A stretch of 64,000 nt of DNA from an uncultured Anaerolineaceae bacterium (GCA_964500225.1 CAZCOA010000004.1:6479-70478); one strand, 5' to 3'. Positions 1-64,000 are shown, counted from the first letter of the stretch. The notes: generated from the sequence alone by a model not told the origin. Program-made: numbers and translations.

Positions 1-1069
1 GTGATCTGCATCAGGTGCGATACGCCGGTGGCGGTTCTTCCGCATCGTTCGAGAACTACGGCCGCAGCGGCCATGGACACCGCAAGGCAGGCAGCCACGC
101 CGGCGGCTGCACATGTGTTGAGGAGTCCGGCGCACTCGGAATCCGGGCAATTCACGGGCCTATTGCCGTTCCCGACGCCCAGGAACAGCAGTATTACGGG
201 AATCGCCATGGTGAGAATCAACGCCGTTGCAACAATCGTCCGCTGAATCCCAGGCACAGGCAGAACTGGTCGCTCGGTATCGGCCAGTGCGGCAATTAGG
301 TGCATGTGTCGTCGGAGCATGATCGCAGCAACAACCGCCACAGCCACAAGGGGCCACGCCGCCCAGACAACCAATTCCGTAGCCCCGACGCCCTGGTAGA
401 TGGCAACCAGTTCGGTTCCGTAGGTGCTGACTCCGGCCACGCTGAACGCATCGTACTGGGAAAGTGTGACAACCAGGCAGGCGACGAAGGCAACCGCCAA
501 GGATCGGCCGAGAGGGTGGTATAGAGCGGCCAGTGTGGAGGACCGGCCTTGCAGTCCCGCGGCCTGGCCCCCCGAAGCTTCGGTGCCGCGGTGCCGCCCA
601 CCGGCGATAATCAAGGCCGCCAGAGGCCAACAATAGAGTACCTGAACAAAGCAGGCAACAGCCGCGGCAACAAGTTGATTGTCATTGGCGAACTGGGAGG
701 CCATGAACCGACCCACCGGAGCCGTGTGACTGAGCAGCTGCGACCATGCATGGCAGGTCACGTACTGTGGCCAGAGAACGGGAACCAACATGAGCCACAA
801 CAGCCAAGCGCGATCTCGACAAGCATTCGCCAGGAGTTGGCTGGCAACATACCCCAGCACGACGGCCACGAAGGCCACTGAGATAGCCAGGCTGATGCTA
901 CGTGCCATCAATGTGTGAAGCATCTGTGGGGCGGAGGTGCGTTCTGAAATGGTCCCGTGGCCGACCAACAATGCGGTAACGGCCAGCACAGGCCAAGCCA
1001 CGAGAAACATCCAGGCAGCCAGGCCAGCCACTGCGACAAGGCCTTGAGCCATAGCGCGACGGTTCATTG
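1..1069 (-). CDS. Polytopic membrane permease, 5'-partial in window; ABC-transporter permease-like. Start ATG at 1067-1069, 3' end lies beyond the left edge
   Basis: Manual reverse-complement translation of 1069->1 gives an uninterrupted >355-aa reading frame (MNRRAMAQGLVAVAGLAAWMFLVAWPVLAVTALLVGHG...GTELVAIYQGVGATELVVWAAWPLVAVAVVAAIML...) with many hydrophobic helices. It is absent from the ORF track because it has no in-window stop. Family assignment is by general resemblance to two-domain ABC permeases only. Confidence 0.55.
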
Positions 1070-1419
1070 GCGATCAATATCGACAGGGAGAAGCATACGG
1101 ACCGAGTTCGTCAGACGTTCACACTTCTCGTCCACCACGGCAGCCAACTAAACCCATATTCTCCCAATGCCTGCATGGAACACAAGGAAAAACCACGCGG
1201 CGCGGTAAGCACGCGGCGGCCCCGACGCGCACGGTCGCCAGTGGCCCCTCTATTGTGTGATGCAAGTCACCCAGCGATTCCGCGTGGACGCGTAACCTAG
1301 ATCGGCGAGAATCCAGCATTCGATTGATTAGCAGTGCCTGGAGTCCTATAATTCGCAAGACCGGAGCGGCGTTGCACGTGCATTGCATACGTTGGCGTCT
1401 GATCGGGATTTTCGTCAAG

Positions 1420-1443
1420 ACGGAATGACGACGGTCATTCCGT
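1420..1443. promoter_or_regulatory. Perfect 10-bp inverted repeat with 4-nt spacer (ACGGAATGAC-GACG-GTCATTCCGT), candidate operator or RNA hairpin in the 5' region of the metF-cluster
   Basis: Read directly from the sequence. It lies in the divergent intergenic region between the left-edge permease start (1069) and the first plus-strand gene (1442/1511). Confidence 0.4.
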
Positions 1444-1510
1444 GCGAGGTCCGACGGTGGATAAGTTGACGTCAGGCGAATTGAAACGACTAGGCGACAG
1501 CCGCATACTC

Positions 1511-3526
1511 ATGGAGCGGGAGTGGTCGCCATGCAGATACCATTGCCCTGTTCATGCCGATGTGAGGTCGTACATCGAGTTGGCGGCGCGGGGGCGGTGG
1601 CGCGAGGCGATCGACGTGATCCGCGAGCGTCTGCCGTTTGCGTCGGTGTGCGGTCGCGTGTGCCACCACCCGTGCGAGGCCAACTGCCGCCGTGCGGGCG
1701 TGGACGAGGCCGTGGCGATTCGCGAGGTGAAGCGGTTCGTCAGCGAGCGACAGGGCGCCTCAGGTGCGACGGTGCGGCGGATGAAACAGGACAAGTCGCC
1801 GGTGGCCATCGTCGGCGCAGGCCCTGCCGGCATGGCCGCAGCGCTGGACCTGGCGGTTCGGGGATATCGGCCTACGGTTTTCGAGAAGTTTCCCGTCGCG
1901 GGCGGCATCCCGGCCACTGCCATCCCGCGATATCGCCTACCGCGAGACGTTCTTCAGCAGGATATCGACTGGATCTGCGCCCACGGGGTGAACGTGGTCA
2001 CCGGCGTCGAGATCGGCAAGGACAAAACCCTCGTCGATCTGAAGAAGGACGGTTTTGCGGCCATCGTCATTGCCACGGGCCTTGCGCTGTCGAGGACGTT
2101 GCCGATTCCCGGATCGGACCACGAGCGCGTCTATCCCGCGCTCAGTTTCTTGACGGCGGTGAACTTCGACCGGCCGCCGCCCATCGGCTCAGACGTCCTG
2201 GTGATCGGCGGCGGCAACGTGGCCATGGATGCGACGCGGACGGCGGTGCGGCTTGGCGCGGCTCGCGTTCGGGCGATGTGCCTTGAGGCCGAGGACGAGA
2301 TGCCGGCGTGGGACTGGGAGCGAAACGAGGCGGCCGAGGAAGGCGTCGAGTTCATCCATCGTCGCGGACCGACAGAGATTGTGATTCGCCAGGGGCGGAT
2401 CGTGGCGATTGCGGCGAGGAAAGTCACCCGCGTTTTCGACGATGCCCATCGGTTCGATCCGCGTTACGACGATGCGGACGTCGTACGCGTGGAGTGCGAC
2501 ACCGTGATCATGGCGATCGGACAGACGGCGGACATGGGGTTCCTCGTCGGAAGTTCTTTGACGACCGATGCCCGCGGCCGCTTGGTGTACGATTCGGCAA
2601 CACATCAGACGAGCGATCCGTCCGTCTTCGCGTGCGGCGAAATTGTGACCTCGCCGGGATCGGTCGTGGAGGCTTGCGCGTCGGGACAGCGTGCAGCCAA
2701 GGCAGTGGACCTGTTCCTGAGCGGCAAAACCATCCGGATTGCCGACGCATTGCCGCCGGTAATTGGCGAGATCGCCCCCGACACCGCCGCCAAGGTATCG
2801 AAAGTGCCGCGAAATGCTGCGCTGCAACGGCCTGCGGACGAACGCCGGTGCGATAGTCTGCCCATTGACGCAAACTTCACGGCGGATGCGGCCATGCGCG
2901 AGGCACAGCGCTGCATGGGTTGCGGCGGCGGGGCCGAAGTCCTGATCGACAAATGTGCGGCGTGCCTGACATGCCTGCGTGTCTGTCCGTTCGACATCCC
3001 GGTAGTCACCGACGTGGCACGAATCGAGTCGTCGCTCTGCCAGGCGTGCGGCATGTGTATCGTCGAATGTCCGGCCAACGCCATCGTGTCGCGAAGCTGG
3101 GACATGTGCGAAGAGGTGAGGAACACAGCCGCGCGGCTGGCTGCCATCAGCGTCCGACCGAAGGTGGTGGCCTACATCAACGGGTACCATGCTCCGGCGG
3201 CCGCCTGGAGTGAATCGCCGGAGGAAGCCATACCCGGCGTGCTGGAGGTCTGGCTGCCGAGTGTGAGCCGCCTGGGCGTAGCCGAGATGCTTCGTGCCAT
3301 TGAGGATGGGGCGGACGGAATCGTGGTGGTGACGGGTTACCTGGGCGGCGATCGTTACCCCACGGCGAGCGAACGAGTCGCTCGCCGCGTCGAACAGCTC
3401 CGGGTGATGCTGAGTGAAATCGGCATGAACCCCGAGCGTGTGCAGATGGTCCGCTGCGCGGATGAAGGGCGCGATGCCATGCGCCGGGCCATCGCAGAAG
3501 CAGTCGCGAAGATTACGGCATGTTGA
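1511..3526 (+). CDS. GltD/NfnB-like FAD/NAD(P)H oxidoreductase fused to a 2x[4Fe-4S] ferredoxin domain and an MvhD-like domain (HdrA-like partner of MetFV). Alternative GTG start at 1442
   Basis: N-terminal Cys cluster typical of the glutamate-synthase small-subunit family (CRYHCP...CGRVCHHPCEANC). Rossmann motif VAIVGAGPAGMAAA. C-terminal CxxCxxCxxxCP motifs (CAACLTCLRVCP, CQACGMCIVECP), followed by an MvhD/FlpD-like segment (VVAYINGYHAPAAAW...GADGIVVVTGYLGGD). It sits immediately upstream of metV-metF. Confidence 0.8.
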   Translation: MEREWSPCRYHCPVHADVRSYIELAARGRWREAIDVIRERLPFASVCGRVCHHPCEANCRRAGVDEAVAIREVKRFVSERQGASGATVRRMKQDKSPVAIVGAGPAGMAAALDLAVRGYRPTVFEKFPVAGGIPATAIPRYRLPRDVLQQDIDWICAHGVNVVTGVEIGKDKTLVDLKKDGFAAIVIATGLALSRTLPIPGSDHERVYPALSFLTAVNFDRPPPIGSDVLVIGGGNVAMDATRTAVRLGAARVRAMCLEAEDEMPAWDWERNEAAEEGVEFIHRRGPTEIVIRQGRIVAIAARKVTRVFDDAHRFDPRYDDADVVRVECDTVIMAIGQTADMGFLVGSSLTTDARGRLVYDSATHQTSDPSVFACGEIVTSPGSVVEACASGQRAAKAVDLFLSGKTIRIADALPPVIGEIAPDTAAKVSKVPRNAALQRPADERRCDSLPIDANFTADAAMREAQRCMGCGGGAEVLIDKCAACLTCLRVCPFDIPVVTDVARIESSLCQACGMCIVECPANAIVSRSWDMCEEVRNTAARLAAISVRPKVVAYINGYHAPAAAWSESPEEAIPGVLEVWLPSVSRLGVAEMLRAIEDGADGIVVVTGYLGGDRYPTASERVARRVEQLRVMLSEIGMNPERVQMVRCADEGRDAMRRAIAEAVAKITAC

Positions 3527-3566
3527 GACCGCAGACGTGCCGACATCGAACACGTTGCGGCAGGAG

Positions 3567-4265
3567 ATGGCGTCTATGATCGTAGCTGAACGCAAACCGA
3601 TGGACGAAATTCTCGCGATGCTCGCACCGTACCGAAAGGTGTTGGTGCTGGGTTGTGGCGGATGCGTGACGGTCTGTCTGACGGGGGGCGAGAAGCAGGC
3701 CGAGCTGTTGGCTGGGCAACTACGACTGGCGGCCCGACAGGCCGGACGGACGCTGGAGACCGCCTTTGACTGCATCACGCGGCAGTGCGAGCGGGAATTC
3801 TTCGACAATCTCACGGAGGACCCTCGCAGCTACGATGCCGTGCTCAGCATCGCGTGCGGCGCCGGTGTGCAGTACATGAGTGAGCTGTACCCCGAGGTGC
3901 CGATTCTTCCGGGGATGAACACGACGTTTCTTGGCTCGAACGTGGCGAGCGGCGTGTGGGAGGAGTACTGTCGCGGCTGCGGCGACTGCGTGCTGGCATG
4001 GACGGGCGGCATCTGCCCGATCACCCACTGTTCTAAGAGCCTGATCAACGGGACGTGCGGCGGCACAAACAACGGCAAGTGCGAAGTCAACCCGGAGATG
4101 GAGTGCGGGTGGCTGAAGATTTACGAGCGGCTGAAGGCACTCGGCCACCTGGACAACTACCGGGTGCTTCGTGCGCCTCGCGACCATCGCAAGGACCGCG
4201 GCGGCGGCGTGAGACGGCTGGTGCTCAAGGACATGGCCGAGAGTCAGGAGAGCGGCAATGAGTGA
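3567..4265 (+). CDS. metV: MetV-like methylene-THF reductase accessory subunit (MTHFR C-terminal Zn-ribbon-type protein)
   Basis: CGGCVTVCLTGGEKQ and C-terminal CRGCGDCVLAWTGGICPITHC Cys motifs. Its end overlaps the metF start by 8 nt. Start chosen at an internal ATG (M44 of the track ORF) to avoid overlap with the upstream gene. Confidence 0.7.
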   Translation: MASMIVAERKPMDEILAMLAPYRKVLVLGCGGCVTVCLTGGEKQAELLAGQLRLAARQAGRTLETAFDCITRQCEREFFDNLTEDPRSYDAVLSIACGAGVQYMSELYPEVPILPGMNTTFLGSNVASGVWEEYCRGCGDCVLAWTGGICPITHCSKSLINGTCGGTNNGKCEVNPEMECGWLKIYERLKALGHLDNYRVLRAPRDHRKDRGGGVRRLVLKDMAESQESGNE

Positions 4266-5166
4266 GCCTGTCAGCACACTGGAATCGGCCCTTCGCGCGG
4301 GCACGTTCGTTTTCACCGGCGAGATCGCCCCGCCGAAGGGCACGAATATCGAGCCTGTGATTCGCCAGGCAGTCGCCAGCCTGAAAGGACGATGCACGGC
4401 CGTCAATGTGACGGATATTCAGACGGCCGTGATGCGCGCCTCGTCGGTGGCCGGATGCAAGATGCTGCTGGACGCCGGGGTGGAACCGGTGCTTCAAATG
4501 GTGTGCCGCGACCGCAACCGCCTTGCTCTGCAAAGCGACTTGCTCGGAGCGTATATCCTGGGAATTCGCAATGTCCTGGCCCTGACCGGCGACTATACGA
4601 CACTGGGCGACCACCCGCAGGCCATGCCCGTGTACGATCTGGACTCGGTCGGCTTGCTTGAGGCCATCGTCCGTCTGGAATCAGGCACGGACATGGGCCG
4701 GGACATGAAGGGAAACCCAAACCAGTTAGACGGATCGCCGCGATTCTTCAAGGGGTGTTGTGTCACGCCGTGTGCGGAGGTGGTGGAACCGCAGATCATC
4801 AAGCTCGAAAAAAAGGTAGCCGCGGGGGCACAATTTGTTCAGACGCAGGCGGTGTACGATCCGGCCGCCTTTGAAGCGTTCATGCGCAGAGTGGAGCCGC
4901 TCAAGGTGCCCGTGCTGGTGGGGATTGTCATGCTCAAATCAGCGGCCATGGCGAAGTATATGAATCGTTCGGTGCCGGGCGTGGTGGTTCCCGAGTGGAT
5001 CATCACTCGACTGAACGAGGCGTCGAAGGAGGATCGGCAGAAGGTGTCGATTGAGATTTGCGGGCAACTGATCCGCCAGATGAAGGGCTGTTGCCAGGGG
5101 GCGCACCTGATGACGCTGGGGTGGGACCACTGCGTTCCTGAACTCATCGCCGCGGCGGAGGCATGA
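4258..5166 (+). CDS. metF: 5,10-methylenetetrahydrofolate reductase
   Basis: 302 aa. Motifs FVFTGEIAPPKG...VNVTD...LQMVCRDRNR...ILGIRNVLALTGD are typical of bacterial MetF/MTHFR. Translationally coupled to metV. Confidence 0.9.
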   Translation: MSEPVSTLESALRAGTFVFTGEIAPPKGTNIEPVIRQAVASLKGRCTAVNVTDIQTAVMRASSVAGCKMLLDAGVEPVLQMVCRDRNRLALQSDLLGAYILGIRNVLALTGDYTTLGDHPQAMPVYDLDSVGLLEAIVRLESGTDMGRDMKGNPNQLDGSPRFFKGCCVTPCAEVVEPQIIKLEKKVAAGAQFVQTQAVYDPAAFEAFMRRVEPLKVPVLVGIVMLKSAAMAKYMNRSVPGVVVPEWIITRLNEASKEDRQKVSIEICGQLIRQMKGCCQGAHLMTLGWDHCVPELIAAAEA

Positions 5167-5224
5167 GGAAGCGGGCGCATGCGGCGCGACACGTGCCCAC
5201 GCGGCAACACGTCAAGGAGATCAC

Positions 5225-5593
5225 ATGAGCCAGACCGAAGCCGTGGTCCGTTATCTGGATGAGACGCCGGCGACAGATTGTCCCTATGGCAACGTCCGCC
5301 GAGTGGTCACTGGCGGCCTCGGCGGCGTGGCCAACGTGCACGTGGTGACGGTCACGGCAGGAAGCCCGCACGTCCACACCGGGTACGACGAAACATACTA
5401 CGTTTTAGCGGGCACGGGCACCATTTCCCTGGCCGGGCGTGACTACGCACTGCGGCCGGGGGCGGTGGTCGTGATTCCTCGCGGCACGGAACATGCGCTC
5501 CAAGCCGATAGAGGACAGTCGCTGGAATTTGTGATCTTCGGAACGCCGGCCATGGTCGCCGACGACGAACGTTTTATCCCCCGCAAGCCGTGA
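5225..5593 (+). CDS. Cupin-domain protein
   Basis: 122 aa. Has a cupin-like core (GSPHVHTGYDETYYVLAGTG...VVVIPRGTEHAL). 58 nt downstream of metF. Confidence 0.55.
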   Translation: MSQTEAVVRYLDETPATDCPYGNVRRVVTGGLGGVANVHVVTVTAGSPHVHTGYDETYYVLAGTGTISLAGRDYALRPGAVVVIPRGTEHALQADRGQSLEFVIFGTPAMVADDERFIPRKP

Positions 5594-5780
5594 TGGTCAT
5601 TCGGACCCCCATCACATCCGCATAGGCCCGCAGAGTTGCTTCGGTCATTGCCTGTGAGGCGAAGTGCGACTCGCCACCGCTCGCGGCCGCGGCGGACAAC
5701 TCGGCAAGACACTTGCGACCACGGCCAACCCGTTCACCATTGCCTCCGGCGATTCCACATCGGCAGTCTTCATGCCCGAC

Positions 5781-7436
5781 TCAGCCTCCGCCGTCTCGCA
5801 GGATTCGCCGGAGGCTCAGAGCTCCGGTCGGGCAATGCTCGACGCATCGCCGGGCCGTACGACGAAGAGCCTCGCTCAGTTCCGAAGAGAACGGCGCCGC
5901 CGTGCGAACGCTGAAGCCGCGTCCGATGAACGTGAGGCCGAGCGTTTCGCGATCCTGTTCCGCAATACGCACGCAACGACCGCATTGGATACATTTGCCG
6001 GACTCGTACACGATGTCGGGATGTGTGGCGTCGCGCTCGAAGCGCCGGCGAGGACCATGGTACCGCGTCGGCGACGCGCCGTACCGGGCGGCCAGTTGAC
6101 GCAACGTACACGAATCGCGCTTGCCGCAGTCACAATCGAGGCAGCGTGCGGCCTCGGCACGGGCTTCCTGGTCGCCGCTCGTCCCGCCGGGCTTCGGATT
6201 TGCAGAATCACACATGCCGCGGGGACGCGGGTCGGCCTTCCCACGGAGCACTGCTATCTCGTCGGCGCTGAGACCATGCATGATGACATTGACATGCGAT
6301 GACTCACCAACAACCTGGGCGCCTCGCACGAACTGGTCAACGGCTATGGCTGCCCGGCGGCCACTCGCCACGGCATGAACACCGTAATTGGGACCGGTCA
6401 CGACATTTCCGGCGGCAAAAACGCCGGTACGGCCCGTGGCCAGCGTGGCGCGGTCCACCCGCACGCCTCGGCGGGATACCTGGAGGCCTAAGGTCCTCAA
6501 CAGCGAGAAATCGTACTGCACCTCACCGCCGGCCAGCCGTCCTTCGCCATAGATGGTCTTCTGGTCCATCGCGGTCTGCGTGCCGAGGGCTAGGATAACG
6601 GCCTGGTGCCGGACGAACAGTTCGTCGAGGCTGACGTCCCGTCCAAGACAGACGCCAGATTGCAAATCCACGCCGAGACGCAGAATTGCAGCGATTTCCG
6701 CGTCGATCACATCGTGGGGCAGTCGTTGTTCGTCGATGCCATAGCGGAAAAGCCCCCCGGCCTGCGTTTGTGCCTCGTACAACGTGCAGGCGTGCCCCAT
6801 CTGCCGCAGATAACATGCTGCGGAGAGGCCGGCGGGCCCAGCGCCGACTACGGCAACACTCTTGCCCGACTCGGCCGCACAGTCGGGTACATGCGGATCG
6901 CTGGAAGCGAGGTCCATGTCGGCCACCCAGCGGTGCAGATCGCGAATATTGACGGGCTGGTCCAGATCTTTGCGACGGCATGCTCGTTCGCAGAACCGCG
7001 GACACACGCGTCCTAGAGAGGCCGGCAGGGGGAGCCTCCGCCAGACAATGCTTGCTGCCCGCCGGGTGTCATCGGCCACAATCGCAGCGATAAAGTCGGC
7101 CACCTCCAGGTGGGCCGGGCATGCCAGCGAACATGGCGCCACGCAGTCGCCCGGGTGGTCGCTCAGGAGAAGCTCGATGGCCGTCCGGCGGGCTTGCAAC
7201 ACCACCTCGGATTGTGTCCGCACCACCATGCCCTCGGCCACAGGCATAGCGCACGACGGTTTTAGATCGGCCAGCCCATCGATCTCGACAACGCACATGA
7301 AGCAGGACGTGTGCGGCTCGAAACCGTCGAGATGACACAACGTTGGAATGTCGATCCCCAGACGGCGCGCGGCCTCCAGGATGGTGGTCCCCTGAGGCAC
7401 GTCGATGCTGCGATTATCGATGATCACTCTCGGCAC
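5781..7436 (-). CDS. 2Fe-2S ferredoxin (NuoG/HydA-N-terminal type) fused to GltD-like NAD(P)H:FAD oxidoreductase (StnC/NfnB-like subunit)
   Basis: N-terminus MPRVIIDNRSIDVPQGTTILEAARRLGIDIPTLCH...SCFMCVVE (plant-type 2Fe-2S). Then the GltD N-terminal Cys cluster (CVAPCSLACP...GRVCPRFCERAC). Then VAVVGAGPAGLSAACYL and GLFRYGI motifs. C-terminal extra Cys cluster (CLDCDCG...CIQCGRC). Last gene of the nuoE-nuoF-like operon. Confidence 0.8.
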   Translation of the reverse strand: MPRVIIDNRSIDVPQGTTILEAARRLGIDIPTLCHLDGFEPHTSCFMCVVEIDGLADLKPSCAMPVAEGMVVRTQSEVVLQARRTAIELLLSDHPGDCVAPCSLACPAHLEVADFIAAIVADDTRRAASIVWRRLPLPASLGRVCPRFCERACRRKDLDQPVNIRDLHRWVADMDLASSDPHVPDCAAESGKSVAVVGAGPAGLSAACYLRQMGHACTLYEAQTQAGGLFRYGIDEQRLPHDVIDAEIAAILRLGVDLQSGVCLGRDVSLDELFVRHQAVILALGTQTAMDQKTIYGEGRLAGGEVQYDFSLLRTLGLQVSRRGVRVDRATLATGRTGVFAAGNVVTGPNYGVHAVASGRRAAIAVDQFVRGAQVVGESSHVNVIMHGLSADEIAVLRGKADPRPRGMCDSANPKPGGTSGDQEARAEAARCLDCDCGKRDSCTLRQLAARYGASPTRYHGPRRRFERDATHPDIVYESGKCIQCGRCVRIAEQDRETLGLTFIGRGFSVRTAAPFSSELSEALRRTARRCVEHCPTGALSLRRILRDGGG

Positions 7437-7442
7437 TGGGGT

Positions 7443-9284
7443 TCACTCCACCTCGATGGCATCCGCCGGACAGCCGGCCCTACACATGCCGCAACGGATG
7501 CACTTCTCGGAATCGATGGTGTGTTGCTCGTACGGCGTCGGTTGAATGGCCTGGACCGGGCATCGCTGGGCACAGCGTGTGCAGCCGATGCATTTGTCCG
7601 TAATGCGGTAGGTGATAAGGGCCTTGCACTTGCGCGCCGGGCAACGGCCCCGGAGATGGGCCTCGTACTCGTCGCGGAAATAGCGCAGAGTCGTCAGCAC
7701 GGGGTTTGGCGCCGTCCGCCCCAAGCCACAGAGGCTGGTGTGTCGCACCTGGTCGCATAACATCTCTAGATCGTCGAGATCCTCGGGCCGCCCCTTGCCA
7801 TTGCATAGCCGTTCGAGGATGTCGAGCATGCGTCGCGTACCGACGCGGCAGAATGTGCACTTGCCGCACGACTCTTTCTCGGTGAACTCGAGGAAAAACC
7901 GTGCGATGTCCACCATACAGTCTGTGTCGTCGAGCACGACTAGGCCGCCGGAGCCCATGATAGCGCCCGTGCGGGTCAATGCCTCGTAGTCGATGGGCAG
8001 ATCGGCCATGGAGGCTGGAATGCAGCCGCCCGACGGCCCACCGATCTGGACCGCCTTGAAGCGGCGTCCCTCATGCACACCGCCGCCGATCGTCTCGACC
8101 ACCTCGCGAATGGTCATGCCCATGGGCACTTCGATGAGACCTCCGCGCCGGACGCGGCCGGCCAGGGCGAACACCTTGGTTCCTTTGCTGTGCTCCGTGC
8201 CAATGGAGGCGAAAGCGGCGGGACCATGGCGAAGGATCCACGGCACACAGGCGAATGTCTCGACGTTGTTGACAATCGTGGGCTTGCCCCACAAGCCGCT
8301 TTCGGCGGGATAGGGCGGACGGAATCGCGGCATGCCGCGGCGTCCCATAACGGAGGCTATCAGGGCCGTTTCCTCGCCGCACACAAACGCCCCGGCCCCT
8401 TCCATGACATGGAGCCGCAGTGAAAATCCCGTCCCCAAAACATCCTGCCCAAGATATCCGGTCCGCTCCGCTTGGGCGATGGCCTCGCGGAGCACGCGGA
8501 CGGCCAGCAGGTACTCGGCGCGGATGTAGATGTACCCTTCGGCGGCGCCGATGGCGTAGGCGGCAATGGCCATGCCTTCGATGACCCGCTGCGGGTCGCT
8601 TTCGAGAACGAGCCGATCCATGAAGGCTCCGGGGTCGCCTTCGTCGGCGTTGCAGACAACGTACCGTGTCGTGTCCGCCTGCCGTCGGGCTGCGGCCCAC
8701 TTCAGGCCGGTCGGATATCCTGCGCCACCCCGACCACGCAGCCCCGACTGCGTGACAACGTCGATCACCTGCTCGGGGGTCATATCCGTAAGGCACCGGC
8801 GCAGGGCCTCATATCCTCCACGTGCCAGGTACTCGGCGATGCACAGCGGATCGATCTGCCCGCAGTTCTCCAGAACGATGAACTTCTGTTTGCCTGTGGA
8901 CCCAGCTTCAGCGTCGGAATCGGAATGCGTCGCAAACGGCTTGATCGACGCCCACGCCTCGTCCGAAAGGAGCATGTCCGCCATGCGGCCGGCCCAGGCC
9001 ATGGCCCTACCGACCAGGCCCGTGGGCCTTGCGCAGTCGCGTACGATGCGTCGCGCCGCGGCCGGCCTGACACCTCCGAACACTTTGCGGCTTCCATCCG
9101 TCGAAACCACCTCGACAATAGGCTCTTGATGGCACAGGCCGCTGCACCCGACGGCTTTAACCGGAACATGGAGACCATGACGAAGGGCGGCATCGCGGAC
9201 GGCCTCATGCACGGACCGTCCGCCGCTGGCAATGCCGCAGGTGGCCAGGCCGACGCGAATCTCCTTGACGTTGTGATCGCTCAT
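7443..9284 (-). CDS. NuoF/HoxF/HydB-like NADH-binding FMN [4Fe-4S] subunit with C-terminal 2x[4Fe-4S] ferredoxin domain
   Basis: 613 aa. GLRGRGGAGYPTGLKW, VVCNADEGDPGAFMDR, ESCGKCTFCRVG and CIGCTRCAQRCP/CIRCGMCRAGCP motifs. These are classic 51-kDa subunit signatures. Confidence 0.9.
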   Translation of the reverse strand: MSDHNVKEIRVGLATCGIASGGRSVHEAVRDAALRHGLHVPVKAVGCSGLCHQEPIVEVVSTDGSRKVFGGVRPAAARRIVRDCARPTGLVGRAMAWAGRMADMLLSDEAWASIKPFATHSDSDAEAGSTGKQKFIVLENCGQIDPLCIAEYLARGGYEALRRCLTDMTPEQVIDVVTQSGLRGRGGAGYPTGLKWAAARRQADTTRYVVCNADEGDPGAFMDRLVLESDPQRVIEGMAIAAYAIGAAEGYIYIRAEYLLAVRVLREAIAQAERTGYLGQDVLGTGFSLRLHVMEGAGAFVCGEETALIASVMGRRGMPRFRPPYPAESGLWGKPTIVNNVETFACVPWILRHGPAAFASIGTEHSKGTKVFALAGRVRRGGLIEVPMGMTIREVVETIGGGVHEGRRFKAVQIGGPSGGCIPASMADLPIDYEALTRTGAIMGSGGLVVLDDTDCMVDIARFFLEFTEKESCGKCTFCRVGTRRMLDILERLCNGKGRPEDLDDLEMLCDQVRHTSLCGLGRTAPNPVLTTLRYFRDEYEAHLRGRCPARKCKALITYRITDKCIGCTRCAQRCPVQAIQPTPYEQHTIDSEKCIRCGMCRAGCPADAIEVE

Positions 9285-9790
9285 CGGCCCGACTCCTTGC
9301 GCACCTTGTCGATGATGATGGTGGCCTTGTGGGGCGTGAGTCTGCCGTAGGTCACATCGTCAATAGTCATACACGGCGCCAGGGAACAGCAGCCAAGGCA
9401 CGGAACCTTCTCGATGGTAAAGAGGCGTTCGGCGTCCGTGTCTTCGTGGTCGTCGTCGATGCCCAGGTGGCGGCGGATTGCCTCGGTAATCAGCGGCGCC
9501 CCGGCCACGTGGCAAGCGGTGCCGTGGCAGACGCGAACCCTATGTCGGCCGACGGGCTTGTGGCGGAACTGGCTGTAGAACGTCGAGACGCCGGCGATCT
9601 GAGCCGCCGTAATCTCCGTCGTGCGGCAGATATGCTCCAGGGCCTCTCTGGGCAAATAGTGGAAGTGCGCCTGAATCGCCTGGAGAATGGGAATCGCCGC
9701 ATCGGCGGTCGTTCCCGTCCGGCGCACGATATCGTCCACTACCGCCAGGTCGATCGGCTCGTCCACAGGTTGTCGCTTCGCCTTGGTCAT
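9281..9790 (-). CDS. NuoE/HoxE-like 2Fe-2S thioredoxin-fold subunit
   Basis: 169 aa. CHGTACHVAG ... CLGCCSLAPCM, the 24-kDa subunit Cys pattern. ATGA overlap with the downstream nuoF-like gene. Confidence 0.85.
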   Translation of the reverse strand: MTKAKRQPVDEPIDLAVVDDIVRRTGTTADAAIPILQAIQAHFHYLPREALEHICRTTEITAAQIAGVSTFYSQFRHKPVGRHRVRVCHGTACHVAGAPLITEAIRRHLGIDDDHEDTDAERLFTIEKVPCLGCCSLAPCMTIDDVTYGRLTPHKATIIIDKVRKESGR

Positions 9791-9802
9791 GCCAGCGTCT
9801 CG

Positions 9803-12010
9803 TCACTTGCCAATGCAGAACAGCTTCTTCTCTCCCCGAATGAGAATCCGGCCCTCGACAAACGCCGGTGAAGCAGATGTCTTCTCTCCCACCTTGCACG
9901 TGTCTTTGAGCGAAAAGCGGTCACCGAAGTCGAAGAGGAACATGTCGCCCTGGCGGCTGGGCAGGTACACGGTATTCCCAACCAGCGAAGGTGACGGGGT
10001 CATGGACGTCTGAAAATCGTGCTGCCAGAGAATCCGTCCGTCAACGGCCCCATAGCACACCACCGCACCGTAGCTGTGGACGTGAAGATAGTAACGCTCG
10101 TTGGCCAGCGGGCTGACGATATTGGGCAGATCGGTATCGTCCCTCCAGAGAACATGCGTCGCGGTCACGTCGCCACTCCCCCCTGCCCTGACGGCTGTCG
10201 CATGGCTGTACTCGTTGGCGACAAAGACGATGCCCCCTGCAACCACCGGACTCGGACCGACCTCGCCGTCGATGGCCGCAGCTCGCCAGAGTTCGGCCCC
10301 GGTGGCCGGCGCATAGGCGATGACGAGCGGCGCGGCAGCGGTGATCAACTCGTCTCGATCGCCGATCCGGGCGATAACGGGCGTGCTCCAGGCCGAGCGC
10401 ACCGGCCGCACGGTCTCCCAGATCACGCGCCCCGTAGAGGTATCCATGGCCAAAATGGACGACTTCTCCTCGCTCGGTTCGAGGCCCTGGTCAAGCTGGA
10501 GAATGACCATGTTCTTATACGGCACCAGGGACGACGCCAACCCATAGGGAGTGTCGGGCTCGCCGAGATTGATGGACCACTTTTGTTTTCCGTCGTGCCC
10601 GATGCCGGCAACGTCGGCGTTGGCAAAGGTCACATAGACGCCTCGGGCATCCACGGCCGGCGTTGGAGCGGCCAGGCCTGTGTCGGGAAACGCTTCCACC
10701 TTCTTGCCGGCCATGGGACTGTTGGGCGGAGACTTGACCTGTGTTCTCCATAGCACGCTGCCGTCGCGAAGACCAAAACAGTAAAGCCAGTTCCGGTCGG
10801 CGTCGGCGCTGGTCAGATAGACGTGATCGCCCCAGACCACAGGGGAACTGTTGCCGTCGGCGGGGAAGCCCTTCTCGGGGTCTCCGATGGGAACCGCCCA
10901 CAGAATGCCCTTGCCGGTCGTCGCATTCCATTCGGTGGGCCAGTCGCCTTCAGGAACAAGGCCGCAGCCCGTGGGTCCGCGGAATCGCGGCCACGTGAGC
11001 GTAACGGCGGAGGCGTCCTCCCCGGCGCCGTCGGCTCCCCCGGCATCGCTCGCCAGCCGCACCGTCGGGACGACAAGTGCCACGGCCACCGCTGCCGCGG
11101 CAAGCACGCCGGCGCCACAGGTGACGGCGTGCGAGTTTCTCTTGGCGACGACCTCCCAGTCCGGCTCTTCGGCGCCAGCGTCCAGCGGGGGACCGGGCGG
11201 TCTGTGGCCAAGCCACGCATACCCATGGAAACAGAGGACCGCAATTACCGCCCCCGCCAGGAGCATCCAACGCCCGACGGCCATCTGTCGGCTGCGAGCA
11301 AAAAAGTCTCGTCGAAGGGCGGCATCCTCGTTGCGAATGGCCTCCTTAACAAGCTCGTCATCGGGCGACTCGACAAGCTGCCGGTGAAGCTCGGCCATAC
11401 GGGGCGGATTCTGCCAGAGAAGATCATAAGCCGACGTGTAGTTGCGCAACATCGTCACCACAATGATTGCCGAGAACGCGGCGGCAAGAACCCCCAGGGA
11501 CATGAGCATGGAGCGTACCAGCGTCGCGGAAGGGCGCTGACGCATATTGATTGCCCATCGCCACAGACCGGATGTCGCGCGAGTCCACCAGGTCGCCCCT
11601 TCTGTCCACCTGACGTGTTCGCGCGGACACGACGCGAAACACCTTCCGCAACTGACGCATAAGCCCGATTCGATCTGGAATTCCTTGTGCATTGGTACCC
11701 GAGACATGGCCGCGGCCTTCAGCGTCGCCACCAGACCACACCCGAATCCCAGCAAAGCACACCCGATCCGGAACCGACGAACAATGCTCGCGGCCTCCCT
11801 TCGCAACAGTTCCTCGTCGCCGCCCTGCATGCGAAAGGCGCGAACCTCGAACGTGTCGGCGGCCTCAGGCGTTGCGGACCCCGGACCGAGCACCAGTTCG
11901 GCAAGGGCCACCGTGCGATGGCTGCGCGCCGGTACGTGGCCGACCATCCACCCCGCGGCGGCCAGCACCAGCGGCAGCACGGCCAGGAGAATTCGCAAGG
12001 CGGTCTTCAC
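9803..12010 (-). CDS. Membrane protein with predicted cytoplasmic-loop 4Fe-4S motif (CVSCGRCFASCP), about 5 TM helices, and a C-terminal periplasmic PQQ-like beta-propeller. Probable GTG start at 12010; the ORF-track ATG at 12121 would overlap napH-like by 108 nt
   Basis: Single ORF with no internal stop. N-terminal TM helix (TALRILLAVLPLVLAAAGW), further hydrophobic segments, and the CxxCxxCxxxCP motif between TM2 and TM3. The C-terminal about 400 aa contain PQQ/BamB-like repeats (WPRFRGPTGCGLVPEGDWPTEW..., ILWQHDF...). Confidence 0.6.
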   Translation of the reverse strand: MKTALRILLAVLPLVLAAAGWMVGHVPARSHRTVALAELVLGPGSATPEAADTFEVRAFRMQGGDEELLRREAASIVRRFRIGCALLGFGCGLVATLKAAAMSRVPMHKEFQIESGLCVSCGRCFASCPREHVRWTEGATWWTRATSGLWRWAINMRQRPSATLVRSMLMSLGVLAAAFSAIIVVTMLRNYTSAYDLLWQNPPRMAELHRQLVESPDDELVKEAIRNEDAALRRDFFARSRQMAVGRWMLLAGAVIAVLCFHGYAWLGHRPPGPPLDAGAEEPDWEVVAKRNSHAVTCGAGVLAAAAVAVALVVPTVRLASDAGGADGAGEDASAVTLTWPRFRGPTGCGLVPEGDWPTEWNATTGKGILWAVPIGDPEKGFPADGNSSPVVWGDHVYLTSADADRNWLYCFGLRDGSVLWRTQVKSPPNSPMAGKKVEAFPDTGLAAPTPAVDARGVYVTFANADVAGIGHDGKQKWSINLGEPDTPYGLASSLVPYKNMVILQLDQGLEPSEEKSSILAMDTSTGRVIWETVRPVRSAWSTPVIARIGDRDELITAAAPLVIAYAPATGAELWRAAAIDGEVGPSPVVAGGIVFVANEYSHATAVRAGGSGDVTATHVLWRDDTDLPNIVSPLANERYYLHVHSYGAVVCYGAVDGRILWQHDFQTSMTPSPSLVGNTVYLPSRQGDMFLFDFGDRFSLKDTCKVGEKTSASPAFVEGRILIRGEKKLFCIGK

Positions 12011-12012
12011 GA

Positions 12013-12870
12013 TCAGACGTCCTCCTCGGCCGTAGCCGGACGGATCGCGCCGAACGGACACGTGTCCTCGCAGAGGCGGCAATTCATGCACTCGTCGGGA
12101 GTGATGGCCACATGTTTCCACGCCACGCGGCTACACAGGCCGAGCAGAGCCCCGTACGGACACAGGAACCGGCAATAGGGACGCCCGACAAACATGGAGA
12201 GGATCAACAGGACGCCGCCAGAAATCATCACGGGCAGATTGCCGTCGAGCCGGAACAAACCGACGAAGGGGTCCCAACGGCACACGATAAAGACGCTGTC
12301 GGTGGCAGCCATGAGTATGGCCGCGCCGAGATAAACGAATGGGACAAGCCCCAGCATCGACTGGAGCCAGAGGGGCACGCGCACTGGGCGTATGAGAACC
12401 AGATCCTGGATGGCGCCGAGCGGGCAGACGCCGCCGCAAAATACCCGGCCAAAAAGCAGAGCAAAGACAATGGGTAGCACAAAGATGAGCACCACGGAAA
12501 CCGGCAGCACGTAATCGGCATCGGCCAGCGCGAGCGTTACGTTCTGAATCGAGCCGATCGGGCACACACAGCCGCCGAGGTAGAAGCCGAAGTAGACCAG
12601 CGACGCCACGGCCAGCCAGCGTATCGCCGCACGGCTTCTCAGACGCAGAGAGAACCAAGCGCTGAGGGCGAGCCCGGCTGCCAGCGCGCCCACGTGGACC
12701 ATATCCATCCATGGCGGCAATCGCAGCGGCCGCTGGTCAAGCTCAGGCAACTGGTGCCCCGAATAGAAGTCCGGTGGCGGAAACCGCTCAACGGCCCGCA
12801 CATCGGCAGCACACACAGCCGCCGCGACCAGCGTCAGGGCCACCCAAAGAAGTCGTCGGCGAGTGTTCAT
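12013..12870 (-). CDS. NapH/MauN-family membrane-bound [4Fe-4S] protein (quinol dehydrogenase-type polyferredoxin)
   Basis: 285 aa from internal ATG (MNTRRRLLWVALT...). Four hydrophobic helices. GGVCPLG/CPYGALLGLC and CMNCRLCEDTCP motifs. ATGA overlap with the upstream napG-like gene. Confidence 0.75.
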   Translation of the reverse strand: MNTRRRLLWVALTLVAAAVCAADVRAVERFPPPDFYSGHQLPELDQRPLRLPPWMDMVHVGALAAGLALSAWFSLRLRSRAAIRWLAVASLVYFGFYLGGCVCPIGSIQNVTLALADADYVLPVSVVLIFVLPIVFALLFGRVFCGGVCPLGAIQDLVLIRPVRVPLWLQSMLGLVPFVYLGAAILMAATDSVFIVCRWDPFVGLFRLDGNLPVMISGGVLLILSMFVGRPYCRFLCPYGALLGLCSRVAWKHVAITPDECMNCRLCEDTCPFGAIRPATAEEDV

Positions 12871-13454
12871 CCGCCCTCCTTCTGTCGTCCGAGGTGCTTG
12901 ACGACGTACGGACGATCGGTTGGTACGCGCATGAAGGCATCGGAGGGACACTGAGCCGCGATGGCGCACTGGTTGCAGTTGAGACAGCGGTCCTGACGCA
13001 CCTGGAGATAGAGCGATCCGTTGCCGTAGTCGGTGCAGCCTTTGGCGCAGATGCCGCAACCGGTGCACAGCGACTCGTCGATATGGTATTCGTAATACGG
13101 ATCCTCGACGAAGCGACGTATGATCGCGCCTGCCGGACACAGTTGGTTCTCAGCCCCGGTCTCCAGCTTGTTGGGCTCTGGATGGAAAAAGCCGGTGCAC
13201 AAGTCGCAGTAGCCGCACATCGCAAAATCGTGTACGCACTTGACCGCGGAGTTTTCGAGGACACATGCCGTGCGGCAGTTTCCACACTGGATACACTTGA
13301 AGGGATCGATCTGCCACACATAGCCCTTGGTGCGTGCCCTACCGCCGGCGGCAAGACCGACGCCGGCAATCCCGATGCCGAGCAGTCCGCGAGCAATACC
13401 GCCGAGGAACCCGCGGCGCGTCAGAGCCTGATTAGTCGTGCGTTCGTCGCTCAT
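12867..13454 (-). CDS. NapG/MauM-like periplasmic ferredoxin with twin-arginine signal, 4x[4Fe-4S]
   Basis: Tat motif TRRGFLGG. Four Cys clusters (CIQCGNCRTAC, CGYCDLC, CTGCGICAKGC, CLNCNQCAIAAQCP). Confidence 0.75.
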   Translation of the reverse strand: MSDERTTNQALTRRGFLGGIARGLLGIGIAGVGLAAGGRARTKGYVWQIDPFKCIQCGNCRTACVLENSAVKCVHDFAMCGYCDLCTGFFHPEPNKLETGAENQLCPAGAIIRRFVEDPYYEYHIDESLCTGCGICAKGCTDYGNGSLYLQVRQDRCLNCNQCAIAAQCPSDAFMRVPTDRPYVVKHLGRQKEGG

Positions 13455-13798
13455 CGCGTGGTCGTCCTGTCATTGGCGACGGCACTGTGGGCGCGCCGCC
13501 CCTGCTCGCACAGGGCATCCTTCGGCTCAGCCTCTGCATGCCGCGATATGCGGACCGCCGTCACCAGACCGAGGCCCCTGCTCCGCTGCTGCTCTGCCTC
13601 GGGCAAGCGGCACGACTCGAAGGCCCGGCAACGAGCACACGGCGCAGTCGTTAGTCCACCACCCAATTGCCGCCGCCGGGAGGGCGCGACCAGCCGCACC
13701 GCCGCAGCTCCGACCAGGGCCAGCCCCGACCAACGGACCGCACTGGCCAACACGTCTCGCCTCGTCAGCCTCCGACAAATGCCGTGGGAATCCGTCAT
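13451..13798 (-). CDS. Small Tat-signal Cys-containing hypothetical protein
   Basis: 115 aa. RRLTRRDVLASAV Tat-like motif. CARCRAFESC cluster. ATGA-type overlaps with both neighbours suggest it is a genuine co-translated ORF, but composition is low-complexity. Confidence 0.4.
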   Translation of the reverse strand: MTDSHGICRRLTRRDVLASAVRWSGLALVGAAAVRLVAPSRRRQLGGGLTTAPCARCRAFESCRLPEAEQQRSRGLGLVTAVRISRHAEAEPKDALCEQGRRAHSAVANDRTTTR

Positions 13799-14763
13799 CT
13801 TTCTTCCTCATCACGTTCGAACACAAGCACCTCGTTCTGCGCCGGATCGACGACGAATATTCGCCCGCTTGCGTCCACAGCCAGGTCCATGCCGGCGCTG
13901 GCAGGGGTAAAGAACTCCGTGCCGATGATCCCCAGAACCCGTCCTTGGCGGTCGCTGACCTTGACACGGGGCGACCGGCCCTTTTCCGCGGTGACAACGC
14001 AGCAGTCAGCCGTCAGCGCAAGATTCGTCGGGTTGCAGCATCCGGGGAATCGGTTCGGCGCCATCCCCTGCCCGCCCCAGTATTCAAGACGCACGCCGCC
14101 GCGGCTGAATCGCTCGACGCGCCAGTAACCCGGATTCGTGATCATCACGTCACCGCCCGGTTCCACTGCCACATCCATGTACGGACTGGGGCAGAGAATT
14201 TGCGGCCGTCCCGTCGTCTCGTCGCGACCGGCCACACTGTCCACCAGGTCGCCGCTCACGTCGAAATGGTGCAAGGCTCGATTCCCCGCGTCTGCAAGCC
14301 ACACATCCACGCCATGCACAGCGATGCCCGTGACACATCCCAACTCTCCATGCCCGTCTCCGGGACGGCCCCAGGAGCATGTGAGCGTCCCGTCGGAATC
14401 GAAAACGTGGACGCACGTTTTCTCGGTCGCAAAGACGCGTCCCTCGGCCCCCACGGCCACCGCCGTGACCGGGCCCGGCGTCGGCATGTGACGGATCTGC
14501 ACCCACGCGGCGTCATACACCGTCACGCCGCCGGCCGAGGCCAGGTAGATGCGGCCATCATCGCCAAGGGCAATGCCCCTGAGGCCCTCGACGGCCGGCG
14601 TCTGCTTCAGAACCAGGCGGTATGTCCTCGGCATGGCCGTCGCCGCAGACTCGTCCCCCCTGCCGTGACCGACCGACGATGGGGCGTCCTTGTCAGCACA
14701 GCCGCACAGGCACATGGCGACAAAAACCTGGATGATCGTCCGTCCGTTCGTCATGGCTATCAC
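13795..14763 (-). CDS. NHL-repeat beta-propeller lipoprotein
   Basis: 322 aa. N-terminal signal with Cys (VFVAMCLCGCAD). Repeated motifs (GIALGDDGRIYLA, GIAVHGVDVWLAD, PMDVAVEPGGDVMITN, GMDLAVDASGRIFVVD) typical of NHL repeats. Confidence 0.65.
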   Translation of the reverse strand: MIAMTNGRTIIQVFVAMCLCGCADKDAPSSVGHGRGDESAATAMPRTYRLVLKQTPAVEGLRGIALGDDGRIYLASAGGVTVYDAAWVQIRHMPTPGPVTAVAVGAEGRVFATEKTCVHVFDSDGTLTCSWGRPGDGHGELGCVTGIAVHGVDVWLADAGNRALHHFDVSGDLVDSVAGRDETTGRPQILCPSPYMDVAVEPGGDVMITNPGYWRVERFSRGGVRLEYWGGQGMAPNRFPGCCNPTNLALTADCCVVTAEKGRSPRVKVSDRQGRVLGIIGTEFFTPASAGMDLAVDASGRIFVVDPAQNEVLVFERDEEER

Positions 14764-14785
14764 AGGCCCCTGCCTGCCCCAAACG

Positions 14786-16198
14786 TCATGGAGCCACTCG
14801 CACGCATACCATCTCCGTCAAATCGCGGCAATAGATGCAGCCGTCGGCATACGCGATGGGACCCCAGGCGTCGTGTCCATTGAGAATCTTCGCGCGGCCG
14901 AGCTCCTTGTAACCTTCTGTGGTGGCTTCCACCATGACAAGTTCGCCGCTCTGTCCGCCGACGACGAACAACACTCCGTCGATGAGAATAAACGGGCCGA
15001 GCTCGAATTGTACCTTCGGACCGCTCGACCAGACCAACTCGCCGGCCAGGTCCAAACATGCCAGTTGTCCGCTCTCGGTCACGCCGTATAGGTGGTCCTT
15101 ATAAAGCACGGGCGTTTGTTGCTCGCAACTGAACACTTGCGGCTTAATGCGAAACACCTGTCCCACGTTGAAGCGGTCGCCCTCGGTCCAGACACGGACC
15201 ATCTGGGAGCCGACGCCGTAGCTGCCCGTGAAGAACAGACGGTCGGGTGCGACCACCACAGGCGACGGGCTGTTGGCAATTTTGATGACCCACTCAGGCC
15301 ATTTCCACAGGACGCGACCGTCGCCGGCAGCCACCGACACCACGCCGCCGCCCGAGCAATAGACGTATTGACGCACGCCGCCGAAATCGCAGACCATCAC
15401 CGACGACTCGGTCATTGTCCAATGGTCCGGGTTGGGGGTTCGCCAAACGATCCTGCCGGTGGCCAGCTCAACGGCCATCAGCAGCGGCCCATCTTTGGAC
15501 GGATCGCCGCCGGGAGCGATGATGGCGAGGTTCCCGTCAATGAGCGGACACTGCCCTGTGTACCATCGCGGCACCGTGGTTCCAAACTCCTTCACCAAGT
15601 CGAAGCCCCACACCTTCTCGCCCGTGTCGGTCCGCAGGCACGTGACGTGACACTTGGGCCCCATGGCCACGAGGTACTCGTCCGTGACGGCCGCCACAGT
15701 GCGAGACATGCCGTGGTTGCGTTTGACGGTGACGGAGTAGGAATACCGCCAGATCTCCTGGCCGTCGGCCGCCGAGAGGCAACGGATGGCGTCCTCGCGT
15801 TTGTCGCGGTCGTAGTCCACGACGAAGACCCGGCCCTTGTGAACGGCGGCGCCGGCATGGCCCTCGCCGACGGCAATGCGCCACAGCACCGGCGGCCCGC
15901 TCTCGGGCCACGAGCGCGCCACCACAGCCCCCTGCGGCACAATGCCATTGCGGTCCGGACCGCGAAACTGCGGCCACGAGCCATCCAGAGGCGCAGGCCG
16001 CCCGGTGCCACGAACAAGCGTTCCGGGATTAGCCGGAGGCGGCTCGGTCTCGCCGTCCGGCTTGGGCCGCTCGTCCAGCCCGGGCAGGCGCACGGACACC
16101 GTGACGTTCCGCGGCATCTGATACCAGTGCGCGAGCACCGCCCCGGCAGCAACGGCCGCGACCACAGGTGTCAGAATTACCAATACGCGGACCTTCAC
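14786..16198 (-). CDS. PQQ-like beta-propeller repeat protein with signal anchor (GTG start chosen at V25 of the track ORF)
   Basis: Hydrophobic N-terminus (VLVILTPVVAAVAAGAVLA). Repeated W-containing propeller blades (WPQFRGPDRNG, VLWRIAVGEG, EIWRYSY, KVWGFDL, RIVWRTP, RVLWKWP, ELVWSSGP). Confidence 0.65.
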   Translation of the reverse strand: MKVRVLVILTPVVAAVAAGAVLAHWYQMPRNVTVSVRLPGLDERPKPDGETEPPPANPGTLVRGTGRPAPLDGSWPQFRGPDRNGIVPQGAVVARSWPESGPPVLWRIAVGEGHAGAAVHKGRVFVVDYDRDKREDAIRCLSAADGQEIWRYSYSVTVKRNHGMSRTVAAVTDEYLVAMGPKCHVTCLRTDTGEKVWGFDLVKEFGTTVPRWYTGQCPLIDGNLAIIAPGGDPSKDGPLLMAVELATGRIVWRTPNPDHWTMTESSVMVCDFGGVRQYVYCSGGGVVSVAAGDGRVLWKWPEWVIKIANSPSPVVVAPDRLFFTGSYGVGSQMVRVWTEGDRFNVGQVFRIKPQVFSCEQQTPVLYKDHLYGVTESGQLACLDLAGELVWSSGPKVQFELGPFILIDGVLFVVGGQSGELVMVEATTEGYKELGRAKILNGHDAWGPIAYADGCIYCRDLTEMVCVRVAP

Positions 16199-16331
16199 GC
16201 CGGCACTCCCCGTCTGCACGAGTTGAACGGATGAATTATAGACTATGGAGCACCGCGCGGATAGGCGCAAACGCCTCGCCGGAGCGTCTTCGCCGACCGC
16301 CGGCCCTCACAGAGTAAACGCGATGGAGTAG

Positions 16332-17591
16332 TCAGGGTTTCGCAGCGAAACAGACCAGTACGCCCCCGCGGTTGCCGATAACCAGCCGTCCGTAGGCGAC
16401 CGCCGGCGAGGCGGAAATGGGTTCGCCGCCCACGTATCGCCACAGAAGCTTGCCCGTTTCCAGGGCCACCGCATATAGGTTCCCGTCGTCGCTCCCGACG
16501 AACACCCGGTCGCCGACGATCACCGGGGACGAATCGATTCTGTCCCTGGCCCTGAACTGCCACAGTTCCTCACCATTGTCGAGGTCCAGGCACCTGAGCC
16601 GCATGTCCTGCCCGCCGACCACCACGCGGTTGCCCTTGACGGCAGGCGAGCTATGAAAGACGACCGTCTGGTTGCCAACGTCGAACACCCACCGCGTCGC
16701 GTCCGTGTCGAGGTCCACGCACAGGACCGTGCCCATGTAGGTCGGCACCACCAGGCGCGCGCCGACCCGTGCCGGCGTGGCCAGGGCGATCTGGCCGGTG
16801 GCAATCTCAAGAGCCGGCCCGCCCACCTCGGCGTCCAGCGTATAGATGGTGCCGCTGCCGCAACTAAGCACAGTGACATCGCGACCCGATACCACGGGAC
16901 AGCCAAAGACCTCCGTGCCGACCTCGTAGTCCCAGAGTTTTTTGCCGTCCTCGATGGCGAGACAATAGACGTGATGGTCGAACGATCCGAAGATCACCCT
17001 GTCGCCAGCCACGGCGGCGGGCGACTGAATCGGCTGCTCGGCCTGGAACGACCACAGAACATCTCCCGTGACGGCATCGAACGCGCGAAAATCGCCCTCG
17101 TAGCTGCCCAGCAGCACACGATTGCCGACAACAAGGGGCGATGACGTGATCGTACCAGCCTCGCGGCGGTGCCAGAGGATCTCGCCGCTATCCAGCGAGA
17201 GGGCGTAAAGGCCGGCCCACTCGGTGCCGACATAGACTCGGCCGTCCACCACGGCGGCCGTCGAAGAGATCGGGCCTTCAAGATCCTTGCGCCACGCCAC
17301 GTGCAGCGTCCGCGGGAGCGACGACTCGGCAACGCCCGTACAGGCCGCATCGCCCCGAAAACACGGCCAGGCTCCCACTGCGGGAACCGATTCGGGCCCC
17401 ACATATGGATGTAGCACAGGCTCGGGATCGGACGATACGTCGTCGGACGTCGGCGAGATTCCCCGGTGGCCAAGAAGGATGGCCAACACAATGAGCATGA
17501 CACATACCGGACCGACGTACCAATGGGCGCGCATGGGACATGCGCGACCGCAGGAAGGTGGATGAGGCTCGGGAACCGTGGGATTGTCCAA
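16332..17591 (-). CDS. PQQ-like beta-propeller repeat protein with N-terminal membrane anchor
   Basis: 419 aa. VCVMLIVLAILLG anchor. Blades with ILWHRRE, DVLWSFQAE, KLWDYEV, TRWVFDV, ELWQFRA, KLLWRYVGG. Confidence 0.65.
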   Translation of the reverse strand: MDNPTVPEPHPPSCGRACPMRAHWYVGPVCVMLIVLAILLGHRGISPTSDDVSSDPEPVLHPYVGPESVPAVGAWPCFRGDAACTGVAESSLPRTLHVAWRKDLEGPISSTAAVVDGRVYVGTEWAGLYALSLDSGEILWHRREAGTITSSPLVVGNRVLLGSYEGDFRAFDAVTGDVLWSFQAEQPIQSPAAVAGDRVIFGSFDHHVYCLAIEDGKKLWDYEVGTEVFGCPVVSGRDVTVLSCGSGTIYTLDAEVGGPALEIATGQIALATPARVGARLVVPTYMGTVLCVDLDTDATRWVFDVGNQTVVFHSSPAVKGNRVVVGGQDMRLRCLDLDNGEELWQFRARDRIDSSPVIVGDRVFVGSDDGNLYAVALETGKLLWRYVGGEPISASPAVAYGRLVIGNRGGVLVCFAAKP

Positions 17592-17601
17592 GGCCGCCTC
17601 C

Positions 17602-20600
17602 TCACTCTGAACGTATTGCGCCCAGCAGGTCGGGCCCCACGGCTCGCTGCGTCACACCGACACAAGCCGCAATGGCCGCGGCCATGATGCCGCCCATTGT
17701 ACCGGCGAGTTGGAGCCACGGCACATCGGCCTTCGCCTGGATCATGTGCGGCGCGGCAGCCAGGAGGCCCGCCACACTGCCGATGGCCAGACCGGCGGCA
17801 ATCAGTATCACGGTCTCGGCCGACACCAGTCGTACGACCTGCCTTTGCGTGAATCCCAGCGCAAGCATCAGGGCCAGTTCGCCTCGCCGCTCCACGATGT
17901 TTCTGGCCAGCACGGTCGCGACAGCGAATGTGCCAAGAACCAACCCCAGCCCACTGAGGGCCTGAAAGGCCGCCAGGTACGTATTCTGCACGCCGGCATA
18001 GGCCGCCAGTACATCGGCTGTGCGACGAACGTCAACACCGGCGTCCTCCAGACCCTCGCGGAGTGCGTCCATCACCTGCGTCTGCCGCTCAGGAACCGTC
18101 TCCACAAGGAAACGCCGGTACCCGCCTCCGTCGCCGAACAGCCGCACCAAGTTTCCCTCAGACATCAGCAATTCGCTTTGCCACAGGCTTCCCCGGAGCA
18201 GACCGACGATACGCAGAGTCACGGGACCATGAGCGCCGGCCACCGTGATCGTCCCGTTGAGCCCCGACTTGAGAATCCATCGGACGCTCGCTTCGTCGCC
18301 AACGACCGGCACGCAGCCGTTGTCGAGCGTGACGTCCAGAAGCCGCCAGGGGTTCCGCTCATCGTGCATCGGGAGGGTTTGCGAGAACGCAAACCCGCCA
18401 CGTTCAATCAGAGCAGGCGGCACACCCACGATTCTCGGCGACTGCGGCTGCTGTAGGTTCAGGCAACTGGCATCGTCGCCATCATTCACGCGGAAGGATA
18501 GGATGGTGGCCCCTTGGAAGGCGCCCTCGTCGCCGAGTCCTGCCGCCTGCCTGCCGGCCGCCGTGCCAAGGTCCACGTGGATCGGCAACTCGCAGTCGGC
18601 CATGATCGCAAAGCCGCCCGCCCCGCCGTTGCGAGAAAACGTGTCCCACTGTGTTGGGTTGATCCGGTTGGCCGCTACCGTAACAAGGGTAAAGGCGGCG
18701 CACGCCAACAGGGCGGTTGTCAGGACACTGCGGGTTCGGCGGCGTCTGGCCCCGTGCAGGACCAGACTCTTCATGGAAAGACTTTGGCGGGCACGGGGGC
18801 GCGACGGGCGTTCCCCGGTGAGCACGGCTGCCATGGCCGCCAGCATCGCGACAAGCATCAGCCCACCGATCAAAAAGAACGCAGTCGCCGGCTTCATGGC
18901 GTTGCCGACAATGGAAGCGCCCAGCACGGCTGCCGCCGCGGCTGTGGCCAGCGACGCAATGAGCGTCGCCCCACGGCGTCCTTGTCGCAGATCCTCGACA
19001 GTGTGAAGCGATCGCCACCCGGCGAGGAGCACCACGGCCGTCTTGCGGCGAAGCAGCCACAGGGCCCATGCGACGGCCGCCATGGCAATGATCAGCCCCA
19101 CGGCGGCGCCGTTCACCAGACTGGACGACGACACGTACAAGTCCAACGTAAACGGCCCCAGCAGGCCGACCCATCGCGTCTTCAGCGTCCACAGAATTCC
19201 CGCGGCGTAGGCCACCGCCAGCGGAATGCCCGCGAGCACTGCAATAGCAGCATGAACCATCCCCTCGGCCAGAAACGACCGTGCCACGGCGCCAGGTGAA
19301 AATCCGATGGCCAGCATGATGCCGGCATCGCGGGCCCGCATCTCGACCGAGAGCCGCAGCAGTAACCCCACCAGCATCGCGGCGGCCAGAACAAGAAAAC
19401 TGCTCAACCCCAAAAAGAGGGATGCAAAATCGCTTGCCCCTTCGGCCGCTCGCAGCGCCTCGGCGCGCACGGGCCGAAACGTAAGGCCGACGTCCTGCGG
19501 CTTCAATGCGTTTCGCAAGGCCGCCGAATAGGTCTCCACGGACGGAACGCCCCCTTGCGGCCCATCGGCGGCAATCCTCACCGAGGTAACCCACGGGGAC
19601 TCGACTTGCGCCGCGCGGCGCCACAGGTCCTGCGCCGTCTGAGGGGAGACGAACGCTTTGGGCGCGGCTCTGTGCGCCTGCCAGTAGGCCTCGTCTTTGG
19701 GTCGAATACGCCCAAGGTCCAACGGAAACGGTGGCTTCCACTGCCTCATCGACGTAGCGTCGGTGATGCCAGGGAACTGGGGAATCAGCTCATCTTGGGC
19801 CGCAGCACCGACCATCGCAACGATCCCGCGGACGATGAATCGTCGTGAGTCGGTGCTGAGCGTGGCATCGGCGCCGATGCGATAATAGTCAACGGCCACA
19901 GTATCCCCCACCTTGGCGCCCAGATCGGCCGCAGCCCATGTATTGAGCAGGATGTCGTCGGTTCCCAGATTCAAGTCAACCGGCGTACCGTCGTCCTGCA
20001 CAAGGACGTCATGTCCTGCCTCCGCAGCATCCGCCACAGCGGCAATGGTGGAGTACGGTATGCCGTTCTCGCCGGATTCGCCGTCGACCTTGGTGATCGT
20101 ATTGGCGAGGTAGATCGACACCCGCGCGGCCCGATAGCCGCAGGCGTGTGCCGCCTCGCCCGCAGCGGCAACCTGACGCGACGAAAGCACCGTGTTAAGG
20201 CTTTCCACCGAAATCACGCGACCATGCGCCTGCTGCACGAGGCGTATCCCGCAGTCTTCAGGCGTGACGGCGTCGGCGAGCATAGTATTCAGTCGCCGCA
20301 CTTCTTCCTCGTCTCCGTGGCCGCTCCTCGCGTTGACAAGCAGCACATTGGCCTGCCCTGCTCGCCCGATGTGCCGTGCGAACCAGTCGTAGGCGACATA
20401 CACATTTCTCGGCCGCGGTCGGTCGCTTCGCAGCGAAAAACCGCCGAGTCCCTCGTCGGGCACGATCCTCGCGATCACCAGGCTCACCCGTTCGACCGTA
20501 TCGTTCAGGCTGCGACGACCGAACAGACTGGTCGAAGGAGCAGTCGATGCTCGCGCGAGATTCACAATAAGCGTGTCTCCGGTTCGCAGGGACAATTCGT

Positions 20601-21051
20601 TCGCAAGCGTCTGGTTCACCGCGGCATGTCGCCCGTCAAGAGCCGGCGCAGGCCCTGGCCCGAGCATCGGCGCGTCGGAAGGGTTCACTGCCCAGACCGA
20701 CACGTGGGGCAGTCGTACCGATGACGTCGGCGTGCTTGCAGCGGCATCCACTGCCAGAACGGCAGCAACGTCGCCGAATGCCGCCGTGAAGCCTTGCTGT
20801 GAGGCAAGGTCCTTTGCCAGGGCCGACCTGAAGAAGCCCGGCGCGGTCAGCGCAAAGTCGGTGCGCCCGAGACGTCGCAAAGCCAGGCTGCGCAGGCTGC
20901 CGTTGAACGAGTCGCCAACAAGAAGGGACCCGGCGACTACCGCCACGCCCACGGCCGCGCCGGCGACAACTGCGGCGTGGGTGCGCCGATAGTACCATAG
21001 GCTGCGAAGGACAAACCGCGCCAGGTTCACGCACAGACCTCCACACGACAT
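17602..21051 (-). CDS. ABC transporter permease, MacB/LolCE family, two FtsX domains in one about 1149-aa polypeptide
   Basis: Start chosen at the internal ATG (MSCGGLCVNLARFVLRSLWYY...) immediately after the ATPase stop. Multiple hydrophobic helix bundles separated by large soluble domains, as in FtsX-type permeases. Confidence 0.75.
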   Translation of the reverse strand: MSCGGLCVNLARFVLRSLWYYRRTHAAVVAGAAVGVAVVAGSLLVGDSFNGSLRSLALRRLGRTDFALTAPGFFRSALAKDLASQQGFTAAFGDVAAVLAVDAAASTPTSSVRLPHVSVWAVNPSDAPMLGPGPAPALDGRHAAVNQTLANELSLRTGDTLIVNLARASTAPSTSLFGRRSLNDTVERVSLVIARIVPDEGLGGFSLRSDRPRPRNVYVAYDWFARHIGRAGQANVLLVNARSGHGDEEEVRRLNTMLADAVTPEDCGIRLVQQAHGRVISVESLNTVLSSRQVAAAGEAAHACGYRAARVSIYLANTITKVDGESGENGIPYSTIAAVADAAEAGHDVLVQDDGTPVDLNLGTDDILLNTWAAADLGAKVGDTVAVDYYRIGADATLSTDSRRFIVRGIVAMVGAAAQDELIPQFPGITDATSMRQWKPPFPLDLGRIRPKDEAYWQAHRAAPKAFVSPQTAQDLWRRAAQVESPWVTSVRIAADGPQGGVPSVETYSAALRNALKPQDVGLTFRPVRAEALRAAEGASDFASLFLGLSSFLVLAAAMLVGLLLRLSVEMRARDAGIMLAIGFSPGAVARSFLAEGMVHAAIAVLAGIPLAVAYAAGILWTLKTRWVGLLGPFTLDLYVSSSSLVNGAAVGLIIAMAAVAWALWLLRRKTAVVLLAGWRSLHTVEDLRQGRRGATLIASLATAAAAAVLGASIVGNAMKPATAFFLIGGLMLVAMLAAMAAVLTGERPSRPRARQSLSMKSLVLHGARRRRTRSVLTTALLACAAFTLVTVAANRINPTQWDTFSRNGGAGGFAIMADCELPIHVDLGTAAGRQAAGLGDEGAFQGATILSFRVNDGDDASCLNLQQPQSPRIVGVPPALIERGGFAFSQTLPMHDERNPWRLLDVTLDNGCVPVVGDEASVRWILKSGLNGTITVAGAHGPVTLRIVGLLRGSLWQSELLMSEGNLVRLFGDGGGYRRFLVETVPERQTQVMDALREGLEDAGVDVRRTADVLAAYAGVQNTYLAAFQALSGLGLVLGTFAVATVLARNIVERRGELALMLALGFTQRQVVRLVSAETVILIAAGLAIGSVAGLLAAAPHMIQAKADVPWLQLAGTMGGIMAAAIAACVGVTQRAVGPDLLGAIRSE

Positions 21052-21052
21052 G

Positions 21053-21754
21053 TCACGGCTGGCGGACGGGGGATAGACAGCCGTCGCGAAGCTCCAGGCA
21101 TCGTGAGAAACGTCTTGCCAGTTCGAGATTGTGGGTGACAACAATCAGCATCACATGCCGCTCGGCGGCCACCTCGCAGAACAGATCCGCCACCGTCGCC
21201 GCGGTGGCGCGATCCAGATTGCCCGTCGGCTCGTCGCACAAAAGCAGTGGCGGATTGTTGACCAAGGCCCGCGCCACGGCCACACGCTGCCGCTCGCCGC
21301 CCGACAGCCACTGCGGGAAGTCGTTCTCTCGCCCTGCCAGGCCGACGCGAGCCAGCAGGTCGGCAGCCCGCCGCACTCCGTCCACGGCGTCGTTCGAAGC
21401 CACCGTCGGAAGGGCCACATTCTCGATGACGGTACACTGCGGGAGCAGATGGTGATCCTGAAACACGAAGCCCACCCTTTTGCGTCGAAACTCAGCCAGG
21501 CGGTCGTCCTCAAGGACGGCAACGTCCACGTCGCCCAATTGCACGGTTCCCGACGTCGGCCGGTCCAGCGAGCCAATGATATTGAGCAGCGTGCTCTTGC
21601 CGCAGCCGGATGCCCCAACAATGGCAACGGTCTCGCCGGGCTCCACACGCAGCTCCACGCCTTTCAGGACGCTATGCTGGCCGGCCGGCGACGAGTACGT
21701 CTTACACAATCGGCTGACCTTTAGCGCAACCGCTTCCGATGCTGCGTTTGCCAT
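21053..21754 (-). CDS. ABC transporter ATP-binding protein (MacB/LolD type)
   Basis: Walker A GASGCGKST, signature LSGGERQRVAVARAL, Walker B LLLCDEPTGNLD, H-loop VTHN. Confidence 0.9.
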   Translation of the reverse strand: MANAASEAVALKVSRLCKTYSSPAGQHSVLKGVELRVEPGETVAIVGASGCGKSTLLNIIGSLDRPTSGTVQLGDVDVAVLEDDRLAEFRRKRVGFVFQDHHLLPQCTVIENVALPTVASNDAVDGVRRAADLLARVGLAGRENDFPQWLSGGERQRVAVARALVNNPPLLLCDEPTGNLDRATAATVADLFCEVAAERHVMLIVVTHNLELARRFSRCLELRDGCLSPVRQP

Positions 21755-21799
21755 GGTCCTCGTGACCCCGAAACCCCTCGGAACGTGCCGCCGACGCTG

Positions 21800-22777
21800 T
21801 CACTCCATCGAGCCGACCATGTCGGCGAGGATTGACAGCGCGGCCACACCATAAAACGTGTACTCAACGTCGGCCGTGCCGCCGACGGCCACCGGACGAA
21901 AACCTCCGCACGGGTTCTCAGTAGCCCGGAGGAACCGCCCAAGCGGTCCAAGCTTCAGAATCCCGGCCCGGCCAACGGCGGCCAATGCATAGAGTCCTGT
22001 GAACGTCGAGAGAAGGTCCCCGTCCTTCACGTTCGGGTGCGCCGCCAAACCGCCGTCCGGCCGCTGAAGGGATGCGAGGAAGGCGGCCCCTCTGGCTGAC
22101 GTCGCCTCATCCATGGCCTCCGCACCCGACAGAAAGCAAAGGGCGGCTGCCGTGGGGCTGGCCTGGCCCGCCGCGGCCCCGGGGTGTCCCGCGAAACCGC
22201 CGTCGGGCGTCGCACAGGCCCGTACTGCGTCCACGGCCCTGTCCAAGTCGGGCATGAGCCGCCCCATCAGATCGTAGCACATCAAGGCCAGGAAAGCGTA
22301 GTACGGACTCGTCACTCCCCCTGGCACGAGGGCCACCGCTCCATCGGCCGTGCGGCACGCGGCCAGCAGGTCAATCGACTCGTCCAGCCACGCATATCTT
22401 CGGCAATCCTCCGGAGGCATCAGCCCGACAGCCTCCAAAAAGCGAAGGCTCTGCCACACATCGAGGCACTCCAAAACACTCGTCATAGGCCGCTGCCGAG
22501 ACTTCAGCCATGCCGCAGCCGACATCCACGACGGGGCCTCTGCCGGAAGGCCGAGCACTATCAACGCATGCAGGGCGAACCGAGTGTAGTACGGATCGGC
22601 AGCACCGTCGGGACCGACAAACGCCCCGGTGCTGCTTTGTGTCGCAACAAGGTACTCCGTGTGCCTGCGACGGAAAGAACCGCCCAACACCGTCGATCCG
22701 GCACGCATCCGCCGATCCATCACGGCGTAACGCTGCGGCCTTGGATCGGACTCGGCTGGCCGGACAGGTCGGGTCAT
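21800..22777 (-). CDS. Prenyltransferase/squalene-oxidase (PFTB) repeat protein, alpha-alpha toroid
   Basis: 325 aa. Repeats of the DGGF(A/R)...Y(T)...AL type (DGGFAGHPGAAAG...AAALCFL, DGGLAAHPNVKDGDLLSTFTGLYAL, CGGFRPVAVGGTADVEYTFYGVAAL). Confidence 0.7.
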   Translation of the reverse strand: MTRPVRPAESDPRPQRYAVMDRRMRAGSTVLGGSFRRRHTEYLVATQSSTGAFVGPDGAADPYYTRFALHALIVLGLPAEAPSWMSAAAWLKSRQRPMTSVLECLDVWQSLRFLEAVGLMPPEDCRRYAWLDESIDLLAACRTADGAVALVPGGVTSPYYAFLALMCYDLMGRLMPDLDRAVDAVRACATPDGGFAGHPGAAAGQASPTAAALCFLSGAEAMDEATSARGAAFLASLQRPDGGLAAHPNVKDGDLLSTFTGLYALAAVGRAGILKLGPLGRFLRATENPCGGFRPVAVGGTADVEYTFYGVAALSILADMVGSME

Positions 22778-22807
22778 GGCATCGCTTCCGCGCCGCGGGA
22801 ACGCCCC

Positions 22808-24550
22808 TCAGAAGTCGTGGTCTCTCAGGACAACGCGTGTCAGAAATCGCATCAGGTGTCGCAGGGCCGGCCGACGAACCTGGTCGGCAACTTCCATCGC
22901 CCGCATGCGACACTTGTCCGCCAAGCGGGCGGCCTTCTCCGTGGCGCCGCACCGCTGATAGAGCTGTCGCACCTCGTCCACCAGGCCCCGTCGATCGAGG
23001 CCGTCGCCGGAACGGAACAACTCCTCCAGCCTGTCGGCCACCCCGTCGGCCGAGGCAAACGCCAGGAGGATGGTCGGCCGCCGCGCAACGATATCCTGTC
23101 CCGACAGGCGATGGTTGTCGTCGCTCGGACGGAGATCGTCCAGGTCGTCGAGCACCTGGTATGCCACGCCGAGATGGCGACAGAACGTGTCCACTCGTGC
23201 CGCGTCGTCGTCCAGGGGCCCAGTCAGCCGCATGCCGGCATACATCGCGGCGCCAAATGCCGGCGCCGTCTTCAGGGCATAGAGGGCAAGCACTTGGTCG
23301 GCGTCGGCGATGCGAGCCTGGTCGCCCGTCAGCAGAAGCTCGGTTCCCTGCCCTCGGCATAGTCTCAGGTGCGCCGAGGACAGGGCCGCCAGGATGTCGG
23401 CTATGCACTCAGCCCCAAGCGTGCCGGCCTGCGCCGCCACGAGACGATAGCCCAGACCGACGAGGTAATCGCCCGTATTGATAGCCGTCGCCTCGCCGTA
23501 GCGGGCATGCAGGGTCGGCTCGCCATAGCGGTAGGCGTCCTGGTCCTCCACATCGTCGTGAACCAGAGACGCCTTGTGAAACGCCTCCAAGGCGACTGCG
23601 ACGGAGGCCACCGGTTCTGTAACCACGTTATCGACGGCCGACCGGTTCAGGTCCGTCTCGTCCAGCCCGAGCATCGCGGCGTGGGCGGCCAGGGTGATAA
23701 ACGGCCGGAAGCGTTTGCCGCCGCGGGCGAGCCAGTCGCGGGCGATGCGCTCCGCCCGTGGCGGCAAGGAATCTTCGGCCGCCGGTCCCGAGCCGGTCAA
23801 CCACAGTAGCCGTTCCAGACTCTCGGGCCGAAACAGGTCCGATGCCTTCTGAAGCACGGTCACATAGCCCGTCACCGTGTACCGGTGATTCGCGACGTGC
23901 CATGCGAGTATCTCGCGGATTCGCTCGAGGTCGGCCACCGTGTCTCGGCAGCCGTCGCGCAGCAAAGGCACCCCCGCATACGGCACGCCAAGCTGGTAAA
24001 CCGTCTCGAAGCACTTTTCGAGCGAATCCAGACAGGCGACGCCGAGAATGGCCTCCACGCGGCCGGCCGCAAGGGCCTGCACCACCGCCGGCGTTCCTTC
24101 GGCCACGATCGTCTGATAGCCCAAGGCCCGCGCCTCGGCAAGCAGCCTGCCGATCGAACAGGATCCGCACAGGCGGCACTTTAGCCCTGTGGTATCGTAG
24201 GGGGCCGTACAGGTGTCCGCGTGACGCAGACAGTGTGGAAGCAGGAGCAGCCGTCGCGAGAATGCCGTCGCGGCAAACGCACCGCGGCATATCTCTGTGC
24301 CGATGGCCACCATAGCGAAATCGCGCCAATGGCGGTCCAGGCCAAGGCGTTTCAGGAGCGTAGCCGCCAGATTCTCCAGGTGTGCGCGATCCGGCAACCG
24401 TACGACATCGGCTTCGGCCGCGAGCTCGCGTGCAGCGTCCTCGATCCTACGACGTAGGGCCTCATTGCCCGCAAGTTCGCAGCCCTTGCCGTCGGATCGG
24501 CCGCCCAAATCGCCTGAGGCTGCATCGAATATGTATCCCATATGGGTCAT
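22808..24550 (-). CDS. Fusion: N-terminal Cys-rich domain of unknown function (I believe DUF116-like) plus C-terminal trans-polyprenyl diphosphate synthase (probably medium or long chain)
   Basis: Start at MTHMGYIF, ATGA-overlapped with the cyclase stop. N-terminal LLLPHCLRHADTCTAPYDTTGLKCRLCGSCSIG. C-terminal FARM LVHDDVEDQDAYRYG and SARM VLDDLDDL. Residues at FARM -4/-5 are S/A, which are small and resemble long-chain enzymes such as IspB; this is from memory. Confidence 0.8.
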   Translation of the reverse strand: MTHMGYIFDAASGDLGGRSDGKGCELAGNEALRRRIEDAARELAAEADVVRLPDRAHLENLAATLLKRLGLDRHWRDFAMVAIGTEICRGAFAATAFSRRLLLLPHCLRHADTCTAPYDTTGLKCRLCGSCSIGRLLAEARALGYQTIVAEGTPAVVQALAAGRVEAILGVACLDSLEKCFETVYQLGVPYAGVPLLRDGCRDTVADLERIREILAWHVANHRYTVTGYVTVLQKASDLFRPESLERLLWLTGSGPAAEDSLPPRAERIARDWLARGGKRFRPFITLAAHAAMLGLDETDLNRSAVDNVVTEPVASVAVALEAFHKASLVHDDVEDQDAYRYGEPTLHARYGEATAINTGDYLVGLGYRLVAAQAGTLGAECIADILAALSSAHLRLCRGQGTELLLTGDQARIADADQVLALYALKTAPAFGAAMYAGMRLTGPLDDDAARVDTFCRHLGVAYQVLDDLDDLRPSDDNHRLSGQDIVARRPTILLAFASADGVADRLEELFRSGDGLDRRGLVDEVRQLYQRCGATEKAARLADKCRMRAMEVADQVRRPALRHLMRFLTRVVLRDHDF

Positions 24551-26415
24551 CCGCAGCAACTGCCGGCTCCGCCCGGCGCGACAGCCGTTCCTTGGGCCAT
24601 TCTGTGCCAGTGTGACATCGCACGACCGAGTGCGGCCACCACAAAGATTATAGGGTAAATGCGCTCCGAATACCAAAGGCTCGTGAAATAGAGGCCTATG
24701 GGGGCCGGCCGGTCCAGACCGCCCTCCTGGACGCTTCGGATCAGAAATTCGCAGCCACGACGCACTGCCCGCACCTCGTCGGATCCAGACGCCCACGCAC
24801 ACAACGTTTCGACCGCCACGGCCGTCTCCTCGATGCTCGACGCCACTCCGCGTTGCCCGCCCCAACCGCCGTCGTCGTTCTGTGACGCGACGAGGAATGC
24901 CGCCCCGCGACGCGCCGCCGTTGCGTCACACATGCCGACGTCGCGATATGCGGCCAACACCCGAGCCGTACCGAAAACGCGGTTGTAGCCATCGGGGGCC
25001 GCCTGGTTGCCAAACCACAGGGCGGTCCACGCCCCATCATCGCCCTGAGCATCGGCCAGGTAGGCCAAGCCACGTCGCACAGCCCGGCCGCATGGCAGAT
25101 CGCGCTTCCGGTCTCTCCAGGCGTGAAGTGCCCTGACTGCATGAGCCGTCAGGTCGGCGCCGCTGCGGTCGAAAGGCAGCTTGCCCCATCCGCGGCAAAA
25201 CGTCGGCCAGCCGCCATCGTCGTTCTGGAGGTCGATCAGCCAGCGCAAGCCGTCTTGTGCTGCCGCGTCGGCCCGCGAAGACTGCCATCCGGACAGAGCC
25301 AGAAGAGCGCCGGCCGTATCATCCGCGTCGGGCACTCCTCCAGGCAAATCCGTCCACGGCCACCCGCCGGGCGGCGAATCGGTGAATGGATGCACCCGGC
25401 GACACTGGCTGCGTACCAGAAATTCAAGGCTCGCCTCGACGGTTGTATCCTGCCCTGCCGGCCCGGCCCGCAGCGCGTTGATCGCCAGCGACGTCAGCCA
25501 CAGCGACAGATTACTGTCGATGGGCCAAGCACCGTTATCGCGGACCGTTCGCTCAAGAAATTCGAGCGCCTTGGCCGTGACAGGATGGTCGTGGAGGCCG
25601 GCTCCGGCCAGACTCATCGCCACGAAGGCCGTCAAGGGAACCGCCTCGATAAAACCCCCGGAACTGGGCTGTATGGATTCCAGCCGACGCAGGGTCGGAG
25701 CCATGGCCCGGTCGCGAACGATCCTAAGCAGTGGGTTTCGGGTGGGCCGTTTGACGTGCAGCAACTGGCCGATGGCGATGAGCGCGGGCAAGGCATAACT
25801 AACAACATGAATCCGCAGCCGCCGCAACCAGCGATGCGACAACTGCGCCAACTCGAACGGCAGCCGCGGAATGGCCGACCATTCGGCCTGCCCGGCCAGG
25901 GCGCAGTTGACAAGAATCGGCACGGCAAACGTGCGGTCCTTGCCGTAGAACTGCGAGATCGCGGCGGCCCGGTCGGCCATAGTCGTCCCGGCCCGCTCTG
26001 TAAGCCAGGCATCGGCGCGCGCCGCAGCGGCCTTGACTTCACACTGCGAACCAGCCAGCGCAAGGGCGGCTCGCGCAAGCATCGTGGTGGCGAGGTTGCT
26101 CGGGCTGTCGGTGGTGTCGCCCCAGCCCCCGTCGCTATTCTGGTGAGTCATCAGCCACGCGGCTCCGGCCCGAATACGCGCGGCAGATACGTCACGGGCC
26201 GCAAGGCACAGGGCACTAACGGCTACCGCCGTCGAAAGTGCCGAGTCGGACAGACGCCCGGGCCAGCGGCCATCGCGATCACGCTCCGCCAGCAGACGGT
26301 CCACCACGTACCGATACGTGGCCGATATGCGGTCGAACAGGTCATCCGCAGCCGATACCCATCCGTCGGCCGCATAGCCGCATCCCTCCGCCGAAAACGT
26401 CGTGCGTTCACTCAT
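24547..26415 (-). CDS. Class II terpene cyclase, squalene-hopene cyclase family
   Basis: 622 aa. Catalytic DxDDTA motif (VPDADDTAGALLAL). Multiple QW motifs (QNSDGGWG, QNDDGGWP, QGDDGAWT, QNDDGGWGG). ATGA overlaps with both flanking genes. Confidence 0.85.
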   Translation of the reverse strand: MSERTTFSAEGCGYAADGWVSAADDLFDRISATYRYVVDRLLAERDRDGRWPGRLSDSALSTAVAVSALCLAARDVSAARIRAGAAWLMTHQNSDGGWGDTTDSPSNLATTMLARAALALAGSQCEVKAAAARADAWLTERAGTTMADRAAAISQFYGKDRTFAVPILVNCALAGQAEWSAIPRLPFELAQLSHRWLRRLRIHVVSYALPALIAIGQLLHVKRPTRNPLLRIVRDRAMAPTLRRLESIQPSSGGFIEAVPLTAFVAMSLAGAGLHDHPVTAKALEFLERTVRDNGAWPIDSNLSLWLTSLAINALRAGPAGQDTTVEASLEFLVRSQCRRVHPFTDSPPGGWPWTDLPGGVPDADDTAGALLALSGWQSSRADAAAQDGLRWLIDLQNDDGGWPTFCRGWGKLPFDRSGADLTAHAVRALHAWRDRKRDLPCGRAVRRGLAYLADAQGDDGAWTALWFGNQAAPDGYNRVFGTARVLAAYRDVGMCDATAARRGAAFLVASQNDDGGWGGQRGVASSIEETAVAVETLCAWASGSDEVRAVRRGCEFLIRSVQEGGLDRPAPIGLYFTSLWYSERIYPIIFVVAALGRAMSHWHRMAQGTAVAPGGAGSCCG

Positions 26416-27254
26416 GCACTGTCCAGCCGGTCCAGCCGGTCAATGAGCCTGTCGAGTTCATCGCGAGCCTCGCCGGTCTGAGGGGTACACCTTCGTGACT
26501 TGGACTCCGGCATCGTGGACGATTCCCCGAGGCCCTCTTGCCGTGAACATGCCACACGCTCAGTCTCGGCGGCCGCAAAACCGTTTGCAGCCTCACCCTG
26601 GTCGCCTTCCGCCCGCTGCTCGGGAGTCACCACACCCTCATCGCTTCCGGCGATCGCGGGATAGGCCTCGTAGTGCGGGAACATGATCGCCCGGGCCGGA
26701 CATATGCGGCTGCAGGCAGGGCAACCCGGCTTACAGTTGTCCGGGTTGGCTACCATCACGCGGTCCCCCGGACCGAGTTCATAGACGCCGAACAGGCAGA
26801 AGTCCACACACTGGCGACAGCCGACGCATCGCGAGTAGTCCACCACCGGGCACCATCGCGGCGAAACGGCGTCATCCATCTGTTGCACTGTGTTGGAGCC
26901 CATTCCCGGTTGGACGACCGCTCCTGCGGCCAGCGATTCGGCAAAGCTCTCCGGGGAGAATCGATCCTCCATTCGCACCACGCGGCTCACGCACTGCATG
27001 TCGCACCCCAGGGCTGCCAGGGTCCATCGGGCCGGACGCGCGTGCATCCACGTTGCCACAGCGACACGGCCCCGCAGTGTCGCCAAACGCCGTGCGACTG
27101 GGTGGTCGCGGGCCAAGTAATAAAGGTGTGGCGCCACGAGCACGAGACATTGGGTTCTGTCGCCGAGCCACTGGATGACGGCGTCCTCGAAGCGGCGTCT
27201 GTCGCCGCTACCGTCCACACAGCGTGAAACAACGATCACCTCAGGACGTTCCAT
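26412..27254 (-). CDS. 4Fe-4S dicluster ferredoxin-domain protein (hypothetical). ATG start at 27254 preferred over the GTG at 27284
   Basis: CVGCRQCVDFC and CKPGCPACSRICP motifs. An N-terminal about 100 aa of unknown fold. First gene of the terpene-cyclase transcription unit; the promoter-like element lies just upstream. Confidence 0.55.
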   Translation of the reverse strand: MERPEVIVVSRCVDGSGDRRRFEDAVIQWLGDRTQCLVLVAPHLYYLARDHPVARRLATLRGRVAVATWMHARPARWTLAALGCDMQCVSRVVRMEDRFSPESFAESLAAGAVVQPGMGSNTVQQMDDAVSPRWCPVVDYSRCVGCRQCVDFCLFGVYELGPGDRVMVANPDNCKPGCPACSRICPARAIMFPHYEAYPAIAGSDEGVVTPEQRAEGDQGEAANGFAAAETERVACSRQEGLGESSTMPESKSRRCTPQTGEARDELDRLIDRLDRLDSA

Positions 27255-27295
27255 CACCACTCCCGGCACGGCGCACGCGATCACACGCTGCCTTC

Positions 27296-27323
27296 ATTGT
27301 AGCGCAGCGCCGGCGACGGTCAA
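27296..27323 (-). promoter_or_regulatory. Candidate sigma70-type promoter (TTGACC-16 nt-TACAAT) for the ferredoxin/terpene-cyclase operon
   Basis: Read on the minus strand in the 100-bp gap between the phoU stop and the ferredoxin start. Coordinates are approximate to within 1-2 nt. Confidence 0.35.
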
Positions 27324-27385
27324 GGCGCATGGCCGTGGTGGGGTGCAGCGAGTGGAGGTAATGCCGGGGAACGACATCCCTCCCT

Positions 27386-28060
27386 TCAATGTGGTCGGGA
27401 TTCCTTGGCTGCCTGGTGACGGGCGATCTTGCCGCCGACCATGTAGATGACGTCCTCGGCGATGTTGGTCGCATGGTCGGCAATGCGTTCCAGGTGCCGC
27501 GACACCGCCAGGACATTCAGACGCCCCGGAGCCAAGCGGCCCTGGCCGACAATTTCGGACCGGACGATCTCATAGACGCGACGGTTCAACTCGTCCACGC
27601 GGTCGTCTTCGTCGCACACGCGGCGTGCCAGTTCGCCGTCCATGCGGATCAGGGCGTCGATTCCCTGTTTCAGCATTGCCTGGGTGATCCGCACCATCTC
27701 GGAAATCTCCTCGGGCACCTCGCCGCACTCCTCGTCGCGGCACGAAATCGCCCGCTCCGCGATGTTCGCCGCCAGATCCCCGACGCGCTCGAGGTCGTTG
27801 TTCATCTTCAGCGCCACCACGATGAACCGCAGATCGATCGCCACAGGCTGATGCAAGGCGAGGATTTTGAGGCATTCCTCCTCGATGTCGATTTCGAGCA
27901 AGTCGATTCGCTCGTCATCGGCAATGACCGCCGCCGCCAATTCGGTGTCTCCCGTGGCGAACGCCGTTGCCGCGCGGCTCAGGCTCTCCTCCACCATGCC
28001 GCACAAGTGCAGGAGCTTGTCCTTGAGCTTCTCGACCTCGCGTTGGAAATGGACGGTCAT
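27386..28060 (-). CDS. phoU: Phosphate transport system regulator PhoU
   Basis: Two PhoU repeats (DLRFIVVALKMNNDLERVGDLAANIAE and LAVSRHLERIADHATNIAE). Start at MTVHFQREVEKL. Confidence 0.85.
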   Translation of the reverse strand: MTVHFQREVEKLKDKLLHLCGMVEESLSRAATAFATGDTELAAAVIADDERIDLLEIDIEEECLKILALHQPVAIDLRFIVVALKMNNDLERVGDLAANIAERAISCRDEECGEVPEEISEMVRITQAMLKQGIDALIRMDGELARRVCDEDDRVDELNRRVYEIVRSEIVGQGRLAPGRLNVLAVSRHLERIADHATNIAEDVIYMVGGKIARHQAAKESRPH

Positions 28061-28099
28061 TTTCTTCGCTCCTCTCGCGTCCCGCACTCCGCCACGATT

Positions 28100-28963
28100 C
28101 TATCCAAACCTTCCGGTAATGTAATCCTCGGTCCGTTTCTCTTTGGGATTCGTGAACACATCGCGGGTGGAACCGAATTCGATCAGGGCCCCCTCGTAGA
28201 AGAAGGCCGTCATGTCCGACACACGCGCCGCTTGCTGCATGTTGTGCGTCACGATGACGATCGTGTAGTTGCCGCGGAGTTCCTCGATCAGATCCTCGAT
28301 GCGGGCCGTGGATCGCGGGTCCAGGGCCGAGCACGGCTCGTCCATGAGGATCACCTCCGGCTCGACGGCCAGCGCCCGCGCCAGACACAGACGCTGTTGC
28401 TGGCCGCCCGACAGACCCACGGCATTGTCGCCGAGACGGTCCTTGACCTCGTCCCAGAGGGCTGCCGCCGTGAGGCTCTGCTCGACGATCTCCTGGAGCC
28501 GCGCGCGGTCCCGGATGCCTTGTAGCCGCGGCCCATAGGCCACATTGTCGAAAATGCTCTTGGGAAATGGATTCGGACGCTGGAACACCATGCCCACACG
28601 CGTCCTGAGGGCAACCACATCCACCCGCGGAGCGTACACGTCCTGGCCGTCCAGGGTAAGCAACCCCTCGGCCCTGCACCCTGGAATCAGATCGTTCATG
28701 CGGTTGATCGCGCGCAGAAAGGTGCTCTTGCCGCAACCGCTCGGCCCGATGATCGCCGTGACCTGCCCCGTGGGAATGGCCAGGCATACATCCTTGACAG
28801 CCTGGCTCTGCCCGTAATAGATGGAGAACTTTTCGGCCGTCACGTGGGCAACCGTCGATTCCTGCCCCGTGGCCGCTGCGCCGCCGGTACGCGGCACATC
28901 GGCGCGCCCGGGTCCGTCCTGCCTATTGCTGCCCATCGGTCGTTGCAGGGTGAACGTGTCCAC
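28100..28963 (-). CDS. pstB: Phosphate ABC transporter ATP-binding protein PstB
   Basis: [43 protein letters not shown]. The N-terminus may start later at M10. Confidence 0.9.
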
Positions 28964-28975
28964 CGGATCGTCCTC

Positions 28976-30352
28976 CTATCCCCTGAGCTTGCGCGAAATT
29001 CTGGCACGAAGCAGAATCGCCGCGACGTTCAACAAGAGCACCAGGCCCACCAGCACCAGCACCATCCCGTACTGCACGTGCCGGATTTCCTCGATGGCCT
29101 GGTTCTCCGAGCAAAGATTGTAGATGTTCCACGGCAGCGCCGGCGTCGGCTGTTGATGAAGCTCGGTTACCGACGGCACCTTGCCCAGGGCCACCGCCGC
29201 CGTGAAGATGATCGGCGCTGTCTCCCCTGCGGCCCGACCCATGCTGATGATGATCCCCGTAAGAATGCCCGGCAGCGCCGCAGGCAGAATCACCGTGACT
29301 ACGGTACGCCACCGCGTTGCTCCAAGGCTCAGCGCCGCCTCCTTGTACGAGTGCGGCACGGCCCGGATCGCCTCCTCCGCCGCCCGGATGATCGTCGGCA
29401 GCACCAGCAGCGCCAGTGTCATCGAGCCCGCCAACACGGTCTTACCGCGAGAGATCCCGAGCACTTGGTTGAACAAGTGCAGGCCGAACAGCGTGTTCAG
29501 GAAGAATGCCAGACCGAACAGCCCGAAGACAATGCTCGGAACGCCGGCCAACGTGCTGACGAATGTTCGGAGCATGCTGACCACGCGGCTGCTGCCGGCG
29601 TATTCGACAAGGTAAATCGCCGTCACGACGCCCATGGGCACGGCAAAGAGCATCGCCCCGACGGTCAGGTAGATCGTTCCAAGCAATGCGGGCCAGATGC
29701 CGCCGAAAATGCTGGCATCCACCGGCTCGTCGGTCAGAAACCGCCAGTTCAGCGTCCATTTGGGCCGCAACATCGCCTCGGCATGGGCCGGCAGGTAGTC
29801 GAAAAGCTTTTCGAGTTTTGTGCCTCGGAACTTCTCGACGCGCGGCGTCCGAACCTTCTTGCCCAACTGCGTTGGGTCGCTGTAATCGTAGTCTTCGATG
29901 GTCAGCAGGCGGTCGATGGTCACCTCGGCGCGGTCCCACCGCGGCTTGCCATAGCGGCTGCGAGGCATTACCGGACGAGGCTCGCCCGGGAATGGTCCCA
30001 ACAACTCCCGAAGCAGCCCTTCGACGGCCTTCAACTGGCCTTGCAGGTCGCGTTTTCTGCGGCCGCTCATCTGATCTATCTCGGCCCGAAACTCTGCGAT
30101 CATGTCGTAAACAGGCTGGCGCGCCTTGGCCGCCTCGGCCACTTCCGCTTTCAGCGCGGCCTCGTCGCCGCGGCCGAAGACATCGAACGTGAACCGCCGA
30201 TTCTCGACCGTCTCGCGGAAAACAAACGCCCCGGCGCCGCGGATGATAATGGGCGTCAGCAGCACCGCCAGCGCAACGGCCATCAGTAGCACGGAGAAAA
30301 TACCGAGCGAGGTAAAACCGCGGTCGAGGATCTTGCGTGACGACAGGTCCAT
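28976..30352 (-). CDS. pstA: Phosphate ABC transporter permease PstA
   Basis: 458 aa polytopic membrane protein. Position between pstC and pstB. EAA-like loop (AAEEAIRAVPHSYKEAALSLGATRW). Confidence 0.85.
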   Translation of the reverse strand: MDLSSRKILDRGFTSLGIFSVLLMAVALAVLLTPIIIRGAGAFVFRETVENRRFTFDVFGRGDEAALKAEVAEAAKARQPVYDMIAEFRAEIDQMSGRRKRDLQGQLKAVEGLLRELLGPFPGEPRPVMPRSRYGKPRWDRAEVTIDRLLTIEDYDYSDPTQLGKKVRTPRVEKFRGTKLEKLFDYLPAHAEAMLRPKWTLNWRFLTDEPVDASIFGGIWPALLGTIYLTVGAMLFAVPMGVVTAIYLVEYAGSSRVVSMLRTFVSTLAGVPSIVFGLFGLAFFLNTLFGLHLFNQVLGISRGKTVLAGSMTLALLVLPTIIRAAEEAIRAVPHSYKEAALSLGATRWRTVVTVILPAALPGILTGIIISMGRAAGETAPIIFTAAVALGKVPSVTELHQQPTPALPWNIYNLCSENQAIEEIRHVQYGMVLVLVGLVLLLNVAAILLRARISRKLRG

Positions 30353-30360
30353 GTTTGGTC

Positions 30361-31578
30361 TTACTTGGCCAGTCTGCCCATTCTTTTATGAGTGCGCCGC
30401 ACGAACCATTCGGCCGCAAAATTGCACAGGAACGACACGATCAACAGGCACAGGGCCATGGCAAAAAGCGAATGATAATGGGCGGCGCCGTACGTCTGGT
30501 CCGTCTCGCCCATTTCCCCGGCAATCGTGGCCGTCAGAGTCCGCACGGGCTCGAGAATGTTGTACCACGGACTGGGGATTTTGGCGGAATTGCCCGCCGC
30601 CATCCACACCACCATGGTTTCGCCGAAAGCTCTCATAATGCCCAGGATCGCCGCCGCAAACAGGCCACTGCCGGCCGCCGGCATGACCACCCTGACCAGC
30701 GTCTCCGCCCGTGTGGCGCCGAGGGCGTAGCTGCCTTCGCGAAGTTCACGTCCAGCGGCCGTCAGCGCATCTTCCGATACGCTCACCACCGTCGGAAGCG
30801 CCATGATGCCGAGAATCAGCGACACGTTCAACGCGTTGGTGCCGCTTACAATGACCAGCGACGAAAGCTTTCCGCCGAGGTACATCAGAAGCGCTAGCTG
30901 AATGCCCGCCACGACGGCTGCCACAACCCACCGAGCAGCCTTCCTGGCAACGCCTTGAAACCTCGACGTAAGAATGTCCGAAGACACCAACGTGACGATC
31001 ATCGCCACCGGTACGCCGACCACCCAGAGCGCGCCGGCGAGCACATGGCCACCGTGGTTCTGAAACAAGGGCGTCAGGATCACCAGGGCAAAGAAACCGA
31101 AGGCCACCGAGGGAATAGCGGCCAGGACCTCGATGATCGGCTTGACGACCTGCCGTATCGAGAATGGAAGTACGTCGCTCAGACAGACCGCCGCAACGAT
31201 GCCCAGCGGAACGGCGAACATCGCGGCACAGATCGTCACCAAGGCGTGATCGACGATGATAGCCAGAGCCCCGAACTCCGGGTTCTCGACGGATGCGGGA
31301 TGCCAGTGAGGACTTGTGAAGAACTCGCTGAACCCGCGAAGCCGGAAGAACGGGACGGCATCGCGAATGATGAAAGCGAAGATGAACAGGACGGCCAGCA
31401 GGCTGCTGGAGGCAATGACAAATAGCAGGCCGTGCCCGAGCCGGCCCAGGACGCCTCGAATGAGGCTCTGGCGACGACTCAGGCACAGCCTTTTCTCCGT
31501 TTGACGCCGGACGCGACGACCTGTGGGACTCTCTGCATCCATCCTCGCTCTGTCCAGGCTCTGCGACATCCGACCCAC
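30361..31578 (-). CDS. pstC: Phosphate ABC transporter permease PstC
   Basis: 405 aa polytopic membrane protein. Loop SEDALTAAGRELREGSYALGATRAETL. Position after pstS. Confidence 0.85.
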   Translation of the reverse strand: MGRMSQSLDRARMDAESPTGRRVRRQTEKRLCLSRRQSLIRGVLGRLGHGLLFVIASSSLLAVLFIFAFIIRDAVPFFRLRGFSEFFTSPHWHPASVENPEFGALAIIVDHALVTICAAMFAVPLGIVAAVCLSDVLPFSIRQVVKPIIEVLAAIPSVAFGFFALVILTPLFQNHGGHVLAGALWVVGVPVAMIVTLVSSDILTSRFQGVARKAARWVVAAVVAGIQLALLMYLGGKLSSLVIVSGTNALNVSLILGIMALPTVVSVSEDALTAAGRELREGSYALGATRAETLVRVVMPAAGSGLFAAAILGIMRAFGETMVVWMAAGNSAKIPSPWYNILEPVRTLTATIAGEMGETDQTYGAAHYHSLFAMALCLLIVSFLCNFAAEWFVRRTHKRMGRLAK

Positions 31579-31606
31579 CCGCCCCTGTCACTGTAGGGCG
31601 CTCACA

Positions 31607-32482
31607 CTAGTACTTCGTCACCGGAACATAACCGATCTTCTCGATGATCTCCTGTCCTTTACGGCTCAGGTGCAGGGTCACGAAGGCGTGTATATGGCTG
31701 CCAAGAGCCGGGTAACCGTTAGTGAACAGGAACAGCGGCCGCGCCACCGGGTACCGCCCCGAGGAGACGGTGTTGTTGTCCGGATACACGCCGTCGATTT
31801 CCAACGCCCGGATGGAATCGTCCAGGAAACCCAGGCCGACGTAGCCAATGGCCGACACCGTGGACTTGATCCGCTCGCGCATCGCAGCCTGTGCTCCCAC
31901 GTACTCGGTGTCCGCGGCCAGTTTGTCATTCTTCATGACCAGCCCTTCGAAGGTCTCGTACGTGCCGCTGCTCGTGTCGCGGCTGATGCGGACGATCTTC
32001 AGGTCGGGGCCGCCCAGTTCGCTCCAATTGTTGATCGCCCCCGTGTAGATGTCATGCACCTGTTTTAGCGTCAATCCGCGGCCGGCAATCGGATTGCTCG
32101 GGTGTACGACAATCGCGATGCCGTCCATGGCCACCACGTGGGCAACGGGGAAAACGCCCTTGTCGGTGGCCGCCTTGAACTCGGCGTCCTTCATAAAACG
32201 CGACATCGACGCGATATCGCAACTGCCGGCAATCAGGGCTTTGGCTCCGTTGCCGCTACCCGACTCGCTCACACTGATCGTCACGCCCGGATTGACCGAC
32301 ATGTAGTACTCGGCGAACGCCTTGGCAATCGGCCCGACCGTCGTGGACCCGTCGATGACGATCTTCGTGTTGCCCTTGGCTTCGTCGGCCGCCACCGTCC
32401 TCACGACGAATGCGGCCTCCACGGCCAACACGGCCGCTAGAACCGCTACCGCCATCTTCGACACGTTCCTGCGTCCTATCAT
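31607..32482 (-). CDS. pstS: Phosphate-binding protein PstS
   Basis: Start set at the internal ATG (MIGRRNVSK...) because it is preceded by an AAGGAG Shine-Dalgarno. Signal peptide. Motifs GSTTVGP, GSGNGAKALIAG and SRDTSSGTYE are typical of PstS. Confidence 0.85.
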   Translation of the reverse strand: MIGRRNVSKMAVAVLAAVLAVEAAFVVRTVAADEAKGNTKIVIDGSTTVGPIAKAFAEYYMSVNPGVTISVSESGSGNGAKALIAGSCDIASMSRFMKDAEFKAATDKGVFPVAHVVAMDGIAIVVHPSNPIAGRGLTLKQVHDIYTGAINNWSELGGPDLKIVRISRDTSSGTYETFEGLVMKNDKLAADTEYVGAQAAMRERIKSTVSAIGYVGLGFLDDSIRALEIDGVYPDNNTVSSGRYPVARPLFLFTNGYPALGSHIHAFVTLHLSRKGQEIIEKIGYVPVTKY

Positions 32483-32520
32483 GGCACACTCCTTTTCTCT
32501 GTCTGAATTGTACGGCTTCA

Positions 32521-32560
32521 TAGTTATCGTTCGTTAACGTCACGTTAGGAATCGGTTAAT
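32521..32560 (-). promoter_or_regulatory. Candidate Pho box: four GTTAnnn 7-mers at 11-bp phasing (AGTTATC/GTTAACG/GTTAGGA/GTTAATC, plus-strand reading) upstream of pstS
   Basis: Direct repeat periodicity of about one helical turn, as for PhoB/PhoP boxes. Located 40-80 nt upstream of the pstS start. The consensus differs from the E. coli CTGTCAT box. Confidence 0.35.
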
Positions 32561-32573
32561 CTCATAACCCGCC

Positions 32574-33968
32574 TCAGAACTTGACCATCAGGTCCAGTTG
32601 CAGACGGTGATAAAAATCGTTGCCCGTGCCGTGGGTGTGAATGTCCTGCTTGTCGCAGAAGAACGTCGCGCCCACCGTGACATTCTTTGACAAACAGTAC
32701 GCCAGACTCACCTTGTGCCCCTTGGCGTCCGTGCCGCCGCCGGCAAAATCGGCATCGGTCAGGGCCGCAAGAACCGCGTCAGGCTCCAGGTCGCGATAGT
32801 CGTAGCTCACCTGCCACTGCCCCGGCTTGGAAGCCTTGCCCACCTGGAAGCCCACCATCCAGCCGAAGTTGTTCTCGTCGGCGAACAGCGTCGGAGCCAC
32901 CTGACCCGGCCTCACCGGCTGGCGGTTCGGACTCTCCGCCTCGGAGTTGACGGCAAGATCCGCATAGATCTTCACCGGCAGCTTGGCCACCGGGAAGCCC
33001 ACCTCGACGAACGGGTTCCAGATGTCGTAGTCCATGCCGTAACGGTTGTTCAAGCGACGAGCGATATCGCCCGTATTACCGGCGAGCCCAGCAAACGGCT
33101 CCACGGGATACCCTTCGACGTTGCCGTAGTTGTAGTAGGACACGCCGGACCGCACATAGACATCCTTGGCGATCTGCGGCAGATCCAGTTGGGCATACAC
33201 CTGCCCGGCCCACAGACTTCCGTCGTTGATGCTGTTCTGGAGGGCGTCGAAATTGCGTTCATCGACCCAGAAACCGCCGCCGTTGAAGAACACGGTCAGG
33301 TTCTCCATCGCCTTGACACTATAGTTGAAGGCGATACCCTCAGGATTCACGTCGCTGTCGAAAATCAGGTCGCTGCCGCCGGCCTTGTAGAACGGGAACT
33401 TCATTCTGCCGAACGTCACCTCCAGGTCCTTGACCTGCTTCGGCCGGTACCTGGCGTACATCAGATCCCACCACACCTGCTTCTGCGCGAACCAGTTGTC
33501 CAGCGTCTGGTTCGTCGAGGTCGGCTCGCCGCCGCCGGTGGCAATCTGCACGCCGACATCCCACTCGTCGTTGACCTCGGCAAACGCCCCAACCCGTGTC
33601 CGAACACGATGCCGCACGCGGGGCCGACGACGATCATTGACCGTTCCGTCGTTGATCCATTCGTGACGGTAGCGAAAATCGCCCTTGAGAGACCACTTGT
33701 TGAACCACGAGTCGGCCGTGGCACGTGCCACCTCTTCCTTGACCAACTCCGCCAGCCGTGTCCGGTCGGCATCCGACAGGCTGCCGCCCGACTCCGCTTG
33801 CACCTTCTGCTTCAGTTCCCCGATCTCCTTCTGCTGATACTGGATGATCCGGTGCAACTCCTCGATCTGCTTCTGTACGTCCTGCTGTTCCGCCAAGGCG
33901 ACCGATGCTGCCGCAAGGCACACTATCATTGCCGTTCCAACAGCCGTCACAGTCCCACACTTGACCAT
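32574..33968 (-). CDS. Putative outer-membrane porin, phosphate-selective OprO/P-like by operon context
   Basis: Start at MVKCGTV..., preceded by AAAGGAG. Signal peptide. An N-terminal coiled-coil segment followed by alternating-residue beta-strand-like sequence ending in an aromatic (…LDLMVKF). Located between phoR and pstS. Confidence 0.55.
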   Translation of the reverse strand: MVKCGTVTAVGTAMIVCLAAASVALAEQQDVQKQIEELHRIIQYQQKEIGELKQKVQAESGGSLSDADRTRLAELVKEEVARATADSWFNKWSLKGDFRYRHEWINDGTVNDRRRPRVRHRVRTRVGAFAEVNDEWDVGVQIATGGGEPTSTNQTLDNWFAQKQVWWDLMYARYRPKQVKDLEVTFGRMKFPFYKAGGSDLIFDSDVNPEGIAFNYSVKAMENLTVFFNGGGFWVDERNFDALQNSINDGSLWAGQVYAQLDLPQIAKDVYVRSGVSYYNYGNVEGYPVEPFAGLAGNTGDIARRLNNRYGMDYDIWNPFVEVGFPVAKLPVKIYADLAVNSEAESPNRQPVRPGQVAPTLFADENNFGWMVGFQVGKASKPGQWQVSYDYRDLEPDAVLAALTDADFAGGGTDAKGHKVSLAYCLSKNVTVGATFFCDKQDIHTHGTGNDFYHRLQLDLMVKF

Positions 33969-34169
33969 GCATTCTCCTTTCATTTCAGACCGTCTATGTC
34001 CTAGTAAGGCCTCACGCCCGCTCGGCACACCGGCTATGCTCGGAGCAATACCTCCCCCGAACACATCCTTGACTTCACTCGGTTCAAAATAGATTGGCAC
34101 TATGAGCTTGGCGCAAACACAAGATTAATTGTGCGCTAACACAGCCCCCCGGGGCGACGGTCCAGACGC

Positions 34170-36023
34170 CTATGAATTGCGAGCTGACTCGCCAGGGCCT
34201 TGTGTGCCGCATTCTCGTCTCAGTTCGACATTTCCGCCTATGGGCAAATGAAGCGTAAAAACGGATCCCTTGCGAGGCGTGCTCTGAACGCTCACGCGAC
34301 CGCCGTGCGCTTGAAGAATGTGCTTCACAATGGCCAGCCCGAGGCCGGTTCCGCCGAGCTTGCGGCTGCGGGCCTTGTCCACACAGAAGAACCGCTCGAA
34401 GATGCGCGGCAAATACTCCGCGGGGATGCCGCACCCGTGGTCCTGTACCACGACACGGGCCTCTTTCTCGTCGCACTCGACCACGACCCGAACCTGGCTG
34501 CCCGGCTCGCTGTACCGGATCGCATTGTCGAGCAGATTGCGAACGGCTTGCTCCACCAGATGGCTGTTGATTGTCGCCTCGATATCTTCCGGACAGACCA
34601 CCTCGATGCTGATCCGGGCCTCGGCGGCCTTCGCGCGGCAACTGGCCACCGCGGCCTGCACCGGCTCGGACAGGCTGGTTCGCGTCATGGCAACCCGGCC
34701 GCGCTCCGCGTCCTGCTCAATCGCCGACAGGCTTAGGAGGTCGTCCACGATGGCGTTCAGCCGCTCGGCCTGGCGGGCGATGATTGACAGAAAGTGACGC
34801 GCCGTTGGGCCGTCCTCAATCGCCCCCTCGGTGAGCGTCTCGACGAAGCCTTGAATCGACGTGATCGGCGTCTTCAACTCGTGACTGACGTTGGCTACGA
34901 AGTCGCTGCGCATCCGCTCCAGCCGCCGCAGTTGCGTCACGTCGCGCAGCACTACCAGGGTGCCGCAATGCATACCTTGTTCATCGTGCATAGCACTGCT
35001 ATGCACCTGAAGCTGAAGGTTGCCGCCCTCGCGGCGAAGCGAAAGCTCTTCGTCCACCTCGCGTTGGGCTTCTCGCGCACGCGTCACAAACTCGTACATG
35101 TCGGGGTTGCGCACCACCTCGCTCACGGGACGCCCGGCAACGACGGCAGCATCCACGCCCAGCATCTCCGCAGCGGCCCGATTCATGCTCATCACACGCC
35201 CGCGATCGTCGATCGCTAGCACCCCTTCGGTCATGCTGGACAATACGGCTGCCAGCTCGCGCTGCTGCCGGGTGATCGTCTTGATCCGGCGGTCGAGTTG
35301 CCGGGCCATGCTGTTCAACGCCGCCGCCAGGCCGCCAATCTCCTCCGTGTCGGACACGGGCAGCTTTCGCTCGAAATCGCCTTGGGCAAACCGCTCGGCC
35401 CCCTGCCTCATCTCGACAAGCGGCCGGGCCAGACGACGGGAAATCAGTAGCGCCATCACTCCAGTCAGGGCGACAACCACCACGGCGCCGCTTAGAATCC
35501 GCAGTCCGATATCACGTGTCGCCTTCTTGATTTCCGTCAGGGCCAGACTCGTTCGCAGCGCGCCTACGATCCGGCCGTCGGCCTCCAACGGCACGGCCAC
35601 ATACATCATCCGGATCCCCAGCGTCGGGCTCTCACGCTGGCGTGATTCCACACGCCCGGCCAGTGCCGAGCGGACCTCTGGCCGCGTGCTGTGATCATCC
35701 ATCACGGCCGGATCTTCCTTGGAATCCCCGACCACCACGCCGTCTGGGGTCACCACGGTAAACCGAGTAGCCGTGTCTCGCCCCCATGCCTTGCACAATG
35801 GGTCGATCACGGCTCGCTTCCCAGCGGCATCCCCACCCGCCGTCAGGCCGGCAATGACCTGCGACCGCACCAGATGCGCTTTCTCCAGCAGCTCGCGCTC
35901 CTTCAGCGGATAGTAGAGAACGTCGAACCAGCCCAGAGCGTTGCCGCCCACAGCCAGCGTGCAGATCAGAATAACCAGCAGATAGCTGATATAGAGCTGC
36001 GTCAACAGCCGCTTGGTCGGCAT
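34170..36023 (-). CDS. phoR: Phosphate regulon sensor histidine kinase PhoR-like (TM-HAMP-PAS-HisKA-HATPase)
   Basis: 617 aa. H-box SHELKTP. N/G boxes (NLLDNAIRYS, DHGCGIP, GGTGLGLAIV). Upstream of phoB with a 3-nt gap. Confidence 0.85.
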   Translation of the reverse strand: MPTKRLLTQLYISYLLVILICTLAVGGNALGWFDVLYYPLKERELLEKAHLVRSQVIAGLTAGGDAAGKRAVIDPLCKAWGRDTATRFTVVTPDGVVVGDSKEDPAVMDDHSTRPEVRSALAGRVESRQRESPTLGIRMMYVAVPLEADGRIVGALRTSLALTEIKKATRDIGLRILSGAVVVVALTGVMALLISRRLARPLVEMRQGAERFAQGDFERKLPVSDTEEIGGLAAALNSMARQLDRRIKTITRQQRELAAVLSSMTEGVLAIDDRGRVMSMNRAAAEMLGVDAAVVAGRPVSEVVRNPDMYEFVTRAREAQREVDEELSLRREGGNLQLQVHSSAMHDEQGMHCGTLVVLRDVTQLRRLERMRSDFVANVSHELKTPITSIQGFVETLTEGAIEDGPTARHFLSIIARQAERLNAIVDDLLSLSAIEQDAERGRVAMTRTSLSEPVQAAVASCRAKAAEARISIEVVCPEDIEATINSHLVEQAVRNLLDNAIRYSEPGSQVRVVVECDEKEARVVVQDHGCGIPAEYLPRIFERFFCVDKARSRKLGGTGLGLAIVKHILQAHGGRVSVQSTPRKGSVFTLHLPIGGNVELRRECGTQGPGESARNS

Positions 36024-36026
36024 CGC

Positions 36027-36716
36027 CTAGACATCCTTGAACCGGTAGCCCACTCCCCGAACAGTCTCTATATAATCACTGCAAGGACCGAGCTTCTTGC
36101 GCAGGTTCACAATGTGCACATCGACCGAACGGTCGGTGACGGCAACGTCCCCGCCCTGCGCCCCGTCAACGATCTGGTATCGCGTGAAGACCCATCCCGG
36201 CCGACGCGCCATGAAATGAAGAATACGAAACTCCGTGTGCGTGAGATCGACCGGCCTGCCCTTGACCTTGACTTCGTGCCGCCTCGGATCGATCGTTAGC
36301 TTGCCGACCGTCATGGGAGCCGCTTCGTCGCCCACCCCGTCACGTGGACGCCTGAGTACCGCCTTGATCCGAGCCACGAGCACCCGCGGGCTGAACGGCT
36401 TGGTGATGTAGTCGTCGGCGCCCAGTTCCAACCCCGCCACGACGTCGGCCTCCTCACCTTTGGCCGTCAGCATCACCACCGGAATCGCCTGCGTCTCTGG
36501 GTTGCCCTTGAGCAAGCGACAGACCTCCAGCCCGTCGGTCCCCGGAAGCATCAGATCCAACAGAACGAGGTCCGGCTTCTCCTCGCGGACCACCCGAAGG
36601 GCCTCTTCTCCGCGTGTCGCACATCGCACGGTGAAACCATCGCGGCTCAAGTTATACTTGAGTAGTTCTAAGATATCTTCTTCGTCGTCAACGGCCAAAA
36701 TTCGCTGTTTGCTCAT
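36027..36716 (-). CDS. phoB: Phosphate regulon response regulator PhoB (OmpR family)
   Basis: Receiver domain (ILAVDDE...LVLLDLMLPGTDG...VVMLTAK) plus winged-helix output (LTHTEFRILHFMARRPGWVFTRYQI...VDVHIVNLRKKL). Confidence 0.9.
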   Translation of the reverse strand: MSKQRILAVDDEEDILELLKYNLSRDGFTVRCATRGEEALRVVREEKPDLVLLDLMLPGTDGLEVCRLLKGNPETQAIPVVMLTAKGEEADVVAGLELGADDYITKPFSPRVLVARIKAVLRRPRDGVGDEAAPMTVGKLTIDPRRHEVKVKGRPVDLTHTEFRILHFMARRPGWVFTRYQIVDGAQGGDVAVTDRSVDVHIVNLRKKLGPCSDYIETVRGVGYRFKDV

Positions 36717-36769
36717 GGACTCGCATCCGACACAGGACCTATGGCTTCTCCTGCAAAAGTCTATGCCCC

Positions 36770-36791
36770 GCGTGTTAGCCCCGTGTTAGCA
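36770..36791 (-). promoter_or_regulatory. Tandem 11-bp repeat GCGTGTTAGCC/CCGTGTTAGCA upstream of phoB, with the same GTTA core as the pstS repeats; candidate autoregulatory Pho box
   Basis: Read directly. It lies 55-75 nt upstream of the phoB start, in the phoB/hisD divergent region. Confidence 0.3.
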
Positions 36792-36945
36792 TCTGGCAAG
36801 AAAGCAGTTATGGCTCCAGCCGTTGCGGGAGCATGACTGCCCACGACATTATCTACAAGTCCGCGCCAAGGCAACGAAAATGCTCCCACACACTGCCTAT
36901 ATGTCCCCATATGCCGTCGCTCCTGTCCGGCCGCAAGACAGCCGG

Positions 36946-36974
36946 TTGGCAGAACCATTTACTTTCGCTATAAT
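36946..36974 (+). promoter_or_regulatory. Near-consensus sigma70 promoter TTGGCA-17 nt-TATAAT upstream of hisD
   Basis: -35 at 36946-36951, 17-nt spacer, -10 TATAAT at 36969-36974. A GGAGAG Shine-Dalgarno at about 37001 and a GTG at 37012 follow. Confidence 0.5.
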
Positions 36975-37011
36975 CGCCCTATTAAGCTGTCATGAGGCGA
37001 GGAGAGACTTC

Positions 37012-38343
37012 GTGAGAATTATCCGTATGACCGACACAGGGGCCGACCAGCAATTGGCCGATTTGCGCGCCGCCCTGGGGCTTGACCAGGGACTGGTCGC
37101 CGATTGGCAGAAAGCCGTCGCCAACACCCGTTCTCCCCTGGAGACCGTGCGTGAGGTGCTCCATGCCGTCCGCACGCGCGGCGACGCTGCGGTCACCGAG
37201 TACACCGAGCGGTTCGACAACGTGCGGTTGTCGCCCGCACAGTTCCGCGTGACACAGGCCGACATGGATGCCGCTGCCCGGTCAATGCCCGCCAACGTCA
37301 TCGAAGCCATGAAGCGGGCCATCGAGAACATCCGTCGCTTCCAGAGCAGTACCATCGCCAACGCCCCGCCCGACGTCGTCGTGGGCGGACGGCGATTGAG
37401 CATGGCGTACCGGACGCTTCGCCGCGTAGGAGTTTATGTGCCGGGCGGCGCTACGGCTTATCCTTCAAGCGTCTTGATGGCCGCCGTTCCGGCACGGGTG
37501 GCCGGAGTCCAGGAGGTCGCCGTTCTCAGTCCTCCGATGGAACACGGTCAGATTCGCACGCCGATTCTGGCCGCCTGCGCCGTCGCCGGCATCCGTGAGG
37601 TGTATCGACTCCAGGGAGTGGCCGGCATTGCCGCCCTGGCCTATGGCACCGAGACGATTCGCCCCGTGGACAAGATTGTCGGCCCCGGCAACCAGTTCAT
37701 CCAATTGGCCAAGAAGGAAGTCCAGGGAACAGTGGACGTTGACAGCTTTGCCGGACCGTCGGAGGTGCTCGTCATCGCCGACAAGTCCGCCGACGCTCGG
37801 TGCATTGCCCTTGATCTGCTCAGCCAGGCCGAGCACAATCCCGGCTGCTGCATTCTGGTGACCGACGACGAAGGGCTGCGGCAGCGGATCGAGGCGGAGA
37901 TTAACGTTCAGATACGTCAGCTGGCCCAGGGCGACGTGGTCGCCGGCGCACTGGACCGATTCAGCGCCATGATCCTCGTCCGTGACATGGATGAGGCCTG
38001 TCGCGTAAGCAACTACCTGGCCCCCGAGCACCTTCAGATCGTTACGGCGTCGCCGCGGAGCCTCCTGCCGAAGATCACGGCCGCCGGCGCCGTCTTTCTC
38101 GGATCGTCAACCCCCGTCGCCGTGGGCGACTACATCGCCGGGCCGAGCCATACGCTGCCCACCGGCGGCACGGCCCGATTCGCCTCGGGCTTGTCGGCCA
38201 ACGATTTCCGCAAGCGCATGAGCGTCATCGAGTACACCGCCGAGGCCCTGGCCGAGGACGCGCCGCACATCGTCGCCCTCGCCGACCTCGAACGGCTCGA
38301 GGCCCACGCACGCAGCGTGACCGCCCGGCTGACGACACCTTAA
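37012..38343 (+). CDS. hisD: Histidinol dehydrogenase
   Basis: Full-length HisD-like sequence (…SQAEHNPGCCILVTDDEG…, GPSHTLPTGGTARFASGLS…). GTG start chosen for its SD spacing; the ATG at 37027 is an alternative. Confidence 0.9.
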   Translation: MRIIRMTDTGADQQLADLRAALGLDQGLVADWQKAVANTRSPLETVREVLHAVRTRGDAAVTEYTERFDNVRLSPAQFRVTQADMDAAARSMPANVIEAMKRAIENIRRFQSSTIANAPPDVVVGGRRLSMAYRTLRRVGVYVPGGATAYPSSVLMAAVPARVAGVQEVAVLSPPMEHGQIRTPILAACAVAGIREVYRLQGVAGIAALAYGTETIRPVDKIVGPGNQFIQLAKKEVQGTVDVDSFAGPSEVLVIADKSADARCIALDLLSQAEHNPGCCILVTDDEGLRQRIEAEINVQIRQLAQGDVVAGALDRFSAMILVRDMDEACRVSNYLAPEHLQIVTASPRSLLPKITAAGAVFLGSSTPVAVGDYIAGPSHTLPTGGTARFASGLSANDFRKRMSVIEYTAEALAEDAPHIVALADLERLEAHARSVTARLTTP

Positions 38344-38376
38344 CGGACTGCACCTGAACTCGCAGAAAGCGCATTC

Positions 38377-39420
38377 ATGGGATACTATCGTCACAACATC
38401 GAGGCCATGAGCGGCTACGTTCCCGGTGAACAGCCGCAGGGCTCTCGCTTCATCAAGCTCAACACGAACGAAAACCCCTATCCGCCGTCGCCGCGGGTGA
38501 TGCAGGCCATCCGAGAAATCAGCGAGGACGCCCTGCGCAAGTACCCGCACCCGACGGCCGACGCCGTCCGCGACACCGTAGCCGCCTTGTTCGGCATCGC
38601 ACGCGACAACGTCATTTGCGGCAATGGCTCGGACGACTTGTTGCGCATGATCTTCACGGCAACGCTCGGCGCCGGCGATGCCGTCACGATCACCGACCCG
38701 ACGTACTCGCTCTATGAGACCCTGGCGGGCATCCAGGACGCCCGCCTCGACGTGCTGCCGTGCGATGACGATTTCGCCCTACCCGTGACGCCGCTCGCAG
38801 CCTCCACGTCGCAACTGGTCATTGTCGCCAACCCCAATGCCCCGACTGGGCTGGCCGCGTCTGTTGACGACATACGTCGCATCGCCCGGAGCATCCGCGG
38901 TCTGCTCGTCGTGGACGAGGCCTATGCCGACTTCGCCGACGCCACGGCCATGCCACTGGCCACGAGCGAACCCAATGTGCTTGTCATGCGGACCCTCTCC
39001 AAATCCTACAGCCTGGCCGGGCTGCGATTCGGCTACGCCGTCGGCTCGGCCGAGTTAGTCCAGGGGCTCATGAAGGTCAAGGACTCGTACAACTGCGATG
39101 CACTGGCCATTGCCGCCGCCCGTGCCGCTCTCGACGATCAGGCATGGATGAGGCGGAATGTCGATCGCATCAAGGCGGAGCGATCTCGGCTCACTGCCGG
39201 TCTCCGCAGCCTCGGCTTCACGGTTCTCGACAGTCACACGAACTTCGTCATGGCCCGGCCGCCCGACGGCAACGCCGAGCGACTCTACCGGAAACTGAAG
39301 GAACGAGCTATACTCGTCCGATACTTTAACAGGCCCCGCATCGACCGATTCGTCCGCATCACGGTCGGCGCCCCGGAAGAAACGGATGTCCTGCTGGCCG
39401 CGGTGAAGTCCCTGGTATGA
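38377..39420 (+). CDS. hisC: Histidinol-phosphate aminotransferase
   Basis: 347 aa. KLNTNENPYPPSP and the class-II aminotransferase PLP lysine region (TLSKSYSLAGLRFGYAVG). Confidence 0.9.
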   Translation: MGYYRHNIEAMSGYVPGEQPQGSRFIKLNTNENPYPPSPRVMQAIREISEDALRKYPHPTADAVRDTVAALFGIARDNVICGNGSDDLLRMIFTATLGAGDAVTITDPTYSLYETLAGIQDARLDVLPCDDDFALPVTPLAASTSQLVIVANPNAPTGLAASVDDIRRIARSIRGLLVVDEAYADFADATAMPLATSEPNVLVMRTLSKSYSLAGLRFGYAVGSAELVQGLMKVKDSYNCDALAIAAARAALDDQAWMRRNVDRIKAERSRLTAGLRSLGFTVLDSHTNFVMARPPDGNAERLYRKLKERAILVRYFNRPRIDRFVRITVGAPEETDVLLAAVKSLV

Positions 39421-39440
39421 CAAAGACAAGGACTCGATCT

Positions 39441-40034
39441 ATGGCAGAACAGCGAACCGCCGAGGTGAAGCGAACGACCGGCGAGACCCACGTCACCGTC
39501 TGGCTGAACCTGGACGGCGCCGGCAAGGCCGACGTGAGCACGGGGCTTGGGTTCTTCGACCATATGCTGACGCTGCTGGCCCGGCACAGTCTGATAGACA
39601 TGAGCGTCAAGGCCGCCGGCGACCTGCACGTGGACGGGCACCACACCGTCGAGGATATCGGCATCGTGATCGGCCAGGCTCTGGACAAGGCCCTCGGCAA
39701 CCGTTCGGGCATCACGCGATACGGATCTGCCACAGTCCCCATGGACGAGACGCTCGCCACGGTCGCCCTCGACCTGGGCGGGCGCGCTTACCTGGTTTAC
39801 GACGCCCGCTATCCTGTCGATCGCGTAGGCGACTTTGACGTGGAACTGATCCGTGAGTTTCTCATCGCGATGGCGAACAACGCGAAGATGAACCTGCACA
39901 TCCACGTGCCCTACGGCGTGAACGCCCACCACATCGCCGAAGGCGTCTTCAAGTCCCTCGCCCGGGCACTGCGACAGGCCGTCGAACCCGACCCGCGAGT
40001 CACAGGCATTCCGTCCACCAAGGGGTCACTCTGA
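39441..40034 (+). CDS. hisB: Imidazoleglycerol-phosphate dehydratase
   Basis: RTTGETHVTVWLNLDG...GFFDHMLTLLARHS...DGHHTVEDIGIVIGQAL...HIAEGVFKSLARAL are conserved IGPD motifs. Start at the internal ATG (MAEQRT). Confidence 0.9.
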   Translation: MAEQRTAEVKRTTGETHVTVWLNLDGAGKADVSTGLGFFDHMLTLLARHSLIDMSVKAAGDLHVDGHHTVEDIGIVIGQALDKALGNRSGITRYGSATVPMDETLATVALDLGGRAYLVYDARYPVDRVGDFDVELIREFLIAMANNAKMNLHIHVPYGVNAHHIAEGVFKSLARALRQAVEPDPRVTGIPSTKGSL

Positions 40035-40428
40035 AACGAGAAGGACACCTGAAATGACACGAGACAGACCCCCTGGAACCACAGTGCCAGGAACCGCCGA
40101 GGAGTCCTTCTGATGATGTTGCTACTGGCAACGCCGGGAGCGATGCTGATAACCACCGTTCAGACACAGGGCCGCGGGCCGTCAAAGGATGCCCCCTTTG
40201 TCGACGCCAGGGCCGTACGCGAACGGTTTGACACCATCACACCCGAGGATATGAAACTGCCGGCTTCACGATCTCGCGCCCGAAGTCTTGGCATGGGCAA
40301 GGAAATTCGATCCCGAGGGACTTCAGATGCAGGCGAAGCCATCTCCTGACTGAAACCATCGGGTGGTTCATCAAGCTCTCAAGCGGCCCCACGTGTCCCC
40401 CCGGTACGGCGACGGCGCCTGACCGGGC

Positions 40429-43077
40429 CTACGGCAATGCGTGCCCCAGCAATCGGCGCACAGCCATCATGTCTGCGGCCGTCAGGGTGCCCGAGCCGTC
40501 CACGTCGTACCGTACGCGTGCGGCGTTCATCGTGGCACCTGCGCTGCTTCGAGAGGCCAAAACGTCCGCTGCCGTCACCGCCCCCGACCCGTCAACATCG
40601 CCCGCCAGGCAGGCGAACTGACGCACCTTCACCCCACCGAACGAATTGCCCGAAGTATCCTTTAACGAATCGAGCAACGTTACGGTGTACCGATCAGTGT
40701 CCGGCAACGGGGATGAAAATGTGACGGTCACGGTACGATAATCCCCGGACACCACCGCCGAGGCAATCCGAGCCGACACATCGCCCCCCGCCTGCCCTAC
40801 CACGGAGAAGGCATCCGGCACTACGGTCGCAGGGGCCACCGCCTTGCTGAATCGCAGCTTCATCTGAGTCACGCCGGCCAACGGACTGTGGACATACCCG
40901 TCGGAAAATGGCAATTCATATGTCGTTGTCCCGTGGGAACTTGCAATTGTCCATTCCTCGACGTCGCCGGGACCTGGTTTCTCCACGACATAGATGTGCA
41001 CGGCCAGAGGACTGAAACTGTCTTCGAAGTAGCCGCTCTCGGAAAGAATCGTCCGCCCTTCGCCGTAAACGGTAATCTGCGTACCGAGGGCCAACTGATC
41101 GACGTTGAAGCGAACCACCTCGTTCCGTGCTCGAATCTCTGCGGCGAAAATATAGAGCTGACCGTTGTACTCCCGCGTCATGATGTCCACACGCCCGCCC
41201 TCCGACTCGACGTCCGCCACCGCCGTGTCGCACTCCTCAGGGCCCAGAACCACGGGCGTCAGCTCCGTAATTTGTGCCTTGAACTGAGCCATTGCCGCAT
41301 AGTTCTCGCTGGGCGTCGGCTCAAAATAGTGGAACCACTGGATGCCCTTGACGCCGTGGATGACATTCGTCCAACACAGGTTCTTCAACTGGGTCGGGGT
41401 TACCGCGGGCGTCCAGGGATAGTCCGGATCGGCATGAATGTCGCAGGTCTCGATCCACGTCATCGTTGGAATGAGGTTGTAGTTCCACCCGCGTAACCGA
41501 TCCACGGCCAGCAACGAATCCTCCAGCGTGCACCACGTGTATTTTGTGGCGTACTCGTACGGGTAATAGTCGAACGATATGACGTCGGCGCAACAGGTCT
41601 TGCGGTCGAACGGCTCGTTTGTTCCCATCGTGACGTTATGACGATCACTGTACAGGAAGCAGTAACTCTGGGCGCGCTCCTGGTTCCAGTTGGGTTCCGG
41701 GCCGTGGGTAAAACTGTAACCGACAATATTCAGCAGGTGCGGGTGGTTACCATCCAGTTCATGACACTTGTCGGTCCAGCGCTTCACCTCGGTAGCCGGG
41801 ATATACTCCGTCGAGCCGCCAAGATCCGGTTCGTCCTTCCAGTTCCACATGAACATCGCCGGGTGGTTCTTCGTCGAGTTGACGTACACGCCCAGTTGGT
41901 CGATGTCCACGGCCGTCAAATGCACCCAGTTGCCGCTCCCGGGCGGATCCTCGTAGATGTTGCTCGTCCGGCCGCCGGGCCAGTAGTTGCCCTGGGCCGG
42001 GCCGATCACCGGCAGCCCCACCGATGAGGCGCTGGCCACGTAGTTGATCCACCCCGTTGGATTGTCCGGCACATTCCATCCCTGCCCATGAAGGCAGTTG
42101 ATGTAAGGCTGCCACTGGGCAAAGTACCAGGTATCCAGCCCCCACGGTGTCACCGGGAAGAACGGTTGGCCGTTACGGCAGATGGCATTGTTCTCGTCGA
42201 TCCCCACCGCCGGAATGCCGTCCACAACTTTGATCCACGTCTTGCTTGCCGTGCCGCGCACGGCGTCCGACGCATCACGAATCTCCACCAGCAGTGTGTG
42301 CTCGCCGGCGAGCAGTTGGCGGTAATCGGCCGTGAACACTTCCTCAGCCTGAAGTTCTCCCGCTTTCTCGTAAATGACCTTGCCGTCCAGCTTGGCTATC
42401 AGCTTGTCCGTCGGCGACACATTGTCGATCTGGCAATAGACTTTCTGCGCTATGCGAATATGCGGCTCGGCCATCCAGAGCTCCAGGTACGCCTGCCCCC
42501 CGGTGTAATTGATCTCCAGGACAGGCGCGTAACTGTGGTCGCCGTAGTCCCATGTATAGCACCGCCGCTCGTTGCCTCCGTTGTTCGTAATCCGCAAACC
42601 AAGCACATTGCCGTATTCGTACCCGGGACGATTGATGAATTCTTGGACCAGGGCCTTGACGTCGGCCGACTGCACCCACGCCCCGGGCGTCCAAACGCCG
42701 CTGGTCCAGTTCACCACCGTTGCCGTCACCGGAAGATCATACGGGAGGAAAACAAACGACGCACAGTCATCCTGGTCAATAAGGCGGATTTCCGCATTGG
42801 ATGTGCCTGTGCCGGCCGTATTGGCCACCATCCTGATATAGGCCGAGGTGATCGTCGCCTGTTTGGGTATATGCACCTGCCAACGAAAGAACGTTCTTGT
42901 CGCTGCGTTGCTATATGGTTCACCGCTGGTACTTAGCGTATAGGAGTTGTCGGTTCCACTACTATACGTGTCGTCGCGCGAACAGAAGATCTTATAGCTT
43001 TGCGTCCCTGCCGATGCAGGAAATGCGATGGCCAGCACTGCAGCCAACACCGTCGCCCGATGTGCCCACCGTACCAT
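40429..43077 (-). CDS. Secreted GH-like hypothetical protein with C-terminal dockerin type-I repeats
   Basis: Signal peptide (MVRWAHRATVLAAVLAIAFPASAG). Central region with a W..DEPD motif (MFMWNWKDEPDLGG) suggestive of a clan GH-A TIM barrel. C-terminus DVDGSGAVTAADVL...YDVDGSGTLTAADMMAV, a dockerin Ca-binding repeat pair. Confidence 0.55.
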   Translation of the reverse strand: MVRWAHRATVLAAVLAIAFPASAGTQSYKIFCSRDDTYSSGTDNSYTLSTSGEPYSNAATRTFFRWQVHIPKQATITSAYIRMVANTAGTGTSNAEIRLIDQDDCASFVFLPYDLPVTATVVNWTSGVWTPGAWVQSADVKALVQEFINRPGYEYGNVLGLRITNNGGNERRCYTWDYGDHSYAPVLEINYTGGQAYLELWMAEPHIRIAQKVYCQIDNVSPTDKLIAKLDGKVIYEKAGELQAEEVFTADYRQLLAGEHTLLVEIRDASDAVRGTASKTWIKVVDGIPAVGIDENNAICRNGQPFFPVTPWGLDTWYFAQWQPYINCLHGQGWNVPDNPTGWINYVASASSVGLPVIGPAQGNYWPGGRTSNIYEDPPGSGNWVHLTAVDIDQLGVYVNSTKNHPAMFMWNWKDEPDLGGSTEYIPATEVKRWTDKCHELDGNHPHLLNIVGYSFTHGPEPNWNQERAQSYCFLYSDRHNVTMGTNEPFDRKTCCADVISFDYYPYEYATKYTWCTLEDSLLAVDRLRGWNYNLIPTMTWIETCDIHADPDYPWTPAVTPTQLKNLCWTNVIHGVKGIQWFHYFEPTPSENYAAMAQFKAQITELTPVVLGPEECDTAVADVESEGGRVDIMTREYNGQLYIFAAEIRARNEVVRFNVDQLALGTQITVYGEGRTILSESGYFEDSFSPLAVHIYVVEKPGPGDVEEWTIASSHGTTTYELPFSDGYVHSPLAGVTQMKLRFSKAVAPATVVPDAFSVVGQAGGDVSARIASAVVSGDYRTVTVTFSSPLPDTDRYTVTLLDSLKDTSGNSFGGVKVRQFACLAGDVDGSGAVTAADVLASRSSAGATMNAARVRYDVDGSGTLTAADMMAVRRLLGHALP

Positions 43078-43422
43078 AGCTTTCACCCTCACAACAGATC
43101 CAGAGATGGTTCGCAGCCGACGCGCGAAGCGAAGGAAAGAAGATTTCACAGAGTTCTGGCGCTATTATACCCTTGGTTGCCGACTCAGCACAATCCGCTG
43201 GGAAAATTCGTGGCCCATCATCTTCGCCCCGCTGGAACCTGCGGTTCGTGGGCCCAGTGCTTGCCAAGAGCCGGTAGATCTGATCAGCAATGTGGCTACC
43301 GCCGCCTCGAAACATCTCACGACGGGGATCGGACGCCATAGGTGACACTACTAAGATAACAGCCCCCCCGCCCCAACATCCGGCAGGACACAGGGACCTT
43401 GTCGGTAGCGACGGGCAGACGG

Positions 43423-44526
43423 CTACGGCCGGGTTTCGACGATCTCGACCGTGCTCATCTCCGGCGTCATGAAGTCGTAGAGTTCTTCCACATCGGCGTT
43501 AAGCATCCGAATGCAGCCCAGCGACACGCGCTGACCGACGCTTGCGGGTTCGTTCGTGCCGTGGATGCCCAAATGGTCGCCGAAATCAATCCACCGGGTT
43601 CCTAGTGGATTCTGGGGGTCGCCACCCGGAACAGGTTTCATGATGCCTCTCTGACTCGGTGGTGGGCTGAACGCGGGATTCTCCAGCTTCTTAAGAACAA
43701 CGTATTGCCCTGCCGGCGTCGAGTCGCCCCGACCGATAGCAACACGGTAGGTCTTCACGAGAATGTCCCGCAGCCATAGTTCCAACACCATGTCGCTCTT
43801 GACCACACGCACGCGGAACGGTCCCTTGATGACCTTCAGCTTCTGCCCTGCGTAGATGGAATCCGACGGAAGGCCGTTGATCCGCTGCACCAGGGGATAC
43901 GGAATCGCATATCGCCGCCCGATCGTGGACAGGTAATCGCCGCTCTGGACCTCGTACAGTTCAGCCTCTGTCTCGCCATCGGCGAGTTTCTTGCCCAGAA
44001 TTGTCCGCTCGCTTACTGAAGTCAGGCACGCGGCGATTTCGGCATATTGGGCAGGATTCGGGCCGGCGGCCAGCGCCTTGACATACTGAGCCCGCGCCGC
44101 AACGAGCTTGCCTTCACGCTCCAGACGACGCCCTTCGGCCAGGAGCACCTGGGCCGACGCAGACGCTTCGCCGCCCACCGTCGCCCCAGTGATTGACGAC
44201 GGGGTTGTTTCCGTGCTGCTCGGCTGTGGAAGCGTGTTCGAGACCGCCGGCGGCTGATCCGCGCCGGCCTCCGTGGCACTGGACGGGGGCGGCATCGGTA
44301 CTCCGTCGTCACTATCTGCGGAATCGGCTCCCGCCGGCGTCTGCACGCCAAGTCCGTAAGGTGTCTGGACTTCCGTCGCGTCCGACGGCGATTCGGCCAC
44401 CGCCGCCGGCGAGTCGCCCTCTTCGGAGAGCCACCCGAACAGGCGCATGGCACCCCAGACCGCCACGGCAAGGCCCACGGCAGCTACTGACAGGCCGACG
44501 ATCATAAGGATGCGGCGGCTGCCCAT
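43423..44526 (-). CDS. LysM-domain L,D-transpeptidase (YkuD family)
   Basis: Signal anchor. Low-complexity Pro/Ser/Thr linker. LysM (YEVQSGDYLSTIGRRYAIPYPLVQRINGL...AGQKLKV). Catalytic HGT...GCIRM motif. Confidence 0.75.
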   Translation of the reverse strand: MGSRRILMIVGLSVAAVGLAVAVWGAMRLFGWLSEEGDSPAAVAESPSDATEVQTPYGLGVQTPAGADSADSDDGVPMPPPSSATEAGADQPPAVSNTLPQPSSTETTPSSITGATVGGEASASAQVLLAEGRRLEREGKLVAARAQYVKALAAGPNPAQYAEIAACLTSVSERTILGKKLADGETEAELYEVQSGDYLSTIGRRYAIPYPLVQRINGLPSDSIYAGQKLKVIKGPFRVRVVKSDMVLELWLRDILVKTYRVAIGRGDSTPAGQYVVLKKLENPAFSPPPSQRGIMKPVPGGDPQNPLGTRWIDFGDHLGIHGTNEPASVGQRVSLGCIRMLNADVEELYDFMTPEMSTVEIVETRP

Positions 44527-44907
44527 TGGTTTCCTGCGACTGGGATCATTACCGAACAGCAGACTCGGCACGGCTGACTCCTTCCACGCACACTGATGTC
44601 CTGGATGGGACCTGGCATATCCGAACGGACTGCCGCACACGTTATCGACAGCCCGAGGCTCGCGTATTCGTTCTTTCCGAGCATCTTCTCACTTTCGGCC
44701 CCCCCCGTCAACACGGATCAACTCGGACATGGACGATTCCCCGCCGCAAGGCCCAGGGACGGCCTTCACGGGGCTGCCCCCTCCGGTCTCGGAATGCTTG
44801 GGGCCCGGCAGCAAGACTTGTCAGGGGCTTGAGGGATGCTAGAATACGTTGTTTCGGCGTTACGGTGCGACAAGGCCGGGGCCAGTCATTGGCCGAAAGG
44901 AGCGGCG

Positions 44908-47709
44908 GTGGGCGGAGATGTGATCAAAATTCGCGGCGCTCGCGAACATAACCTGAAGAACCTCAATCTGGATTTGCCGGTCGGACGTCTGATTGTGGTA
45001 ACGGGCCTGTCGGGCTCGGGCAAGTCGTCGCTGGCGTTCGACACGGTGTACGCCGAGGGGCAGCGGCGGTACGTGGAAAGCCTGTCGGCATATGCGCGGC
45101 AGTTCCTCGACGAGATGCAGAAGCCGGACGTGGACCACATCGAGGGCCTTCCCCCGGCAATTGCGATCGAGCAGCGAATACACAACCCCAATCCGCGTTC
45201 GACGGTCGCCACGACTACGGAGATTCACGACTATCTGCGCCTGCTGTACGCGCGGTGCGGAACGCCGCACTGCCCCACATGCGGCCGCGAGGTCCGCCAG
45301 CAGTCGTCCGACGAAATTGTGGACACGATTTTGCGGTTGCCCATCGGCACGCGGATCATGGTCATGGCGCCGCTGGTGCGAGGTCAGAAGGGCGAGCACA
45401 AAGACGTGATCCGGCGGATTCAGCGCGAAGGGTTCGTCCGGGTACGCATCGACGGTCGCATCTTCGACGTAAAAGCGGCTCCCCCCATGAAGAAGACGCT
45501 CGTTCATACGGTCGAGGCGGTGGTGGACCGGCTCGTGATCAAGCCGAACATGCGAAACCGCCTGGCAGATTCAGTGGAGATGGCATTACGGCTGGCGGAC
45601 GGACTGGCGGTGGTGGCGTCGGAAGGGGATCGCAACGGTTGGACCGACACGCTCTACAGCCAGCTCTACGCGTGTCCGCACTGCCAACAGTCTTTCGAGG
45701 AACTGACTCCTCGGAAATTCTCGTTCAACAGCCCCTACGGCGCGTGCCCGAACTGCGACGGATTGGGAACTCATCTGGAATTCGACCCTGACCTGCTGGT
45801 GACGGATCCGGGGCTGCCTCTGGCCGAGGGCATACCGCTGCTGGCCAAAGGGGCACAGCGTCTGGGGATAAAACCGCAAGCCATACTGGCCGAGTTTGCG
45901 GCCGCAGCGGGGGTAAAGCCGGGTGCGACGTACGAGTCGCTGCCGGCGGCAAAGGCGAAGCTGCTCATGCACGGCGGACGCGGGTTCGTCGGGCTGATTC
46001 CCCTGTTGCGTGAAAAGTTTCAGCACAGCACGTCGGAGTTCGTGAAGCGTCGGCTGATGGCATTCATGAGCGACCTGCCCTGCCCTGCGTGCGGAGGTGC
46101 GCGGCTACGGCCGGAAGCGATGGCCGTGACCGTGGCCGGCAAGTCGATCGCCGAGATCACGTCGATGACCATCGCAGAGGCCGCGGCGTTCTTCGCCGGA
46201 CTGACGTTTGAGGGGCCGCGTGCGCTAATTGCGGAGCAGATTCTCCGACAAATCCGCCATCAGTTGAGCTTTATGAACGATATCGGCATCGGGTACCTGA
46301 CGCTGGATCGGATGACGCAGACGCTGGCCGGCGGCGAGGCGCAGCGCATCCGGTTGGCAACTCAGATCGGCAGCGGACTGGTCGGCGTCTGTTACGTCCT
46401 CGACGAGCCGACGATCGGGCTGCATCCCCGGGACAACGAACGGCTGCTGCGGTCGCTGCTGAATCTGCGGGACATGGGCAACACGCTGCTGGTGGTGGAG
46501 CACGACGAGGACACGATCCGGGCGGCCGACTATGTGCTGGACATGGGGCCCGGCGCCGGGGTGGCGGGGGGCCGCGTGGTATGTCAGGGCACGGTCGATG
46601 AGATTATGGCGTGCCAAGAGTCGCTGACCGGCCAGTTTCTGGCCGGGAAGACCGATTTTCTGCTGCCGTCGAAGCGCCGCCGCGTGACGCCGCGGCGGGC
46701 GATTGTCGTCAAGGGGGCGAGCGAGCACAACCTAAAGCACATCGACGTGGCGTTTCCGTTGGGCGTGTTCACATGTGTCACGGGTGTGAGCGGCTCTGGC
46801 AAAAGCACACTGGTCAGCGAAATCCTGTTGCCGGCATTGCGTCGGGAGCTGTACGGCGGCCAGCACAAGCCGGGCCGACACGAGCGGATCACTGGCGTGG
46901 GCCAGATCGACAAGGTAGTGGAGATCGACCAGTCGCCCATCGGCCGCACGCCCCGGTCGAACGCAGCGACGTACACGGGGCTGTTCGATCTGATCCGGCA
47001 GGTGCTGGTGCGGACGCGAGAGGCGAAAATCCGGGGATACAAGCCGGGGCGGTTCTCGTTCAACGTCAAGGGCGGCCGTTGCGAGGCGTGCCAGGGCCAG
47101 GGCGTCAAGAAGATCGAGATGCATTTCCTGCCCGATCTGTTCGTCATGTGCCAGCAGTGCCACGGGTCGCGGTACAACCGCGAGACGCTGGAAATCCGCT
47201 ATCGCGGTCTGAACGTGGCGGAAATACTGGACATGTCGGTGGATGAGGCGCTGAGTTTTTTTGAGAACTTTCCGAAGATCGCGGCCCACTTGACAGCCCT
47301 TCAGAGCGTGGGCCTGGGCTACATCAAGATCGGCCAACCCTCCACGACGCTGTCGGGCGGCGAGGCCCAGCGGGTGAAACTGGCGGCCGAACTCGGCAAG
47401 GCGGCCACAGGAAAGACGCTCTACGTGCTGGACGAGCCCACCACGGGCCTGCACTTTGCGGACATTCAGCGGCTGTTGGACGTCCTGGGCCGGCTGGTGG
47501 ACAAGGGCAACACCGTAGTGGTCATCGAGCACAACCTCGAGGTGGTATCGCACGCGGACTGGATCATCGATCTGGGGCCGGACGGCGGAGACGGCGGCGG
47601 CCGCGTGGTAGCCGAGGGACCGCCGGAGGAGTTGGCGAAGCACGCAACATCGCACACGGGCCGCCATCTGGCGGCCTACCTTGAGCGGCACGCCGCGCGG
47701 AAAGTATGA
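44908..47709 (+). CDS. uvrA: Excinuclease ABC subunit A
   Basis: IRGAREHNLKNL, two ABC ATPase modules (GLSGSGKSSLAFDT; GVSGSGKSTLV), Zn-finger cysteines. GTG start at 44908, preceded by AAAGGAG. Confidence 0.9.
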   Translation: MGGDVIKIRGAREHNLKNLNLDLPVGRLIVVTGLSGSGKSSLAFDTVYAEGQRRYVESLSAYARQFLDEMQKPDVDHIEGLPPAIAIEQRIHNPNPRSTVATTTEIHDYLRLLYARCGTPHCPTCGREVRQQSSDEIVDTILRLPIGTRIMVMAPLVRGQKGEHKDVIRRIQREGFVRVRIDGRIFDVKAAPPMKKTLVHTVEAVVDRLVIKPNMRNRLADSVEMALRLADGLAVVASEGDRNGWTDTLYSQLYACPHCQQSFEELTPRKFSFNSPYGACPNCDGLGTHLEFDPDLLVTDPGLPLAEGIPLLAKGAQRLGIKPQAILAEFAAAAGVKPGATYESLPAAKAKLLMHGGRGFVGLIPLLREKFQHSTSEFVKRRLMAFMSDLPCPACGGARLRPEAMAVTVAGKSIAEITSMTIAEAAAFFAGLTFEGPRALIAEQILRQIRHQLSFMNDIGIGYLTLDRMTQTLAGGEAQRIRLATQIGSGLVGVCYVLDEPTIGLHPRDNERLLRSLLNLRDMGNTLLVVEHDEDTIRAADYVLDMGPGAGVAGGRVVCQGTVDEIMACQESLTGQFLAGKTDFLLPSKRRRVTPRRAIVVKGASEHNLKHIDVAFPLGVFTCVTGVSGSGKSTLVSEILLPALRRELYGGQHKPGRHERITGVGQIDKVVEIDQSPIGRTPRSNAATYTGLFDLIRQVLVRTREAKIRGYKPGRFSFNVKGGRCEACQGQGVKKIEMHFLPDLFVMCQQCHGSRYNRETLEIRYRGLNVAEILDMSVDEALSFFENFPKIAAHLTALQSVGLGYIKIGQPSTTLSGGEAQRVKLAAELGKAATGKTLYVLDEPTTGLHFADIQRLLDVLGRLVDKGNTVVVIEHNLEVVSHADWIIDLGPDGGDGGGRVVAEGPPEELAKHATSHTGRHLAAYLERHAARKV

Positions 47710-47739
47710 TTCCGGATTGTCCTCTCCGCTTCTTGGCCG

Positions 47740-48933
47740 TCAGGCGTACCCGCCAAAGCCGAAGAACCAGTGCCGCTTGGCGAACCGGTAGAGCCAGTGC
47801 TTCTCGGGAATCTCACGGCCGGGCAGATGCTGGCTGGCGTGCGGGGTCATGCGTTCCAGCTCGTCAAACCCGGTGCCGCGCCCCGTCGTGTCGCGAGCCC
47901 CCTGCCCCAGGAGAAACCCGCGGAGTTCCTGCGGAGCCTCCAGCAGGACACACCCTCGCGTCCGACGCGAAGCGAAGGCGCGGAATGCCTTCAGAAACTC
48001 CGACCGGTCGATGCGCCCGACCAGATCGTCGCCGTCGCCGACGCTCTCGACGGCAAACTGAATGGGCGGACAGGGCTCGATGTCGCCCCAGGGGTTGACG
48101 TGATAGGACATGCCCTCGGCCGCGGGACACACGGCCCTGCCCTCGGCGTCGTAGTATGTATCGACGATGAGAATCGGCTTGCGGCACCGCATCTCGACGA
48201 TGAAGCGGCGAAGCGCTACGAGTTCGTCGGGCGACAGTGCGAGCTCCGGACACGGATTGGCCCCCGACGGACGGTAGGCGTAGAACCAGACGTAGTGAAC
48301 GCCAAGGTCGATCAGGCGGTCCACGTGCGACTCGGAGGCCAGGTCGCTCAGATTCGACTTGCAGACGCTGGTGGCGACACCCGTGATGAGGCGTGCGTCC
48401 AGGCAGTGCCGCAGGCCGGCCAGAGTTCGCGCGTGGACATCCCGACCGCCTCGCCGTTGGTCGCTCACGGTCACGTTGCCTTCGATGCTCACCAGCGGCG
48501 TCACGTTACCGGCCCTTTGGAGCCTCCGGGCCGTGTCGGCTGTGATGAGAGTTCCGTTGGTAAACACCTGGAAGTAGCAGTTGGAGTAGCGTTCGAACAA
48601 GTCGAACAGGCCGTCGTAGAGCAATGGCTCGCCGCCAAGGATGCCGAAGAAACGGGTGCCTTGCTCTGCCGCCTGGGCGATGATGCGTCCGACGGCAGCC
48701 GCGTCCAAGTCCGTCGGCGGCCCGTCCGTGGCCACCCAGCATCCCTGACATCGCAGGTTGCAGCGGCTGGTTACCGATAGGAAAAGGAACGGCGGAAACT
48801 GGCGTCCGTCGGCCATGCGGCGGCGGAACCGTCGCATGGACCTTATGCTGCCGAGGCCAAAGTTCCAGAGGAACTTCCACAGCGTCCGCGGACGGCTTGT
48901 CGAGACCATGCGGTAGGCCAATCGTCCGAGCAC
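47740..48933 (-). CDS. Radical SAM domain protein, function unknown (orphan)
   Basis: CX3CX2C motif (SRCNLRCQGCW) followed by GILGGEPLL. C-terminal additional Cys (VCPAAEGMSYHVNPWGDIEPCPP). The start codon is uncertain (M1/M33/M40 of the track ORF). Confidence 0.65.
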   Translation of the reverse strand: MLGRLAYRMVSTSRPRTLWKFLWNFGLGSIRSMRRFRRRMADGRQFPPFLFLSVTSRCNLRCQGCWVATDGPPTDLDAAAVGRIIAQAAEQGTRFFGILGGEPLLYDGLFDLFERYSNCYFQVFTNGTLITADTARRLQRAGNVTPLVSIEGNVTVSDQRRGGRDVHARTLAGLRHCLDARLITGVATSVCKSNLSDLASESHVDRLIDLGVHYVWFYAYRPSGANPCPELALSPDELVALRRFIVEMRCRKPILIVDTYYDAEGRAVCPAAEGMSYHVNPWGDIEPCPPIQFAVESVGDGDDLVGRIDRSEFLKAFRAFASRRTRGCVLLEAPQELRGFLLGQGARDTTGRGTGFDELERMTPHASQHLPGREIPEKHWLYRFAKRHWFFGFGGYA

Positions 48934-49053
48934 GTTCTATCTTTCCCAAACAGGGGCACGCGAAATCCTGTGGCTTTGCATCCGAATTATAGCAGCCTCA
49001 CCAGGAAGCGGCGAGGACGAAAACGAATATTGCGGACTGTCACCGGCTCCGGC

Positions 49054-49082
49054 TTGCCAAAGTGGCGATTATGGCGTATCCT
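49054..49082 (+). promoter_or_regulatory. Candidate sigma70 promoter TTGCCA-17 nt-TATCCT upstream of the DUF4159-like gene
   Basis: Followed by an AGGGAG SD at 49121-49126 and ATG at 49133. Confidence 0.3.
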
Positions 49083-49132
49083 CCTGTTGTTGCAGGAGTT
49101 CCGAACAGCCGCGATGCGGCAGGGAGAATGCT

Positions 49133-51526
49133 ATGCGGTACAGCCTGCTTTGTTCCTGTGCTCTGTCTCTCGTGGTGGCGTCAGGGCTATCGGCCCAGGG
49201 GGTCGATCCTCGGGAGCCCACGGTTTCAGCCGAGGACATCGAATCATCCATTCGCCGCGGCGTTCAATATCTTTACAGCCTACAAAACGATCGCGGCACG
49301 TGGGACGATGCGGCCACGGCTGATGAGGCCGCGGCCAAAGCCGTCGCCAATGGGAAAGACCAGAAAGACGCCCGTCGGGAATTCGGCGGGCACACGGCTC
49401 TGGCGGTGCTGGCACTGCTCTATTGCGGCGAGAATCCCAAGGATCCGCGCCTTGACAAAGCCCTGAAGTTTCTCGCTGAAATCGAAGTCACCGGTACGTA
49501 CGTATGCGGTATCCGCACCAGCGTGTGGTCGAAACTGAACGATCCGAAGTACCGACGCCTGCTGACTGCTGATGCAACGTGGCTCCTCAGCGCCATGACG
49601 ACGGCCGAGGGAGCGATTCCCGGGAACTTCAGCTACGGCACGCCACACCCTCCGAAAGTACATGACCACTCGAATACGCAGTATGGTGTGCTCGGGCTTC
49701 GCGACGCGGCCATTCGAGGCGTGGAGATTCCACCAACGATTTGGAAGGCCATTTTGGACAACATGCTGTCGTGCCAGGCAGACAATGGCGGATGGGGTTA
49801 CTACATGTCGGCCAAAGACAACCCGTCACACACCTATGGAGCAATGACAGTGGGCTGTCTGGCCAACATTTTCATCACCGAAGAAATGCTCCAGTTGCTC
49901 GTCGAGGGCGACTACAACGGTCGCTCGACCAAGGGATGCGGACAGCGCAAGCCGCCTGCGGCCATCGAGAAAGCCCTGGCCTGGATGGATCGTAATCTGC
50001 CGGTGGACTTCGGGTTGAAGCAGGGAGGCGATGTGCAGACCTGGACCCCGACGGGCCATCACGGCATGGGCCGTTATTACTTGTATGCCCTGGAACGATG
50101 CGCCAGCGCCTGCGGACGCAAATCATTCGGCGGCGTGCTGTGGTTCGAGGAAGGTGCCAAACTCCTGCTGCGGCAGCAGGACGCGGCCGACGGTGGATGG
50201 AAGGCCGACTATTTCGGCAACGATGTTCACACGGCGTGGGCCCTGTTGTTCCTGTCGAAAGGGCAGGCCCCGATCTTTTACAATAAGCTGGACACCAAGG
50301 CCGACTGGAACAACCACATTCGGGCCGTGCCCTACATCTCCCAATACATCGCCGACGAACTGGAGCAGCGGATCAATTGGCAGGTGATCGACATTAACGA
50401 TCCGGTGGACACCTGGCTTGATGCGCCGGTGCTGATGTTCAGTGGGCACGACATTCCGGCATTTACGGACGAACAGAAAAAGAAGCTGCGCCTCTACACC
50501 GATTCCGGCGGCACGATTCTTGCCGAGGCCTGCTGCTCCAAGACGGAGTTCGTGCGAGGGTTCAATGCCCTGGCTCGGGAAGTCTGGCCCGAATGGGAGC
50601 TCCAAACGCTCGACCGCACACACCCGATGCTCTCATTCCATCATCAGATTCGCGGGCGACTGCCGCAGATCATGCATCTGGACGATGGATGCCGCAGCCG
50701 CGTGTTTCTCTTCATCACAGACGCCTCGGGGGCGTGGAACCACGACATGCGGAAAACGTATCTATCGTACTTCGAGTTGGGGATGAACCTAGGCCGTTAC
50801 GCCAGCGATAAGCGGATGCTGCGCAGTCGCCTGTTCTTCGAGCCGAACCTGTTCAAGGAGATGGCCGCCCAAGGCAAGGCCGCGCCATCGTCGCAGGCGT
50901 CGAACGTGACCGTACGGCTCGCCGACTGGCCGACCGAGGGCAAGCGGCTTACGGACATCCGCGGCCTGAGGCATCTGGCCGAGACGCTCAAGCAGGCAGC
51001 CAACGTCACCCTTGAGACGACGACACTTGAAGACAACAATCTCGACACACTGGACAATGTTCAGATTGTCCACATGAGCGGCCACCACGGTTTCAGCGTC
51101 AGTGACGAGAATGTGGCCAAACTCAAGGCGTTCATCGAGCGAGGCGGGTTGATCTGGGCCGATCCGCAGTGCGGCCGCGAGGCCTTCAAGAAATCGTTCG
51201 AGGAATTCGTCGCCAAGCTCGCGCCAGGGGCCGCCCTTGAGGCCGTCGCGGCGGACGATCCGCTGATGACGGGCAACGGCCTGCCGCGCCAGGGCTTCGA
51301 CCTGTCCAGCGTCCGCTATAAGCAAGCGGTGAAGCTGAAGGAGACGACGGCTGTGCTCAAGGAGTTGAAGATCGGCGGCAAGCGGGCCATCATCTACTCG
51401 CCCTACGACATCACGTGCGGAATGGACGGCCACGATTGCCCGAACTGTCTCGGCCCGCGACGCAACGACGCACTGAAGATCGCCGCCAATATCGTTCTGG
51501 CCGCGTCCGAAGCCTCTAGGCAGTAG
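49133..51526 (+). CDS. Secreted protein with N-terminal prenyltransferase/terpene-cyclase-like alpha-alpha toroid repeats and a C-terminal DUF4159-like domain
   Basis: Signal peptide (MRYSLLCSCALSLVVASGLSAQG). Repeats of the DNGGWG/DRGTWDD type. A C-terminal about 300 aa that I recall as the Planctomycete-enriched DUF4159 (putative class-I glutamine-amidotransferase-like fold). Confidence 0.6.
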   Translation: MRYSLLCSCALSLVVASGLSAQGVDPREPTVSAEDIESSIRRGVQYLYSLQNDRGTWDDAATADEAAAKAVANGKDQKDARREFGGHTALAVLALLYCGENPKDPRLDKALKFLAEIEVTGTYVCGIRTSVWSKLNDPKYRRLLTADATWLLSAMTTAEGAIPGNFSYGTPHPPKVHDHSNTQYGVLGLRDAAIRGVEIPPTIWKAILDNMLSCQADNGGWGYYMSAKDNPSHTYGAMTVGCLANIFITEEMLQLLVEGDYNGRSTKGCGQRKPPAAIEKALAWMDRNLPVDFGLKQGGDVQTWTPTGHHGMGRYYLYALERCASACGRKSFGGVLWFEEGAKLLLRQQDAADGGWKADYFGNDVHTAWALLFLSKGQAPIFYNKLDTKADWNNHIRAVPYISQYIADELEQRINWQVIDINDPVDTWLDAPVLMFSGHDIPAFTDEQKKKLRLYTDSGGTILAEACCSKTEFVRGFNALAREVWPEWELQTLDRTHPMLSFHHQIRGRLPQIMHLDDGCRSRVFLFITDASGAWNHDMRKTYLSYFELGMNLGRYASDKRMLRSRLFFEPNLFKEMAAQGKAAPSSQASNVTVRLADWPTEGKRLTDIRGLRHLAETLKQAANVTLETTTLEDNNLDTLDNVQIVHMSGHHGFSVSDENVAKLKAFIERGGLIWADPQCGREAFKKSFEEFVAKLAPGAALEAVAADDPLMTGNGLPRQGFDLSSVRYKQAVKLKETTAVLKELKIGGKRAIIYSPYDITCGMDGHDCPNCLGPRRNDALKIAANIVLAASEASRQ

Positions 51527-51553
51527 GGGCGGCGAGGCGTCGCGTCGGCGTCG

Positions 51554-52708
51554 TTAACCGAAGACCTTCCTCATGCGGTCGCAGTAGTACCGCACAAGGT
51601 CCCATTGGGCATCGGGCGGGATACGGTGGTCCGGACATGGGATGAAACCGCCCAGTTCCACCAGGGGACGCAGGCGCTCGACCTCCGCGTCGATGGCCGC
51701 GCGGTCGCGCGAAAACGCCACCTTGTTCATGCCGCCCACGCCTCGCAGGACCTTGCCGTGTTGCTCACGCCATGGGGCGATGCTGGCGCCCCACGTTCCG
51801 ACTTCGATGGGAAACATCGTGTTGACGCCGTTGGCGAGCCACGTCGGGATCAGCGCGTCGATCATGCCGTCGCAGTCCAGCGACACGATATCGATGCCGT
51901 GCTTCATCAGCAGGTCCGTGATCCGCTTGTAATGCGGCCCGACTTTGGCGTCGAAGACGGACGGAATCACCAGGGGACCGTTCTTGAAGCAGATGTCTTC
52001 CCAAAAATGGCCGAAATCGAATTTCGCACCCGCAGCAAGAACGAATTCGACCGTTCGGTAACATAGGTTGCCCACGGTCTGGATGATTTCGTCATAGAGC
52101 GTCTCGTCGTCGGCCAGCAGGTAGCACGATCCCTCGACGCCAAGGATATTGCGAATATGGCCGAAAAGGCTTCCGCAGTAAAGACCATAGGGGTAATCGC
52201 GATTGCCGGCCCGGAGGAACTCCAGTCCGCCTTGACCGTAGGGCACCAGCCTATCGCCAACGCGGACCAGAGACTTCGCGACGCGATCTTCGCTGAACTC
52301 GTAGCGCCACTTGTAGTGCTTTTCCCATGACGCACGATCCACGAGCGTGTGCTTGATCTCCGTAGGAATGCCCGTGGCGCCGGGCCGTTGCAGGACGATG
52401 ACGCCGTCTCGGTTCATGACGTGCTTCGAACCGTCGGGAAATTCCTCGACAACGTTCACGTCGAACGCCGGCAGCATCTCCATGTTGCCGTGGAAGACGC
52501 TGTACCAGTCGAAATCGAATCCCAGCCGTTCGCTGATGGCTGCACAGGTGGGATTTCCGTCCCCCCACGCGGCGGCCATCTCGGCCGTGATATGCCCTTG
52601 CTGCGCCCACTTGTCCAGGGTCTCGCGCCAGAAACCGAAATGCACGATCGGCAGCCTGTCGTACGGTTCGTAGTGAAGCACGGCCATGGCCCGCTCGCGA
52701 TGGGTCAT
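51554..52708 (-). CDS. Uroporphyrinogen-decarboxylase (URO-D) family protein; methyltransferase/decarboxylase-like. Start uncertain
   Basis: A large part of the ORF resembles the URO-D/MtaA TIM-barrel family. Divergently arranged with an AraC regulator. Confidence 0.5.
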   Translation of the reverse strand: MTHRERAMAVLHYEPYDRLPIVHFGFWRETLDKWAQQGHITAEMAAAWGDGNPTCAAISERLGFDFDWYSVFHGNMEMLPAFDVNVVEEFPDGSKHVMNRDGVIVLQRPGATGIPTEIKHTLVDRASWEKHYKWRYEFSEDRVAKSLVRVGDRLVPYGQGGLEFLRAGNRDYPYGLYCGSLFGHIRNILGVEGSCYLLADDETLYDEIIQTVGNLCYRTVEFVLAAGAKFDFGHFWEDICFKNGPLVIPSVFDAKVGPHYKRITDLLMKHGIDIVSLDCDGMIDALIPTWLANGVNTMFPIEVGTWGASIAPWREQHGKVLRGVGGMNKVAFSRDRAAIDAEVERLRPLVELGGFIPCPDHRIPPDAQWDLVRYYCDRMRKVFG

Positions 52709-52911
52709 CCCACGCGTTCCATGAGACTTGTCGCCTGCGGACATCTCGACGCCTCCTGCCGCCTGCACGGCAATAAGACCCCACATCCACCCCAAGGACG
52801 CTCTATTGCCCAGGATAGTGGGTTTTTCGTGGATTGCCATGGACAGAAATGGCATTCCCATGTACGATCGTAATGTCGCCATCAAGGCCGTGACGCCACC
52901 GGGAGCCGCCC

Positions 52912-53706
52912 GTGATCGAACTCCGTCCCCCCGACATCCACCCCAGAGTCCGCGTAGCCAACTACATCCATCCCCCCGTGGGACGTTCCTGGAACAACCG
53001 ATCCATTCCCGACTTCGAGCTGATCTGCGTGGTGTCGGGACGTTATGGCTACGAATCGCCCCAGCAACCGCCCGTGGCGGTGTCGGCCGGGCGCGTGCTG
53101 TGCATCCCTCCGGGGCCGCACAGTTTCTATCGCATCGACCGCGCCCGGCGCTCTACCATCAGTTGCATCCACTGCGAGTTAAGCCAAGAGGGCGATTATG
53201 CCGCCGGGGATTATCGCCTGGTCCCACGACCGCAACTGGTCACGGACATGTCGGACGACAAGTCCATGGCCGGCCTTTTTCGCCGCTGCGCCGAGGCGTT
53301 CGCCGGCTACGGCCGATACCGAAATGCCCTGGTCGAGACCATGGCGCGCGAGATATGGTTGCGACTGGCCGAACGATGGACCGGCGACGATGTGCGGCCT
53401 CTGTCTCGCCGCATGGAACAGATGCTCACGTTCCTCCGGCAGCATCTGATGCGTCCGGTCTCGCGGCGCGACCTGGCCCGTGCCTTCAGCGTCACGCCCG
53501 AGCACGTCAACGCCATGTTCAAGAAGCAACTCGGCATGACGCCCACGCGGTTCGTCCACCGGGAGCGGTGCCTGCTGGCCTACCGGCTGATGCGCGACGA
53601 AGGCCTCAGCGTCAAGGAGGCGGCCAGGATCACGGGCTTTGCCGACGCGTTTCACTTCTCCAAGGTGTTCAAGCGCGTCATGGGCATTCCGCCCAGCCGG
53701 GCGTGA
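52912..53706 (+). CDS. AraC-family transcriptional regulator
   Basis: N-terminal cupin-like sensing domain. C-terminal HTH_AraC (LSRRMEQMLTFLRQHLMRPVSRRDLARAFSVTPEHVNAMFKKQLGMTPTRFVHRERCLLAYRLM...ITGFADAFHFSKVFKRVMGIPPS). Confidence 0.75.
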   Translation: MIELRPPDIHPRVRVANYIHPPVGRSWNNRSIPDFELICVVSGRYGYESPQQPPVAVSAGRVLCIPPGPHSFYRIDRARRSTISCIHCELSQEGDYAAGDYRLVPRPQLVTDMSDDKSMAGLFRRCAEAFAGYGRYRNALVETMAREIWLRLAERWTGDDVRPLSRRMEQMLTFLRQHLMRPVSRRDLARAFSVTPEHVNAMFKKQLGMTPTRFVHRERCLLAYRLMRDEGLSVKEAARITGFADAFHFSKVFKRVMGIPPSRA

Positions 53707-53759
53707 GGCCGATCAGACCTGTTCGTGTGGTTCCGGGCGGCTGTCATGTCACATCGGAA

Positions 53760-54200
53760 TCATTTGCCGTGCGAAGGAGCACCACCCTGGCTGGGAACGA
53801 ACGCGAGCGAGGCCGAGTTGATACAGAAGCGTTGACCCGTGGGCGGCGGGCCATCGTCAAACACATGCCCCAGGTGCGCGCCGCATCGACTGCATACGAC
53901 TTCCGTGCGGTCCATGCCCAGGCTCATGTCGCGATGCCGCTTGAGTGCACCGTCAGATATCGGACTCCAAAAACTCGGCCACCCGCTGCCGCTATCGTAC
54001 TTGGTTTCGGATCCAAAGAGGGGTTGCCCGCAGACAACACAGCAATACGTTCCCTGTCCCTTAAAGTGCACGTACCGGCCCGTGAACGGCGGCTCCGTGC
54101 CCTTGTTCTGGGTAACACGAAACTGCATCGGCGTCAGACGCCGTTTCAAGTCTGCCGCCACCTCGCCGCCACCGATCGCATCTCGCTCATCCGAACTCAT
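53760..54200 (-). CDS. msrB: Peptide-methionine (R)-S-oxide reductase MsrB
   Basis: 147 aa from the internal ATG. Zn-binding CVVCGQPL...[12 protein letters not shown] and catalytic RFCINSASL. Confidence 0.85.
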
Positions 54201-54255
54201 TGCCAAGCCTCCGGGCCACTCACTCAACACAACCACGTCTCCGGTGCGACACGGT

Positions 54256-54906
54256 TCAGTCGAAACCATAGCGGCCTCGCATCGCCACGAAGACGCATGA
54301 ACAGAACTCCGTCCGCACGACTTGGCCATGTTGCTTGACCACTTTGACAAGGTTCTGGATGCAGCGCGGCCCGGCGGGCACAATGGCGATGCCCGGATCG
54401 GCCAGTTGCTCGACCAGGGGCGGCGGAACGTCGGGGACGGCCGCCGTAGCCAGAATGCGGTCAAACGGGGCTGCCTCGGGCCAGCCCAGCGTTCCGTCGC
54501 CGACTCGGGCATGGACGTTGGTGAACCCCATCGCTGCCAGCGTCGCCATGGCGCGCCGACTCAGTTCAGGAACGTACTCGAGGGTGTACACCTCGCGAGC
54601 CAGACGGGCCAGGATGGCCGTCTGGTACCCCGACCCGGTGCCGATCTCCAGAACGCGCTCGGTTCCGGTCAACTTCAGTTCAGCGGTCATGAGAGCCACC
54701 ATGTACGGCTGGCTGATCGTCTGTCCGCAACCGATATCCAGAGGATGGTCGTGGTAGGCTTCGGCACGCATGTCGGCAGGCACGAACACGGCACGGTCCA
54801 CCTCACGCAAGGCCTCCAGAACCCGGCGGTCGGCGATGCCGCGGTCGGCAATCTGGCGATTCACCATGTCTTCAAGCGACGACGATGTTCTGCGACCGTC
54901 TCGCAA
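54256..54906 (-). CDS. pcm: Protein-L-isoaspartate O-methyltransferase
   Basis: [19 protein letters not shown]...[18 protein letters not shown] are canonical Pcm motifs. Confidence 0.85.
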
Positions 54907-54920
54907 GTTCGGGCCTCCGC

Positions 54921-55628
54921 TCAGGTCCTCCGCACAGCGTAGCGAATGAACAGGCGGATGAACCGCATGGTCTCGGGCAGTGGATTGATTTTGCTTCGCT
55001 CGGTGCCATAGATGGTCGGTATCGGGACCTCGCCGATGCGCAGCCCCAGGCGTCCGGCCCGTATGAGCAGTTCGCTCTCGGCGTCGAAACTGGTCGTTTC
55101 GGGTGCGGCGGCAAAGTACGCCGCCACGGACACATACCGGTACCCGCTCTGACTGTCAGTGATGCGGCAGCGAGCCATGCGGCTGATAATAGCCGACGTG
55201 ACGGCGTTGGTTATCCGGCGGATCCACGGCATGCCGCGAGCAGACCAGTTCTGGCGGGCGCCGATAACGATGTCCGCCCCGGCCTCGGCCGCCGCGACGA
55301 ACTGCGGAATCGCGGCCGGATCGTGTTGGCCGTCGGCATCCAGTGTCACGACCCCGTCGTACCCCTGCTGTCTGGCCCAGAGCAAGCCGGTCCGCAGCGC
55401 GGCTCCCTTTCCGGCGTTCCGCTCATGACGAATCACGGTAGCGCCGGCCTGCTCGGCGGCCTCGGCCGTCCCGTCACCGCTGCCGTCATCTATCACAAGA
55501 CACGGCAGATGGGCCCTGACACCGCGCACCACGTCGCCCACACGTTGGGCTTCGTGATACGCCGGAACAAGAGCAACGATTCGCAACGAGTTCCCCTCTC
55601 CGCCGACGCATGGACCGCCGGCCGGCAA
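54921..55628 (-). CDS. Family 2 glycosyltransferase (polyprenol-phosphate sugar transferase-like)
   Basis: VPAYHEAQ...IDDGSGDGT...LDADGQHDP is the GT-A DxD architecture. Confidence 0.8.
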   Translation of the reverse strand: MPAGGPCVGGEGNSLRIVALVPAYHEAQRVGDVVRGVRAHLPCLVIDDGSGDGTAEAAEQAGATVIRHERNAGKGAALRTGLLWARQQGYDGVVTLDADGQHDPAAIPQFVAAAEAGADIVIGARQNWSARGMPWIRRITNAVTSAIISRMARCRITDSQSGYRYVSVAAYFAAAPETTSFDAESELLIRAGRLGLRIGEVPIPTIYGTERSKINPLPETMRFIRLFIRYAVRRT

Positions 55629-56639
55629 CTAGGCTTCGGCCTGAAGACAGTCAGCGCCCTGGAGATGTGCCGAATACAGGGCCCGCTGCACACGATCCAG
55701 CAGCAGCGTCGCGTTGGCGTCGTCGCCTCGCATGGACGTCACACCGATGCTGGCCGTAATGCGACTGTCGTGAGGCCCGATGGCCGCGGTACGCACCGCG
55801 TCGAGGATGCGCTGTCCTGCCCTGGCGGCCCCCCGAATGTCCGTGTCGGGCAGCGCCACCAGCAGTTCGTCCAGGCCGAAGCGACCCAGGAAGTCGATGC
55901 CGCGGAGGTGAACCCTCACTTCGTCCACGAATGCCTTGAACAGTTCGTCGGCGGCATTCTGGCCGTTGGTGCGCTTGAATCGCATGAAGTTGTCGATGTC
56001 AATCAGCAGCAGCGACAGAGGCTGACCGTGACGCCGGGCCCGGGCCATCTCGTCATTGAGCCTCGTGCAGAAGAACTCGAAAGCCCAGACGCCGGTGGCC
56101 GGATCGACCACCTGCATCCGCCGCCGCTCGTCGTAGAGCTGGCATCGTCCGTGGCAGGCGGCGGCCAGACGCGACACCAGTTGGAGGACAAGCTGGTGGT
56201 CGGCGGTGAAGTAGGACGGCTGATCGCTTGTGGCCACAACGAAGCCGCAGGGACGGTGCATCTCGATAATCGGCGTGGCGATCAGCGATCCGTGCGAGTT
56301 CTCCAGCCGCAGCGGCCCGACGGCCGGATCTTGCGGGTCGATTTTCTCGATCAACACGTCGTGGCCCCCGTCGAGCACTCGAGCGATGGACGGCGCCTCG
56401 GGGTCCAGGGCGGCGTGGTTGATGAACGTCGCGCTGAGCCCGTGGCTGCCGACAATCTTGAGCTGGGAGCGGTTGTCCGCCAACATCACAATGGCGACCG
56501 CCCGCGGCTTCAGGAGCGAGAAGGCCACATGGGCCAGGCCGCTAAGCCCCTCTTCCAGCGACCAGGAGCCGCTGATCCTCTGACAGGCTCCTAACAACCG
56601 CTGACAGACCTCCTTGAAATCCATGGCGACGGTCTCCAA
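55629..56639 (-). CDS. GAF-domain protein with GGDEF-type domain carrying a degenerate signature (GLDEL instead of GG[D/E]EF)
   Basis: N-terminal GAF-like region. C-terminal diguanylate-cyclase fold (LLLIDIDNFMRFKRTNGQNAADELFKAF...RFGLDELLVALPDTD...). Confidence 0.7.
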   Translation of the reverse strand: METVAMDFKEVCQRLLGACQRISGSWSLEEGLSGLAHVAFSLLKPRAVAIVMLADNRSQLKIVGSHGLSATFINHAALDPEAPSIARVLDGGHDVLIEKIDPQDPAVGPLRLENSHGSLIATPIIEMHRPCGFVVATSDQPSYFTADHQLVLQLVSRLAAACHGRCQLYDERRRMQVVDPATGVWAFEFFCTRLNDEMARARRHGQPLSLLLIDIDNFMRFKRTNGQNAADELFKAFVDEVRVHLRGIDFLGRFGLDELLVALPDTDIRGAARAGQRILDAVRTAAIGPHDSRITASIGVTSMRGDDANATLLLDRVQRALYSAHLQGADCLQAEA

Positions 56640-57040
56640 GAGATGCCCCCTCTATAGTTCAATGTAGCCCAAGGTTCTACCCAAGTCAACGGATGTATGC
56701 ATCTGAGATGTGGTGGTAGTGTCGCAATTCCAATGGGCACACGGCATCGTCGCAGGACCCCGTGGCCGTCACCGCACTCGGATTCGCCGTGATCACCAGC
56801 TTCACCCTATTCGAGTTCATTGCCGCCATTGCGGGCCTCGCGCTGGAGCACGTGCCTGTAAGCGTGTCTGCGACGCCTCTTTCACCTTCGGTGGCATGGG
56901 CATGGGCGTGCTGGCCCTGTTGCTCAGCGTCCCCGCCACAATCCTGAGCATTGCCATCACGGTGCAGGAAATGGAGCGTCACCTGTGGTGCGACACGGCG
57001 TTCTGTGGTACAAGAAAGCCTCGCGTAGGAGTGGGTCCGC

Positions 57041-58600
57041 TTGGCCGCACTTGGGAGCCGACACATGGAGTGCATGACGCTTGTCGTGGCCGCCGACCGC
57101 GAGGTCGGCCGCTGCTACCGTTTCTGGACCGTCGCCAACTGGAATCGCCCATTTCGCCTGCTCGACGCTGCGACCATGGCTGATCTGCCGCGGCGTGCTC
57201 CATTCATTAGGGAGCTGAACTGTGTGTATCTGCTGGGCGGCCGCACACGCGAGCACAATTGCTGGTATCAGGGGCTCGGCCCCGACGGCCGCGTCCGCGC
57301 CGACTTCAGCGGCATGATTGCACAGCTTCGGGCCGCCATCGACCATGGGTACACGCCGTGGATCGTCCTCGACAATGTGCCCTACGGCATGAGCGATCCG
57401 CCGACGGAACATTTCTACGGCAACACGTCACCTCCGTCCGACGAGCGCATCTGGCACGAATATGTTCGCCTGGCGGTCGAGGCCATGGTCCGTGCTTTCG
57501 GACGCCAGACAGTGGGTCGCTGGTGGTTTCGCGTGGGCACCGAACCGGATCTGTTCCCCGGACACTGGTGCGGCACCAAGAAACAGTATTTCGCCCACTA
57601 CGACTTCACCGTTGATGCGGTCCTGGGCGTTCTGCCCGAGGCCATGATCGGCCCTGGAAACATCCTCAACCCGGTCGAAGGCGAATACGGCATCATCGTC
57701 AAGGACCAGTGGGGCCTGGAGATCATCGACCATGCCGCCACGGGACGCAACGCCTGTACCGGCGGCATCGGTACGCCCCTGCGCTGGTTCTCCTGCTCGT
57801 GGTACGGCCGCGTGGGCGTTCCGCTGTCGATGTTCGACAAGGCCGTGGGGATGATGCGTGACCGCCTGCGGCGGTATCCGGACTTGGCTGACGTTCCCAT
57901 CGTGGTCGGCGAGTTCGCGGTGCTTCACGACGAGCAGGGCCGCCGGCTCTATGACGGCGACTGTACCGAGTGGGCCGCAAGCTTCTACGCCGGCATCGCC
58001 GACCGCGTTTACACGTATGGCGTGAGGCACGTCTATGAGTGGGCCGAGACCACCGATGGCGTTTATCACCCGCGCGCCCAGGTCATCGAGATGCTGAACC
58101 GGATGGCAGACGGCCGACGGCTCGCAGTCGATCCGCCCCAACGGGCAGATGCCGACTGCGGCCTGATTGCCTGCCGCAAGGAGGCAGACGTGTTCCTGCT
58201 GGCCTACAATCACGCGAGCGACCGCGAACCGAAAGTCCCACGGCACATGCGCATCGCCCTTAACGGAACGGGCCTTCCCGCGGGAACCATGGTGCGTCGA
58301 ACCGAATGGTCCATCGACGAGTATCACGGGGTCTGGGCGCGGGCGTTCGAGGCCGATTGTCGCGCAGCAGGGATCGAGCCGCTGGCTCAGGCCGGCCGGT
58401 ACGAGGGCAGCCCCTGGCATCTCTACGGGGAAGCCGGCGAGCGGGTCTTTGCCGCCCATCGCGAGTGCTATGCCGCTCTGGCCACATTGCCTGTTACGCG
58501 GGAAGACGCGCTTGTTGCGGGGCCGAACGGCGATATCGCCCTAGACCTGGACATCCCCGGACACGGCGTGCGGCTCATCCGCCTGACGCCAGCACACTGA
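57041..58600 (+). CDS. Hypothetical protein, possible glycoside-hydrolase-like TIM barrel
   Basis: 519-aa ORF. Weak GH-A-like FRVGTEPDL motif. No signal peptide is evident. Start uncertain. Confidence 0.4.
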   Translation: MAALGSRHMECMTLVVAADREVGRCYRFWTVANWNRPFRLLDAATMADLPRRAPFIRELNCVYLLGGRTREHNCWYQGLGPDGRVRADFSGMIAQLRAAIDHGYTPWIVLDNVPYGMSDPPTEHFYGNTSPPSDERIWHEYVRLAVEAMVRAFGRQTVGRWWFRVGTEPDLFPGHWCGTKKQYFAHYDFTVDAVLGVLPEAMIGPGNILNPVEGEYGIIVKDQWGLEIIDHAATGRNACTGGIGTPLRWFSCSWYGRVGVPLSMFDKAVGMMRDRLRRYPDLADVPIVVGEFAVLHDEQGRRLYDGDCTEWAASFYAGIADRVYTYGVRHVYEWAETTDGVYHPRAQVIEMLNRMADGRRLAVDPPQRADADCGLIACRKEADVFLLAYNHASDREPKVPRHMRIALNGTGLPAGTMVRRTEWSIDEYHGVWARAFEADCRAAGIEPLAQAGRYEGSPWHLYGEAGERVFAAHRECYAALATLPVTREDALVAGPNGDIALDLDIPGHGVRLIRLTPAH

Positions 58601-58622
58601 GCGATGCGCGATGACCGCGCTG

Positions 58623-60845
58623 TCACGGCGTCTGCGCTGCGACGTGGCGAATCGCCTGAATCTCCCACGCCCGTTTGCCCGCATCGACCGCAAACTCCAC
58701 CGTATCACCGACCTTCTTGCCCATGAACGCCAGCGCCAGGGGCGAGCGGTACGAAAACACGTTATTCTGCGGCGCGGCGTCCCACGGCCCCAAGAACGTC
58801 ATCGTCTCGGTCTTGCCGCTGCCGACGTCTCGAACCGTGACGACGCTGCCGACGGTGACGTGGTCGCCGGTCGCCATAGTGGCACCGATCAGCCGCGCCA
58901 TCTTCATGTCGGCTTCCATCCGCGCCGCCTTCTCGGCCAGAAGGTTTCGCTCTTCCAACGCAGCGGTGAATTCCGCGTTCTCGCTCAGGTCGCCGAACGC
59001 CGCCGCCTCGCCAATAGCCTTGGCGTTGGCTGCCATCTTGATGTTAACCAAGTGGGCGAACTCCTGCTGGTGCCGCTGAAGTCCCTCGGCTGTCGTGTAG
59101 ATGACGTCGTCCTGCTCCCACGGAGGCACGTCCTTCAGGAAGAGGTTGCCATGCGTGCGCGTAACCAGGTCGAGTACCCTCAGGCGCGCGTGCTCACCAA
59201 GAACGAAGTTGCGGACGGCGGCGTGATGCACACGCCATGCTCCGTGGTCGTCCGCCTCCTTCAGCACCGTGTACAGGTACTCATAGTCTTTCTGTGACAG
59301 TGCCGACCGCAGTTGTGACAGGATAGCCTTTTGCTGGTCCTTGTCGAATGTCGTGTCGCGGGCCAGGCTGCCAATCGCTACCAGCAGCGCCACGGCTACA
59401 TCGAGCCCTTTCAGCGAGCCGGTAACCTCGGGGAACCTGCCTGCGGCCATGGCCCGCCAGAGCCAGGCCACGGCATAGGGATAGCGCTCGGGCCGTGTGA
59501 GAATGAGCTGAATCGCCTGCCGCACGTCGGCCGCGAAACCGTGTTCCTGGAGCCCCTGGACGACCCACTCGCAGACCCCCTGCGACGCGCCGGGCATGAC
59601 GGCAAGCCACACATCGTGCCACCCGGAATGCAGGGTGTCGCGCACATAACTCAGCAAGCACCTGACCAGGTCGTCGCTCCCGACCGGCCTCAGCCATGTG
59701 GACAAATCCGCCACGCCCGAGAGCACCGATTCCAGGGCGTTGGGCTTCCCCTCGGGCATATCGGGCATGTGCCGCCGCAGTTCGGCCATGAGGGCCAGCG
59801 CGGCCACGGCCATGACCGGTTCGCGCTCGCGCCACGACTCGAACCGGTCCATCAACTCGCGGCCAAAGTGCCGTATGACCTCCGGATGCGCCGGCCGGCT
59901 GCCGCACTCGTTCAGATACGTCAACACGGTGGTCAACTTCTGCTCTGCTGTCGCCGCGATATCAAAAGCTGCGCGAAGCTCGTCCTCGTAGGCGACCGGC
60001 CGATTGCGCAGAAACAGCCACGGCTGCGCGTCGTCCGACATCTCGATCATTGGATCGCGCCGGCACTGCACCTTGGCCTCGGCCCACCACTTTGCCCACG
60101 CCGGCCCGGAAATGAGCGGTTTCAGGTGCTCCTTGAGTTCCTTCAATTCCAGCCGCGGCCCGTAGGTGCCTAGCACCGTCTTGATCAGTTCCGCCGGTGT
60201 CTCGGCGGCCATACGATTCAGGCCCTCGCGGTCTTTGACCAGCCGCGACCGCAGGTCGGTATCGGGTACCGGGTCCAATTTGTCCAGAGCCAGCCGGTCG
60301 TACGTGCGCGATCGGTCGTCGAACGTCACTTCGAGGGTCTTGCTCGCAGCGTCCAGCCGGATCACCTGTCCCAGCTTTCCGAGCTGAGTATCCACCACGC
60401 ATGTCCCCGGTCGCAGCTGAAGCAACCGATCGAACCGCTTCACGGCCGTGGCGAAAGGAATCCCCGCATGGAGGACCGTCATCGCGGCCATGGTGCCGAT
60501 GTCGCCGCAATCGCCGTAGGCGGCCTCGTACGCGCCGGCCACCTCCTGACGCAGGCTGCTGCTGCCTTCGAGCCACCCCGCCGCCTGTCGCACCAGGTCC
60601 AGTCCGGCCGCGGCGCCCTGGCGCTCGATCACCTGTGACAGCAGAAACCAGAACAGCGAATCCGCCACGCCACTCTGATCGCGACGGCTCACGGCCTCGA
60701 CCACCGCCATCAGCCCCGGAACGTCGGCATCCTCGCGCGCCACCGCCTCCAGCCAAAGGGCCTCCAGCTCGTCGAACCGTTTCTTGGTCACCAGCTTCCG
60801 CAACCGAGTCACGTCCGCTTGTGCATCACCGGGCATTTCCGTCAT
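58623..60845 (-). CDS. Large protein with C-terminal complete GreA/GreB transcript-cleavage-factor module fused to an about 580-aa N-terminal extension of unknown function
   Basis: C-terminal 160 aa: FGDLSENAEFTAALEERNLLAEKAARMEADMKMARLI...GSVVTVRD...EFAVDAGKRAWEIQAIR is the GreA coiled-coil plus FKBP-like domain, including the GDLSENAEY signature. Start codon uncertain (M39/M42 of the track ORF). Confidence 0.6.
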   Translation of the reverse strand: MTEMPGDAQADVTRLRKLVTKKRFDELEALWLEAVAREDADVPGLMAVVEAVSRRDQSGVADSLFWFLLSQVIERQGAAAGLDLVRQAAGWLEGSSSLRQEVAGAYEAAYGDCGDIGTMAAMTVLHAGIPFATAVKRFDRLLQLRPGTCVVDTQLGKLGQVIRLDAASKTLEVTFDDRSRTYDRLALDKLDPVPDTDLRSRLVKDREGLNRMAAETPAELIKTVLGTYGPRLELKELKEHLKPLISGPAWAKWWAEAKVQCRRDPMIEMSDDAQPWLFLRNRPVAYEDELRAAFDIAATAEQKLTTVLTYLNECGSRPAHPEVIRHFGRELMDRFESWREREPVMAVAALALMAELRRHMPDMPEGKPNALESVLSGVADLSTWLRPVGSDDLVRCLLSYVRDTLHSGWHDVWLAVMPGASQGVCEWVVQGLQEHGFAADVRQAIQLILTRPERYPYAVAWLWRAMAAGRFPEVTGSLKGLDVAVALLVAIGSLARDTTFDKDQQKAILSQLRSALSQKDYEYLYTVLKEADDHGAWRVHHAAVRNFVLGEHARLRVLDLVTRTHGNLFLKDVPPWEQDDVIYTTAEGLQRHQQEFAHLVNIKMAANAKAIGEAAAFGDLSENAEFTAALEERNLLAEKAARMEADMKMARLIGATMATGDHVTVGSVVTVRDVGSGKTETMTFLGPWDAAPQNNVFSYRSPLALAFMGKKVGDTVEFAVDAGKRAWEIQAIRHVAAQTP

Positions 60846-61125
60846 CCGCCGTCCTCGCTCCATGACTCTGTGCATGACACTCCAACCGGTCCAGCCCCAG
60901 GAGTCTATACTGCGACCGCCCATCGGACAAGGGTTTGTCGAAACGACAGACGGTCGCAACGACCTCGGCTACGCCCAACGCCGGTTCGCCCGCCCGACTG
61001 GGGAAGCCGATGTGGATGACCGGATTTGCGGAACCCCGCCGCCGGCAACCGGGGTTGAACCATCGTGCGGCTGGCCGGCGCTGTCGCCGCAAACGCTGGG
61101 ACATTTCTGAACGGGAGTTGGAAAG

Positions 61126-63825
61126 ATGCGAACGACTTTGGTCGTTGTTGCCGCCACGACAGTATTCGCGGGGTGGGGCCTGACGGAAGCGGTCGTCGGG
61201 CAACCGGCTGCCGCAAGCGTCACGGTGCTCGACACCTACAGCGTCTGGCGACTCTACCAGACGCTTAAACCGCCCGTGCTGGACCTCGACGGCGGCCTGA
61301 CGCCGGTGATGACGCCGCTCGACTGGCTGAACCGCGACACACCCGACGTGCCCGCCGGGTGGCCCCAGCCCGACTTCGACGATACGACGTGGCTCCGCGG
61401 CTCGGCCCGTAGCGCCGCCCAGACGCCGTACCTGGCGCGGTTGTGCCTGCGCGCGAAATTCGAAGTGACCGACCCGTCACAGGTCGGGCCGCTGAGCCTG
61501 AACCTGGCCTACTACGGCGGCGCGGTGGTCTATGTCAACGGCCATGAGATTGCTCGCAAGAATGTGGTGGGATCCGGCAAGGCCGAATTGGCCGAGGGAT
61601 ATCCTCCGGAGGCGTTTCTGACCGAGGACGGCAAGATCGTTCCCAGTGGTTGGGTTCGCGAGCGGTACAAAAGCGCTATGGCAGCGCGGCGCCGCGAGTT
61701 CAACGATATTGCAATTCCCGCCGACAAGTTGCGCAAGGGCATGAACGTGATTGCCGTGGAGCTGGTGCGGTCGCCCTATCACAAGGTGGTGGACGAGAAG
61801 AAAGATACGGAGCTCAACGAGCAAAGCCGCCTGAACAAGGGCGTACCATACGACCTGAGCTGGAATACCTGCGAAATGCTCGGCGTTCAGTTGACGGCCC
61901 AGGGCGAAAGCGGGCTGGTGCCCAACGTCGCGCGGCCCGACGGACTGCAACTCTGGAACAGCGATATCCTGATCCCCGACTTCGAGTCCGACCAGGGCGA
62001 CCGCTGCGAGCCGCTGCGCCCCATTGCCATCAAGGGCGCCCGCAACGGCTGGTTCTCGGGAAAAATCGTCGTTGGATCCACGGAGGCAATTGAAGGGTTG
62101 AAGGCCGTGTGCAGCGACCTCCGCCAAGGCAACGCCACCGTCCACGCCTCGGCCGTCCGCATCCGCTACGGCTACAACTGGGGCGGCAGCGTCAACCGCT
62201 ACAGCGAGTCGGTCCGAGGCCAAGCGCCCCTGATTGACGCCCTGCTCGAATCCCCGCCGGCCACATTCCCGGCCACCCGCTACGGTACGGTGGTTCCCAT
62301 CTGGCTGACAGTGAGGATCCCGGCGGATGCCAGACCCGGCACCTACATCGGAGAATTGACTATCACCGCCAAAGATCACCCACCGCGGAAAGTCGCGGTG
62401 ACGCTGCATGTCGCCGACTGGACGCTGCCCAATGTCGAGGATCGGCGCACCTGGGTCGAGCTGATCCAGTCGCCCGATTCCCTTGCTGCCGAATACGATC
62501 TGCCGCTCTGGTCCGACAGGCACTGGGACATGATTGCCCAGTCGCTGCGACTGATCGGCGAGGTCGGCAACCGTGTCGCCTACGTGCCCTTGATCTGCCA
62601 CACCAACTCGGGCAATGAACAGTCCATGGTTCGGTTCGTCAAGAAGACCGACGGCTCGTGGGGCTTCGACTTCTCGGTCATGGACAAGTACCTGGACTTG
62701 GTGCAGCAGAAGATGGGCCGCCCGGTCTTCACGGTTTTCACGGCATGGGAAATCTACTTGCAGCCGCCGGACAAGGAAGTCGTCATCAACGAGAGCGACA
62801 GCGACTACGTGCGCATGGAGAAATCGTGGGCGGCCGCCCGTTGGGATCTTCGCGACAAGGGCCCGGCGGTCACGGTGGTAAATCCAGAAAGCGGCCAAGT
62901 GGAGACCGTTTACCTGCCTCGTTACGAAACGCCGCAGGCCAAGGTCATCTGGAAATCCCTGTTTGACGAGTTGCACAAGCGGATGGCCCAGCGCGGCATC
63001 GAGGACACAATGCGGCTGGGGATGGCCTCCGACGTCTGGCCCAGCACAGAAGAGCTGACCGTCCTCCAGGAGGTCTCCGGGAACCTGGAGTGGGTAATGC
63101 ACACACACGGCGGCGTCAGTCGCATCGGTCGCAAGATGCGCGGCATCGCCGACGTCAGTTACATCGCCTATGTATGGGACGTCAAGTACGCCCCCGATCC
63201 GTCCGAGGGCCGCGTGTACGGCTGGAAGATGCCCGGGCTGATGGCCCAATTCCGCCGATTCCAGGCGCTTAATACCATGTCGCCGTCGGCCCTGATGCAC
63301 TTCAGCGAACTGAACATCACGGGATACCAGCGCGGTCTCGGTCGCATCGGCGCCGACTTCTGGGCGTCGTTCAAGGACAAACGCGGCCGGCGCAGCGGAT
63401 ACGTCTGGAGCCGCTATCCTCAGAGTCTGTGGCATAGCCTCAACCTCAGCAGCCACATGCTCGTCCCGGGGCCCGATGGGCCGGTGGCTTCCACCCGGCT
63501 GGAATATCTCCGCGAAGGCATCCAGCAGTGCGAGGCGCGAATTGCCATCGAGCGCGTCCTGACCGACGAGGCCCTCAAGGCCAAGCTCGGCCAGGATCTG
63601 GCGAAGCGGTGCCAGGACGTTCTCGACGAGCGACTCAGGGAAATCTGGAGAGCCGGCAGTGACATGAACCTGACCGGCCGCGACTACGCCTCGTCGAAGC
63701 TGACCGGCGACTCCTACGGCGGCGTGGCCGGCCATTGCTGGTTCGCCGGCTCCGGGTGGCTGGACCGAACCCAACAGTTTTACGAACTGGCCGGCGAGGT
63801 GACACGAAAGATCGACGCGCGCTAG
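61126..63825 (+). CDS. Large secreted hypothetical protein (899 aa), possibly glycoside-hydrolase-like
   Basis: Signal peptide (MRTTLVVVAATTVFAGWGLTEAVVGQPAAA). No motif I can assign confidently. Confidence 0.5.
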   Translation: MRTTLVVVAATTVFAGWGLTEAVVGQPAAASVTVLDTYSVWRLYQTLKPPVLDLDGGLTPVMTPLDWLNRDTPDVPAGWPQPDFDDTTWLRGSARSAAQTPYLARLCLRAKFEVTDPSQVGPLSLNLAYYGGAVVYVNGHEIARKNVVGSGKAELAEGYPPEAFLTEDGKIVPSGWVRERYKSAMAARRREFNDIAIPADKLRKGMNVIAVELVRSPYHKVVDEKKDTELNEQSRLNKGVPYDLSWNTCEMLGVQLTAQGESGLVPNVARPDGLQLWNSDILIPDFESDQGDRCEPLRPIAIKGARNGWFSGKIVVGSTEAIEGLKAVCSDLRQGNATVHASAVRIRYGYNWGGSVNRYSESVRGQAPLIDALLESPPATFPATRYGTVVPIWLTVRIPADARPGTYIGELTITAKDHPPRKVAVTLHVADWTLPNVEDRRTWVELIQSPDSLAAEYDLPLWSDRHWDMIAQSLRLIGEVGNRVAYVPLICHTNSGNEQSMVRFVKKTDGSWGFDFSVMDKYLDLVQQKMGRPVFTVFTAWEIYLQPPDKEVVINESDSDYVRMEKSWAAARWDLRDKGPAVTVVNPESGQVETVYLPRYETPQAKVIWKSLFDELHKRMAQRGIEDTMRLGMASDVWPSTEELTVLQEVSGNLEWVMHTHGGVSRIGRKMRGIADVSYIAYVWDVKYAPDPSEGRVYGWKMPGLMAQFRRFQALNTMSPSALMHFSELNITGYQRGLGRIGADFWASFKDKRGRRSGYVWSRYPQSLWHSLNLSSHMLVPGPDGPVASTRLEYLREGIQQCEARIAIERVLTDEALKAKLGQDLAKRCQDVLDERLREIWRAGSDMNLTGRDYASSKLTGDSYGGVAGHCWFAGSGWLDRTQQFYELAGEVTRKIDAR

Positions 63826-64000
63826 TCTGCGCACAACAACCATCCTGGCGGGCTACGATTCCGGAACCTGACGGTCCGCACCGTCACGGGCATATTTTTC
63901 ATGGTCACACAGGCCCGGCCACGCCCGCCGGTTCCTTGTCCAACGCGCCCTCGTGCGCCCCTGTCGAAGACCGGCTCAGTCGCGGGCGCCTCTGGGCTGC

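Follow-up and report, generated by a model that had tools for sequence, protein, structure and literature searches.

The window, a 64,000-nucleotide stretch of DNA, carries a terpenoid gene cluster on its minus strand. Open reading frame, Pfam and motif checks of the window recovered all the sequence features from which an earlier, sequence-only reading had proposed such a cluster. The proposal was borne out by profile scores, phylogeny and gene neighbourhoods, which also set the cyclase apart from ordinary hopene cyclases and give it no link to squalene synthesis. The genes and features are listed in the order of transcription.

131-nt gap between phoU and the operon: site of the promoter candidate
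27296-27323, minus strand: sigma-70-like promoter candidate TTGACC-16-TACAAT, 10/12 positions matching
26412-27254, minus strand: ferredoxin-like gene, 280 aa
24547-26415, minus strand: cyclase gene, 622 aa
25312-25329, minus strand: codons of the catalytic-acid motif D363-A-D-D-T-A368
22808-24550, minus strand: DUF116::polyprenyl-synthase fusion gene, 580 aa
23906-24364, minus strand: DUF116 domain (aa 63-215) of the fusion, PF01976, E 2e-32
23012-23752, minus strand: polyprenyl synthase domain (aa 267-513) of the fusion, PF00348, E 4e-40
21800-22777, minus strand: prenyltransferase-beta-like toroid gene, 325 aa
21053-21754, minus strand: ABC ATPase gene, LolD/MacB-like
17602-21030, minus strand: duplicated FtsX-type permease gene, 1142 aa
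16332-17591, minus strand: BamB/PQQ-like beta-propeller gene with an N-terminal membrane anchor
14786-16198, minus strand: second BamB/PQQ-like beta-propeller gene, N-terminal anchor
13795-14763, minus strand: NHL/SGL-like beta-propeller gene with a lipoprotein-type signal (…CLCGC)

The cyclase gene is translationally coupled on both sides, as originally read, through ATGA start/stop overlaps at 26412-26415 and 24547-24550. The identical cluster was found on 8 independent metagenome contigs, which rules out an assembly artefact, and it is one copy of an operon that is widespread in Planctomycetes and their relatives. The window holds a compact, translationally coupled five-gene version of this operon from an anaerobe, the source organism being taken as such because HdrA/MvhD-like and NuoF-like modules are encoded in the window. 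The promoter-like sequence reported ahead of the cluster is present and is retained as a candidate. It is the joint-best sigma-70-like match in 14.7 kb and its position fits the predicted role; the scan overall, with 4 sites found and 1.8 expected, was not above chance. A GTG start of the ferredoxin-like gene at 27284 is possible, but the ATG at 27254 is favoured by the JGI gene calls and by homologues, and is preceded by a GGGAG Shine-Dalgarno sequence. The ferredoxin-like protein comprises an N-terminal flavodoxin/CheY-like domain, two CxxCxxCxxxC-type 4Fe-4S motifs that constitute a 2x[4Fe-4S] domain, and, at the C-terminus, an acidic helix (DELDxLIDxLDxLD) that is conserved.

The cyclase and the DUF116-synthase fusion

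The cyclase matches the SQHop_cyclase_N (E 2e-19) and SQHop_cyclase_C (E 4e-37) Pfam profiles, contains no transmembrane segment, and has the two-domain class II fold with a DxDDTA motif and QW repeats. Members of its family are annotated as squalene-hopene cyclase (SHC) by JGI and NCBI. The motifs described earlier were recovered, with DADDTA intact and the QxxxGxW repeats divided into four canonical and three degenerate copies; the D363-A-D-D-T-A368 motif recurs in 63 family members. Also kept are the His partner that completes the SHC-type proton donor and most of the aromatic-cage residues, and these aromatics are conserved. Because chemistry of the DxDDTA type protonates a terminal C=C bond, oxygen is not needed, and an anaerobic host fits alkene rather than epoxide chemistry.

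The profile scores place the cyclase far from the curated SHCs, with 119.6 bits for the hopene-cyclase model TIGR01507 (cutoff 431.1) and about 142 bits (142.2) for the squalene/oxidosqualene cyclase subfamily model TIGR01787 (cutoff 322.7), and a solved SHC was matched at E 2e-20 only. Sequence identity is 25-31% to four annotated SHCs as against 44-54% to 61 relatives from several phyla. Of the phylogenetic check that had been suggested, the comparison with annotated SHCs placed the cyclase outside them; in a neighbour-joining tree whose outsiders were four plasmid-borne SHCs of four phyla and two other cyclases, the family split from the SHCs in 97/100 bootstraps. The reported absence of squalene synthase and hpn genes also stood, since neither SQS nor HpnC nor HpnD was found in the window by tblastn (E<=1) or by Pfam on the larger ORFs. 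No match to hpnC or hpnD was obtained in the window or at about 85 related loci, and over the same range no genomic link to squalene synthesis or hpn genes connects the cyclase to the SHCs. By these comparisons, the cyclase is predicted not to be a true SHC.

Ordinary hopanoid synthesis would require a divergent true SHC acting on squalene made elsewhere, with the fused synthase supplying FPP only. Some Planctomycetes make hopanoids, and this route would account for the retained DxDDTA and QW motifs, His partner and several cage aromatics, as well as for the JGI and NCBI annotations. However, it appears distinctly improbable in view of scores far under both curated SHC cutoffs, the separate clade with 97% bootstrap, a cyclase never found beside hpnC or hpnD in the window and about 85 loci, the Ala of the synthase at a position where solved FPP synthases have Tyr, and the published view, in the main text of PMC7306690, that the clade is not hopanoid-making.

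The cyclase instead fits the "SHC-like" clade of Santana-Molina 2020 (PMC7306690) and McShea 2025 (PMC12414744), as that clade is described in their main texts. There the function of the clade is called unknown and its use of squalene improbable, the clade is placed beside cyclases of head-to-tail polyprenyl substrates, and its genomic context is taken to point to a non-squalene precursor. The idea of a non-squalene substrate for the window cyclase appears reasonable, but it had already been published for this clade.

The synthase half of the fusion scores 138 bits with PF00348 (cutoff 27) and contains the Asp-rich motifs DDVED (332-336) and DDLDD (468-472). The head-to-tail motifs GGKRxR, FARM, KT and SARM are intact and RRG alone is altered, to R341-Y342-G343 (RYG), which is invariant in 20/20 aligned family members whereas all five closest solved enzymes have RRG. 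The RRG that follows the first Asp-rich motif is part of the diphosphate/IPP site, and judging from the RYG change the second substrate may not be IPP.

The small residues that had been noticed before the first DDxxD motif are A327 and S328, at positions -5 and -4. Ala at -5 also occurs in the E. coli octaprenyl synthase IspB, in contrast to the Tyr or Phe of four short-chain solved homologues and the Tyr of solved FPP synthases. Type III GGPP synthases likewise have small residues at these positions. The NCBIfam chain-length models all scored far below cutoff and differed little from one another, with short-chain families giving the best partial matches and the HepT model giving the fusion 74 bits vs 457. 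The earlier chain-length prediction agrees with the IspB-like Ala at -5, but no NCBIfam chain-length model exceeded its cutoff, and a medium or long chain is weakly suggested by the two residues.

An HMM scan identified the N-terminal Cys-rich domain, which had been called DUF116-like, as PF01976 with a score of 112 bits (cutoff 25), covering profile positions 4-155 of 155. The domain has a Rossmann/flavodoxin-like alpha/beta fold and seven invariant cysteines (C107, C114, C125, C128, C131, C173 and C201); the fold matches of this domain and of the ferredoxin N-terminal domain are generic only. The fusion had been thought novel, yet it is a known architecture that NCBI and JGI annotate, with members in >2,400 protein clusters and in no fewer than 593 species representatives. 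About a fifth of known DUF116 diversity (321/1,443 representatives at the strictest threshold) belongs with these fusions. In a Bipolaricaulota isolate, a DUF116 gene adjoins ispH, shc, hpnH and a polyprenyl synthase gene. No characterised DUF116 member was found in the literature, and identification of the product could assign this domain its first function.

The altered RYG raises the alternative that the synthase-fold domain joins two prenyl diphosphates reductively with ferredoxin electrons and that the cyclase uses the product, a route that would replace squalene synthase or HpnCDE. Irregular coupling is known from enzymes of the FPP-synthase fold, chrysanthemyl diphosphate synthase being one. 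The fusion of a probably metal-binding, seven-Cys domain and the dedicated ferredoxin gene that heads the operon would suit a reductive reaction of this kind, and the main text of PMC7306690 describes some lineages that have cyclases without a known squalene synthase. The same text also states, however, that most Planctomycetes already have HpnCDE. With the remaining head-to-tail motifs intact and metal or cluster binding by DUF116 putative only, reductive coupling is considered highly improbable.

The conserved pair and its neighbours

The cyclase gene lies upstream of the fusion gene in 62/70 species loci, directly adjacent in 57/70, and is absent upstream in 8/70. The pair is spread over Planctomycetota, Verrucomicrobiota, Acidobacteriota and Armatimonadota. 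The toroid gene is downstream of the fusion in 25/72 loci, directly so in 17 of them, and the proportions of loci with accessory genes near the core pair are 35% for the toroid, 49% for ferredoxin, 19% for radical-SAM and 8% for ABC genes. Gene order thus indicates a conserved core of cyclase and DUF116::synthase fusion, with ferredoxin, radical-SAM, toroid and Lol-like exporter as recurrent accessories. Because the latter co-occur at only a minority of loci, they may play accessory parts or have no connection with the pair. A search of the window for the B12-type radical-SAM gene that relatives carry found none, and the radical-SAM gene at 47740-48933 has no relationship to that gene.

Nearly all Planctomycetota have the fusion, as expected of a housekeeping gene, so that it could be a polyprenyl synthase for, e.g., the menaquinone side chain, with neighbours that share no pathway. 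The loci that lack an upstream cyclase agree with such a loose association. Nonetheless, adjacency of the pair over four phyla and the translational overlap of the genes in the window render it very unlikely.

The toroid protein matches PF00432 (E 9e-17, 61.9 bits, cutoff 26.5), and its top hit among solved structures is RabGGTase beta (E 1e-11), with which it shares alpha-alpha repeats. The prenyltransferase repeats of the earlier description are therefore present, but of the three zinc ligands only Asp254 is kept, with Leu256 in place of Cys and Tyr306 in place of His, in a region conserved across 25 homologues. None of the genes called within 10 kb carries the PPTA repeats of an alpha subunit, and the same is true of related loci L088, L089 and L097. 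A working protein prenyltransferase was rejected on account of the lost zinc ligands and the absent alpha subunit. An MstE-type beta-only cyclase was rejected as the leading reading, with matches at E about 0.01 and no conserved DxD.

The toroid protein bears on a meroterpenoid route, in which this protein or an enzyme from another locus would first attach the polyprenyl chain to an acceptor, for example a lipid, a sugar or an aromatic head group, and the cyclase would then act on the prenyl tail as Lon15 or MstE do. The published sister clade acts on polyprenyl chains and includes the meroterpenoid enzyme Lon15, a prenyltransferase-fold gene directly follows the fusion in 17/72 loci, and MstE-type cyclases are weak matches of the toroid protein. 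However, the toroid protein has neither the Cys and His zinc ligands nor a conserved DxD acid, no UbiA- or ABBA-type prenyltransferase or aromatic-acceptor gene was seen in the operon, and about 65% of loci have no toroid gene close to the core pair. Prior attachment to an acceptor is accordingly judged improbable.

Downstream of the toroid gene, the ATPase scores 242.7 bits with the LolD model (cutoff 307.75) and 196.6 bits with the MacB model (cutoff 966). An ABC ATPase and an FtsX permease had been read as a MacB-type exporter; both are present, but the scores lie below the MacB and LolD cutoffs. The duplicated permease of 1142 aa has about 10 transmembrane segments and two large periplasmic loops, so that the pair combines the ABC ATPase and the FtsX-fold permease with periplasmic domains that characterise type VII ABC systems. 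The permease gene reaches 17602, beyond the 21053-27323 stretch of the sequence-only reading. The adjacency of exporter and cluster noted there is syntenic in a sublineage. The permease and first BamB/PQQ-like propeller genes are syntenic in L031, L055, L069, L073, L089, L096 and L097, and the order ferredoxin, radical-SAM, cyclase, fusion, toroid, ABC, FtsX, propeller is complete in L031, L089 and L097. In L097, a PQQ_2 propeller gene lies between the fusion and toroid genes, i.e. inside the terpenoid block. In one sublineage, synteny thus ties the exporter and the propellers to the cluster. The NHL/SGL-like propeller gene is syntenic in L031 and L089, the L089 homologue being ScyF-like, and is tentatively included in the operon.

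A proposed cyclic polyprenoid pathway

The reading we prefer, with a probability of roughly 0.55 on the sequence evidence, is that the operon serves to synthesise, cyclise and export, under anoxic conditions, a cyclic polyprenoid lipid that is of the regular head-to-tail type and not a hopanoid. The product of the synthase would be an all-trans polyprenyl diphosphate whose chain is medium or long, perhaps C30-C40, and the translationally coupled cyclase would form rings at the far end of this regular chain. The toroid protein, which lacks the zinc site, may bind the prenyl chain or pass it on, and the Cys-rich DUF116 domain with the dedicated ferredoxin may perform or supply a redox reaction; these two could, in many relatives, also serve the adjacent radical-SAM tailoring enzyme that is absent from the window. 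The LolD/FtsX transporter and the membrane-anchored propellers would pull the lipid out of the inner membrane and move it in the direction of the envelope.

A narrower possibility, which we consider unlikely, is that the pair forms, with no need of oxygen, polycyclic regular polyprenoids of the tricyclohexaprenol/tricyclopolyprenol type. The tricyclic terpanes (cheilanthane) and tetracyclic polyprenoids of sediments and oils would then have a biological source in Planctomycetes and related bacteria, and a C30 hexaprenyl chain would suit the MK-6 that Planctomycetes typically carry. Under this reading, the use of a dedicated iron-sulfur partner and of an exporter of the Lol type would be new to bacterial polycyclic-lipid biology. 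To our knowledge, the producers of tricyclic terpane and tetracyclic polyprenoid hydrocarbons have been unidentified for about forty years; these sedimentary terpanes were reportedly the subject of geochemical work by Ourisson and co-workers in the 1980s. A literature search on tricyclohexaprenol found nothing usable.

The cyclic lipid product of this widespread operon is an already recognised open question. Once identified, it might reveal the bacterial group behind an orphan sedimentary biomarker, and the comparison over about 85 loci shows which genes to express together.

Comparison with known systems

The window cyclase shares with the Alicyclobacillus SHC (PDB 1GSZ/2SQC; TIGR01507) the two-domain class II fold, DxDDTA, QW motifs, His partner and aromatic cage, but it is 25-31% identical to SHCs, scores 120 vs 431 bits and forms part of a clade of its own, with no hpn gene beside it. 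The epoxy-polyprenyl cyclases Lon15, AtoE, Bra4 and PlaT2, compared here by description, form the sister group in the published tree and act on head-to-tail chains, as the window cyclase is presumed to do. They differ in opening epoxides formed by oxygen-dependent epoxidation, whereas the window encodes an alkene-protonating DxDD enzyme in an anaerobe. The Bacillus sesquarterpene pathway (HepS/HepT, YtpB, SqhC) resembles the operon in a long-chain synthase that feeds an SHC relative with a non-squalene substrate. It has a two-subunit synthase rather than a single fused protein and occurs in other taxa, and no gene of the operon is recognisable as one for a YtpB-like class I enzyme, each having another domain assignment.

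The fused synthase has the DDxxD motifs and the Ala at -5 of E. coli IspB (PDB 3WJK/5ZE6). It differs in RYG for RRG and in its DUF116 N-terminus, and the match to IspB (E about 1e-19) is no better than those to FPP/GGPP synthases. Met123 and Met135 of IspB, which we take to be the chain-length floor residues, align to Val371 and Leu390 of the fusion, of similar or smaller size. The toroid protein has the alpha-alpha barrel repeats of RabGGTase beta (PDB 1DCE/3DSS) but carries Leu and Tyr for the zinc Cys and His, with no alpha subunit nearby. As in the type VII ABC systems MacB, LolCDE and FtsEX, a LolD-like ATPase is paired with an FtsX-fold permease bearing large periplasmic loops; here the permease is duplicated and its partners are BamB-like propellers, not LolA/LolB or MacA/TolC.

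In description, the window cyclase agrees with the "SHC-like" clade in taxon range (PVC, FCB, Acidobacteriota and relatives), in length (550-700 aa, here 622 aa), in conserved catalytic residues and in a genomic context without squalene genes, and nothing contradicts membership. Within the triterpenoid-cyclase superfamily, no larger branch is without a known substrate or product. McShea 2025 (PMC12414744) names the characterisation of these cyclases as what is chiefly missing for reconstructing how sterol and hopanoid cyclases evolved.

Gene order and flanking features of the cluster

The cluster is a further instance of a widespread operon centred on an orphan "SHC-like" cyclase (SHC, squalene-hopene cyclase) and a DUF116::polyprenyl synthase fusion. 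The ORF map of the window places all genes of the cluster co-directionally on the minus strand. Gene order was taken from Pfam and NCBIfam scans, together with the genes called on eight independent contigs from metagenomes, all carrying an identical cyclase.

Table. Features of the cluster in window coordinates.
27323-27296, minus: promoter-like site
26412-27254, minus: ferredoxin-like protein
24547-26415, minus: class II cyclase
22808-24550, minus: DUF116::polyprenyl synthase fusion
21800-22777, minus: prenyltransferase-beta-like toroid protein
21053-21754, minus: ABC ATPase
17602-21030, minus: FtsX permease, 1142 aa
16332-17591, minus: BamB/PQQ-like beta-propeller, membrane-anchored, first of two
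14786-16198, minus: BamB/PQQ-like beta-propeller, membrane-anchored, second of two
13795-14763, minus: NHL-like lipoprotein

The cyclase gene overlaps its neighbour on each side by an ATGA. The features described in the sequence-only reading were all found by the ORF, Pfam, NCBIfam and metagenome gene calls, and its observation is therefore confirmed. The extent it proposed, 21053-27323, holds except at the lower edge, where the permease and propellers continue past 21053. A further correction to that reading concerns the ferredoxin-like gene, whose start is probably at 27254.

The promoter-like site TTGACC-16-TACAAT (27323-27296) is well placed and is the joint-best match within 14.7 kb, in a scan that as a whole did not rise above chance. 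The 3' end of the cyclase gene contains a second promoter-like site, TTGGTA-18-TATAAT (24647-24676, minus, 10/12 matches), ~100 nt ahead of the fusion start; the match may be due to chance, or the site may drive the genes downstream from within the operon. Directly upstream of the cluster and outside it, on the same strand, the pst/phoU phosphate operon forms a complete phosphate-uptake regulon at 27386-36023 (PhoU, PstB, PstA, PstC, PstS, a Porin_5 porin and a PAS/HAMP histidine kinase). Its position raises the question of read-through or of phosphate-linked regulation of the cluster.

The cyclase and the fusion

The cyclase carries the motif D363ADDTA368 and four canonical and three degenerate QW motifs, and matches the solved Alicyclobacillus SHC with an E value of 2e-20. 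Across the cyclase family, several cage aromatics are conserved together with the catalytic DxDD and the TAH histidine partner. The protein looks like an active alkene-protonating enzyme. In the NCBIfam scan it scores 119.6 bits against a cutoff of 431.1 on the hopene-cyclase equivalog and 142.2 bits against 322.7 on the squalene/oxidosqualene cyclase subfamily model. It shares 25–31% identity with six references, comprising four annotated plasmid shc genes (Streptomyces, Sinorhizobium, Methylorubrum and Trichlorobacter) and two other cyclases, and 44–54% (median 50%) with 61 family members, each set of loci being drawn from different species; identity among the four SHCs is 38–56%. A neighbour-joining tree over 580 columns sets the family apart from the six references in 97/100 bootstraps. 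The proposal that the enzyme is other than an ordinary hopene cyclase is borne out by these scores, identities and the tree split, and judged by its sequence it is not a hopene cyclase. As had also been noted, HpnC and HpnD are missing from the cluster: neither gave a match in the window at E ≤ 1, nor in any family locus at E ≤ 1e-6. Ordinary hopanoid synthesis by the cluster is unlikely. At one related locus on a 1.46-Mb MAG contig (L087:5875-7791), the cyclase upstream of the fusion is broken into 457-aa and 135-aa pieces, with a DNA methyltransferase gene between them and the fusion; this is probably a decaying copy.

The fusion had been regarded as novel, a view that does not survive a search of the protein collection, which returned 2,421 significant matches, or the finding of at least 593 confirmed fusion loci in species-representative genomes. 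Both PF01976 and PF00348 are present in all of the best 120 of the 2,421 matches. Most of the loci listed belong to Planctomycetota (Schlesneria, Gemmataceae, Pirellulales, Isosphaera and others), and among the matches listed the fusion also occurs in Verrucomicrobiota (including Methylacidiphilum), Pyrinomonadaceae and Armatimonadia. "Uncharacterised fusion" is the correct label. Searched with a profile restricted to DUF116, 1.8 billion proteins yielded only 1,443 representatives (50% clustering); 321 of these fall at E ≤ 1e-30 and the best 150 are mostly 500–690 aa, the size of the fusion, which therefore accounts for a large share of DUF116 diversity. The sole useful literature match concerns a Bipolaricaulota isolate whose DUF116 gene neighbours ispH, shc, hpnH and a polyprenyl synthase; it connects DUF116 with isoprenoid genes a second time and independently.

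The synthase domain has Asp-rich motifs at 332 (DDVED) and 468 (DDLDD); positions -5 and -4 are occupied by Ala327 and Ser328. In alignments, position -5 is Tyr or Phe in four short-chain enzymes and Ala in both E. coli IspB and the fusion, while Val371 and Leu390 align with Met123 and Met135 of IspB, which we take to be its floor residues. The residues at these positions favour a medium or long product. The proposed long-chain assignment has the Ala shared with IspB at -5 in its favour, but small residues are no proof, and type III GGPP synthases likewise carry them at these positions. Among solved relatives, FPP, GGPP, octaprenyl and nonaprenyl synthases match the domain about equally well (E ~1e-19 to 1e-20), so that whole-domain scores carry no information about chain length. 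After the first Asp-rich motif, RYG (R341-Y342-G343, window 23527-23535) replaces the near-universal RRG; it is invariant in 20/20 aligned members, and RRG is present in all five of the closest solved enzymes. Since the second arginine of RRG contacts the IPP diphosphate in FPP synthase structures, RYG may mark an altered IPP or second-substrate site.

Accessory proteins and the conserved neighbourhood

The ferredoxin-like protein begins with a flavodoxin/CheY-like domain (predicted structure with pLDDT 85 and generic fold matches), continues with a ferredoxin domain for two clusters and ends in a conserved acidic helix. Cysteine patterns suggest metal binding and a redox function for the iron-sulfur parts. 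The acidic amphipathic helix DELDxLIDxLDxLD (window 26412-26460) follows a variable linker, forms the C-terminus of nearly all 36 homologues and looks like a docking peptide for a partner.

The best solved match of the toroid protein is RabGGTase beta (E 1e-11). Asp254 is kept at the zinc-ligand positions, Cys and His are replaced by Leu256 and Tyr306, and the motif is conserved over 25 homologues. With these two ligands replaced and no alpha subunit gene among the neighbouring genes, a protein prenyltransferase was ruled out. The simplest reading is that the toroid protein would bind or hand over a prenyl chain. Elsewhere in the window, a radical-SAM protein (47740-48933, minus) adjoins a 797-aa protein (49133-51526, plus) that combines an N-terminal squalene-cyclase-like repeat with a DUF4159 domain; the toroid repeat here has a second use in this genome, unrelated to the first.

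Neighbourhoods were counted by tblastn of the window proteins against related loci with sufficient flanking DNA. The cyclase lies upstream of the fusion at 62/70 loci and directly adjacent to it at 57/70; the ferredoxin-like protein is found upstream at 28/57, and the toroid protein and the ABC ATPase downstream at 25/72 and 5/62, respectively. The ferredoxin gene is also directly beside the cyclase in Schlesneria and Isosphaera loci, among others. A B12-binding-type radical-SAM gene (TIGR04013-like, ~510 aa) sits between ferredoxin and cyclase at 11/57 loci, for example at L031:6568-8118, L089:6681-8207 and L097:6294-7979, and is absent from the window, where it was searched for; in some Pirellulaceae (e.g. 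L063:6205-7824) an HpnH-like radical-SAM gene takes its place. The same three loci (L031, L089 and L097) preserve the full order of ferredoxin, radical SAM, cyclase, fusion, toroid, ABC, FtsX and propellers, which upholds, in this sublineage, the earlier placement of the ABC exporter with the terpenoid genes. A propeller gene of L097 sits between the fusion and toroid genes, inside the terpenoid block, and ties the exporter module to these genes in this sublineage.

Cellular setting and relation to the "SHC-like" clade

No transmembrane segments were predicted in the cyclase, fusion, toroid or ferredoxin-like proteins; the permease has ~10 and the propellers carry signal anchors. Also encoded in the window are proteins characteristic of anaerobes (HdrA/MvhD-like, NuoF-like and membrane polyferredoxin); this fits oxygen-independent alkene protonation over epoxide chemistry. 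Several lie in a module (1442-13140) typical of anaerobic electron transfer.

Table. Genes of the 1442-13140 module.
1442-3526, plus: HdrA/MvhD-like flavoprotein
5781-7436: NuoG/GltD-like protein
7443-9284: NuoF-like protein
9803-12121: PQQ-like propeller, 772 aa
12013-13140: membrane Fer4_5 polyferredoxin

In L089 the propellers are likewise followed by a Fer4 gene, and the 772-aa propeller and the polyferredoxin may therefore be part of the exporter module. Two other window proteins have unusual architectures. A 778-aa ORF (58623-60959, minus) has GreA/GreB domains confined to its last 160 residues and no family match for the N-terminal 600, and may be either an unusual fusion or an ORF called too long in GC-rich sequence. 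A 906-aa protein (40429-43149, minus) combines a Big_5 domain with a type I dockerin at its C-terminus; it is unusual to find dockerins outside Firmicutes that form cellulosomes.

The best-supported mechanism, with a probability of roughly 0.55, is that the operon would synthesise, cyclise and export a regular polyprenyl-derived cyclic lipid. Santana-Molina et al. 2020 defined the "SHC-like" proteins, reported that planctomycete members retain the catalytic residues and that their genomic context suggests a non-squalene precursor, and considered the products to be probably polycyclic terpenes, neither hopanoids nor sterols (PMC7306690). The central idea of the sequence-only reading, a non-squalene substrate, is therefore already in print: it is sound, yet published before. 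McShea et al. 2025 described both function and structure of the "SHC-like" cyclase, that of Gemmata included, as unsolved and urged its characterisation (PMC12414744); our literature search found no later paper resolving it. The chief value of the present cluster is as a compact construct set for this openly acknowledged problem.
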